A DNA stretch of 64,000 nucleotides. Origin: Azolla caroliniana (taxonomy: Eukaryota; Plantae; Polypodiophyta). A program made the translations under genes and the position numbers. The stretch spans positions 5,642,001 to 5,706,000 of the forward strand of contig JBHGNT010000011.1 in assembly GCA_043228905.1 (NCBI GenBank). The letters run 5' to 3'. Positions 1 through 64,000 of this stretch are shown here, in pieces. Under the pieces are notes generated by a model. That model saw only the letters and a list, made by a program, of their open reading frames with translations. It ran no database searches and was not told the DNA's origin. The first letter of the stretch is position 1; each line of letters opens with the position of its first letter.

Positions 1-417
1 TCACTACGACAACCAAACCCCACTCATGTTTACGGATGAGAGGAAGAGACTTAGATGGGTTTGGGTCGTGGGTTGGTCATAGGAATGATGGGGCAAAAGG
101 AAGAAACGCAAGCAAACGCACAAGAAGAAGAGACAAGAAGAGAGGGGTCCCGCAAAGAGTGATTCTAATCAGGAAGTGAAAGCCAAACTGACTACAAATT
201 GACAGACACTTGATGTGCCTAGTGATGGAAACTCGTGGGGGGGGGCCACCCCAACATACACACACATGTTTCTGGGAGCCCTCTTTGTCTCTCATTTTGT
301 CTGTCTCTTTTCTTTCTTTCTATACGAAAAGTGTGACAGGACAAATGTGACCTTCTAGCTATGTGAATAGATGCTTCACAACCACCATTTTTGGAACCTT
401 CCTTCCCCTTCCCCTTC

Positions 418-667
418 TTGTGTGTGTGTGTGTTTCTTCTTGCTCCTCTAAAATACATACACACATACATACATGGATGCTTGCATACATACATACATGG
501 ATGTTTGCATGCATACATACATGGATGTTTGCATGCATACATACATACATTATTACATACATACACACATACTAACACATATACATGGATGCATGCTTAC
601 ATACGTATATACATACATACATACATACATACATACATACATACATACATACATACATACATACATA
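418..667. repeat. (TG)n and (TACA)n microsatellite block with 24-bp CATACATACATGGATGTTTGCATG-type repeats
   Basis: Directly visible simple repeats. They account for the low-complexity ORFs at 219-762. Confidence 0.9.
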
Positions 668-1476
668 ATGAGGCTCATTTCTTTGTGTTTTTGGTATTTG
701 TCAGGAAGAGGCCCAGAGGGGCATATCCATATAATTAGGTAAAGCTTGGATAAACAAACCAAGAAATACTACTTCTCTGTTCTGTTTTTTTCCCATTCTT
801 TTCCTTTCGGATCTGTTTTGTTTTTTCCTGATTCAGTCAATGGCGGTATGGATTTATCCTGCTACCGTGTGTGATTCCTGTGTTCCCGATTACCCGCGTT
901 CTGTGAGTGAATAAATCCAATTCCTTTCCACATTTCCTGAAGTGGGTTTCATTTCCTTCTTTTTTTTTCTTGTTGATTTTTTTTTTTTGGCCGCGGTTCT
1001 TGTTCCATACCACTTCCCTTTCCTTTTGAGTGATTATTCCACACGATCTGAGGGGTGCGAGTTTTTGCTTCGTCTGTGATTTTCTGAAGTGGGTTTTGCA
1101 GTCGATCTTTTGATAGATCGAGGGTGGATTTTCTTCTTTGCTATGGTGCTGGTCAAAACCACTTGTTTGGAGTGATTCTTAACAGTCTGGTTTTCTGAAG
1201 TGGGTATGTAATTGATCTGAGAGATAAAAATGCTGGGTTTGATCAAAACCACTTTCCTGTAGTCATTAAATTCCACATGTATTAAGGTGGTTTTCTGAAC
1301 TTGATTCCGATCGAAAATCACTTGTTTTGAGTGGTTACTCCCACATAATCAGAGAGGTAGGCCTTTTCTTATTAGTGATTTTCTGATTTGGGTATTGATC
1401 TACTTTCTTCCAGTGATTATTCCCACATGATCTAGGTTTCTTTTTCTTCATTTGTGATTTCAGCAGAGAGAGAGAG

Positions 1477-4410
1477 ATGCCTAATCTAAAGTTAGTAGTG
1501 GAGGTTTGTCATGCCAAGAACCTGCTAGCTAAAGATGGAGATGGCACTTCAAGCCCATATGTGGTGATAGATTTTGATAACCAGAGGCTGAAGACAAAGA
1601 CTAAAGCTAAAGATCTGAACCCAGTATGGAACGAGAAACTCGAGTTCAACGTCAGTTCAAAGAATGTCCTAGAAGAAGAATCCATTGATCTAAGTGTGTA
1701 TACCACTAAGAATGGGCAGAATAAGTCTCTTGGGAAGCTCTCCATACCTTGCTCCCATGTGAAGAAGAAAGGCTCAGATGCCTCAGATATGATCATTTCC
1801 TACTCTCTTGAGAAGAAGAGCGTGTTCACATCCATGTTTGCTAAAGGGAAAGGAGAGATCTACTTGAAGCTATACCACTATGAGCCTGAAGCCCCCAAGA
1901 AAGAGGAGAAGAAGGAGGAGAAGAAGGAGGAGAAGAAAGATGAGAAGAAGGATGAGAAAGGAGGAGGAGGTGAAGCTAAGAAACAAGAGAATAAGCCCAT
2001 TGGTGCAACCACTCTATTTGTGGAAGAAGATGTGGGCAGCTATGATGTGAAGAGAACAAAGCCTAATCTGGTCTCACACAAAGTGGTCCATGACTTGGTC
2101 ATGCCAATCCAGTATCTATATGTCAAAGTGGTCAAGGCCAAAGACCTTGCTGCCAAGGATGTATCGGGTAGCTCCGATCCTTATGTCGAAGTCAAGGTCG
2201 GTAATGCGAAAGCCACCACTGAAGTCAAGAAGCAGACCTTGGCCCCGGATTGGTCTAGCAACAACGTCTTTGCGTTTGCGACCAATACCAATGGAGCCCA
2301 AACGGTTGAGATCACAGTCTGGGACAAAGACACCGTGACCAAAGATGATTTCATGGGTTATGTTGGATTCGACTGGAGTGAGATCCCGACCCGAAGACCC
2401 CCCGATAGCCCTTTAGCTCCCCAGTGGTATAAACTGGAGCCAAGGAAGGATGAGAAGAGAGTGAAGGGAGAGATCATGCTCGCGGTTTGGCTTGGTACCC
2501 AAGCCGACGAAGCTTTCCCAGAGGCATGGCAATCCGACACCGGTGGCATGGCACTCAACCGCTCCAAGGTCTATATCTCCCCCAGGCTGTGGTACCTTCG
2601 CCTGACACTGATCGAAGCCCAAGATCTTATACCTCCTGGAAAAGACATACGCTTGTATGACGTGTCTGCGGTCGTTCATCTCGAGGGCCCACATACACAG
2701 GTTCACACCCGAAAGGCTTCCCCCGGCCGCCGTGGCGGTGGATCGGGCTCAGCTATTTTCTCGGGGGGCGAGATTCTCTTTGTCGCCTCGGAGCCTTTTG
2801 TCAGCAAGCTCGTGATCAATGTCATCAACAAGGTCTCCAAAGACAAGACTGAGATCATTGGTGCAGTCGCCATCCCTCTCTACAATGTCCCCAAACGGCA
2901 TGACCGCAAGCCAGTGGAGCCAAGGTGGTTCGATCTCGAGAAATCGGAGAAGAAAGCCGAGGAATCAGGGAAATCCGGAGAGGCAGGGGCGGCCCCGAAG
3001 CCTGCCACGGCAAAGTTCACGAGCCGTATCCATATCGCGGTGAGCTTAGATGGAGGGTACCATGTGCTGGATGAGACAGCCTATCACACTAGCGATGTCC
3101 GCCCTACCGATCGGCGCCTATCCAAAAAGCCAATGGGCATTCTTGAGCTCGGGATTTTATCCGCCGGTTCGTTGCTCCCGACAAAGACCAAGGATGGGAA
3201 AGGGACGGCAGATGCTTATTGCATTGCGAAATATGGCAAAAAATGGATCCGGACGAGAACTGTGGTGAGTAGCTTGGCACCTCAATGGCATGAACAATAC
3301 ACTTGGGAGGTCTTTGATCCTTGCACTGTGCTCACTGTCGCAGTCTTTGACAATCACCTTGTGAGCAGCGATGCAACGAAGAAAGCCGAGAGTGATAAAG
3401 ACTCCAAGGAAGCGAAAGAAGCGAAGCTCGATAGCATCATTGGAAAGATCCGGATCCGGCTCTCAACACTGTGTACGGATCGAACGTATACACATGAGTA
3501 CCCTCTAGTGAGCCTCGAAAAGACAGGTGTGAAGAAGAAAGGTGATCTTGAGATTGCCGTACGGTTTTCTTGCACTGCGTGGTTCCCTCTCATCCGAGCT
3601 TATTCCCAACCATTGCTCCCGAAGCTTCATTACACGGAGCCGTTGAGCATGGAACAAGTGCAAGAGCTACGGAAGGTAGCGACGAACATTCAGATCCATT
3701 ATCTCCAGAGAGCCGAGCCGCCCATTCGAGCCGAGGCCGTGAGGTACATTCTCGATGTAGACACCCACAATTGGAGTTACCGCCGAACAAAAGCAATGTG
3801 GAGCCGATTCTCGTCGGTGTTCTCGGGTCCCCGGAGGCTAGCAAAATGGCTCCACGAGATATGTATGTGGCGCAACAAACTGGCGACTGTCCTAGTCATT
3901 CTACTCTACATGATTCTGGTATGCTTTCCTGAGCAAATACTGCCGACACTCTTCCTCTACATATGCTTGATTGGGGCATGGCACTGGAGGTATCAGCCAT
4001 CGCATCCTCCGCATATGGACATACGGCTTTCGCAAGCCGCCACTACAGTGGAAGAGGAGCTAGACGAAGAGTTTGACACTTTCCCGTCTTCGAAATCGCC
4101 CGAAGTGATCAAGCTGAGGTATGATCGGCTCCGGCGGCTGGCGGGCCGCATCCAGAGCGTGCTCACCGACTTTGTGTCCCAGCTCGAGAGGATACACGCG
4201 CTGCTGAGCTGGCGTGATCCGCGAGCCACGTCCATCTTCGTGGTCTTCTCCTTCATATTCGCGATCGTTCTCTATGTCGTCCCGCTTCGAGTTATCGGTG
4301 TATTGCTCGGGCTTTACTTCTTCCGGCCCCCTCGATTCCGGCAACGGGTCCCCAGTGCCCCCATGAACTTCTTTAGAAGGTTGCCTGCCTTATCTGATTC
4401 AATCATTTGA
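1477..4410 (+). CDS. MCTP: Multiple C2 domain and transmembrane region protein (FTIP1/QUIRKY-like), intronless CDS
   Basis: 977-aa ORF with four C2 domains (KLVVEVCHAKNL, YLYVKVVKAKDL, LWYLRLTLIEAQDL, GILELGILSA). A KKEE-repeat linker follows C2A. The C-terminal PRT_C/TM region reads HPPHMDIRLS..ELDEEFDTFP..RYDRLR..LLSWRDPRAT. The acceptor TTTCAG just upstream of the ATG suggests a 5'UTR intron. Confidence 0.95.
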   Translation: MPNLKLVVEVCHAKNLLAKDGDGTSSPYVVIDFDNQRLKTKTKAKDLNPVWNEKLEFNVSSKNVLEEESIDLSVYTTKNGQNKSLGKLSIPCSHVKKKGSDASDMIISYSLEKKSVFTSMFAKGKGEIYLKLYHYEPEAPKKEEKKEEKKEEKKDEKKDEKGGGGEAKKQENKPIGATTLFVEEDVGSYDVKRTKPNLVSHKVVHDLVMPIQYLYVKVVKAKDLAAKDVSGSSDPYVEVKVGNAKATTEVKKQTLAPDWSSNNVFAFATNTNGAQTVEITVWDKDTVTKDDFMGYVGFDWSEIPTRRPPDSPLAPQWYKLEPRKDEKRVKGEIMLAVWLGTQADEAFPEAWQSDTGGMALNRSKVYISPRLWYLRLTLIEAQDLIPPGKDIRLYDVSAVVHLEGPHTQVHTRKASPGRRGGGSGSAIFSGGEILFVASEPFVSKLVINVINKVSKDKTEIIGAVAIPLYNVPKRHDRKPVEPRWFDLEKSEKKAEESGKSGEAGAAPKPATAKFTSRIHIAVSLDGGYHVLDETAYHTSDVRPTDRRLSKKPMGILELGILSAGSLLPTKTKDGKGTADAYCIAKYGKKWIRTRTVVSSLAPQWHEQYTWEVFDPCTVLTVAVFDNHLVSSDATKKAESDKDSKEAKEAKLDSIIGKIRIRLSTLCTDRTYTHEYPLVSLEKTGVKKKGDLEIAVRFSCTAWFPLIRAYSQPLLPKLHYTEPLSMEQVQELRKVATNIQIHYLQRAEPPIRAEAVRYILDVDTHNWSYRRTKAMWSRFSSVFSGPRRLAKWLHEICMWRNKLATVLVILLYMILVCFPEQILPTLFLYICLIGAWHWRYQPSHPPHMDIRLSQAATTVEEELDEEFDTFPSSKSPEVIKLRYDRLRRLAGRIQSVLTDFVSQLERIHALLSWRDPRATSIFVVFSFIFAIVLYVVPLRVIGVLLGLYFFRPPRFRQRVPSAPMNFFRRLPALSDSII

Positions 4411-7400
4411 TGATGATCCTATGCTAACTATTGACGTAACCATGGTCTTTCTTGACCAAAGGGTTCTCTTTACACTATTTTTCTTTATTAATCACATCAT
4501 CCTAGTATATGCAATTATGTCATAGGTTCAATCCTAACCGCGGCTTTTTCCCCATGTATTTATGTATGTATGAATGTATGTATGTATGTATTCCATGGAT
4601 TTCTCCTTTCCATGGTGAATATAACCTGCTTTAATAAATATATGTATGTATGTGTGTATCCTTGCTCCAAAGTGTAAAATTGGAATTTGTAATGAGGCAA
4701 CCTATGTGCTTGTTTGAATCTTTTGCATCATGGTTCTTCTTCATCTCTTTGGATCTTATCACTCTTATGGTTGGAGCTTGTTTCTCTCTCTCCTTCCACC
4801 AGACATTGTACCCCCTCCCCCAAACACCGCGTGGCTTGAATTGCTTAGGTGTTGAAATGTTTCTTGTCAATCTAAATCGCATCTCATAAGATAAAGAAAA
4901 ATCCTTTGGAAGCTATGGAACATGAAAAAAGTGGTGTTTGTTGTATGTCCACCTTGATGGATGGTTCTTTCTATGATTGTATGTAGTGAGGAAGTCATGT
5001 TTGCATGGTCAGTCAAATGTGTCCACAAGCTCAAAGTAATGGATGATGGTTAGTTTTGGATCAATATCATGACTAAACACATCCTACTATCCTTGTAGTA
5101 GATAGTTTTCCATCTTTAAGAGGCACAAAGATATCCCCAACTTCTAGCTTCTTTCTTTTGAACCCTTTCTTTGCAAGTTTCCATAAGAAGACATTTACCT
5201 CACATTTGATTATGTTTTAAAAGTGTGTTATCAGAGGAATGCATCTAGGGTTATTTATAATAGTTGTGATTAATATGTATGAGAGGAATCCATGCATGGA
5301 ATTAGGGTTTTTAGAGTGTCTCTACTATGCATCCACAATTTATATTTACGCTTCGTGACAAGGTCTTTCTATTACATTACATCCTCTTTTTTAGGTCTAC
5401 CTTAATGGCACTACCATTAGATGGTGTAAATTGTTTTTGGTAGTGAAATATAGGAATTTTTCTATATGTTGTCACACAATTCGGCCCCTTCTATTTCATT
5501 GAAATGGATGCCATTGAATAGCTTTAGCCATGCAGAAATATTGTCACTTCCAGAGGACATAGCGACATGAGAAACGTAACCAAACATGTGTCTCTATAGG
5601 TTACTCATGTAGACTCGATTTCATTATGAAATGCTGACTTCGTTAAGGAAAAGGTATTTCATAGAAGTACGTTTTTCTGCACGCAAGTAGGAGAAGATGA
5701 GTTGGATAAAGACATCCCTATTTTTGTGAGGACAAGTTTGTGTATTATTCTCAAGGATTTATCTCGTGCTTCACCATGACTGTATTGCTAATCTATAACT
5801 TCGTCCAATGTTTGACAAAACTCTCTTCGAATCAATAAACTTTGCATTATGAATAATTGTTGGATCTTTTATGCCAATAATATAATACCGACATAAGAGA
5901 CACCAAGTATCATCAAATACAATGTAAGGGAATGAAAGTACTTTCTATTATGAAATGTGTTAATTGTCTATTCATGTTGTTGGATAGGTAGTCAAAATGT
6001 TTGAAAAATCAACATAATCACCAAATTGATAGCTTATATTATTGTGTAAAATATAAATAACAAAAGATGTGCCCTGGTGAAAGGCGAGTGCATGCATTGA
6101 GGCATATCTTCTGGAATTATAGTAGGTAATATGCATTAATGAAAAGTAAAATTCTTTCAAGGGCTTTGCAGAAAGGGTCCGGATCTTGCGAAGATTGTAT
6201 TGCCCATTCAATAGAATAGTAGTGTAGAATAGTAGCATGCTTGTAAAACCTTTTCAACCGATTGTGAACAATAGTATTTGTGAGATTGACAACACACACA
6301 ATTAGACAATATTTTGAAACATTCTTCCAAAATTAGGTAAATGATGAATTTATTGATCATGTTTGTATAATCAACTTTAGTTTTATCTTATTCAACAAAA
6401 CAATTTAATTAATAAAGGCAAAGAAAAATTTCGAGCACCCAATGTCATGGATATCAAACATCCAAGAAGCAAAGAGAGTTCATTTTTTCAATACTTAGAT
6501 TGATGCATATTTGTAAGTATCTTTTGCTCCATGTCACCTTAAATTCAATGTACATGGGCCAATTTTGAAGAAATGTTAAAACATAGTGACATTTGGAAAT
6601 ATTTAAGGCATAATCATAATGAGAAATTATACTATTATTTCCTATTTATAAATGATGTTAGATACGCCCTATTGTGGATATGCTTCGAAGGTCAAACATG
6701 ACCGATGGGACCAAAGCGAAACACGATCAAATAGTGTGTGGAGTTTATTAGTGACTCTTGGGTCTTGATGTTCACGAATTTTACTAATGAACATTGCAAT
6801 TCACATTGTGACTACGAGAGAGATTTGCATAGGTAGAAGACCAGATTGACGATGGTTGGTGAGCAAACTTGAATGTGATAAAAGATAGAGCATTATAGTA
6901 GACCATGCCACTTAGATTCACAAAACTTGTTTAGAGAATAAAAAACTCAACTAGTCCCCTCACTTGTGCTCCTACGATCTATCTCACATATTGAAGAGAA
7001 TGTGAGCTAGGTTATATGAATCCAATGATGCAAATAATGGCCAAAGGGATGGGCTCTTAGCACACATAGGCAATATGCAATTTGCTCAAGTGGAAAAGAA
7101 GATCATTTTGGGGTTTTGTACAACATATGTAGTATAATGTGTGAAACTTAAGCCTCCACATAACATTGACATTATAAAAATAATTCATTCACTGAGGAAT
7201 CTATTGATGCATCATAAAACTAGCATAATGATCTCATCTTCTAAACCATTTCTTCATATCTTACATCCGAATTTGTTTGAATATTTTATTACTTGCTTCC
7301 CATGTGATTCTAAGAAATGGATGTGAGGTTTTCTTCTTACCTTATGCTTGCATGTACTCAACAATCCTTTTTTCATGCTTATGATCTCGGGAAATAGAAG

Positions 7401-10269
7401 CATCCATGACATTCCAAGTGAACTTACAATGCTTTTTCGTACTTGGAGAAAGATTGATATATAAATAGATTTTCTTATTGTCTTCAGAGGTAAAACTGAT
7501 CTATGGATATAGTGTATCTTTCTTGTATATCAATATGATATATGTGACAAATATATTGCTTGACTAAGTTCATAATTTAGACCAAGCTCTCCCAAATATA
7601 TAAGATTAGAGATGAGCTCTTTTACTAGTGTTCTAGTGTCATAAAAGTTTCCATAATACGTCATGTATTCCTCTCTTTATTAACATTGCCTTATAAATGG
7701 CAGTGCCGTGTTTTTAACCCTTGGAATTGTGTAGAGCATTTTTATAGGAGAAAGTGTTATTCTTGGTTCTTTAACTCAAGCTCTCTGAGTATCCTCAACA
7801 CGTACATGCCCTTGTGTGCTTTGCATTTTATACCAAACTTTTGTATTCTCCCCTCTTTATTGGCATGATGTTCAATGTGCTTTGAGTTGCTCAAAGTGAG
7901 TTCCTAAAGCTACATTTACTAGGGAGAATTGGTACTACATAAGATTTCTATTTCTGTCACAAAAGTTACATATTCTACTTTTCTTATCTTTGCCTTTCCA
8001 TAGTGAATCCATTGTGGACATATTAAAACAAAACATCACATTCCAAACACAATAGGAAACATTATTGTTGCCATTTAAACACTATACATATACATATACA
8101 TATACATATTTGTAGACATTAGACACAACACACATGTGAGGAATGCATCTATCAATTGGTGGTAGGTAAACACATGTTTTAGAATAACCAATGACGGTCT
8201 TAGGTTAAGTGGTGACAACAAGTTTAATACCCCTAAGGCCATGACTTAAAGCTAATAAATCCATAATTGGTCAATATATATTGACTAGTTTGAGTAGATT
8301 CTTCACAAAAATTATTCTATTTAATACCACACAAACTCATTGAATATGGTTTTACAAATCCGTGTTTCATAAAGTTAGTTTAACCAAGACCATGCAATCA
8401 ATTTTCTTCTTTAAACACAACTTTACACTGTTCACACTTTATAATTTCCTTTTCATATACCATCCCCAACACACAGGTTCCGTATAATAAGGCTTTAAAA
8501 ATTCACTTTTTAGGACCACTTCTATAGGCAACGTGATTTAACAATACATATAGAAATTAGAGAGATTGATGTCATCATGTGATGTATGTTCTTGAACTCA
8601 CAAGTTTTGACAATCTTTGAATAGATATTATAAGTCGCATCAACTAAGCAACTTAGCTTGGCTGAAAATGCATCTCCATATGCATGTGACGGAGTCCAAA
8701 ATATTACATACATAGAAATTTCAGATTGTATTCGATGCATCACTCAAAAATAAAGGAGGCAGTCCAAACTAAAATGATCCAATATGCCCACATTCTACTA
8801 ATGCCATTAGTTACAAAGCCACGTGAAACAAGTTTTCCGATAGAATACATCAAACTACATATCCTACAATGACATTGGTTCATTATGTCATGGCCTTCAT
8901 GGTCATAAGCTCCACTTTCATTGAGCAAAAGTCATGGGAAAGGTGTTGTAGCTCAATCCAAGAAAAGTGATAAGGATGGGTGATGAAGTAGTATAGCAGT
9001 GTTGATTTTAGATATGGTAGTTTGGGATCGTGATTTGGAAAGGTGTTGGTAGAATTTCTAAACTATGGAAACACATAATACCCATTATTTAAAAAACAAT
9101 TGTTAGGTGAGGTAAAAACCTTTTATACATACATACTTGATTCCCAATTTTGTAAATTTATAATTGCTAGTATGGAATCTTTTGTTGCTACCTAAAGTAA
9201 TTCAAAAGAAGCTAAAAAAGCAACTCATCATAATGAGCATCATAGGCTTTTTGCCATTTCAATTTTCAATTAGTCTTTCTTTCTAGAATCTACACTTGAA
9301 GATTCCAATGTAACTTACACAATGCTATAGCTAACTACAAAAGTAGATGTGGATTTATAACCCACTCATGATCATAGTTTTTATGTATGGTACGGAATCC
9401 ACAATCTAAACACAAAGTGTGCAAGCAGAAACTATATTGTAAAGATAGTCATCCAACTCTCTTTTAAGCTTGCATACAACCAGTACACATTCACTCTTAA
9501 GCTTGGGAGCTTGAATGATTCCAATGACAACTTGCACAAATTGATTTTGAGTTTACTGAACATCATTTGTTCAAAATGTGGGATCAAATTGCAATCTCTA
9601 CCATTGATAATTTCATCAGAGAAGTCGTACAAACTACAAATATTTCCACAAATAATTAAACCAGTTAATGCCTCTTAATAATCGTTTTAGTAGGAATGGA
9701 TTTATGCCATTTTTACTCGTTGATCAACTACAATTGTAATGCTTTTCAATTTCCTTTCCGAAAAGTCTCTTCTTAATTGAATGTTGTTCTTTAGAACCAC
9801 CTTGCGCTCAGTGTAGAAACATACCATTTTCTACCTTTTTTGTTGATGAGACAAGAGAATGTGAGTGCCAATCACCCTCAAGCTAGTTACGTTAGCCGAA
9901 CTACTAAAACAAACTCTCAACTCAATCTACGATTTAATAACACATATAAGGATCGGCGTTCTACTTAACCACAAAAGAGACTTACCATGTTCCCACACAC
10001 TTTGATATAACAACAATAAGTCAAGGGTTGCCAACTTGGTATATCTTCTATTATCCTATAATAATTATAATTTATTATGATTACAAAGGTTATAACTTAA
10101 AATTTAATAGATGATTAGAGGGCAAGAAGCATAAGCTTTAACACTAGGGAGATATGCTAAATGATGACAAACCCTTGTAAAAAGTTTATAAGTTCACCTT
10201 TATGGCTCTAATTATAAATATATCCTTTTCAAACTCGCTATAATATTAAGGTTTATAGACATTACCATC

Positions 10270-10830
10270 ATATCCTATTAAGAGTATATAGATACATTAC
10301 AAAGGTCAAGAATATGCCGAATCATCAATTACCACGTATTGCTTGGAAGGTTGGATGTAAGCTACAAAAGAATCATAAGAGTAAAATTCTCTCATTCGGT
10401 TGGGTTGTTGACATAAGAAAATGGTTTAGAAGATGGGGTGTGGATGATCTTTTAGAGCTTTTGGGTGATACTAGGCAGTATTTAATTATTGAGGAAAGGC
10501 TGGTGGAATAATTAAGAATGAAGTAGGAAGATGCTAAGGGGACAAATCTAGAATACTACATTGCAAATGTCAACCTTGATTGTTGGTCTCGATATAAAGC
10601 AAGGAGGCCTATTGATTGTATACAACCTTATCTCATTACCAATACTTGGTAGAGGATGAAGGCATGGTAGAGGATGAATGTCACTTGCTCTTCACATGCT
10701 CGACATATAGTGCAATTCGTTCAAACGTCTAGATATGCTTACATACTAAGAGGGAATTTGATACTAAGACACCACCTAGAAGGTTGAGCTCATATGTGTT
10801 GCATTATTGACGTATCGAGACTTTGTACTT
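10270..10830 (+). mobile_element. Degenerate LINE 3' fragment (end of ORF2)
   Basis: MPNHQLPRIAW motif, then stop-riddled sequence and a CCHC-like remnant (EDECH..FTC.TY.AIR) typical of non-LTR ORF2 C-termini. Confidence 0.5.
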
Positions 10831-10935
10831 CAATGTATGAATACCCCATTTTAGTAAGGAGACGCATATCAAGAACACATGTATACTCTGGTCCGATAGG
10901 TCAAAATTGACCTCTTTATGGACGATAAAAAATCT

Positions 10936-10973
<38 letters not shown>

Positions 10974-12721
10974 TGGTGAAAAAACACAATTATATTAATA
11001 AATGTGTGAAAAATGATACAATGATATTACAATTGAGTGATGTCACTTCTAAATGGGTAGCAAGACATGCTAAACCAGTAATAGGCAAGACAAAAACTTC
11101 ACGGAAGAAAGAATTTCAACTTTCTCCAATTTGTAAATTTGCCACATCAATACTCCAACTTTTAATATATTTTCTCTAACTCCACGTCTACCATCAAATA
11201 CACAAGCATTACACATATCCCAATCATGAAAAGATCCCAAATATTGTAGGAAAAGGAAAACAATGTCCATCTCTGATTTCGGCTTGATCTCTGTGTCAAA
11301 ACTTGACAAATCTGAAATATGTAACTCCATATCTGATGAGCAATTAGACATTGTAAAAAAGAAATTTCATATTGGTAGTTCACATCTCTTTAGAATTAAT
11401 CCCAAAGCCAAACCTCCAACCTATTATTTCCGAATGAAGAACTTTTTGTTGGGAAACAAGGTCCCTCTGGATGGGAAGGAGAGCACGAGCCGAATCAGTA
11501 GGATCCGAAGGAAAATAGAGACCAGATTTGGATCTGAATCCAGATAGACATCTGGAAGAGGCCACATATGTAAATAGGTTTAGCGTTGTGCCTATTTAGG
11601 CCAGATTTCTAAATAACCCTAAGTTATATAAGTATAAATATAACTAGAGCAAAATGTTGAGAAACGAATCGCCAATCCACAAGAAAAGGAATATGCTGAA
11701 ATACAAAACTCTGAAACACAGAAAACAGTGTACACAAATTTAACGTGGAAAACCCTAAAGCGAGAGAAAACCATGGAGAATGGAGCTTCACTATACAATG
11801 GATATACAACAACGAGATCAGAGTACACTCAGACTGTACAAAGAGTGTAAATAGCCTCACAGGGCTCTTGGTGTATGTTGTTTCTAAAACACAGTTATGG
11901 CATCACGCACTAACTCACGCTCCCACACACTCTCTTCTCTATCGCGCTACACTACAGAGGTTCACCCACATATCTGCATGTTCTATTTGCCCTAGGTGTA
12001 TTTATACTAATACACAGAATGGGCTATTTACAATCATGGCCATTATTATTATCCAATAATAATAATAATAATAGTCTTACTAATCAATCGACTCATTCGT
12101 CAACTGTCGGGTCGGTCCGACTAATCGGCCTAGTCATCGACCATCCGGCCGGTCCGACTAGCCAGTCGTGTCTTCGACCTCGATCAACTCTCTCTGAGTC
12201 GACTCCTCAACCGTTGGCTCTCATCCGATCAGTTGGCTGCAATAAAAGTCTTCGACTATCGGCTCTCTCTGAGCAGTTGGCAGCCCACTGGAGGGATATA
12301 TTCCTAACAAACTCCCAACAAACTCCCCCTTCACTCCTGTGGGGAGGAGTCCGTTATTCCTATCCTTTGTCGACAAACTCTAAGTCGGTCCATCGATAGG
12401 TTCTTTGTTAGCATGTCGGATCCATTGTCACCAGTATGGATCTTCACGAGGGTAAACTCTCCTTCTTCGACTTTCTCCTGTAACCAGTGATACCTTCTCT
12501 GTATGTGCTTGGTCCGAGAGTGGTATGCAATATTCTTGGCTAGATGTATAACACTCTGGTTGTCACAATGAAGCAAGAAATCCCTTTGCTTCATCCCCAA
12601 ATCGTTGAGAAAGTTTGTCATCCAAATCAGCTCCTTGCCAGCCTCTACTGCTCGCATGTACTTTGCCTCTGTGGTCGACAAGGCCACATACTTCTGCAGT
12701 CGTGACTGCCACGACACTGCT

Positions 12722-15700
12722 TGTTGGAAGCGAGGTCGTGAATGCGGAAGATCGAGAAGCATTCGATTGCTGTTGAGTACCTGCGTATGACAGTTTGTAG
12801 GTCGTTGCACAGAGAGAGAGAGAGAGACAAAGAGGCACAAAAGACTCTTTATTCCTTAAAGCAATAATACAACATCCAACCTCACAAAGAGGTTACAAGG
12901 TCACTATATATAGTGACCGACTTAGGGCAATTACCCTTTATGCTAATTACATAAATGGCCAAAGACGAGATAGTGTGAATACGTCCATTATACACATGTA
13001 TTCGACACTCCCCCGTAATGGGCGTATACATGGGTTATCTAAGATTACAGGTATAGACTTAGGTTCTCGGACATATCAGCTTTGTTCGGGTCGGCAGGGT
13101 CCGAAGGCAGAAGACCGAACTGGTCGGGTCGGAACAGTTGAAGCCGATCATTGAGGAACTGATGTCGGTTGTCGGGAACCATCCTGCTCTGTGTCCGGCT
13201 CTAACCGGACTGGTTTGTCGTTACGCCCATCTGATGCCGAAGAGACCGAAAGCGGTCTGCCGAAAGACACTTGGTCATTCCATCTGCGACATTGTCGGTT
13301 GTGGATATTTTCTCTAGACCGATTTTCCCTGAGATGACGCAGTCCCGAACGAAGTGATATCGAACGTCGATATGTTTGGAGGCGTTGTGGTGAACCGGAT
13401 TTTTCGACAAGGCAACAGCACCTTGACTGTCGCTGTAGACAACTGGAGCCGAGTCATGGTCGACTTGTCGAAACGTGTGCGCCAGCCGACCGAGCCATAA
13501 AGCTTCTTTTGCTGCGTCGGACGCAGCTACATATTCTGCTTCGGTCGTTGAGGTCGCTGTGCACTCCTGGAGTTTCGACTTCCACGAGATTGCTCCATTG
13601 CCGAATTTGAAGCAGTATCCGGTTGTTGATTTCCGACTGTCTATACAGCCGGCGAAGTCCGAGTCGGTGTAACCGACTACGCCTGAGGTTCGGTTCGGAC
13701 CGAAAAGAATGCCGTGGTCTTTTGTGCCAACCAGATATCTGAACACATGCTTGACTGCGTTCCAATGCGATCGGCCAGGGTTATGCATAAATCTGCTAAC
13801 GACTCCTACGGCGTGAGAAATATCAGGCCGTGTCGCGACCATCAGGTACATAAGGGAGCCGACTGCCGGTGCATACGGTACCGACTTCATATCTTCCCCC
13901 TCCGGACCGGATGTCGGGCAGTCTCGCTGAGAGAGCCGAAGATTCATAGGGAGCGGGGTTGAAGCAGATTTGGCTGATTGCATGTTGAAGCGTTCTAAGA
14001 CACGTCGGATGTAGTCGGTCTGAGACAGAAAAAGATGTCGTGTTTCGCGATGCCGACTGATCTTCATGCCGAGTATGTGTCGTGCCGGACCGAGGTCCTT
14101 CATGGCAAACTTCAACCGCAATTGCCGAATGAGATCGGCAAGTTCGCCCGCGTGGCGTCCAGAAATTAGCATGTCGTCCACGTAAATGATGAGGAAGATG
14201 GGTGATCCATCTTGAGCTGTGTTGGTGAAGAGACAATGGTCCTCATCGCTTTTGGAGAAGCCGATCGATTGGATGAAGTCGTCGAACTTCTTGTACCATT
14301 GTCGCGGTGCCTGTTTGAGGCCGTATAGACTCTTCCTGAGTCGGCAGACTAGATGTTCTTGGCCAGTTGCCACGAAGCCTTTTGGCTGCTCCATATAGAT
14401 TTCCTCGTCAAGATCACCATGGAGGAAGGCTGTTTTGACATCTAGCTGAATCAGCTCCAAGTTGTCGGCTGCCACTACGCCGAGTAGGAAACGAAGGGTT
14501 GTCATTTTCACCACTGGTGAAAAAATCTCGTCGAAGTCGACGCCATATTCTTGTCGGAAGCCCTTCGCAACTAATCTGGCCTTGTACTTTGGGGTGGTCG
14601 AATCAGACGTCTCCTTTAGTCGATAGACCCACTTGCAAGGAAGAGCACGTCGGTTCCTAGGTAATTCGACCAGATCCCAAGTCTTGTTTGCCCGAATTGA
14701 GTGCATTTCCGACTCCATCGCCAGATGCCAGGTGGCTGAATCGACAGATGTCGATGCTTCTTCGTAAGACGTCGGTTCGCCGGCGTCGGTGAAGAAAATT
14801 CCAGGAGAATACCTCTCCGGAGGTTGCGACAGTCTCTCGGATCGTCGAGGTATGATTGGACTGGTCGCATCGGGTATCAAGGTCGGATGGTCCGAAAGCG
14901 GATTGTTCTGCTGTGCCGAGTCGGGGTTGTCCGAGTCGGTAGTGTAGGGTTCAGCTACCCGTGAAGCTGACCGTGTGTTGAGAGCGGGGCCGTCTTGAAG
15001 GGTCGGCACATCGGAAAATGTTACCCTTCGGACTTCGATCGGTTTTTCGACTGATGGATTCATAGCCGACTCGTTGAACACAACGTCCGAACTTCGAACG
15101 ATTTGTCTGCGTTCGGGGTCCCAGAGTCGGTATCCCATTTCGCCGTCGGATCCATATCCAAGGAAAATGCATTTCCTGGACCGAGGTGCAAGTTTTCGGC
15201 GATCATCTTTCGGAATAAGGGCGTACGCCTCGCATCCGAAGATCCTCAGCTTGTCGTAATTCGGCTTACTGCCGATCCATAGTTCCTGAGGAATTTGAAG
15301 TCCTAGAGGTCTACTTGGCGACATATTGATTATGTGTACTGCCGTGAGTAGAGCCTCTGCCCAGAAGCCATCCGACAGTCCGGAGTGTTGGAGCATGGAA
15401 ACTATCCGTTCTTGGATTGTCCGATTCATTCGCTCTGCAATCCCGTTTTGCTCCGGACTGTGTGGTGCCGTAAATTCACGTCGGATGCCGCGTTGTCGGC
15501 AGAATTTGACGAATTCTTCGGATTTGAACTCTCCCCCATTGTCTGTCCGAAGGCATTTCAGCTTTCGGTCGGTGTGATTTTCTACCATAGCGAGCCAATC
15601 GGAGAAGATCGAGAAGACCCGATCTTTGGTGCGAATTGGATAAGCCCACACCTTTCGAGTCGAATCGTCAATAAAAGTGACGAAGTAAGAGGCACCGCCT

Positions 15701-18173
15701 AGAGACTGATGCGGCATTGGGCCACAGACGTCCGAATGGACTAAATCGAGAGGTCTCGTTTCTCTTGGTGCTGATGTCGGGTGTGATGCGGCTGCCTGTT
15801 TGCCATACTGGCAATGCTCGCAGAATTGGTGGTCGGAGAAGGAGAGTTTGGGGATGTATCCGGCTCTAGATAGGTGCGTGATGCCGGCCTTGCTGAGGTG
15901 TCCTAATCTTCGGTGCCATAGTGATGACACAGGAATATCCACCAAGAACAGGTTACCCTCTCTGAGCGTAACATGTAACGGATACAGTGAGTGTATCTTG
16001 GGTCCTCTAGCAAGCAGGAGGTTCCCCCTGTGGAGTGTCCACCCTCCCGAAGAAAAACCGGCACGAATGCCGTCTTCATCTAGTTGTCCGACTGAAATCA
16101 ATGGCCTTGAGAGCTCGGGTACATGTCGGACATTGTGGAGTACAAGTGTAGAGCCACCTGCAAGGTTGAGCTCTACTGTGCCGATTCCGATGATGTCACA
16201 GTGTTGTGAGTTGCCGACCCGGACTGAGTCGGAGTGACGGATCGTATATTGTCGAAATTGGGATCGATGAGGAGTCACGTGAAATGACGCGCCCGAATCT
16301 AAGAGCCATGTGCTCGATTCTTCAGTCGTGAGTAGAGCTTCTGATCCGACTGGATTTTCGATTGATAGTATATTCGGGTCGTCTGGTAGTACATCAGCTG
16401 AGAAGCTGACGTAATTGACCTCCTCATGCCGGCCACTCTTCTTGTTGTTCTTGTTCTTGAGTGCGCGGCAGTCGGCTTTGATGTGTCCGGGTTTCTTGCA
16501 ATAGTTGCAGATTCGGTTATCCCGTGACTGGCTCCGTCTTCGCTGATTGTTCGGCGGCCGTGAGGAATCTCTTCCTCGTATGTTCGATCGGTCTGTCGAA
16601 CCTTGTACTACGTAAGCGTCGTCTGTTGAGTCTTTGGCGAAAGACTTTCTCCGAGCTGCTTCGGTCAGGATTGCGCTCGTGACTTCGGAGTATTTAACAG
16701 CCGTGGTTGACGCGTTGCACACGGTTGTGACGAAAGTTTCCCATGATGAGGGAAGGTTGCTCATGAGTATCATTGCTCTGAGTTCATCCTCGATTGCCGT
16801 CCCCTGAGATGAGATTTGGGAGCTTATGCTTTCGTACTCATTGAGGTGTGCTTGAACCGAATCGGATTCTTTCATCCGCAAGTTGTAGAGGCGCCGGATC
16901 AGAAACATCTTCGTTGCGGCGACCTTCTTTTCGTAAGTGTCCGACAGTGTTTTCCACAGTTCGAATGCTGTCGTACACGATTGCACCGTAAAATATACCG
17001 ATTCCGATAGGTGCATCCGAATCGTGGCGCGGACGATTCTGTCCAGCTTCTGCCACTCATTTGGTTTGTATCCTTCTGGAGGTTCTTCATTTTCGATGGG
17101 ATCGATTTGCCCCTTGACTATGAGATAGTCCTGCATTTGTTCCTTCCAGAAGTTGAAGTTCGATCCATCGAACTTTCGTAGACTCATTTCTGACGAGCCG
17201 GATGTTGATGCCATCAAATTCGGTTTTGGTTGACGAAGCTCGGTTCGGAGTTGACTACGAACCTTGTTGGAGTGCAGCCGGTTGGCTCACCCGATATCGT
17301 TCTAGTCGGATTTGAACCCGAGTCGGTTCGGCTTCGGAACTTGCTCGAATTGACTCCGGTAGCTTGAGGGACAGAACCGACTGGTCTTCCCGAATGTTGC
17401 CGAGTCGGAGTGAGCCCGGTTCGCTTCGGATATATATGCCGAATACCGATTATTAAAACCGATTATCTCGACCGATTCTGCTTCGGTTGACTGCAGCAAC
17501 GAGAGAGACGGATCCAACTGATCCTCTCGAGAGTCGATCAGCCAGATGAAGCACGAATTTGGGGTTGTTATCTTGAGACCGATCTGCACCGAGTGGTTAC
17601 AACGAGCAGCGTTTGATTACCTCTTCGGATGCCGTTTAACCGAGTGGAGCACGATCGTGTCAATGTTGCACAAGGGGATTTCACCTCGAGCGGTTACGAT
17701 CACAAGGAACAGAGTACAACCTGATGGCTTACTCCAAGCAAGAGGATCTAACGCGATGAGGTGCAAACCTCGTTTTTGTTCTTCTTCTCTCTTTCTTCGA
17801 ATGACGCGAATACTGTGCAGGCCGTGATGAAGTGAAGAACCGAATGCTATGCAGGCGGTGATGACGGCCGAACGCTCTGATACCAGATGTTGGAAGCGAG
17901 GTCGTGAATGCGGAAGATCGAGAAGCATTCGATTGCTGTTGAGTACCTGCGTATGACAGTTTGTAGGTCGTTGCACAGAGAGAGAGAGAGAGACAAAGAG
18001 GCACAAAAGACTCTTTATTCCTTAAAGCAATAATACAACATCCAACCTCACAAAGAGGTTACAAGGTCACTATATATAGTGACCGACTTAGGGCAATTAC
18101 CCTTTATGCTAATTACATAAATGGCCAAAGACGAGATAGTGTGAATACGTCCATTATACACATGTATTCGACA
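12722..18173 (-). mobile_element. Intact full-length Ty1/copia LTR retrotransposon
   Basis: Two 286-bp TG..CA LTRs (12722-13007, 17888-18173) that read identical by eye. CTGCT TSD at 12717-12721 and 18174-18178. tRNA-iMet PBS TGGTATCAGAGC at about 17874-17885 (-). PPT at 13008-13015. Single uninterrupted polyprotein. Confidence 0.97.
13201..17217 (-). CDS. Copia gag-pol polyprotein (Gag, CCHC, PR, INT, RT, RNase H)
   Basis: 1338 aa: CNYCKKPGHIKADC, WLLDSGAS, HRRLGH..CEHC, VHSDVCGP, LRTDNGGEF, NGIAERMNRT, LDVKTAFLHG, IYVDDML, YTDSDFAG, ADGMTK. Confidence 0.97.
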   Translation of the reverse strand: MMASTSGSSEMSLRKFDGSNFNFWKEQMQDYLIVKGQIDPIENEEPPEGYKPNEWQKLDRIVRATIRMHLSESVYFTVQSCTTAFELWKTLSDTYEKKVAATKMFLIRRLYNLRMKESDSVQAHLNEYESISSQISSQGTAIEDELRAMILMSNLPSSWETFVTTVCNASTTAVKYSEVTSAILTEAARRKSFAKDSTDDAYVVQGSTDRSNIRGRDSSRPPNNQRRRSQSRDNRICNYCKKPGHIKADCRALKNKNNKKSGRHEEVNYVSFSADVLPDDPNILSIENPVGSEALLTTEESSTWLLDSGASFHVTPHRSQFRQYTIRHSDSVRVGNSQHCDIIGIGTVELNLAGGSTLVLHNVRHVPELSRPLISVGQLDEDGIRAGFSSGGWTLHRGNLLLARGPKIHSLYPLHVTLREGNLFLVDIPVSSLWHRRLGHLSKAGITHLSRAGYIPKLSFSDHQFCEHCQYGKQAAASHPTSAPRETRPLDLVHSDVCGPMPHQSLGGASYFVTFIDDSTRKVWAYPIRTKDRVFSIFSDWLAMVENHTDRKLKCLRTDNGGEFKSEEFVKFCRQRGIRREFTAPHSPEQNGIAERMNRTIQERIVSMLQHSGLSDGFWAEALLTAVHIINMSPSRPLGLQIPQELWIGSKPNYDKLRIFGCEAYALIPKDDRRKLAPRSRKCIFLGYGSDGEMGYRLWDPERRQIVRSSDVVFNESAMNPSVEKPIEVRRVTFSDVPTLQDGPALNTRSASRVAEPYTTDSDNPDSAQQNNPLSDHPTLIPDATSPIIPRRSERLSQPPERYSPGIFFTDAGEPTSYEEASTSVDSATWHLAMESEMHSIRANKTWDLVELPRNRRALPCKWVYRLKETSDSTTPKYKARLVAKGFRQEYGVDFDEIFSPVVKMTTLRFLLGVVAADNLELIQLDVKTAFLHGDLDEEIYMEQPKGFVATGQEHLVCRLRKSLYGLKQAPRQWYKKFDDFIQSIGFSKSDEDHCLFTNTAQDGSPIFLIIYVDDMLISGRHAGELADLIRQLRLKFAMKDLGPARHILGMKISRHRETRHLFLSQTDYIRRVLERFNMQSAKSASTPLPMNLRLSQRDCPTSGPEGEDMKSVPYAPAVGSLMYLMVATRPDISHAVGVVSRFMHNPGRSHWNAVKHVFRYLVGTKDHGILFGPNRTSGVVGYTDSDFAGCIDSRKSTTGYCFKFGNGAISWKSKLQECTATSTTEAEYVAASDAAKEALWLGRLAHTFRQVDHDSAPVVYSDSQGAVALSKNPVHHNASKHIDVRYHFVRDCVISGKIGLEKISTTDNVADGMTKCLSADRFRSLRHQMGVTTNQSG

Positions 18174-18980
18174 CTGCTCCCCCTGCATAGGTCACCACGT
18201 ACCCTGACGTGGATTGACTTGATTCTACATCCCCCGACATGTCTGATTCGGTAAACCCTTCGAGTATGGGTTTTCCGACCCCATACTTAATACACACCCG
18301 AGTTGCCTTTTAAGTACCTGAGTATCCATTTCACCGTTGCCCAGTGTTCTCGTTCTGGATTACTCATGTATCGGCTTACTGTTCCCACAACAAAAATTAT
18401 GTCTGGTATCGTGTAGACCATAGCATACATTAGACTATCGACAACTGAGGCATATGGTACTTTCCTCATCTCATCCTCTTCTTTCTCCCCTCTCAGGCTT
18501 TGCTTTGCATTTAGCTTGCAGTTAGTCGGTAACACCGAGCCGACCGGCTTTGCTTCCGACATGTTGAATCTTTCTAGGATCTTAGTCACATATTTCTCTT
18601 GTGACAGCCACAACACTTTCTTAGTTCTATCTCGAACTATGTGCATCCCTAAGATCTGTTTAGTCGGTCCAAGAACTTTCATGGCAAACGTTTTTCCGAG
18701 ATCTTTCTTCAAGCTTTTGATCTTCCTTGTATCTTGACTGACTATCAACATGTCATCCACATATAACGAGAGAATCAAGAAGTCACCTTCATCATACCTT
18801 TTGACGAACACACAATGATCAACATGTGTTTTCTGGAGCCTATGTTCCACCATGAAGGACTCAAACTTCTTGTACCATTGGCGTGAAGCTTGTTTCAACC
18901 CATACAAGCTATTCTTCATTCGACACACCAGGTTCTCTTTCCGTTTCTCCACAAAATCTTTGGGCTTCTACATGTAAATC

Positions 18981-21900
18981 TATTGAGATACAAGCTCACC
19001 ATTGGGTGCGTAAACTAGTGCGTAGAATGGGTATATAAACTGGGTGCGTAACAAGAGGCCATAGTGGTGCGTAAACTGGGAGGCCGTTGGACAGATATTC
19101 CATAGAGGAATATATTTTTGGGAGTTAGTGCAGAGGCTCATTGATGAGCATTGAAGTACATGTCAGTACTTCTGTCAGTCCGTATGGACTTGTATAAAAG
19201 TGCTCTCTGAGCACATCCTATGTGTAGAGTTTTAGAGTATTGTTTTGAAATTGAGTCTTCTGTGATCTACTCTCTCTATCTCTCCTGTGTACATTGTGTT
19301 GATTAAGCTTTCCATTAAACCTTCCTCATCTTCTTTGTCCTTTGTCTGTCGTTACCCGGTTGTGTCTGTTAAGCTTCCGCACGTATTCTTTTACATGGTA
19401 TCAGAGCGTGAGGGTTGAGATCCTCTGCTGCCGACAAACAAACAAACCCTAATCATGGTGAAAGAACAGAAGAAGAAAAGAATGGACAGAGGAATGGCTA
19501 GCTCGCTTCCGACAGAGAAGCTCAACAGAAGCAACTACGCATCTTGTCCGTGCAAGATGCACCAGTACCTGCTCGGGCATGGCTACTGGAGCTATGTTGA
19601 TGGAGCTAATGACGCAGCACCCGAATCGACACACAGAGATTTCCCGGCCTGGGAACAAGCGGCAAACAGAGTTCTCTACTGCTTTACATCCTGTGTAAGC
19701 GATCAACTTCTGAGCTACATTCGGGATGCGAACACACCGAAGGATGCTTGGGGAAATCTAAAAAAGATTTTCGCCGCGAGCACCACAAGCAGAAAGCTCC
19801 AACTCATGCAAGAGTTGAGCAATGTTCGACAACGAGATATGTCGATGGCTGACTACACCTCCAAGATCAAGGATATCTGCGACTCTCTCGCCTCCATTGA
19901 TGTAAACATCGAGGAGGACGCAATGGTGTAGGTCTACCTCGGAGGGTTAGTGTCGAAGTTCGGAGCTTTCTGAACTGCAGTCTATACGAAGGAGAATACA
20001 CCGTCATTTTTCGGGTTACAATCAATGCTCCTAGAAGAGGAGAACCATGTGGGTGCGTCAACAAGTACGCATGCCGACAACAGGATGTTGTACACGAAGG
20101 AAGATAGGCCCCATGGTCGTGGCAGACAAGGTGAGTTGGCGTGCAATGGAGGCGGCTGACAGGAGCAAGATGGAAGGCATGGTCGTAATGCCAACAGTAG
20201 TTCTGAACCCTCCGGAAGCAGGGGGAGTCGAGGGGGCGCCGGAAACCAGCAAGGAAAAACCACCGTGGAATGTTGGTACTGTGGCAAGAAAGGCCACTAG
20301 GAGAGTAAGTGTTGGAAGAAACGTGCCGATTCGAAGAAAACTGCATACGGATCCGAGCGGACCGAACAAGGAAATCAGCAGTGATCGCACTACGTTGATG
20401 GCTCCTTATGAGCCGAAAATGGATCGGGCCTAGCCTTCGTAATGAAGCACAAGGCCAACTCGATGGCGGTGAACACCTCGAAACCAAACGAGGTGTGGTA
20501 TGTTGACTCCGGAGCATCAAATCATATGACGAGTCATGAGGAATTGTTCTCGTACTTGGAGAAACCAGAAAAACAAGGAGTGGTCGAAACTGGAGAGAAG
20601 GTCCCCTCACCCACGTCAGGCAGTAAGGGAAACTCATGAATGTGCTAGACGTCCCAACAATAACCAAGAACCCGGTGTCAGTCGGACAGATCGTCGACCA
20701 TGGGATGCAAGTTCGATTCACGCATCTCGGTTGCTACATCAAAGAAGAGGGCAAAGTCATTGCGCAAGGGGGTCGAGAAGGGAGGATGTTCATCCTCAAC
20801 AACAATGAGGTCAGAACTTCGTTGTTCGCGAAAGGACAGAAGGTTGAGTTGGACATCGACCTATGGCACAAGTAGTTTGGCCATGTTAACTTCCCGTGGC
20901 TTTGTGAAATGCAGACGAAGAGCATTGTTTTCGGATTGCCGAAATTTAGTGGCCGGAACGGCCAAATTTGCGAAGCCTGCCAGCTCGGGAAGCAACACCA
21001 ACTTCCATTCCCCAACGAGCGTAATCGGAGTCGAAATCCACTCGATGTGATCCATTCGGATGTATGGGGACCGGCACAGAAGTGAGCATCGATGACTTCA
21101 CTCAACGCACTTGGGCGTACTTGATCACGAAAAAGAGCGAAGTCTTCGCGTGTTTCCTGAAGGTGAAGAGCCTTGCGGAAAGGGAAACTGGGTGAAAGAT
21201 CAAGTGCCTAAGGTCTGATGGCGGGAAGGAGTACTTCTCCAACCAGTTCTCGAGTTATCTACAGAAGGAGGGAATTTGACGTGAATTCTCGTGTAGATAC
21301 ATGCCGCAGCAGAACGGCGTGGCTGAGAGGAAGAATCGGACGATAAAGGAGGTGGCAAGGGAAATGCTTGAAGAGAAGCATCTGCCGAAGTTCTATTGTG
21401 CCGAAGTGATCAGAACAAATCCAGAATCGGGCATTTGCCACATGAGTTGTACTTCAAGAAGAAGCCAAACTTGTCACACTTGAGGGTTTTCGGTAGAATC
21501 GCATATGTGCATGTGCCGAAGGAGAAATGGAGGAAGCTGGACACCAAAGCCGAGAAGTGTATCTTGGTTGGGTACTCAGACGAACATAAGGGTTATAACT
21601 GTTATAATCCCTGAACCAAACAAGCTCGCGTAAGTCGTGATGTTGTGTTTGACGAGTCCGCGTTGTGGTATTTGCCTTCGCCTCCAACCCCTGACGACTC
21701 CATTTCGATCTTTGACGAAGAGGTTAGCAAGGCTGAAATGCCTCAGGACGAAGGAGACATTGGTGCTCCTGAAGAGAGTCTGATCTCATTCAGGCTAAGT
21801 GGGCTAAATGAGTGACTGAGTCGGCATGACCAGTCAGATGCAGAGCCAGCGAGTAGTGGAGACTCAGCCGTTCAATCCCCGTGAAGGAAGCCGAGGAGAC

Positions 21901-22006
21901 GGCTTACGCGCAAAGATAAGGGAAAGAAGAAGATGCCGGAGTACGACACTAATAAAGACGAGTCGGATCGAAGCGAATCCGACTCAGAGAAGAACGAAGT
22001 CCACAT
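18981..22006 (+). mobile_element. Decayed Ty1/copia (5' LTR, PBS, gag-PR-INT; 3' end truncated)
   Basis: LTR about 18981-19395 ending TTACA, then PBS TGGTATCAGAGC at 19396. gag (EKLNRSNYAS), CWYCGKKGH, WYVDSGASNHM, INT (QQNGVAERKNRT, KCILVGYS), with many stops and frameshifts. Confidence 0.88.
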
Positions 22007-22129
22007 TGTCGTGAAAATCCGTCATTATGTGCAGATCATGAGGTGGAACTGGGGGGTTATGGACGGGAAGGAAATAGGGCTCACACGCACAACACAAGGA
22101 AGACTTACACAAACAAGGCACGAGTACAA

Positions 22130-22645
22130 AGTTTCAAACGTGTTTTGTGAAAAGGAGAGGTGCATGGGCAAGCCCGAATCAATCCCTAGTCACAAGGCGA
22201 ACGAATGCACGTGAGAAAGGCTTACACATGGACACACAAGGAAAAGGCTTACTTACACACACGAGAGACAAAATTTCGAATGCCTTTGTGAAAAGAGAGG
22301 TGCATGGGCAAGCCTGAACACTCCCTTGTTAAAAGACACGCGAACACACAAGCAAGGTTTACACACGAGAGACACAATTTCGAACTCCTTTGTGAAAGGA
22401 GAGGTGCATGGGCAAGCCCGAAACGCTCCCTTGTCACAAGACACGCAAACAGATAAGCACAAATGTCAATAACATATAAGACAGGTAAGTTTGAATGCCT
22501 TTGTGAAAGGAGAGGTGCATGGGCAAGCCCGAAACGCTCCCTTGTCACAAGACACACAAACAAATAAGCACAAATGACAATAACATATACGACACATAAG
22601 TTTGAATGCCTTTGTGAAAGAAGAGGTGCATGGGCAAGCCCGAAA
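22130..22645. repeat. Five-copy tandem array, about 105-140 bp period, with a conserved stem-loop core and more variable spacers
   Basis: Core TTTGTGAAAGGAGAGGTGCATGGGCAAGCCCGAA recurs at about 22145, 22285, 22390, 22500 and 22611. Confidence 0.9.
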
Positions 22646-23929
22646 TAAGAAGAGGTGGTTGCTTCACAATCATCATTCGTAAATGCTTTTTGAAAAGAAC
22701 AATGCCATGTTTGGCCATACATTGACGATAATGTACCACCCACTACATATGGATGACAACCATCAAATGAGAGATCTAAAAGATCTAGGATGGAATTGTA
22801 GGGGCATAAGTTATATATTGAGAGAATTAGAGGAGAACATACTTTTGGGTAAAAAGACATTAGCTTCCTTTTTTAGATATCATCCATCACTCTTAATGAG
22901 AGGATAAATGAGGGTAAGGCCTATTTCTTGGTTGTCTAGGAAAAGGTAACAATGTATGTGTGATGGGCAACCCATGATGCAGCCTTTCCTTTCACTCCCC
23001 TCACCTTTTGTATATAAATTTTAGTTTTATGAACAAGAGGTGGTGTGTTACAATAACCTCACCTAATTATATGACCGTATTAGTAGTAATTGAGAGCTCA
23101 TATTTACTCTGCAACCCTCATAATCATTACTTTGATTAAGAGATTTGATAATAGTCACTATTATATGCACAACCTCCATGTCTCTCTATTACTTAATTAC
23201 ACTTTATTACTTAATTTAGAGTAATTAAGTAATTAGCTACTCCTTGCGTAACACCATGTGTTTTAGTAGTAATAGAGTGTGGTTGTAAATCTAGATGTGA
23301 TCAACTTGAGGTGAACATAGCCCCACTATTGCATACTCAAATGGTTATTTCAATTGATTACCCACTTCACTTGTGGTTGAGTTAAAGCCATCAACCCTAA
23401 CAAATAACTTTTTTTCCCTATATAACGTGAGTCTAAGTGCATCTAAACCTCCCTAGAGCTACAAACATCGGTAACTAATCATCCTCTGATTGACCAAATC
23501 ATTGTCACCACAGATGCCTATCACACATTCCCACTAATCAACATATATGATTAAGTAAGAATCTGATTTAGTAAGATGTAGCTTGAAGACAAATGAAGCC
23601 TTTACTAGAGATCAAATGAGCACTATGGGCATAACCTTACTACCCTTGACCAATGGGATCGGAACGAACCTAAGCCCTAAATGGCATCTCATAGCACTAT
23701 GTATACCCGACACTAGCACACACTCACCACGAGAGTCTATTCACCATAATACCACAGCCTCAATGTAGTCAAATTTTCCCTATATATTTATTGCCAGACC
23801 CATGGCCTCCAAGCAAGTTCACGCTTGCCACTTAATGGTTATCCCAACCCTCACACTCTTTTCCTCGTGTGTAGAAAACTATGGTAAAAACTATTAGGGG
23901 ATAAATTATGGTTATCCCCCTAACAAATG

Positions 23930-25008
23930 GACTATGAAGACGAGGGAATTGAAGTGGTTCAAAGTTTCAAATACCTAGAAGTTGGCATACGTAGTTAACA
24001 CATTGGAACAAGCATCTAGCTAGGAGCATGGAAACCAACACAACATAAAACTAAGTAAACCTTTACCATTTGAGCACATTTGCTTCAGGGGAAAGTGAAT
24101 GGGTCATGGCATGACACCAATATAAAAAGGCAATGAGAAGAAAGAAAAAGACAATATTCAAAATTCAAAAAAAGAAAATGAAAAGGTTGTTTAAGCTCCA
24201 TATGAAAGGTAAATTTACAAATGAACAGATACTAGAATATTTACAAAGCCTATATATGCATGAGGGAGTGGCTCCTATGGTGAGAACATTGAAACACCTT
24301 CAAATACATGCATTGATCTTCAATATGTCAATAAGGGAACAAAGAAAATGGCTAATGGGAAAGCAACTAATGTAACTCTCATTACAAGTGAGCTCTTAAA
24401 ATGGAAAATGTGAAGTACTCATCATTGGATCATGACTATCATAGATCAAGCTATTAAACAAAGTTTGCAAATGATTGGCTCATGAATTGGATTAAGCCAA
24501 TTTTTAAAGTAAGAAATAAAAAACAAGTGCCAAATTATCGTACAATCATTGTGAACTCAACTATTGCTAAATTGTATAGCACTATCATGGAACAAAAGGG
24601 GTTGTAAGTCATATCAAACTAGCACTTGGGGAAGCAAATTTTAGACCAAAACACTCCATTATAGATCATCTTGTTACATTTAAAGGTAATTATGAAAGCA
24701 AATGGAGTACAAGGAAAGACACTTATTGTTGCTTTGTTGATTTTTAAAAATCATTTGATTAGGTACCATGAAGTGGAAATTGGCATGCCATTTGAGTATC
24801 GAGTTGCTATTGCACAATTATATGAACAAGTTAGATGCCAACTAAAAATTAAGAAAGGTTTCTAATAACACTTTTTAAGTAACATGAGGGTTCAGCAAGG
24901 ATATCCATTATCATCTACACTCTTCGGTTTATGCGTTGATAAATTGGAAAATCTTGTTAATAGGGTTACAAGAGAAGGATTAGATGTCCCAAAACTAATG
25001 CAACGAAT
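23930..25008 (+). mobile_element. Degenerate LINE reverse-transcriptase fragments
   Basis: Remnants IEVVQSFKYL, NYRTIIVNSTIAKLYSTIME, YCCFVDF, VAIAQLYEQVRC and VQQGYPLSSTLFGL (non-LTR RT QG.PLSP.LF motif). Confidence 0.75.
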
Positions 25009-26446
25009 TTATCACGATGTGAGTCATGAGTGTCTTCTCCATCCGTCGAGAAGACTTAGTTAGAAACCCACGACTCATGAGGCCTTATCTACCTATCCAA
25101 AAGGCCCTCACCTCAATCCGTTGAGGTGGTGTGTTGTGGTTCTACTCATGGAACCCCTCAACACAATGGATGTGCTACAATGGGTGCCTTCTCTACCCGT
25201 TGCGAAAGGCCCTCGCCTCAATCCGTCGGGGTGGTGTGTTGTGGTTCCAATCACAAAACCCAACACATTGTATGTGTTACAATTAGGAGCACAGCCTCAT
25301 ACTTATTGATGCTCCTAAAAATTGGGAAATTGGTTGCTACCAAGGAAACACCACAAGCAAATTCCTTACATCCAACTTGGGTCCAAGACATCTAGAAATG
25401 GATGGAATGATGAAGAATAGTTGGATATGCACATCTAGCAATAGCAAGGGATAAAACTTGAGATCAATCACAACCCTCAACCCAACCTCATAGTTGGACA
25501 CACATCAACAAGAGAGTGAGGCATACCATCACACTGATGGGCAAATGCTCACACGCTTTGAAAATGGAAACTAGCAGTTGGCTGAAGATTGAGTAGAAAA
25601 GGAGCTATATGACCTATGTTTCCTCAATCTACTAGAAACAGGGGAATGTGTTGAAATGCCTTCGCGAATGAGATATCAAGCCTGAGTTTCAAGGAATTCT
25701 CTTAGGCTCGTACCTTCCAAGAACTCACAATGATGGAACAATTGCAGACCACATTAGACATGCTTTTTGCTCCTTTGTTTAACCAAAGAACAAAACTCAT
25801 GAAGGATGAAAACAATGAAATTCAGAAACGAACTTAGTTTTTATTTAGCTTTTTGTTTTTGTTTTTGTTTTTGTTTGACCGTGTTCAAATCACCAAACTA
25901 CATAGCTGGCAAGAGTGCTTTGTAATGATTGTTGAGTTCCCATGAGCATTAATACAGCATCACCATGTCCCTTCTTTTCTGTAATCATATTGTTCAATGT
26001 ATATACAAAACTACAAATACACACCCATAATGTTCATATTGTCAAGACATCAAGGAAACATCATTTGTTGTGAGTTTCGATAAAGAACAAAGAGTTTTTC
26101 TGGTGACAAAATGTCCAGAAGATTGAGAACAAGGACAGATATAAGCTTTATCTCTTCAAGTGGTGGGCATTAGTGCAGAGGATTTGACATGTGGCCATAA
26201 AAATTGCTACCGAATGTCCTCATTTATGATTTCAGAAGTATTACTACATTGAAGAAAATTTGCCTTCACATTCAATAATAATTAGAGGTAAAAACGAAAT
26301 TCTGATAGCCAAGTACATACCTCTTGCATTGACTGGAAAGCTAATAGTCTAATAAAACAATGTCCAGTCATAAGATTAAGCCACAGCTGCATATATTTAT
26401 TTCCATGATTAGACTAAAGAATAATTGAACCTAGGGAATTGCTTTG

Positions 26447-29400
26447 TCATTGATCCTCATTTGGGAAATCCTGAAAATGCAAATAAACATCAGCATGGAG
26501 ACCATAATCACCAAGAAAAGATGGTTTCACATACTCATCATAAAAAGATAGTCTCAATAAACCAGTAAAAAAGCATTTATACCTTGTATAGAAGGTCGTG
26601 AGAAAGTACATCCCAAGGTAGAGAGAGAGACATCAAACAACAACGAAGTGGAAGTGTTTCTGCATTGCTTTTAGCACCCGTCGATGCAACATATGTTGCT
26701 GCCAGAGAGGCTGCAAAGGCTGCTTTGCGCATGATTGTTCCGAGCCTTGCTGCACCTTTAGCCTTCCATGAAGAAGCAGCCTCCGGCATCTGCTGGGTAT
26801 TTTGATCTGTCCAAATTTCACCTTTCTGTAAGGCCTGAAAATTTTCATAGTTCCTAATATTACAGACACACTTCCCACTTCTTGATCTCCTCATTCTAGA
26901 GCTAGAGCTTAAATCTCTTAATCTTTCTCACTCCTGAAGCCGAATCCTTCTAAACTAAGTATCCAAGTTTTAAGAGTTCTATTTTAAGTACTTGGACCAA
27001 TTACATGAAGTTGATCATGTTGCCAATAATCAAGTGTGTGGCTTTGTTTACTTGCATTTTCAAATCCTTTAACATGTGATGAAGTCGTAAAGTAAGGTAT
27101 ACATAGCTCAATTATTGCTGAGAAGTAAAGCTCACTTGAGTGATTGACAATAGTGCTAGTAAGCTTAGAGACATTTTAACACCTGCACCTACCCACATTA
27201 GGGTAGGTCTTGTTCTACCCTTGCTTAACAATGATCCCAGGGTAGAGAGGTGACTCCATCAGAAGAAATCATAAAAATCCATAGTAGTCACAACCAAGAG
27301 TCCTAGTTTCCATCATTGAATATGCGAAATCTTTCTAACATAAAGGAAAAGTAAAATGGGTCCCACAAAAAAGGGAGCATTGACAACCATCATTTAGAAC
27401 CTCAAAAAGGAATTGATAACTCGTATTGAGATTAAGGTGAAACTTTTGAAGATATTCCACATGTATACACTATTATATGTTCCAGAAATCATTGCAAAAT
27501 TTGAACGAGTAGTAAAACAGCTATATTCTATCCAAATATATGTTTGATGAGTGTTCATATTAACCTGGAAGACCAGATACAGACACCTCAAGTTCACCGC
27601 GTCCACCAGGACCATGCATAATCAGACGTTCTGAACGAGCAGATGAGGATCCTGTAAGCAGAAAATTGCCAACTCGTAGCCTCCCCCCTGAATATAAATG
27701 TCAATTGAATGGTTGATAAACATGTTACTTACCATTTCCAAACAATAAGAGTGTTGCATAAATAATGTAAAATAATGCAGCATGAAATCAGGTTAAGGAT
27801 ATGTCTCAATATCAATACTCTGTAAAAATACATCATAATTTACTTGGCATACCCTCAAAAGCAGACCGCACCATATCATACCCAACAAAACCTGAGAACA
27901 ACGTCAGCTGAAAAAGAATTGCCCAATGAGTCAAATTTAGGCAAACACAAGTTGTATATCAACATCAGAACTCTCTCATGTACCAGCATCATTCCAACAC
28001 CTATTGTATGTGAGTCCAGATATGAAAGAGCTATGATGCGATGAATGTTACTAAATATATCATATATAACTTGAAGATTACAGATCCCAAACACTATGCT
28101 AAGAGCAATTCCACAAAAAGGTGGTATGATGAGAACCGTTTAGAAACAAGAAAAACACTCAAAAAAACTACTGCTTGCAGAGATCTTTGATCAAGATTCA
28201 AAATGATACTGAGAGAGCTAGACAATCATTCCAAACAAGCATTCTTACCATCATTGAACAATCTTAATTTGGTACCTGTGGAGCATTGCTACATTGAGAC
28301 ACTCCTAGCAAATAATTTTCTGGACTTATTCTTTTATTCACTTGCTCTCTGGAATCCTCATGCGAAAAGGCAGCTCCACCATTTGCATTCAGAAACACAC
28401 AATAGCAATGATCTGGCTCTACCAAAATCTATTTAAAAATAGAAGATTCAATGATAAAATACATCAGAGATGAAATAATGGTTTATAATTGTCCAAGAAA
28501 CTGAAAGCACTAAGATAAACTTATAGCAAAGGAATCCTAGATCTACATAAAATTTTACAAGAGAGCTAGTTACAGTTCACACATCATGCGTGCTTCATGC
28601 ATTGGAGAATGGAGTTCTTCTCAATTTTCCACCCCATCAGATTGCCTTTCTCTATCTCTTTAGAAATTATCAAATGAAGTAAAGTACATAAGCTGGATAC
28701 AGGGAAGTCGTAAACTACATTTGAGCAGAACAATATATCTACAGTTTCCTATTTACTTGGTAAAAATATGGTCAATCTCTTTTTTTGGGAAAATCGTTTC
28801 GCTGTGCTATATGGTGATGTGTCAGCACCCATTAATTTTTGGGTCTCTAGGCACTGTGGCTTATGGTTGCCTTTCAATATATCTCTCTTTATTTTAAAAA
28901 CTACAGGATATGACAGAATTTAGATTCTCGTAGATCATTATCTTCTTTTAATGCAATATAGCAATGTTAGTAAATGATTCTTCAACCTCTCATCTTTGAT
29001 AGTGTTCATTTTGTTTTCGATCTCAATGTTTAACATATGTTTACTATAAGCAAAATACAATTTACGTCAAAAAAGTTTAATTATTGCTAACAATGCATAT
29101 CATCAGAGAACATGGAACATACCACTTCCTCAAATGTGTCATCATAATCATCAACCATAAAACATATATCTGGATATGCTGGTACAGTCTCAAAACCCTA
29201 GTAAATAAAACAAACTTATTGAGAATATAAGTATATCATTTTATATTACTGAATAAGAGAAATTAATTAACCAAGATACAAATTGGCTATTTCCAAAATG
29301 GTTTTCCTAAATTCATAATATTAAAATGAATATAATTCTGGTTTCAATATATTACCTTTGACATGTCTGTGTGGAAATTCACCCTACTTGGAGAAGCATA

Positions 29401-31160
29401 TACTGTCTTTGAGACCTAAATAGTAATAAAAATGCTTAGATTCAATATTCAAGGCACAGTTGGAACTCAAAAGATGGAAACCAAAATTTTAACTAATGAC
29501 ATTGCAGTACACCAGCAGGATGAGACATTTGGTTTGATCGGGTGTATCTTTTCTTATTATTGACACTTTTGTGGCCTTAATTCTAAGAACAAATATAATG
29601 GAAAAGGGATTTCTTTTACAAATATAAGTGCAATCTTGCGCTACAAGAGAAGTCCGTCTCAATTAGTATAGATTTTTTTAACCACTTAATGTATGGTGTG
29701 GATTTGACACCCGTAATCCTATCATCAGAATGCTATACCACACTGATTAGAATGCCTAAATGGTGAGTTTCTTGAGGAACTTTTTAGGTTTCAAATTCCT
29801 TTGGAAGTGTTTACTTGAGAAGATGGATAACTTATAAGCTATAACCTACGTGGTTAAAAGTAAACAAAAACAAAAACAATGACGGCAAGGTCAAAACCTG
29901 CTCACTTGGTATAGTGGACCAAGTTGTGGGTTTCCGCTCCTATTTCGATTCTGCAATGCTTCGCGCCTTCTCAAACATATGACAAATATGCTTAGCGAAT
30001 CAGAAAAAGCATAACCAGATCATTTCCAAATAATGAAAACATACCTGCAAATTGCGACCGTCAATGTGTATGATGTGTGAGCTATCATATTGAGATACAA
30101 TGAGCGTCGCCAATCCACTTGATTTGCACTATCACCAATCACCTTTTCAAGCTGTGCAAGAAGTACAGCATCAAATTTTCATATCCAGCTAATGTTTGGT
30201 GCAATAAGCCAAATGTGTGTCAAAAGAAGCTTATGAAACATATAATGATAATGTTTTATCAAAAATGAATATTTCTGTAAAGCTTTAAGTTATCCATCAA
30301 AAAATGATGGTATGATTCATGAAAACCAAAAGGCTTTAAATTTAAGCACATGCAATTTTTGAGAGACAATTAATTCACACTTTTACCCATATCCAATTTG
30401 AGTTTTCCAAATAATATTCTTGCCTTGAATCCCCCTACCCCTATTTTTATAGAAATTTTTAATGCCGCAAAGTTTGGCAGACACATGATAGCCATGTTAT
30501 AAAAAGTAAAGAGGTTATTGCACCAGTGTGAAGGACAGTACATGTACATGTGCATTGAAATGTTAAAGGTTATCAAAAAGATCCAACATGTATTAAATCA
30601 GTTAAGCTTTGCATCGGAATTGACGAAGACATACTTGGGGTGCCCATCTGCGGACAAAATAAGGTTGCACATTATGGTCACTTGGATGATCAACCTACAT
30701 AAAGCATTAACTATTAGGCTTTTTTTCATCATCTGCTGACATATATCTTGAGGAAAGGGTAAAAAATAATACAATACCTCGTGCTGGACAAAGAAAACCA
30801 GATCATCACCTTGGGTCTCTTTTAGATCAATCATCCCCTTGACAAAAAACATGTCCAGTAATTCCCTCCAGAATCGCATGTCCAAGTCATCATCTTCTTC
30901 ATTATTCCCTTCACCACTGACCAGGCGGTTCTTCAGGAAACTTGAATGCTTTCTTACTATGCTAAGTAGCTCATCTCTGGAGAAAGGGCACAAAAACACA
31001 CTTTTCTACTAGCCATATATTGAAGTGTATAAAAACAATATACTGTTGGGTTTTCAAAAAAGCAAAAACACAAAAAAGGCTGAACTTTCCGTGAAGGCGT
31101 TTTGTATAAGAAGGGCCTTGATGACGATTGCCGAAGCTCTTTGTCCACAATTTGTTCCAT
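26447..31160 (-). CDS. DUF2045 / KIAA0930-like conserved uncharacterised protein (multi-exon)
   Basis: Exons read manually: 31160-31090, 30976-30778 (DELLSIVRKH..DDLVFFV), 30694-30635 (PYFVRRWAP), 30151-30045 (VDWRRSLYLNMIAHTSY), 29966-29906, 29415-29356 (KTVYASPSRVNFH), 29197-29123 (PAYPDICF), 28428-28276 (DHCYCVFLNANGGAAF), 27907-27853 (LTLFSGFV), 27687-27565 (GPGGRGELEV), about 26822-26583 (LRCCLMSLSLPW; acceptor uncertain), 26470-26447. Family assigned from recalled plant homologue motifs. Confidence 0.85.
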
Positions 31161-32128
31161 CTCAGTAATTCTTTAATGGAATCATTACAGAAGAAAACCT
31201 CTGAAAAGTAGATAAAATCCAGACCATATCATATATAAAGCAAGACCGATCACTCAGATTCTTCACATAAAATGTTGCATAAAATTGTTGCCATTTTTCT
31301 GAAGGGTTTTCTTCTTTGAAACCAGCTTACCAGAAGTTTTTCTTAAGTTTGGAGTACTTAGGTTTGCTGGACACATTATGCATAAAGTTGAGTAAATTTG
31401 TCCGAATTCATGTAAATGATACCAATTATTGTAAAAGTTTCTTAAAAATTTTACACCACTTACATTTGCTTTATAATATATATCTGCCGTACACCTATAA
31501 ATTTGTACTGTCTTCTGTTTGCTTCACAGATGGCATATATATTGTGTGTGTGCGTGTATGCATGTCTATATGTATGCACATGCTTTATTACAAAGATCGG
31601 GATAAATGTTATCTGAATTTTGGGATAAATGTTATCTGAATTTGTGTCAGTATTGAAATGTTTTCCAAATGATACATAAACAATATACACATACATACAT
31701 GAATCCCTTTATCGAAGTGTTCTAATTGATAAATCCAAATGCATACATACATAGCTATGTATGTACGTATGCAATATGTATGTATCAATTGTCCAGATTT
31801 ATCCGCATTACGGTACTGTTTTACTAATTTGCGCACCAATATTTTCGCTCTGAGAACTTCAGAACAAGTTTATCTGCCCTTGGATGATACATACCAGTTT
31901 CTTTATCTGTAAGTGTGGACAACGAATCGATGGGGGAATGCTACAGATCTGTTACCGAATCCATCATCGACGAGGTACAGACAGGATCAAAGTAGACGAA
32001 ATAAGCGATGAGTACGGCAAACAAGATGAACTCGAAGAGAGCAAGGAAAGAAAAAGAGATGAAATGGAGAGAGGCAAAGAGTGAGAAGGAGCAGTGCATG
32101 GACCGGGGATCAATAAGCTATGGAACAA

Positions 32129-32530
32129 AGAAAGAAGAAGAAGAAGAAGAAGAAGAAGAAGAAGGTCATATTGGATGAACGTGGGTTCTTCCCACTTCCT
32201 TCCTATTCTATTGGTCATGAGGGTCGGATCGGGTCGGGTCGGGTCGGGTCTGGCCGAGTGGTGGGACCTCATCTAATCTGGTCTGGACTGGTTGATTCGA
32301 GTCTAGCCTGATCTGCTCTCGTCTTCTAATTGAGTCGGGTCTAGTTTGAGAGTCAAGCTTGGCCTTGCCTTGCCTTCCATGGTCTGGTCTGGTCTGGTCT
32401 TGGAATTGAGTCGAGTCTGGTTTGAGAGTCATATAGTCTAGCTTGGCCTTGCCTTCCCTTCCCTTCCCTGGTCTGGTCTAGTCTAGTCTAGTCTAGGGTC
32501 GAGTATGGTCTAGTCTAGCTTGTTTGGTCT
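32129..32530. repeat. (AAG)n plus pentamer repeats (GGGTC/TGGTC/TAGTC) upstream of the DUF2045 gene
   Basis: Directly visible low-complexity tracts. Confidence 0.8.
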
Positions 32531-32913
32531 AGGGTCCAATCTTGTCCAATCTAGCTTGGGCCTCATCTCATCTCGTCAACGAATCGATTCTAGTCTGGTT
32601 TGCCATCGCCTCATACTAATCTCACAGTCTTGAATCTTGCCTAGCCTCTATCTTTGATCTTCTCGCCCATGGCTCTAATGCCCTCGTTCTCGATCGTGCC
32701 CGCATATATTCATCTATGATCTTGCCTCCTCCTTGCTTTCAAGGGTTTCTGCCTCAATTTTGATGTTCTCTATCTAAGCTCTAGTTCTTGGTGATCTTGT
32801 TCATAGTCTTGACTCTTATGCTTCGTAAAGACAAGACAAGTCTAATATGACAATCTTAATTGGATGATCAAATACCTATTCAAATCCTTTCTTCCTTTTT
32901 TAGGTTTCTTTTT

Positions 32914-33360
32914 TGTTGAGAATCAAACTCGACTTCCCTTGTGTGGGAACACAATCTAGGATGCTCAAGTGTGTGAACATCCCACCTCCTCATATAGTAA
33001 CTAGTGTGTCATAGAAGTTAATGCCCTATCACACATATTCAGTAAGTAGTTAATACTCCACCTCTGTCCCAAGAGGTTGTTCTAGTGAGAGAACTTAGAG
33101 AGAAGGTTGGTTCATTCTTTATAATTGTTAATACAATTTTTTTGTTTTCTCTCTCTCTCATAATTATCTTACCCTAGTGGTAAAAGTTGTTAGCACTACA
33201 AGCACTACGTTATGGGTTCGAAACCCAACTTCCACACCTCTCTATTATATACTTCTTATATATCTCTTAATTCATTAGATGCCATTGTGGAATGTAAGGG
33301 TTGAACCCATGACCACCTAGTCTCCATTGGGCAACCTTACCAACTGAGCTACATCCATCT

Positions 33361-33418
<58 letters not shown>

Positions 33419-36400
33419 TTTACATGGTATCAGAGAGATTGGTAGGCTGATCCAAGCCCATCCTCACGTATTGTGTATACACCAACGTTCACAAAGAACC
33501 GATTGATCGTTGTAGCAACAACCTACACAAATCGTATCAAGTGAAACAAAAGAATGAAACTAGCTCCAAACAAGTCCTATCAACATGAACACTCCGATGG
33601 GAAGCACTCTTCCTATAGAGAAACTCGATAGAAACAACTTCACATCATGGGAGTACAAGATGCACCAATACCTTGTTGGTCAAGGCTATTGGAGCTACAT
33701 TGAAGGAGCACAAGAAAATCAACCCAACCCAGCACATGCCAACCACCCAACTTGGGAGCAAGCGGTGAGTCGCGTGTTGTATTGCCTTGCATCCCGTGTC
33801 CATGATCACATGCTCGACTACATCTGAGAGGCCAAAACGCCAAAAGAGGCGTGGGGGAACCTCAAAAAGATATTCACAGCCAACACAACCGTGTGAAAGC
33901 TTCAACTTTGACAAGAGTTGAACAACATACAACAGAGGGATCTGTCAATCGACGGCCACACCTTGAAGATCAAGGAGTTGTGCGACTCCTTTGGGTCGAT
34001 CAATATCAACATTGACGATGACGAAATGGTGCAGATATGCCTCAGTGGCCTAGCACCCCGGTTTGGCGCAATAATGTCGGTTGTCCTCGCGAGGAAGAAT
34101 CCTCCCTCCTTCTTTGATCTCTAATCGATGCTACTAGTCGAAGAAAATCACATTCGAACGAGGAACAATGTGCAAGAAGGACACATGCTCTATTTGAACT
34201 CGGATGGAGGAAGGGGACAAAGTCATGGAAGAAGAGGTTGATTTGGCCAAGGCCATCACAACCAAAAACAACCCCGCGAACAGAATTTCTACTACCATCA
34301 AGACGTTGCAAACACGCGTGGTGGAACGTCTGGAAGAAGGGGGAGCAATCATGTCGAACCTAGCCAACAAAACAACTATGTCCAATGCGAATAGTGTGGC
34401 AAATTTGACCATTATGAGGTAGAGTGTCGGAAGAAGAAGAGTGAGTCGACCTTCATAAGCCGACAATTTACTAACCACGCCTCAAATTCCGACTATGATG
34501 ATCGTGGCGGAATGTTCATGATGTGGCATACGAGCGAATTCGATGACGGCATCGTGCCCGACCAGCACCTCTAGTTCATAAAATGTATGGTTTGTCGACT
34601 AGGGTGCATCCAATCACATGACGTCAAATGAAGATTGGTTTCAAGAAGTGTGAAAGCCCGAACAACCCAGCTATGTGGAAACAGGGGATGACACAATTCA
34701 CCCCATTTAGCATGTCGGTAATGTCCCATTCGGGGAAGCGGGCAACCAAACCTGCATCAAGAACGTCTTGCATGTCCCAACTATAACGAAGAACCTAGTC
34801 TCGTGAGCCAAATTGTCGAATATGGCATGCAAGTTTGTTTCAATGACGTAGTGTACTTCACCGAAAAAGAAGGTCGAATTATTGCTCACGGTCGAAGAGA
34901 ATGTTGAATGTTCATCCTTGATTCTCACGAGATGAAATCGGCAATGTTTGCCAAGGGCCATAGAGCCAACGCCGAAATAGAGTTGTGGCACAAAACAATC
35001 GGCAACCTCAATCTCCAGAGTCTCAAAGGAATATTGTAGAAAGGAGTCGTCATCGGACTCCCGACCTTTACCGAGAAGGTTATTGTAGGTGTGTGTGAAG
35101 CCTGCCAGATCTGCAAACAACACCGACAATCGTTCCCAAAGGAGAGGAACATGAGTAAAAAAACCTTGGATGTGATACATTCATATGTGTGGGGACCAGC
35201 CCAGACGACAATATTCAGTGGTTTCCGGTATTATGTGACGTTCATCCACGACTTCTCCAAGCACACATGGATATTCCCTATGCGGTAGAAGAGTGAAGTG
35301 TTTTCACACTTCCAAAAATTTAAAAACGAAGTCCAAAAGGCAACCGATCGACACGTCTGATGCCTTCGATCGGACAGTGGCAAAGAATACTTCTCCGACG
35401 TCTTCATAGCATACCTCTGACAAAAAGGAATCCGGTGGGAGTTTACTTACCGACATAGCTCAACTGAACGGAGTAGCCGAACAAAAGAACCGGCACATAC
35501 TCGAGGTAGCAAGGGCGATGATGAATGAGAAACATCTGCCAAAATCGTATTGGGCTGAAGCGGCGAACATGGTTGTCTATCTAGTGAATCGATGCACAAC
35601 TATCCGGAGTGCACGATATTACCCCCCACGAGAAGTTCTATGGAAAAGACGTTGGACCTATCCAACGTCAGGATATTCGGCTCTATCGCATTCATACATA
35701 TTCCCAACGAAAAGCGGCAAAAGCTAGATCCCAAGTTAGAGAAATGTATCCTAATAGGGTACTCACTCGAACAAAAGGGGTATACGTGTTTCAACCCCTC
35801 CACTAGGACGGTACACATGACTAGGGATGTCGTATTCGACGAATCGGCATCCTGGTACACAGTCGACTCATCTCTATCCGATCCAATAGAAACTAATTTC
35901 GATATAATAGACTCAGAGGAGGAGGATCAACTAAGTCTCACGCTAGAGGAGAGTCCAATCTCAACAAATTGAGTGCATCACAGGAGCCACTAAGAGACCA
36001 TAGCACGTCGCGACCAAGTCCGAAATTGGACAAAGGAAAGGCCAAAACGCCTGAGTACGAAGACTCGGATGGAAAGGAATTGGCTCACTCACTCGACAGT
36101 GAGTACGGTGGATTGGATGTTCCTAGCATGAGGACACTAGGGGCCAAGAAAGTGTTCACGAAGACAAGTGAACCACCACATCGCTCCACCAGAGAAAAGA
36201 ATGCAATTAGCCGATTCGACGACGATTACATGGCATATCATTATGCCTTTATGATGAAGGTGGCAACAATTTGGGAATTGGAAAACTTTCTGAAACCGTT
36301 ATGGACCCGTAGTGAGTCGAAGCGATGAATGAGGAGATGCACGCAATCTCCAAGAACGAGACATGGGATCTTGCCCCGATTCACACCACCAAAAGGCAAT

Positions 36401-36425
36401 TGGATGCCAGTGGATATTCAAAGTG
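32914..36425 (+). mobile_element. Decayed Ty1/copia (5' LTR, PBS, gag-PR-INT, start of RT; truncated)
   Basis: LTR 32914-33424 (TGTTGAGAATC...TTTACA). PBS TGGTATCAGAG at 33425. gag MGSTLPIEKLDRNNFTSWEYKM and INT motifs. AMNEEMHAISKNETWDL..IGCQWIFKV ends abruptly near 36425. Confidence 0.88.
33170..33356. other. Two convergent tRNA-like (A-box/B-box) modules inside a copia LTR
   Basis: + copy: TAGTGGTAA...GGTTCGAAACC...TTCCACA (33170-33236). - copy: GGATGTAGCTCAGTTGGTAAG...GGTTCAACCC..TTCCACA (33356-33286). No canonical anticodon arm was found. Confidence 0.6.
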
Positions 36426-38654
36426 GCTAGGTTATTTAATTTAACTTAAATGCTTATTTAATTTAATGTATTTTTGTTTATTTAAACGTTGAATTAGTTT
36501 GATTTAAATGGCTAGCTTTAAATTTGTTATTAAATGGTTTGGTTTGGTTTCAACTTTTCCCTAAACGGTTTGTTATAAATATTTGAGAGTTCACAAACGG
36601 TTTGGTTTGGTTTTTATTTTATGTAAATGGTTCAATTTCTTTTCCTTGAAACCAAACCGTGCCCATTACTACTAATTGATAGGATGGCACAAAGAGTCAA
36701 GCTTTCTAACTAATACTTTTGAAGTCAGTTCTTCATGGTACCTAACAAAACGGCCTAAGGCTAGGTGGGAGTAGAAAATATAAAAGTAAATGTAGAAGGG
36801 AGACGCTTACTCGAGACCCAACAAGAAAGAAAGTTGATTGACATTGCCAAATTCATTTGACCTACCCATCCTATTTAAGTACTCAAATGCTCCTCACCAT
36901 CCCATATCTATGTGAGGACTAGAGTAATCTGATTTCCCTTGATGTAGGTAGTCAAACTGGAGAAGACACCTACTAAAACCCAAAAGCCACAGTGAAACGA
37001 AAATATTACACTTGCACTAACTAGTTATTTGACCATATTTCTAGTTAGCTTCATTGACATTGCAAATACGACACCATATTCATTTATTTGTTAGTTTGTT
37101 CAATCGGGGAAAATAATTGACCGTTCAATCATATGTATGTGCGGAAATCACAATGGCCAATTTTTGTATGTTTCTTCAAGGAAGAAATAATTCTATCCTC
37201 TCTTCCCAACTATGAATAAGGATCCACTAAATCAATAAAGCATAGTGTGCATCGACACTAGTTCATGCATATTTGTCTTGCAAGATGTATACAATACAAA
37301 TATATATATAGTTCCAGCTACCACATCAATGAAATTTTAAAACTTGTTTGCACATCTTCAAATTATTACAATCATTCTATTAATGAAATATTGCTTACAT
37401 TGTTGACAATCCATCGAATGACTCTAAAATCCATTCAACAAAAGTCTCTTTAACAAAATGTTGCACGTCATATATTTCATAGCTTGATGAATGATTCGAC
37501 CATCAAGTTGAGATCATACCCACAATAGTTTGAGAATTTTCTTTTGGTTTGAGAGATGTTTTACACGCCCCTCTTATTTCATAAATGATGAATTCTTACT
37601 TCAACAAGCAACGTGGGGAAGGACTACTTTAATCCGACTGACACAGAAACATGAGATCCAAAACATAGTGCATTGATATTTCATTTTCCTATAAGTCTAC
37701 TAATGTCCCATCAAATCATCAATACATAAAAGTGTTGAAACCATGCTATTCTCATCATTGATTAATCATCCATATCCATCCAAGTTCACACATGAACCAT
37801 GTCAAAATATGTATTTATGCACAACAAATATCCAATGAACTCATCAATATCTGCTTTCTCTTTATTGCACATGGTACTTGGTTCATTTAAATGAATTTCT
37901 AATTTTTCTTTCTTCATTCTTTTTAAACAAGGCTTAAGAATTCACCATTGTCTATATTATTGCTCCATCTTTTGCCTGGGTTAGTGTTCTATATTATAAA
38001 CATATTCATTTCTAATCTCTTCAAGCCACGGACATCAATAAGAAACAAAACACATAAAGACAATTCTCATCAATCCCCAAGTGAAGCAACACGTTATTAC
38101 TTATAGGGTAGCATAATAATGCACCTTACCAAAGCCAAAAGTTTCAACAACCATTATCTCTATTGACAAAGAAAGATTACATGACAATAGACTGGTGTAA
38201 TCTAATATGGTTAAGCTCAGTAGTCAGGGCAGGGCCTAGGGTACAGTACATTAAACCCTGTCTGTATTCTCTCAGCAGAGCAAATGACAGTCAAAATACA
38301 CATACACTGTAACTAGCTTTATATGACAAAAAGAAAATAGCTCAAAAAAGATTTCATCATCTTAAGTTCCTTGTTCTCTCCTCTTCTTGACAGGACAAGA
38401 AGAAAGAGACATTTTGCAATTATAAAATCCCTATGTAAATTGGTTTTTTGGGGGCTTAGGGGGGAGGGCGGTACTTTCTTTTAGATATCCTTAGAAGGGG
38501 ATCTCCTAAAACAGTACTAAAGAACACATTCGTATGACGAAACAAAAAATTGTCCCAAACATTTAAGGCAACAGAGTGGGTAGAAGGCAACTAGAGACTA
38601 TATATGCTTGAGATTCCCAACTCCAAAAAACTGTTTTTGTCTTTGTCTCTCGTC

Positions 38655-41600
38655 TTACGAACTGGGTGCAACACCCGTGGCTGCATCGGTCTTCTCCACA
38701 TCCATTGCCTCAGGCTCAGTTTTCTGCAAAGCATTTACAATCGATTGATTGTTCCCCCACATAAAATAGAAGCTTATTTGGACAAAGAATATATCACAAT
38801 CCAAACATTTGGATACAATAACTTTTGTTTTTTGTTACCAGACGGAATATTTGGATGTGATTCCATTGTTTTGTTTTTTGTTACCAGAAAGAACATTTGG
38901 ATATGATTCCATTGTTTTGTTTTGTTTCATTTTGTTATCGAAAAGGTTTTCCCACACTAACCTTCGGTTCCAAGGCTTCCAATTTGCTTAGCCTTGCAAA
39001 CATATTCCCGTATAATTTCTTCTCTTTCTTGTTGTACTCCACTTGCCTCTGCTTCAAGGTTTTATACTCCAATTTGACATCTCTGAAGAAAAGACAATTC
39101 TTATCCCATTTAAGCAACAGGTTTGAGAATAGACCAAAACACAAAACTGCAAGAATAAAACTAACAGAGATAAATTTGATCAATGGGGAAAAAGAAAACT
39201 ATTGGTACCTATTGGTAGGATCAATCTCAAGCGCCTTCTTAATATCAAGCTCAGCAAGATCCAAGTCTGCAGTCTCGATGTAAGCCTGAGCTCTTCGATA
39301 GAGAGCTTTCACATTCTGAGATTCTAGCTCCAAGACCTGTCAAGTCCATCAGAAAGAATTTAGTTATCCAATACAACAAAAGGGATCAAACTTACATATA
39401 TGCCTAATGGAAAAACATCTGGAAAAAAAAAACTCAGCACAGAAAACATAATCCAATAATTTCCTCTAAACTTTTGGCACGGTTTATTTGATTATTTACA
39501 ATTATTTTTCATCTTTGACACATGTATGCATAATATCATACAAAAAGAAATCTAAGGGACGTATTCTAAAATACGTACATATGCATTCCAATAATTGAAA
39601 GAATCTAAAGCACACATTCATATTTCAATCATTTCCTCATTACTTCCATTATTACTTCTACATACTATAGGGGACTACCCATTATACCTTGGTGGACAGT
39701 TTGGCAGCTTCCTTGAAATCTTTGAGCTTCAACTTGCACGCAGCATTATTCAGATAGCATGACAGTTTGAGAGCCTTGGCAAGCTTCTTCTCCTCTTCCG
39801 AGAAGGAGCTGTCGTACTCAATGTACTTAATCGCCTATTCAACGAACAGTCAGTTAATCAAATACTCTTTAATGAACTCTCAAAATATGAGATCATCATC
39901 TCAATCAAATAAACAGACAACAAATTCATTTGTCTGTTACCTTGTCATACTTCTTGGATGCCCTGGCATACTTTCCAACTTTATAAAGAGCATTCCCATC
40001 TTCTTTCTTCTTTCCAGCACCTTCAATCTTCTCTGGAGTATTCATATCCCATGATTCTTTTTCCTACAGGTCAAATAAACCCATCACACAGCATTAGATG
40101 CCCCCATATGTACCACATATAATATAATACAAGTACATATAGGCATATCAATGTATGGGTGTATACATGTATGTGCGGTAACTGCATGCACATATCTATA
40201 CATGTGTGACACACATTGTGTGGCAGAGGCTTACCTTTTGGAACTCCACGAGCTCTAATTCATATGTTAAGACAGAATTGGGTGGAACGACAGCAAGGGC
40301 ACGTTTAACCTCTACATCACCGAAGCCATACTCGGGAGAAATTGTTATGAGAGCCAATTCTCCCTTGTGCATTGTTGAAACAGCTTTGTCCAATCCTGGA
40401 ATAACTTGCTCTATTTCGGACAAAACCAAACATTAAAAAGATCAGACATGAGGATATCAAGGGTGGACAGTTAAATACCCTTTTTGACTCATCAGTTGCA
40501 TACCTTCATCTGTAATAAACTCATAAAGCTCTTCGCCAAATCCTTCTTTTTCAAAGACAGTCCCATCAGCCAGTTTGGCAGTATATTTGACTGCAAATTG
40601 CCAAAGCCAAAAATCTCTCATTAAAAATCAACAAGAAGTTAAGAGCTCAAACACTGACAGTTGACGACCGCATTGCACTTAGTTACCATAGATTATGATG
40701 GATAAACGAGAAATCTGCTAAACTTAAGCGTACAGATTTTCTACAAATACCCTCCATTTTCAGTATATGTTACAGTATATTAATTAAGACATTTACCCTT
40801 TGCTCGTGTTCCGTCATTTGGTTTCTCATAACCTTCCCCTGGCTTCAATACTTTCTTCATAACTTTCTTGTCATCAGTAACACTTTCAATGGATTTCCAA
40901 GACACTAATTCCAACTCAATCATCAATATTGAATCAGCTGGAACATTGTCCTTCCCACTTTCTCCAAATCCATCTGCGTTTCCATAAGAATCAACTTTTT
41001 AGACAGACCTCAAAGTCATCAAACCTTATTGCTTTACAAACTCTTAATCCTTGTGACAACTGCCATTTTCCATTGGGCTACTTACATTTTGGCTGAACAG
41101 TAAGTAGCACTTTTTCTCCTTTCTTCATAGTTGTAACTGCCTTGCTGATAGCAGGACAGAAATATCCTGCATTTAGTTAAGAACAGCAGTTCAGCTATTG
41201 TTGCTTACTTTTCGGTACACATTTTCAAGTTCTGCATAGAATCCCTCTTATTGAGATCATACCATCTTTCACAATGAACTCAGCACCCTCTTCGGGGGTT
41301 GAGAAGATAGTGGTTCCATCCTGTAGCTTCACAGTGAACTTAACTGCAAAAAGAATCAATTTACTGCGTCATTTTCACAATCAAAAGCATAGTATCCAAC
41401 ACTGAGTTTATAAGGCGTTTCATCACTTAACAATTTCATAACAGCCAATGTTATATAAGAAATCACACCTGACATTACATCAGTTTGCAAAGTGTGTTAA
41501 GAGTGTCTACAATATTTCACCATGTCATCCCTCAATTAATAACAAGCAATGCTATGCATATATCATTGCCCCATATCAGCCAATAACGAATATAGCAACC

Positions 41601-42761
41601 AATACTGAGTGAGTGGAAATGAGTTATAAGTGTTGAAGCCTACAAGATAGGGTCATTACCTGTAACTTCATCATCTTGTTTAGGATTCTGCCATTTCTCT
41701 CCCTCAGTGAGGATCTTCTTGAAGATGCCACCATCTTTGCAAATATCCTTGATACTAGACCAAGATATGAGCTCCACATCGAACAGAAGTGTAGCTTTGG
41801 GTGGAATCGTGGGAGGAGAGCCACTATCTCCATACGCAAGGTCAGGTGGAATTGTAAATATTGCTTGCTCTCCCTTCTTCATTGTAGCTATACCTTCATC
41901 CCATCCCTTTATGACTTGACCTGAATCCGTCATCGCAATGATTAAAAAACTTTGATACCACAGGTAAATCACAAATGACACATTATGATAAATTAATTAA
42001 CTTTGTTTTAAGAAAAAGTTTCCCCCACCTTCACCGAGCTTGAAGGTAAATGGTTCTCCACGGTCACGGCTGGAATCAAATTTAGTTCCATCCAGGAGAG
42101 TTCCAGTGTAATGCACTGCCAATATATTAAGATAAATTTAATTCACAGTGACATGCTCTTGCAGAAGAATGGCATTGATAGTCATTGGGTAATATAAAAA
42201 TAGAAGTATATATAAAGTGCGAAACCACACTGATCAACAATGGGCTAATTTGTATCTCCCATGAAAAACACATGCTACAAGAGAGCAGATCAGCGCACAT
42301 AGGAAATCAAAATCAGTTTTTTGGCATATGTATTATGAGAAACAGCAACATAAGAGCAGCCCGAAAGAAGAAGAAGAAGAATTTACAATTAAAATCAAAT
42401 AAATAATAACATTATATTTTGTATATGGCTCAAGCAAGTGAATCGTTCGTAGTAATGTTACAAGCAAGAGATGGGGAGAACAGATGAACGAGCACGAAAA
42501 GAAAGAGAAGAAGCTCTTAAAGGCAAAACAGATTTCGGGCTAACCTTTTACTTCGTCTCCTTTCTCGGGTGTGGCCCAGTTCTTCCCTGCAACGACGAGC
42601 TTTTTCTTCAATCCAGCATGGCCTATAGGCCTCTCCTCTCCCTCCTTCTGTGGTCCAGATGAGGTGGCCTCGGATCCATCGCCAAGATCTCCCAATTCTT
42701 CATCATCATCTCCTTCGTCCTCCACGTGCTGCGCATCAGGGATGTCGAGATCGTCGGCCAT
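38655..42761 (-). CDS. FKBP62: FKBP-type peptidyl-prolyl isomerase with three FKBP domains and TPRs (FKBP62/FKBP65, ROF1/ROF2-like), 13 exons
   Basis: Exon peptides: [92 protein letters not shown] region ([22 protein letters not shown]) and C-terminal [12 protein letters not shown] junctions. The last exon (38722-38655) ends in TAA. Confidence 0.93.
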
Positions 42762-43030
42762 CGCTGCTGTGAGGCTGAGATGAGGAGGATACGAAGCCCG
42801 AAACGGATCAAGAGTTTCTAGAGGGGGAGGGGGAAAATGCAGAGTTTCTTCAGAGACAAGGGTCGAGTAGCTGTGGGGAGGGATGGAAGAGGGAGACTAT
42901 TTAGGGTTTGCTCAGGAGCTGTAGGAATTAGACGTCGGAAGAAGAAGGATTAACACAGAGAACAAAACCTCGGGGGCTTGATCGCGGAGGTGTAGCAGTG
43001 TATGCGGGCGGAATGGGGAAGCAGAGAGGC

Positions 43031-43068
43031 TAGGGTTAGGATTAGGGTTAGGGTTAGGGTTAGGGTTT
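43031..43068. repeat. Short (TTAGGG)n telo-box-like tract upstream of the FKBP ATG
   Basis: TAGGGTTAGGATTAGGGTTAGGGTTAGGGTTAGGGTTT. Confidence 0.75.
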
Positions 43069-43199
43069 GGCACAGACAGACACAGAGAGAGAGAGGGAGG
43101 AGGAGGAGGAGTTTTAAAACCCCATCTCGCTCTTCTAAATTTCCTCTCTCTTCGTTTCTCTCTTTTTTTTTTCTCTCTCTTCTTCTTCTTCTTCTTTCG

Positions 43200-43219
43200 G
43201 GAACCTTCTGGATCCTTCT
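43200..43219. promoter_or_regulatory. Heat-shock element in the FKBP promoter
   Basis: gGAAc cTTCt gGATc cTTCt, i.e. alternating nGAAn pentamers with one imperfect, about 440 bp upstream of the ATG. Confidence 0.5.
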
Positions 43220-43510
43220 AAAAACCTTCGCCTTCCTTTTTCCCTCTTCTTCATTCTTCATTTTTCTTCTTCCTTTTTGTCCCACCAACAAATTTCTTGA
43301 GAGGGACACTCATCCATACATTAAATATACCATCGTGTTCTTTCCGTATGTAAATTGTAATATGTACTCCGAGAACACACGAACAAATGGCCGGCCGACC
43401 CTTGCCCCTCGTATTATGTACATAATAATGTGTTGCGCATGTGACAATACAAAACAAGAGGTTTGAGAGATGTACGTGTGCGCATGCGCGTGCGTGCATG
43501 GCACATTGCG

Positions 43511-43782
43511 GCACGAGGCTTGAGAGAGAGCATGAGACGCTCGATTGATCGAATATCAACCAATGACATCATTTTGGTTTCGAACTGGTGTTCTCCCATT
43601 GTCTGTATTATAGTACAAGCACGAGGCTTGAGAGGAGAGAGCACGAGCCAGCCGATTGCTCGATCCGCCAATGACATAGCTTTTGGTTTCAGACAAACGT
43701 TCTCCCATTGTCTATATATTATAGTATAAGCACGAGGCTTGAGAGAGAGCGTGAGACAGTTGATTGATCGATCCGCCAATGA
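43511..43782. repeat. About 110-bp tandem repeat, 2.5 copies
   Basis: GCACGAGGCTTGAGAG..CGATTG.TCGA..CCAATGA at 43511, 43619 and 43730. The third copy is cut by copia sequence. Confidence 0.85.
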
Positions 43783-43968
43783 GGTAGCTACTCATTTGTG
43801 TGGTCATGTTGATGTAGTGTCTTCCTTCTTGGCTTTTCTTCCTTTGGTCACGTACACGTGCTACGTAGCAGCATACGGTTAGCGGATTTGTTGTCGGCGT
43901 CTCGAACACACAATCACGAAGAGTCGGGTGGGCTAAGTGGATATACTAAACCATGCGCTCTAATACCA

Positions 43969-46900
43969 TGTCAATAATTAGGTGATGAATTAAGGGTTAT
44001 TTAGTAATTAATTATGTGAGTAGTTAATCACGTATGTGATTAAGTAGCGAAAAATTATGTGATATGTGTGTGTGTGTGTGTGTATGTTCGTGAGAGGAAG
44101 AGGGAGAGGAAGATACACTTATGAACAATAAGATAAATAAGGGATGATTAACGAGAGTTTCGCTAAAGACTTTTCCCTATATTAATGAGCATTATCAAAT
44201 ACAAAAATACCCACAATGAGGTATATATACATCTCATGTGCGAAGGTGCACATGTGTGAGTAGAATATAGGTACAAAGGTGTAAGTTCTATATTAAATGT
44301 ACTTGGGAGTGGAGGATCTAGAATGTATCCCACTTACTTAAGTACATCATCATATTTAAGGCTTTATATTCAACACTTCTATCTAGGTAACTACTAAGTT
44401 ACTTGATTAACTAAATGTCTAAGCTTAATTGAGCTTGATATCTCAACACGCCCCCTCAAGCTCAAGTGTGAGGCGTCCGACTTTCGGCTTTTGGCTTTCA
44501 TCCTTTCCAAGGCAATTTATGTTCCTCCCCCTCAAGCCTGTGACGAAGGTTTGTGAAGTTAGAGGGTTGAAGGTCGAGTGCTTCCATCCGTCGTGGGTCA
44601 TGAACAGTCACTACCTTCATCGTGAAGGCATAATGATGGGCCTTATACTCATTGTAGCCGAACCGAGTGACCGCGTTCTTCTCTCGTGATGAGCGCCGGA
44701 GTTTTTCACTTGCCGATGTGAGCGCCTTCTTTACTCCGGGTTCCGCATGATGGGTACACCAAACTCACTATCTAGTGAGGGAGCCAACACATCTAAATCA
44801 TTGTCATCAAGGTGGTCGACTTCATATTCGGGCATCTTACCTTTGCCTTTGTCCAATTTCGGACTTGGTCGCGACGTGCTTTGGTCGCGTGAAGGCTCAT
44901 GTGGGCCACTTAGCTTGGTAGAGCTTGGATTGTCCTTTGGCAAAGGACTTGGCCGAATATCGTCATCCGAGTTTACGTTTAACTCTTCCTCGGTCGGGCT
45001 GAATGGAGTCGAATTGGGCTCATACCACGATGTCGATTCGTCAAAGACTACATCCTGACTCACCCGAACCGCTCGAGTTGAAGGGTCGAAGCACTTGTAT
45101 GCCTTTTGCTTGGACGAGTATCCTACGAGGATACATTTCTCCGACTTCGCCTTGGGCTTCTGTCTTTTTTCACCCGAGATGCGTACATTCGTAATGCTTT
45201 CGAACACTTTGAGGTGTGACAGGATCGGCTTCCTTCCAACAAGGAGCTCGTATGGAGTTAACTCATGCACTCCATTAGTGGTACACAGATTCATGAGATA
45301 GACGATTGTGGTTGCTACTTTGGCCCAATAGAAGTTTGGCAGGTGCTTCTCGTGCAACATGGCCCCTGCTACCTCAAGTATATGCCGATTCTTCCTTTTG
45401 GCTACTCCATTTTGTTGGGGTGTGTGTCGACATGAGAATTCTCTCTGGATGCCTTCACCTTGGACGTAGGAGATGAATTCATCAGAGAAGTACTCCTTGC
45501 CTCCACCAATTGTAGGCATCGAATGTGTCGACCGGTTTCTTTTTCAACTTAGCTCTTGAGCTTTTGGAAGTGGGAGAGTAGTTTGCTCTTCTTCTTCATC
45601 GGGAAAATCCACGTGTAGCACGAGTAGTCATCAATGAAGGTGACGTCGTACCGGCATCCTCCGATCGTCGGCATTTGGGTTGGTCCCCATACATATGAGT
45701 GGATGATGTCAAGGAGGCCTTTGCTTACGTAGCTCTCCTTTAGAAATGGGAGTCTAGAAACTCATTTATTATTTCTATAGGAAATTCATGTATATTGTAG
45801 ATTACTCTAGAACATTATAGAAACTTCAAGAGTAATCTTGACAACACTATAAATAGAGGCATAAGGCATTATTTTGAACCAATTCGGTTCAACGCCTGTC
45901 TTAAGCCTCATAGCTATTCTTGTATATTCTCTTCATATAATATATTGTTTGTTATCATCATTCTCTCTCTCTCTCTCCTCTCGAGATATCTACACCCTCC
46001 TTCTCTCTTAGTACTAATTCTTATCTCTAGTACTAATTCCCTCTCTGTCTTAGTACTATTCCTGACAGTTTGAACCAAATTACGTTGTTCTCATCTTCGT
46101 ATCTCTCATTCCCTTCATACAAATCTTCTTATCCATCCTTCCTCCAATATTATGGCAATTGTTAGCGTTCAAGAATACCAATCTGTCCTCTCAGAGTTGC
46201 AGTGCTTGAAAGAAAAGTTTGTAGCACTAGAACAAGAAAATCAACGGTTGTTGGGGGATCTTCAACAAATCTCTCTAGAGATGTAGCAAATGCAACAACA
46301 ACACGGAGAGTTGGCATTACGTGTACAACAACTTGAAGCAACCATTGTGTCCTTACAACAACAGGGATCAAGTACTCAAGGAATTCATAAAGAACCCAAT
46401 ATCGGTCTTCCTACAAAATTCGATAGAACGCAGTCACAATTCAGGGAATTCCTTAATCAGGTATGTCTTGTGATTCAAATGCATCATTCCCGATATCCCA
46501 TCGATGCATCACGAGTGGGATTAGTAGGCACGTTGCTTAAGGGCCCAACTTTGGCATAGTTTGCACCTTTATTAGAACAAATATCTCCATTGTTAAATAA
46601 TTTTGAGGAATTTATTAGCGAGTTTAAAGCCTGTTTCGGGGTAACCAATAATGTTAGGACGACAATCAATAAAATCCAAAGATTGCGTCAAGGTGATCGT
46701 CCAACCTCAGCATATATTGCGGATCTCCGTCTACTCGCCGTCGATATTCCCAGAGATGATCTAGCATTGATGGAGCAATTTCGATGGCCTTCGATACGAT
46801 GTTCGGAACGTCAATTACAAATGCCAAGAACAAGGTCGGAGCACACATATGCCTCAGTCGTAGCAAAACCATTTGCAAGGGAGTCATATAATGCAACTCC

Positions 46901-49900
46901 AGTAAATACTCCAACCCTGATGGAAATCGACACTACACGTCGTCACAGACTGTTATCGGAAGAGGAAAAGCAGCGACGCCAAGCAAATCGATTATGTCTT
47001 TATTGTGGTGGACCGGGGCATATTGCAGTAAATTGACCCTATAGGCCAAGAAGACAGGTAAATCAAATAACCGCTAGTACTAATAATATTAAGCCCGAGT
47101 CTATTAGGAGTGTTTGATAATTCCAATAGCCCAAGCTTATCAAACAAATTTGAAGTCCTTAGTCAACTAGAAGAAGAGTTAAACGACTAAGTCCAACCAA
47201 AATAGGAGTTGTTTGGTTGGACAACCCTAGATCTGTGCAGCCCATTAGTAGTTCCATTCTCTCTAAGCAAGTTAGCAATGTCTTCCTAGTTCAAGTAGCT
47301 ACTAGTACTAAAAGTATCCCTCCAGTACATGTCTTAGCACTCCTATATTCCGAATCTAATTCTTGCTTCATGGATAAGAATTTTGCCCAAGCTCATCAGA
47401 TATCCCTAAGAAAACTCCCTTGCCTAGCCTCTATAATAGTCATTGATGGTTGCCCCATTGCTTTCGGAAATATCGTAGAAGAGTCAGATCCAATTAGTGT
47501 TGTCCTAGATAATTTGGCATGTGTAGTATCATTCAATATAATTAGTAGTCCAGAACATCTAATTGTTTTGGGGTTACCATGGTTCAAGTTACACAATCCA
47601 GACATGGATTGGAGAACAAGAGAAAACTGGTATCGACAACCTCGAGAATCTACTCATAAGGTTTCAACCATTTCGCTACATCAACTACGCGAGGAAGGAC
47701 ACAAGGAATCAATGTTTGTATTCGCAGTAACAATAAAACCTTCCAGAACCACTAAAGAGGAATCCATAGTTCAACTTCCAGAATAGTATCTTCATTATGC
47801 CGGCGTGTTTGATAAGGTACAAGCCAATATTCTTCCTCACCATCGACCGTATGATTGTCCCATTGATTTACAACCAAGAAAAGAGCCACCATGGGGACAA
47901 ATCTACAACTTGTCACCAACCAAGCTAGAAATCCTTCGAGAACAGGTTGCCCGCGAGGGGTCAATTTGCGCTAGAATAGCTTGAGTGAAAGCGTCTGTCT
48001 TTAAGTCTTCAACAACCAGGTACGGACTATCGACAATTCGAATGTCATGATGGATTACTATTCTTTAAGAAACTCTTGTATGTTCCCAATGGTAAACATT
48101 GGATTTAGTACAATGATCATTTTGGTGGCCTCATATGCAACGATTTGTCGAAGACTATGTTCGGACATGTGATACATGTTGCAGAGCAAAGATGCCAAGA
48201 CATCATCCATATGGTTTATTGGAACCATTACCAATTCCAAGCAAGCTATGGTAGTCCATTTCTCTAGATTTGATCACAGATCTTCTAGTTTCAAAGGGAT
48301 TCGATGTGATCTTAACAATAGTGGATCGATATACTAAGATAGCAATCACTAGTGAAGAAACCACTGAAATTGTCATGTGTGAGGTATTTCAGCATTATGG
48401 CCTCCCGGATAGTATCATTAGCGACCGTGGACCTCAATTCGTCTCGAAATTTTGGAAGCCTCTCTTCAAAATGCTCAAGGTCACTTGTAACCTCTCCTCC
48501 GGCTATCACCCTCAAACAGACGGCCAAGCAGAACGAACAAATCAAACGCTGGAAGAGTATCTTCGATGTTTTCTAAGCTATCAACAAGATGATTGGGTGG
48601 ATATTCTCCACTTTGCCGAATTTGCTTATAATAACTCTATCCACTCATCGACTAGGGTTACACCATTGTATGCTTATAAAGGCTATCATCCTTGATTGTG
48701 TGTGTTCGAAATTCCGGAGTTACCCACAAATCCTCATGCAGAGGATTATTTGGAGTGGCTACGCAAGATACAAGCAGACCTATCTACCCATTTACATCAA
48801 CCTCAACAAACACAGAAGGCTTATGCGGATCGTCATCAGCTTCCATCCTGTTTTGACATTGGAAATCGGGTATGGCTATTACGATGACACATCAAGACTA
48901 CTCGACCATGCGATAAATTGGATTATCGAGGATTAGGTCCTCTTTCCGTATTATCGGAAAAATTAATGATGTCATTTTTCTTCTTGATCTACCTCCGCAA
49001 CTACGGTTACATCCGGTTTTTCATAGTTCTCTTCTCAAACCCTATCAAGATAACACTATTCCAAATCGTATTACACCACCTCCACCCCCGATCGAGCTTT
49101 AAGCAGAGGACTGGAGTACAAAGTTGCTGCCATCTTTGATTCCAAGATTTTTCGCAACAAGCTCTACTATTTGGTCGATTGGTTAGGCCAAGCGAGCGTA
49201 CTTGCGAACCAGTCAAGAATGTTGCAAATGCTTGAGCTCTTATTCAGGACTTCCATCGACACTATCCCGACAAACTAGGTCCTCCATCTAAGACGACTCG
49301 TAACACTCGTCGTCTTTGGGGGGGGGGGGGGGGGGGGGGTAGTGTCGTGATATGGCATGGTATGGCTCCAAAAGGATTCGAACCCATGACCTTGTGTTAC
49401 GCAGGCTGAACCCTTGCCATTTAACCATGAATTGTAATACGAAAGATATTAGTTTCATTTATTGTTTCTATAGGCAATTCATGTATATTCTAGATTACTC
49501 TAGAACATTCTAGAAACTTCAAGAGTAATCTTGACAACACTGTAAATAGAGGCATAAGACATTATTTCGAACTAATTCAGTTCAACGCTAGTCTTAAGCC
49601 TCCTAGCTATTCTTGTATATTCTCTTCATATAATATACCGTTTGTTATAATCATTCTCTCTCTTTCCTTCTCTCGAGAGTTCTACACCCTCTTTCCCTCT
49701 TACTACTAATCCTTATCTGTAGTACTAATTCCCTCTTTGTCTTTGTACTATTCCTAACACCTTTGGCATACATGGCCGATTTTACCTTGTTCGAATCGAG
49801 AATGAACATCCGTCTCTTCGTCCCCTAGCAATGAGTCAGTCACCTTTTTCTATAAAGCATCCTTCGTTGTTGAAACGAACTTGCATGTCTTGCTCCACGA

Positions 49901-51756
49901 TTTGGCCAACTGAGAGCAAATATCTTTATTATTATAGGAACGTGCAAGACATTCTTGATGCAATTGTTTTGGTCATCGTTGCTGAATGGAACGTTGCCGA
50001 CCCATTGCCGATGTGCTGAATGGGATGCGTGGTGTCATCTCTCGTCTCTATGTAGCCGGGTCAATCTAGCGTTCCTAGGTCATGAAACCACTCTTGGTGT
50101 GACGTCATATGATGTGAGGCTCCGGAGTCAACAAACCACATGTCTTCTGAGTTGGAGGTGCTTGTGGAGTCGGAGGCCGTCATAGAGTTCGCTCTATGTC
50201 TCATTACGAATAGCCCACCGTAGTCGTCGTATTCAGAGTTGGTGGTGTAATTTGTGAGTTGTCGGCTTGTCGAAGCTGACTCACTTCTCTTCTTTCGGCA
50301 CTCCTCTTCACGGTGGCCGATTTTGCCGCAATAGTTGCAAGTAGCGGGCCTCATTTGCCAACCTTGTTTGGCATGGAAGCTCCCCCTTCTTTCGAAGTTT
50401 CCTCGATGGCTTCCGTCTTGTTGTCGAAGGTTTGAGTTCCCTTCGTGAGATTGGTCGAATCGACCTCTTCTACCGTCGCGACCTTGTCCTTAGCTACCAT
50501 CCAAATTCGAGAAGAACATTTTTCCTTCGGACGTCTTGGTCTTGGTTCGGACGTGGTTCTCTTCAACCAATAACATTGATTGGAGGTCGAAGAATGAAGG
50601 AGGTTTTCTCTCACGAAGATAGCCTTCCTTATCGGGTCGAACTGATGTGGGAGGCCGTCCAAGCATACTTGAACCATCTCGTCTTCATCGACGTTTATGT
50701 TGATGGAGCCAAGTGAGTCGCAAATGCTCTTGATCTTGGCAGTGTAATCCGACACGAGCATATCTTTTTGTTGGATGTTGTTCACCTCTTGTTGGAGTTG
50801 AAGCTTGCGGGTGCTCGTGTTGGCGGAATTTTTTTTCTTAAAGTTCGCTAACGCTTCTTTAGGTGTCTTGGCATCTCGAATGTGGCTAAGCATGTGGTCA
50901 TGGACACATGTTGCCAAGCAATACATTACCTTACTCGCTTCGTGCTCCCACATTGGGTAGTTGGCATTTGTGATGTCGAGTTTGTTTTCGAATGCACCGA
51001 TGATGTAGCTCCAATACCCTTGGCCGACTAGGTATTGGCTCATCTTGTCCTCCCAAGATGAATAATTGCTTTGGTCTAGCTTTTCACTTGGGAGCGAGCT
51101 ACCCATTTGTTTATTCATGTTGATGTAGTGTATTCTTTCTTGGCTTTTCTTCCTTTGGTCATGTACACATGCTATGTAGCGGCCTACGGTAGCGGATAAC
51201 CAGATTTGTTGTCGACGTCTTGAACACACAATCACGAAGAGTCGAGTGGGCTAAGTGGATATACTAAACCATGCACTTTGATACCATGTTAATAATTAGG
51301 TGATGAATTAAGGGTTAATTAGTAATTAATTATGTGAGTAGTTAATCACGTATGTGATTAAGTAGCGAAAAATTATGTGATATGTGTGTGTATGTTTGTG
51401 AGAGGAAGAGGGAGAGGAAGATACACTTATGAACAATAAGATAAATAAAGGATGATTAACGAGAGTTTCGCTAAAGACTTTTCTCTATATTGATGAGCAT
51501 CATCAAATACAAAAATACCCACAATGAGGTATATATACATCTCATGTGCAAAGGTGCACATGTGTGAGTAGAATATAGGTACAACGGTGTAATTCCTATA
51601 TTAAATGTACTTGGGAGTGGAGGATCTAGAATGTATCCCATTTACTTAAGTACAGAATCGTATTTAAGGCTTTATAGTCAACACTTCTATCTAGGTAATT
51701 ACTAAGTTTCATGGTTAACTAAATGTCTAAGCTTAATTGAGCTTGATATCTAAACA
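43969..51756 (-). mobile_element. Two-LTR Ty1/copia lacking RT and RNase H, interrupted by a gypsy element
   Basis: LTRs 43969-44448 and 51287-51756 (similar, with scattered substitutions). PBS at 51275-51286, PPT at 44449-44460. gag 51120-50350, CNYCGKIGH and WFVDSGASHHM at 50350-50060, INT 45750-44730. Confidence 0.9.
45762..49759 (+). mobile_element. Decayed Ty3/gypsy chromovirus (Tcn1/Tf1-sushi-like) lacking the RT-RNase H core
   Basis: 5'-truncated left LTR about 45762-46067 and right LTR 49343-49759. gag with RLCLYCGGPGH, protease region 47217-47786, RT N-terminus (LPHHRPYDCPIDL), INT (SIISDRGPQF, YHPQTDGQAERTNQ), chromodomain (YYLVDWLG), and poly-G PPT 49318-49339. Confidence 0.88.
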
Positions 51757-52105
51757 AGGGGTATAAGTGTTTCAACCCCTCCACCAAGAAGGCATGAGTG
51801 AGTAGGGATGTCGTATTCGATGAATCGACATCTTGGTACATAGTCGACTCAGCTCCATCCGATCCAATTGAAACCGATTTTGATATAGACTCAGAGGAGA
51901 ACAATCGACTATTGTTCACGCCATAGGAGAGTCCAATATCAACCAGATTGAGTGGACCATAGGAGCCACCGAGCGACCATAGCACGTTGCGACCAAGTTC
52001 GAAATTGGAGAAAGGGAAGGGCAAAATGCCTGAGAATGAAGACTCGGATGGAAATGAATCGGATCACTCACCCGACAGTAAGTATTGTGGATTGGATGTT
52101 CCTAT
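51757..52105 (+). mobile_element. Copia integrase C-terminal fragment
   Basis: GYKCFNPST..SRDVVFDES..KLEKGKGKMPE, the same family as 33.4-36.4 kb. Confidence 0.75.
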
Positions 52106-53000
52106 TGTGGTGTGCATGTATTCCTTTGTGCCACCCTTTTAGCACACCCTTTTTAGGATGCATGTACCTAAGCCGACCTACCCTTTTAGCTAAGCCAATC
52201 CAAATGGGCACCTTTGTATCAACTATAAATTGAGCAAGAAGTAAGAAGCTAAGTAGGTTGGTTTTGATCTCTTATGTGCATTTCACATATTGGTAGAGAC
52301 GACGGGCGGCAGTCCCCCACATCCAAGCATCCACCTTTTCCCCCTCAACTTAGGTTCCCCACGAACTTCTTGTCCCATGAATTTCTCTGATCCCCCTCCT
52401 ACATGATAGCCGTCATGTCCCCCACCTTAGCCAAGTCCAGGTGGCCCTCAGTCCACATGAGCAATTGATCTTTCCCCGATCCCCCTTCAACACGATAGCC
52501 CTCTTGTCCCCCACCTCAGCATAGTCCAGGTGGCCCTCAGTCCACAAGAGTGATTGATCTCTATCCACCAATTGCGAGCTTGTTTTCCGTCATTAGCCCC
52601 ATCCAGCTATTATCTGATCAGTGTCGCCGGTTCCACGGGGATGTCCTCAACATTGTTGCAACTCAACTAGGTATCCATACTATCCTTAAGTCCCCACACC
52701 ATCCTCAGACAAATGGCCGCACCAAACGCCTCAACAAGACCCTTAAGAAGGAGATTGCCTCTTACATTGATCCATGCCACAAAACCTAGGATGAAATCTT
52801 GCCTTTCATCACCCACACCTACAATACATTTGTACATGCGTCGACACATATCAACCCTTTTCAAGCACTCTATGGGCGTAATCCTCGCCTCCCACCATAA
52901 TCGTTCATTGATTTCCATTTGAAACTTGCCAACATGGATAGTGCCACTTGGGAGCTCTGTCTCCAACAAATGTTCCCCCTCCTTCGACAAGCCATTGCTA
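52106..53000 (+). mobile_element. Gypsy fragment: short LTR-like segment, PBS-like TGGTAGAGACG, two about 100-bp repeats, partial integrase
   Basis: TGTGG...TTCACA followed by TGGTAGAGACGACGGG. INT remnant LSDQ..SPHHPQTNGRTKRLNKTL..YNT.VHAST..PFQALYGRNP. Confidence 0.6.
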
Positions 53001-56000
53001 AAGGCGTAATGGTACGCCATATAATCGTTGTAGCCGAATTGGCTTATGGGGTTCTTTTCACGGGTGGATTGTAGGAGCTTCTTGTTTGCGGATACTACGG
53101 CTTTCTCTGCTCCATTTGTCCGGATCTCAAGGCCTTCGAACTCACTATCGAAGGAGTGAGTCGATTACTTGTCGTCGAAGTGATCGTCTTCATACTCCGG
53201 CATTTTCGCCTTGCCTTTGTCCAGCTTTGAACTCAGCGAGATGTGCTTTGATCACTTAGGGGCTCTTGTGGTCCACTAAGCCTTGTTGTAATTGGGCTTT
53301 CTTCGAACATGCGCGTGAGCCGATATTCGGCTTCTTCAACGGAATTCGGGTCAAGCGGAATCGAAGTCAAAGTTGTCTCTGGTGCGTACCAAGATGCGGA
53401 CTTGTTGAAAACGACGTCTCGACTTACTCGAGATTTTCGAGTTGAGGGGTTATAACACTTGTACCCCTTTTGCGCTAGTGAGTATCCTATGAGGATACAT
53501 TTCTCCGACTTCGGGTCGAGCTTTTGTCGCTTTTCATCGGGGATGTGCACATACACAATGGAGCCGAATATCCGAACATGTGATAGATTCAGCTTCTTTC
53601 CTTGTGCGCGAATGGACTTACTCATGCGACGTGAGTTCATGCACGCCGGATGTCGTACACCGTTCATGAGATAGACGGTCATGTTAGCTGCTTCCGCTCA
53701 ATATGATTTCGGCATGTGCTTTTCGTTAAGCATAGCCCGTGCCACTTCGAGGATGTGTCAATTCTTGTGTTCGACTACTTCGTTCTGTTGTGCCGTATAT
53801 CGACACGAAAATTCTCGTTGAATCCCTTCTTTTCAAAGATGGCGTGTAAACTCATCCGAGAAATATTCTTTGCCTCCTTCCGATCGAAGGCACCGTACGT
53901 GTCGACTCGTAGCTTTTTCAACTCCACTCTTGAATTTTTGGAAGTGTTCGAACACTTCGCTCTTTTGCCATATCGGGTAGATCCAGGTGTGCCTAGAAAA
54001 GTCGTCGATAAAGGTCACGTAGTATCGGCATCCACCGAATGTCGCCGTTTGAGCCGATCCCCATACATCGGAATTAATTACGTCGAGTATGCCTTTGCTT
54101 ACATTCCTCTCCCTCAGAAATGGATGCCAATGTTGCTTGCCGAATTGGCAAGCCGCACATACGCCTTCAATCTCTCTCTCTTTGAAGGTTGGGAGTCCGA
54201 TGACGACTCCTTTCGATTACATCGCCTTGAGCTTTTGAAGGTTGATATGGCCAATCCGCTTGTGCCATAACTCTATGTCGGACTCAACTTTCTTGCCTTT
54301 TGCGAACATGGCCGATTTCATCTTGTGCGAGTCGAGAATGAACATTTGGCCCTCTCTTCGTCCGCGCCCGATGAGTCGGCCCTCTTTTTCAATGAAGCAA
54401 CCGCCTTGATTAAATCGAACTTGCATTCCTTGCTCTACAATTTGGCCAATGGAGACCAAATTCTTCGTGATAGTTGGTACATGCAAGACATTTTTAATGT
54501 AAGTTTGCTTACCTTCTTTTCCGAACGGAACATTGCCGATGTGCCGAATCGGGTGCGTAGTGTCGTCTCCGGTTTCGACATAGCCGGGTCGGTCTGGCTC
54601 TCGAAGTTCTCGGAACCATTTTTGATGCGACGTCATATGGTTCGAGGCACCGGAATCGACAAACCATACGTCTTCCGGACTGGAGGCACTAGTAGAAGTA
54701 GAGGCCGACATAGAATTCGCTCTATGTTTCATTACGAATAATCCACCGTAGTTGTCGTACTCGGAGTCGGCGGCGTAATTGGTGAGTTGTCGACTAGTGG
54801 AAGCCGACTCACGCATGTTCTTTCGGCACTCTTCTTCACGGTGGCCGACTTTGCCGCAATATCCGCATCCGATTGAGGTTTGTCCGCTCGAACTAGAATG
54901 GTGACTCCCCCTTCTTCCAAAGGTTCCTTGATGGCCTCCATCTTGTTGCCGTAATTGAGAGTTGTTTTCGTAAATTGGACCTCATCCGCCTCATCCTTGG
55001 CCGAATCGGCCTCTTCTTGCACGACTGCGTCCTCTTCCTCTGTCCGAATGCGTGTAGAGCATGTGGCCTTCCGAGGTGTTGCTCCTTGTTCGAACATGAT
55101 TCTCTTCGACCAACAACATGGATTGAAGATCAAAGAAGGAGGGCGGATTCTCCCGTGCTAGTACGACGGTCCGCATCGCGCCGAACCATGGTGCAAGGCC
55201 ACCGAGGCATATTTGCACCATTTCGTCATCCTTCACATTGACACTTATCGAGCCGAGTGCATCACAAAGCTCCTTGATCTTCAAGGTGTAGCTTGTAATG
55301 GAGATATCCCGTTGTTGGATGTTGTTCAACTCTTGGCGGAGTTGAAGCTTTCTCGCGGTCGTGTTGGCGGCGAAAATCTTTCGTAGATTCTCCCACGCTT
55401 CCTTCGGCTTCTTGGCTTTTCGACCTCTCGAATGTAGCCGAGCATGTGGTCGTGAACACATGTCGCCAAGCAATACATCACTTGGCTTGCCGCTTGCTCC
55501 CAAGTTGCATAGTCGGCGTCTTTCGGGTCGGGTTGGTTTTCTTGTACTCCCTTGATGTAACTCCAATAGCCTTGGCCGACAAGGTATTGGTGCATCTTGT
55601 ACTCCCAAGATGCAAAGTTGTTGCGATCCAACTTCTCACTAGGGAGAGCGCTCCCCATTTGAGTATTCATTGTCAATTAAGCTTCCTTTCTTCCTTTCCT
55701 TCTCTCTCGAACACGAGCTATATAGTGGTACTACGATAGCGATGAACCGGTTCTTCTTGAACGTCGGCGTAGAGCACAACACACAATCACGATGAGGCAA
55801 GGGGGCTCAATCGAGCTACCAAATCACTCTGATACCATGTAAAGAATCGATGGTGATTCTTGTGCAACGGAATAGATATGTGTGTGTGAGAGAGAGAGAG
55901 AAAAAAAAAAAATAGAGGAGAGAAGAGAACACAAGATAGATAAGCAAGAGAAATAAAATACTCAAGAAGAAGGTGTATATTTCACAAGTAGAATAAGAAT

Positions 56001-56297
56001 TACAAAATGTAGCATAACAAGGAGTCACAACCGACTAGTATGAAGTATGAGGAGGGTGCTTTATATAGAGTCACCCTCTCTCTTCATTAACTTACAACAA
56101 CCACTCTCTCTCTTGGGGAATGTGAAGACTCATAATCATGGGGAATATGTAACTCATTAGTTATGTGTATAGAATATGATTTTGTGACACATAGTTAATG
56201 TGTAGAGAGTAGTGGTATGACTCTTGACCTTTGAGTAATCATGGATTCTCAAAAGGTGTGTTCACACGTTGCACTATGTTAAGCTTGATTCTCAACA
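53000..56297 (-). mobile_element. Decayed Ty1/copia (5' LTR, PBS, gag-PR-INT; truncated before RT)
   Basis: LTR 55838-56297 and PBS 55826-55837. MGSALPSEKLDRNNFASWEYKM, WFVDSGASNHM, LWHKRIGH, TFIDDFSR, KCILIGYS. Confidence 0.88.
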
Positions 56298-56542
56298 GGA
56301 AGATCGTGGCCGACCGAGGGGAGTTGGATGCGCAAGAAGGTGAGGAGCTATTCAACCGACGAGGGGTCAAGCTTTCCCTCACGATGACATATAATCTGGA
56401 GGAAAATGGCAAGGTCGAATGAGGGAACGGGCCGATCGTGAAGGCGATAGTGTGAGCATGCGACGGACGGGTCGAGAACTGGCCGCAACTTCTCCCTTAT
56501 GTGCTATGAGCTGACCAGACTACGCACGGTTTGGTAATCAGG

Positions 56543-56645
56543 TGTCATGAAGACATACATTTTGTCTTATCAGGAGTCGAACCCACAACTTCTTGGTCTA
56601 TGTGTTGAACCTTTAAGTTTCAGCCTTGCGACCATACCTCCCCCA

Positions 56646-56677
<32 letters not shown>

Positions 56678-56761
56678 TTGCAGAGTCATCAATATAACAT
56701 CCGCCAATCCCTAGTCGATATTGTTTACGATTGAGACTACGACAGTATTTAATCGTCTTCA

Positions 56762-56818
<57 letters not shown>

Positions 56819-56819
56819 A

Positions 56820-56851
<32 letters not shown>

Positions 56852-57504
56852 TTGACAATGAAATACGAATGCTCCCAATTGTCCCCATTAATCATTACTT
56901 CGGTCCTGAAGACCAAAACAATACGACCAGAGTCCTATCACATTATTCCATGCTAATGTATTCAGAGCATATGCTTGCTTTGAGCACTCTAATTTTTTCA
57001 AAGTAACATCGTTGAATCCGTATCCCGACCAGTTAAGGATAGAAGTGTGTCCCCGACAAAAAGGACGGCGCAACCAGTGCACACCAAAGAGGTAGACCAC
57101 TCGCCCCGCCCCGAGATCCAACTACGAGCTTTTTAACTACAATGACTTAAATATACGCTATTGGAGCTGGAATTACCAGGGCTGCTGGCACATGGTAGGA
57201 TCAACCATGTATACCATCAAAGAAACTTCACATCATATATGTTATTACAATGAAAAAGGGGGATAATGTCCTGAAAACATACATTTTGACTTATCAGGAG
57301 TTGCCACACAACTTCTTGATCTATGTATTGAACCTTTAACCATTGTAATAACATATATAATGTATAGTTATAATAATTATATTTTTAGTGATTTCAAGAT
57401 ATTTGGAATATTCTAGAACATTCTAGAAACTCCATAAGGATCTATAAATAGGTGTTTATACATTCATCACAACTCATTCGGTTCAAATTGTCGTGACTCG
57501 TGAG

Positions 57505-57542
<38 letters not shown>

Positions 57543-57916
57543 TCGGAAATGGAAATGATATTATATTATGAGAAAACAATGTTAAAAAGAGCAGGCTTAA
57601 GGGCTAAAGACTGGTGTTGAACCGAATGAGTTGTGATGAATGTATAGACACCTATTTATAGATCCTTATGGAGTATTCTAGACTGTTCTAGAATATTTTA
57701 GATATTTATGATAATAAATATAATCATGAAATATTCAAGAATGTTTCAGAATAATCTAGAATGTTCAAGAATATTCCAAATATCTTGTAATCACTAAAAA
57801 TATAATTATTATAACTACACATCATACATGTTATTACAATGGTTAAAGGTTCAACACATAGACCAAGAAGTTGTGGGTTCGACTATTGATAAGCCAAAAT
57901 GTATGTCTTCATGACA
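56543..57916. mobile_element. Composite insertion with inverted LTR-U3 termini carrying an 18S rRNA fragment
   Basis: Ends are TGTCATGAAGACATACATTTTG... and ...CAAAATGTATGTCTTCATGACA. Flanks are TCAGG/TCGGG. The host integrase frame is restored when the insert and one flank copy are removed. Confidence 0.85.
56610..57191 (-). pseudogene. 18S rRNA fragment (V4-V5 region), dispersed and diverged
   Basis: The reverse complement runs from GTGCCAGCAGCC..GTAATTCCAGCTCCAATAGCGTATATT to GGTCGCAAGGCTGAAACTTAAAGG. It has substitutions in universally conserved motifs and no flanking rDNA. Confidence 0.93.
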
Positions 57917-58634
57917 TCGGGTACATGCCAACTAAACTTATGTTCAGACAGAAGCCGATCATGCTGGTAGAAAGGAAAATAGCATCGTGGATGGCGGTCG
58001 ACTGGGCGGACGAGATGAGTGGGGAATAACTGTTGGCTACGCGGATCCGACAGCTCGAGAGATGATTGGAGGATGTGGAGCGAGCAAGGGCAAGGGTGTA
58101 GGAGGTGAGGATGAAGAACAAGGGACGGTTCTCGACCGAACGCACCGACTAAGGTAATTGGGTGTTGGTCTACAACAACAACCTCGACAACCAGCACCGA
58201 TCGACACGGAAATTCGCAAGACAGTGGTTCGGGTTATATGTGGTGATGAGCGCCAACGACAATGCAACATACCATTTGGTGGAAGCTCGACGGGACGAGG
58301 ATAGCCGTACCGATCGTGGGGAAGCGAATAAAGGCCTTCACGAAGCAACACGAGTTGAAACCGGATTTGGAGGTGGAGGAAGAGGATGCCGATGAGGATT
58401 AGACTGACGACGGTTCAGGGGAGGACAATTAAGGGACAATCTGAATCCCCACTGCTTCATTAGATTGGCACATACTGTGGATGATGTGCGGTTTGGTGGG
58501 GGATTCCGGCCACAAGGAGAAAACTCGTCGGATGCGTGTGAACGGGGGTGTGTAGGGATGCACATGAACGGAGTCTTATGTATATAAAGTGTGTAAATAT
58601 CGAAATAATAAGAGGACAGGACAAAGATAGTCAA

Positions 58635-59080
58635 TGTCATGAAGACATACATTTTGGCTTATCAGGAGTTGAACCCAAAACTTCTTGGTCTATGTGTTGA
58701 AACCTTTAACCATTGTAATAACATATATAATGTGTAGTTATAATAATTATATTATGAGAAAACAAGGTTACAAAGAGTAGGCTTAACGACTAAAGACTGG
58801 TGTTGAACCGAATGAGTTGTGATGAATGTATAGACACCTATTTATAGATCGTTATGGAGTATTCTAGAATGTTCTAGAATATTTTAGATATTTATGATAA
58901 TAAATATAATCATGAAATATTCAAGAATGTTCTAGAATATTCCAAATATATTGTAATTACTAAAAATATAATTATTATAACTACACATTATATATGTTAT
59001 TACAATGGTTAAAGGTTCAACATAGACCAAGAAGTTGTGTGTTTGACTCCTAATAAGCCAAAATGTATGTCTTCATGACA
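58635..59080. mobile_element. 446-bp MITE-like element with about 117-bp inverted termini derived from LTR U3
   Basis: TIRs 58635-58753 and 58965-59080 match the LTR at 57489-57916. Flanks are GTCAA/GTCGA. Confidence 0.85.
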
Positions 59081-61594
59081 GTCGATTTGGGTATTTTAAC
59101 GACCCACATAAAGAGGGGAGGAATGACATTGTGTGATGGTAGAGAATCAATGGGAAGATCTTTGACCGAAACAACTGTCGTTACTTTTGATGTAACGGCC
59201 TCCCCTTGTGCTATAAAAGGGGAGGTTTGAAACTGGAAAGGGGGGTCATCGTTTGGGGGAGGTCGAATTGTTGTCGGTTTGAGCTCTTAGTAGAGGGGAG
59301 GAATGACATCGTGTGATGGTAGAGAATCAATGGGAAGATCTCTGACCGAAATGGTTGTCATTACTTTTGATGTAATGGCTTTCCCTTGTGCTATAAAAGG
59401 GAAGGTTTGAAACTCTAAAGGGGGGGGTCATCGTTTGGGGGAGGTTGAAGTGTTGTCCGTTTGAGCTCTTAGTTTCCAATTTCTATTCTGTCATTTCGGT
59501 GTGCTAGCGTGAAGCCTCTGTTCGCGTAGGAAGCCCATGTGCTCTCGATCAGAGTCTCACCAATGTCTATGTGGGTGCGTGAAGATCTCGAAGCTCTGTT
59601 GTCGGTCAAGTCTGGTTGTATTCTTCTCTATTATTGATTAATTGATTAGCTTTGTTGTATCCGGTGGTTGTCTCTGTGACTCCCTACGTTGTTCTCTCTA
59701 TTTAGGCATGCATTCCTATATCTGCTTCCATCCGTTTGCGTGTTTTCTGAATCTCTGAGCCCATGTGCTCATCGTCCGGAATCTAGTGACAGGTTTGGAT
59801 CAGATCGCGTTGTGGGCCCGTGCACCTGTGAAGACATTTGGTTAATCCCTCTTTGTCTCTCCCTCTCTCCCTCTCTCTCCAGCTCCTTAGTTCAAGGCCT
59901 TGGTGGTCCCGTCCTGATCCAACACGTACCCACGGAATAAAGCGACAATGTGTGAATGGGTGGCGCCTAAAGAAGTCTGTGAATCATGGAACTATCTACA
60001 TTTTTATAATAGATAAGGATATTCAAGAAATCGATGATTGGTAACAAGAACTTGTCCCCAACCATATTCCCCAACTAATTCATAATCTTTGTTTGTTTGG
60101 TAAGAGGGAAGATTGTAATATCATTGGCATGTTTTAAATTTTTGTTTCTGTAGCAGTGTGAGTTTTGTTTTCTAGTGCTTAACAGGGAGTTTTCTCACAC
60201 AATATTTTGTTATATATATTTTATTTATACTCCTTTGTCTATAGCCTACTAGAAGGTGAAGGAGTTTTTTCATCTTCTTTTTTAGGCTCACCATAAATGA
60301 TTCACTCAACAAGCAAGGAGGGGGACTAAATGTGAAATCAATCTTTGTTTGTAAGAAAGACTCTTGCAAATATGTTGGATGCTAAGATATCTAATAATAA
60401 AGAGCAATATGAAAGGATCAAGTATTAACATAGGAAGGAACTTGAAGGGATATAAAGTTAGAGGTATTTTTCAAAAGTAGAAAAAAGCAGAAAAGAAGAA
60501 GAAAAAAGCAGGAAAAAAGATAGAAAAACCAAGGCATGGATATGAAGATTTAGGTAGAGAAAAAAACTCATAACTTCTTCCAAATTTCAAAAGAAAATAT
60601 GTATAAAAAAGCTGATAACAAGAGCTCTCCAAAAAAGTTTTTTATGATAAATTTGGGATGACAAAGGAGAAATAGTGATATAAAAAAATGCCTCACATAA
60701 ACTTGAGGATATTTAAAAAGGAAATAAAAGAAAACAACAATAATAACGCAACTAAAAACCTATAAATAGGAGGAGGTGGAAGAATAAGAAGTGAGAAGAG
60801 GCTTAGTAGAAGAAAAAGGAGAAGAAGGAATGACTATTATCGACTAGAGTCATCGAGTTTAAAGTAGTTCTTTGGTGTTGTTATTTTTAGAGTCTAAGAA
60901 GTTTGTATTGTTTTCCCAATAGTATATTGAAGTATTCTTTTCTCTTTCTCTTTCTCTTCTCTTCTCCATCATTTTTCTATCTCTCTTCATCAGATCATAG
61001 TGTTATTGGGCTATCCAATTCTAGCACGGCTTGAGCTTTGGCATTGTCGGTGATGATAAACGAGATCTCTTGTACCGTTATCACCTATGTCATCCCCTCC
61101 TCTTGATGTTCGTATCTGTCAATTGGGGTCTGCCATGATAACCAACATACATCCCCCACTTGAATGTGCCTTGCACCTGGCATAATTGCTATAGTTGACC
61201 AACCCCCCACCATATTCAATGGGTCTTTGGGTAGTCCCACAGAGTGTGTCAGATTGATTCTATTGCATTGGATAATAAATTTCTTGACCACAATACATAA
61301 AATTTGACGGACCATGACCTTACACGTTTGATAGATGAGTATCACATGTGATCAATTTGCTCATGATGCGGAAAGCAAATGTTAATATACAATGAGATGA
61401 CATTAATAAACATCGCTATTCGCTCTTGCATTTGTTATGTACAATACGGGGTCCCAGAGTTGGACTTAAAGGGCTAAAACCACATACGTGGGCACTCCTT
61501 GCATTTTATGCTTGAAGTGATTGGATCATGCTTTCCAGTCAACAAACATGGTTGAGCCTCAGGGAGCTGCCATGGTCATTCGATATAGAGATAA

Positions 61595-61681
61595 GGAACA
61601 AACATTTCTTTTATGTCTCCTCTGGGAACAAACATTTCTTTTATGTCTCCTCCGGGAACAAACATTTCTTATATGTCTCCT
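61595..61681. repeat. 3 x 30-bp tandem repeat
   Basis: GGAACAAACATTTCTTTTATGTCTCCTCTG x3. Confidence 0.85.
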
Positions 61682-61989
61682 GTGTGGCGTGGTTGTTAAA
61701 ACGCAAAAAGGACATTCAGATCTCTTGATACACCATAAAGAAAGTGTGGTACATCCTACATTCCAAATCATTTTTTATGTGCATATGTATGTACGTATGC
61801 ATGTGTATATTATAAATTTATATATATATGTATGAGATGGAAAGAATCTGAGGTATGTATGTATGTATGTGTGTGCATGTATGTATGTATGTGTGTGCAT
61901 GTATGTATGATATACAGAGAAGGAATTGGAGCCTGGAGGTATGGAAGGTATGGAAGTTAGAAGGAACTAGAAGTTTGGGCCCTCCATCA

Positions 61990-64000
61990 ATGGTCAGAAG
62001 GGGTGCCTTGTTCATCCGTGGTCCTTCTCCAAAGCTTCTTCTTCATACTGCTTCTTCTTCTGTTTCCAGGTATGTCAAGCTTCCTAGGTGTAAATAAAAT
62101 CATGTTCGTGTTTGGAGGGTTTCAGGGTTTTATAGTTTTAGGGTTTAAGCTTTAAGCTGTAATGTTTTAGAGCTGCATGGTTGTATGGTTTAATCATGTT
62201 CTATGGATGTCATTTCCCTAGGTTAATGTATTATTATCTAATGTGATTATTTAGGGTTTAGGGGAGCTTTAAACAAGGTTTAGAGAAGGTTTAAGATTAA
62301 GGATTGGGGGAAAGTTTAAGTAGGATTTAGGGGAAGTTTAGGGCTAGGATTCAGGGAAGTTTACCGTTCCATGTATGAGATCTTCCTATGTTTAACTGTA
62401 TCATTATCTCATGTGATAATTTGGGTTTTATGATTTAAGAAGGTTTACGGTTTAGGCTAATAGTTGGGGTTTAAAAGTTATACTTTTGCACGACCCAACA
62501 GCTCAGACTGCAGTATAACTATTCGGGAATTTAAAGCTCTATGTAAGCAAGGTCATCTTCATAGTGCGATTCGCATCCTTTACTATCTAGAAGAACAGGG
62601 ATACCAGAAGAGCTCATATACATATGTATGCCTTTTGCAAGGATGCACTCAATCTAATGCCTTAGAAGAAGGCAGGCTTATTCATGGTGATGTTGTAAAA
62701 CATGACCTGAACCCGAATATCTTCATCTCTAGTACAATTATTCATATGTATGCTCGATTGGGTAGCATTGAAGATGCTCAGGTTGTATTTGATGGTATGC
62801 CAGAACGGAATTTGGTCACATGGAGTACTATGATTGAAGCTTATTGCCAACATGAGAAATATGAAGAAGCACTTGATGCTTTCTTGAGGATGAGAAAGGA
62901 AGATTTGGTACCTGATCTGGTCAACTTTGCTAGTGTTTTCAAGGCTTGCGCTGGTCTCAGAGACCTTGCAAGAGGGAAGACTATTCATGAGCTCCTGAAA
63001 AGAAGTGGAATCAAGGCAAATAATATGTTGGGAAACTCTCTCCTCAATATGTATATGAAATGTGGTAGTATGAACGATGCAAGGGAAGTGTTCGATAACA
63101 TGGAAGAAAGAGATGCAGGGTCTTGGAGTATTATCATTTCAGGATATGCAAAGAATGGAAATGCGGGTGAAGCAATGCGTTTGTTCCAGAACATGCAATA
63201 TTCTAATATAGAACCTGATGAAGTGACATTTTTGAGTATCTTAAATGCATGTGCTGTAATTGGAGATTTGGAACAACTGAACAAAATTTATGATCACATC
63301 AAGAAGAGTGGAGCAAAACTTAGCAATTTCACATGGAATACACTCATTGATGTGTATGCCAAGTGCGGCAGCTTAACAGATGCTCAAAATCTTTTCCTAG
63401 AGATTATGGAACGAGATGCTGTTACTTGGAATGCAATGATTGCAGGGTTGACCAAGCATGGGCATCACGGAGATGCTGTAAGGTTGCACGGACAAATGCT
63501 TATGGAGGGAATTCATCCCGACCCAGTCAGTTTTGTAAGTGTTCTCAATGCTTGTACGGCATCTGAAGACTTGGAATATGGCCAGCGGATCCACTCACAA
63601 ATATTCAAAAGCAAAGATTTTGTCAATGTTTTCGTGGAGAATGCTCTCGTTGATATGTATGCAAAATGTGGAAGCCTAACCACTGCGCGACAAGTGTTCG
63701 AGAATATGCGTAAGCGAAACATTGTCTCTTGGAACACAATGATAGCTGGTTATGGCAAACACAGCCTTGACCATGATGTTTTGCTACTCTTTGAGCGGAT
63801 GTGTGATGAAGGTGTGAAGCCAGATGAGTTCACATATGTAAGCTTGCTCAATGCATGCTCTACAATAGCAGCGTTAGAGCCAGGGATGCAAAGTCACCAT
63901 GACATTCTAATGAGCAATCATGAATTTGATGTGTTTGTGGGGAATGCTCTTATTGACATGTATGCGAAATGTGGGAGGATCATGGATGCTAACAAAGTCT
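61990..64000 (+). CDS. PLS-class pentatricopeptide repeat protein (probable organellar RNA-editing factor), 3'-incomplete
   Basis: Exon 1 is 61990-62069 (MVRRGALFIRGPSPKLLLHTASSSVS, transit-peptide-like; start codon uncertain). GT-AG intron 62070-62501. The open frame then runs to the window end with repeated motifs (IHMYARLGSIEDAQVVFD, NMYMKCGSMNDAREVFD, VTWNAMIAG, NALVDMYAKCGSL). Confidence 0.9.

Follow-up and report, generated by a model that had tools for sequence, protein, structure and literature searches.

Inverted LTR insertions with two U3 ends and a junction at a predicted self-priming site in Azolla caroliniana

How does an LTR retrotransposon family give rise to insertions that carry the same U3 terminus at both ends, in inverted orientation and within a single target-site duplication (TSD), and how does a piece of 18S rRNA come to lie between the two arms? 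We addressed these questions in a 64,000-nt stretch of Azolla caroliniana DNA (hereafter the window), which is plant DNA rich in nested, decayed copia and gypsy copies and which contains two such insertions 0.7 kb apart, units A and B (Table 1). Also present in the window are a young copia element (12722-18175, with LTRs identical over 288 nt and an open Gag-Pol frame of 1361 aa) and two intact-looking host genes, one for a multiple-C2 protein with a PRT_C domain (1417-4410, 997 aa) and one for a PPR protein (62500-64000, cut by the window end).

Table 1. Features of units A and B, their host and a direct-LTR relative, in window coordinates. All LTR positions are numbered on the complete 428-bp TG..CA LTR at 57489-57916 (minus strand).
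Feature	Position	Strand	Identity or basis
Host: decayed Ty3/gypsy integrase region and 3' end, split by unit A	56298..58550	+	
Unit A, left TSD copy, TCAGG	56538..56542	.	flank comparison, empty-site contigs
Unit A, left arm = U3 start, LTR 1-74	56543..56616	+	71/74 identical
18S rRNA fragment, Rfam model positions 564-1150	56610..57191	-	Rfam RF01960
18S rRNA nt 1-19 = mature 5' end, abutting position 564	57193..57211	-	17/19
12-nt stretch between 18S nt 1 and the LTR 76-104 piece	57212..57223	.	
LTR 76-104, sense opposed to both adjacent U3 pieces	57224..57252	-	27/29
Polypurine tract, 14-15 nt	57252..57266	+	L003 comparison; C-termini of P0012, P0014 and P0017
Inner arm, LTR 1-300 = U3 and predicted first 11 nt of R	57267..57486	+	204/219
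Family primer-binding site (PBS): 2-nt spacer after U5 and 11-nt complement of LTR 290-300	57476..57488	-	
Complete 428-bp LTR, TG..CA, TATA at LTR 257, CT repeat in U5	57489..57916	-	
Unit A, right TSD copy, TCGGG	57917..57921	.	
Same host: probable 3' LTR, TG..CA, after purine tract, split by unit B	58551..59836	+	limits inferred
Unit B, left TSD copy, GTCAA	58630..58634	.	
Unit B, left arm, LTR 1-118	58635..58753	+	112/118
Unit B, right arm, LTR 1-357	58746..59080	-	318/335
Unit B, right TSD copy, GTCGA	59081..59085	.	
Relative R: decayed chromovirus with direct LTRs, normal-architecture control	45762..49759	+	

Unit A (56543-57916) is a real, single insertion, because a TSD surrounds the whole unit only, empty-site paralogues exist, and its flanks belong to a single host frame. 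Both outer ends are exact U3 starts of one LTR family, and the 5-mers adjoining them match at four of five positions, for which the chance is 1.8% (matches of at least 4/5 in 200,000 random draws of window 5-mers); the 4-bp and 6-bp registers do not match. Across 12 spans tested for a 5-bp TSD, a 4/5 match was found only around whole A and whole B, with one transition in each, while the flanks of nine inner pieces and of the span from A to B matched at no more than two positions. Serial nesting of LTR pieces is thereby rejected, as 0/9 inner pieces have a TSD of their own. Translated alone, the left flank of A is integrase-like (E 5e-5 to chromovirus Pol) and the right flank is integrase-like at E 0.06 only; the two share one reading frame when the 5-mer is counted once, with several stops in each. 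In empty-site contigs, eight from public run X1 and eight from X4 (together one sample), the match to the right flank continues to the left of 57918 as left-flank-like sequence, in which the 5-mer occurs a single time. Support for the left half of A comes from the window sequence together with these empty-site contigs, and among the matches listed no contig carries the own junctions of A or B. The initial annotation, made from the window sequence, had read the locus as a two-U3 structure inserted as one unit, had taken TCAGG/TCGGG for a 5-bp TSD whose removal restores the host integrase frame, and had named an empty-site host paralogue as a check; each of these points is borne out, in a host decayed on both sides.

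Much of the internal anatomy described at that stage also stands, including the complete minus-strand LTR, whose U3 start forms the right terminus of the unit, the left-end U3 (then given as 68-74 bp) and the 18S fragment. Other parts needed revision. The opposite-sense LTR piece is present but measures 29 nt instead of 24 nt; the U3 of the inner arm is present but has a previously unmentioned 79-nt deletion with direct repeats at its borders; and the approximately 35 nt that had been left unassigned include the first 19 nt of 18S, so that 12 nt remain. A 2-nt AT separates the inner arm from the complete LTR, and neither unit A nor unit B contains an open frame of at least 100 aa.

The 18S fragment scores 360 bits (E 2.9e-105) and carries substitutions at conserved positions, and its junction with the left arm is a microhomology in which the final 7 nt of the arm double as 18S sequence. 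The adjoining 19 nt, compared with the start of the Rfam consensus, form the sole site in the window, on either strand, with at least 14/19 matches; the chance probability is about 1e-6 for that gap and about 1e-3 when any 18S 19-mer is allowed. A TGCCA-like word lies at both sides of the jump from position 564 to nt 19. Since the cargo stops at the mature 18S 5' end, its sequence points to rRNA rather than rDNA as template, an argument that would weaken if the following 12 nt were 5'ETS. CpG dinucleotides in the 18S piece are not depleted (23 observed vs. 25 expected). Those 12 nt have no match longer than 12 nt in the 64-kb window or in 17 metagenome loci of the family, and may be untemplated, 5'ETS or copied from a third template; neither they nor the LTR 76-104 piece show a clean microhomology.

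Which element supplied the LTRs? The parent is predicted from its sequence to be a self-priming chromodomain Ty3/gypsy family of Tf1/sushi (Tcn1) layout. At locus L003, the 3' LTR is preceded by a purine tract and a chromodomain remnant (Pfam Chromo, E 2.5e-5, 24.5 bits, just missing the cut-off of 25.1), which is 83-90% identical to the end of protein P0012, with RT, RNase H, integrase and Chromo domains; the C-terminal residues of P0012, P0014 and P0017 read across the purine tract into the LTR start. At locus L009, the 5' LTR is followed by GT, the complement of its own LTR 290-300 and a pyrimidine-rich leader. LTR 290-300 lies 33 nt after the TATA start, with LTR 290 as the R start being predicted from TATA spacing alone. 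Contigs from normal copies (six in X1, six in X3) depart from the sequence of A exactly at 57476 into leader-like sequence, which implies a priming site of 11 nt. The direct-LTR relative R has the same layout at the PBS as L009, with 46070-46081 complementary at 11/12 positions to 45881-45892 in its own 5' LTR, and the named relatives of its integrase, among 120 matches listed, come from chytrid fungi, Xenopus and Planoprotostelium, a range in keeping with the Tf1/sushi (Tcn1) group. Of the three duplexes in that group's 'pretzel' fold of the 5' UTR, folding gives a central duplex in both L009 and R, and flanking helices of which one appears in R and none clearly in L009, both copies being decayed. 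ARAGORN calls no tRNA in the window. Relative R itself is nested in copia sequence and has a 5'-truncated 5' LTR, a large RT/RNase H deletion and a run of 22 G at the purine tract.

A PBS that pairs with the beginning of the element's own R is described for the Tf1/sushi group and the plant Tcn1 clade (PMC6317226, bioRxiv 10.1101/2022.12.06.519325). In the account of PMC6317226, plant elements of this clade are reported only from mosses and club-mosses. Self-priming sites are not reported throughout the clade, none having been found in SM-Tcn1 (PMC2864245). For SM-Tcn1 and Tcry1, 5-bp TSDs are reported (PMC2864245, bioRxiv 10.1101/2022.12.06.519325). The family studied here shares with Tf1/sushi and Tcn1 chromoviruses the chromodomain Pol, the self-R PBS, TGTCA-type ends and 5-bp TSDs, and differs in that descriptions of their insertions cover solo LTRs and direct-LTR elements, whereas units A and B are inverted two-U3 structures.

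Two further features of the U3 were observed. The region corresponding to LTR ~139-246 (57670-57780) is an imperfect internal palindrome of TTCTAGAA-type units, blocks of which are often gained or lost among copies. On the antisense strand of U3, box-like words in tRNA spacing occur at 56565-56620 in the family of unit A and, most clearly, at 49360-49435 in R; these words, which we take to be A-box- and B-box-like, are possibly a tRNA-derived polymerase III promoter or an insulator.

The inner inversion of unit A starts exactly at the 11-nt self-priming site. Read on its minus strand, the unit runs through the LTR, the 2-nt spacer, the 11-nt PBS, antisense U3 and the purine tract, with the PBS running into antisense U3 in place of the leader. 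Likeness to the 3' internal sequence of the family, as seen at L003, ends at the 5' edge of the tract, and beyond those 14-15 nt the family's upstream coding end is absent from A. Between the inner arm and the outer LTR, 14 of 121 positions differ, compared with 3 of 74 between the outer arms, and the deletion in the inner arm, between the same repeats, is also found in other copies (joint 57697-57779, depth 859, X1), so that two molecules are likelier than one hairpin. A same-molecule hairpin also goes unsupported by whole-strand folding of LTR plus PBS, in whose minimum-energy structure the pairing of PBS and R start is absent; the isolated duplex of the two has -12.9 kcal/mol.

A 76-base stretch across this junction was compared with four public runs (three samples at most); the wider contig comparison has no coverage at the U5 end because of a dinucleotide repeat. 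The inversion junction recurs in diverged contigs: among the 32 of 284 matches described, at least three contigs start in antisense U3, cross the PBS and continue in U5. These are X1 record 1 (7 differences from A, depth 205, reaching 28 letters past the U3 edge), X3 record 17 (13 differences, depth 8.9, from a run labelled as another organism) and X5 record 32 (depth 350, with 3 differences over 48 letters and reaching 18 letters past the priming site). They cover the junction, and neither a far end nor a TSD; X3 record 17 alone extends at least 31 letters on either side of both edges, at a depth similar to that of other long single-locus pieces. Joins of this kind cannot arise from an 11-nt repeat when contigs are assembled from 31-mers. 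In X1 and X2, and thus in two studies, a loose end at 57482 continues as an antisense U5 end of L009 type, a sequence that implies a further inversion variant. Strand changes were found at none of at least ten joints listed within LTR 1-345, so that junctions of the type of unit B are uncommon there or unlisted.

Unit B (58635-59080) belongs to the same LTR family and shows a second way of joining two U3 ends, as its arms meet at an 8-nt microhomology (58746-58753). Its outer arms differ at 5 of 116 positions, which, like the 3/74 in A, is about 4% and makes the two insertions similar in age. The probable 3' LTR in which B lies belongs to the element that A interrupts. It has no second copy in the window, and contains a 180-bp tandem duplication (59112-59473, 90% identical). 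Scanning metagenome contigs with an LTR-start pattern gave the 17 loci mentioned above, whereas genome contigs of viruses and prokaryotes contained no match to it. None of these 17 loci matches the host flanks of A or B. One of them, L014, has inverted arms in a 164-bp unit on a low-coverage contig, with no TSD. The interiors of A, B and L014 are all different; one of the three carries cargo and none carries coding sequence. TSDs were seen on A and B and on none of the sampled normal copies of the family, and the complete solo-like LTRs L005, L011 and L016 (0/3 with a TSD) are possible mis-joined repeats or products of inter-element recombination. Loci L004 and L009 have an identical 25-nt left flank and different LTR sequence downstream, and represent either one site sampled from two genotypes or an assembly mis-join. 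The earlier proposal of an aberrant two-U3 cDNA inserted in the manner of an integrase is thus supported, with recurrence in unit B, in L014 and in the diverged contigs.

What process could yield such structures? We put a probability of roughly two in three on the reading that units A and B are integrated two-U3 products of unfinished plus-strand cDNAs that primed on each other. In a family that primes itself, as predicted here, plus-strand strong-stop DNA would run U3-R-U5-spacer-PBS and end in the 11-nt PBS, and this end could pair either with the minus strand, its proper partner, or with the R start of any plus strand. Upon failure of second-strand transfer, plus strands might then prime mutually, either at the PBS or wherever short sequences happen to match, and sometimes via an RNA packaged along with them. 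For unit A, in the order of steps that we infer, a PBS end would anneal to a second plus strand still bearing its purine-tract primer, and extension would copy that strand back to the 5' edge of the tract; a further plus strand would switch from U3 nt 74 to 18S rRNA via the 7-nt match, copy the 18S to position 564, jump to nt 19 and run on to the RNA 5' end; and the LTR 76-104 piece would join both growing strands. Unit B could derive from two plus strands joined at the 8-nt match, or from an A-type product that lost its hairpin tip. The two-U3 product would then be inserted, likely by the element's own integrase, to which a second U3 end should be suited, since the U3 and U5 ends of the family form near-perfect inverted repeats over 8-10 nt. 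A purine tract without upstream coding bases suggests a template resembling a plus strand with its primer attached; in work on Tf1, primers are reportedly retained on the cDNA. On this account two-U3 units would be recurring dead-end by-products and not a replicating family.

Other routes to the same structures were weighed against this one. A U3-containing read-through RNA, cut after R nt 11, might have acted as an over-long self-primer that the plus strand later copied, giving LTR, PBS and antisense U3; the priming site would still be the cause, and the inverted arm would be copied from RNA. The same junction is predicted, as is a separate template for the inner arm (in keeping with the 14/121 differences), but nothing would make a read-through RNA start just where the purine tract starts, a tract ahead of a PBS-bearing LTR requires a tandem parent, and unit B and the left arm of A stay unexplained, making this route an unlikely one. 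There is likewise only a small chance, in our estimation, that the pieces were joined after reverse transcription, whether by microhomology-mediated end joining of cDNAs with 18S cDNA or rDNA as filler or by a later chromosomal rearrangement. The microhomologies of 7 nt (left junction of A) and 8 nt (unit B) would suit end joining, the adjacency of LTR 1-74 and 76-104 is what an in-place inversion would leave, and a nest of decayed elements is a setting for rearrangement; yet exact U3 starts stand at both outer ends within one TSD, no inner piece has one, the main junction falls on the priming site and recurs, and the 18S piece extends to nt 1 and contains a jump. For unit B, this route may nonetheless apply.

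The remaining alternatives concern what the recurrence means. An amplifying non-autonomous family with terminal inverted repeats (TIRs), MITE- or Ginger-like, derived from an LTR and mobile as a unit, is brought to mind by the TG..CA ends, TIRs and 5-bp TSDs, which recall Ginger2/TDD, and by the junction depths of 205 (X1) and 350 (X5) against single-locus depths of 35-47 and about 10-20, which suggest several near-identical copies, depth not being copy number. We consider such a family very unlikely, given that A, B and L014 all differ in their interiors, that the units have no coding sequence, and that neither a 3' R nor a purine tract in sense orientation would be present in a unit transcript. 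Nor do shared junctions demonstrate amplification, as the initial annotation had supposed they would, because a fixed priming site would yield the same main junction in each independent event without descent; its view that an LTR family had been turned into TIR-type, cargo-carrying elements is likewise unsupported so far, with cargo in a single unit, nothing encoded and no re-mobilisation seen. Sequencing libraries are known to suffer from in-vitro fold-back where short inverted repeats occur, and fold-back chimeras might inflate the high-depth junction contigs, just as the absence of the own-copy junctions of A and B among the contigs listed would be expected of an artefact of library or assembly. 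This explanation is hardly credible, however, for units whose arms are about 4% diverged, whose TSDs each contain a transition and, for A, whose empty sites are found, and the junction in X3 record 17 differs by 13 letters and lies at single-locus depth.

If mutual priming of plus strands is indeed the source, an odd insertion becomes linked to one defined detail of replication. In an element with a self-primer, the 3' end that serves second-strand transfer can also pair with the element's own plus strand, and repeated mis-priming of this sort appears to have left its record in the genome. Two-U3 cDNAs would then be predicted in Tf1 particles, and inverted LTR pairs within one TSD across fungi, fish and non-seed plants, where LTR finders that require direct repeats would list them as two solo LTRs. 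Units A and B themselves look inert. Two-U3 units are nonetheless a possible source of long hairpins against the family, and bioRxiv 10.1101/2024.07.25.605110 names inverted LTR copies lying side by side as a source of hairpins. More tentatively, and as a possibility of which we are doubtful in its full extent, self-priming could exact a cost in every Tf1/sushi-type element, with a regular share of insertions being TIR-bounded, TSD-flanked two-U3 units, with hairpin RNA from these silencing the family, and with a unit that captured an integrase reaching the Ginger1 architecture in one step.

Set beside known systems, units A and B share with canonical LTR insertions their TG..CA ends, a TSD of the 4-6-bp class and, for A, an empty site, and depart from them in having U3 at both ends and no direct LTR pair with a U5 end. 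Penelope-like insertions with inverted pseudo-LTRs and twin-primed L1 insertions also place inverted arms within one TSD by reverse transcription. These are target-primed, however, without an integrase, TG..CA ends, a purine tract or a PBS, unlike A and B. DIRS-1 resembles A and B as a retroelement with inverted termini, and to our knowledge makes no target duplication. Inverted terminal repeats are described as its normal form in PMC7192593, which also gives it a tyrosine recombinase and an internal complementary region, in both of which it differs from A and B; a DIRS-type element was rejected, as A and B contain no 100-aa frame and their arms come from an integrase-encoding family. Ginger1, Ginger2/TDD and GingerRoot are reported to have TG..CA termini, TIRs of 40-270 bp and 4-6-bp TSDs (PMC2836005, PMC6839031). 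They encode an integrase-like transposase and move as DNA, whereas A and B encode nothing and show no sign of excision; a Ginger/TDD or MITE-type transposon was rejected as well, there being no transposase gene and no common interior across A, B and L014. A Gypsy origin of Ginger1 via two opposed LTRs has been proposed, through a chain of events left unclear (Bao et al., PMC2836005), and the two-U3 products would offer a single-step route from direct to inverted termini at that very step.

The cargo finds its nearest likeness in LTR-mediated retrocopies (Derr 1991, Wang 2006 and Tan 2016, as reviewed in PMC5470649). According to that review, the reverse transcriptase of LTR elements switches to cellular RNA and back at short matches, and several such switches generate chimeras with LTR sequence on either side. 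Cellular RNA is joined to an LTR at a microhomology in A also (7 nt), but retrocopies hold their cargo in an element of normal polarity, whereas A carries rRNA between two U3 ends, and its switch departs from plus-strand U3. A literature search in which subscription journals were thinly covered found no prior account of two-U3 inverted insertions at a self-priming site, and a two-U3 insertion as a by-product of self-priming is apparently undescribed so far. Template switching and retroelements with inverted ends are already known; the apparently new part is the pair of U3 ends joined at the predicted self-priming site.
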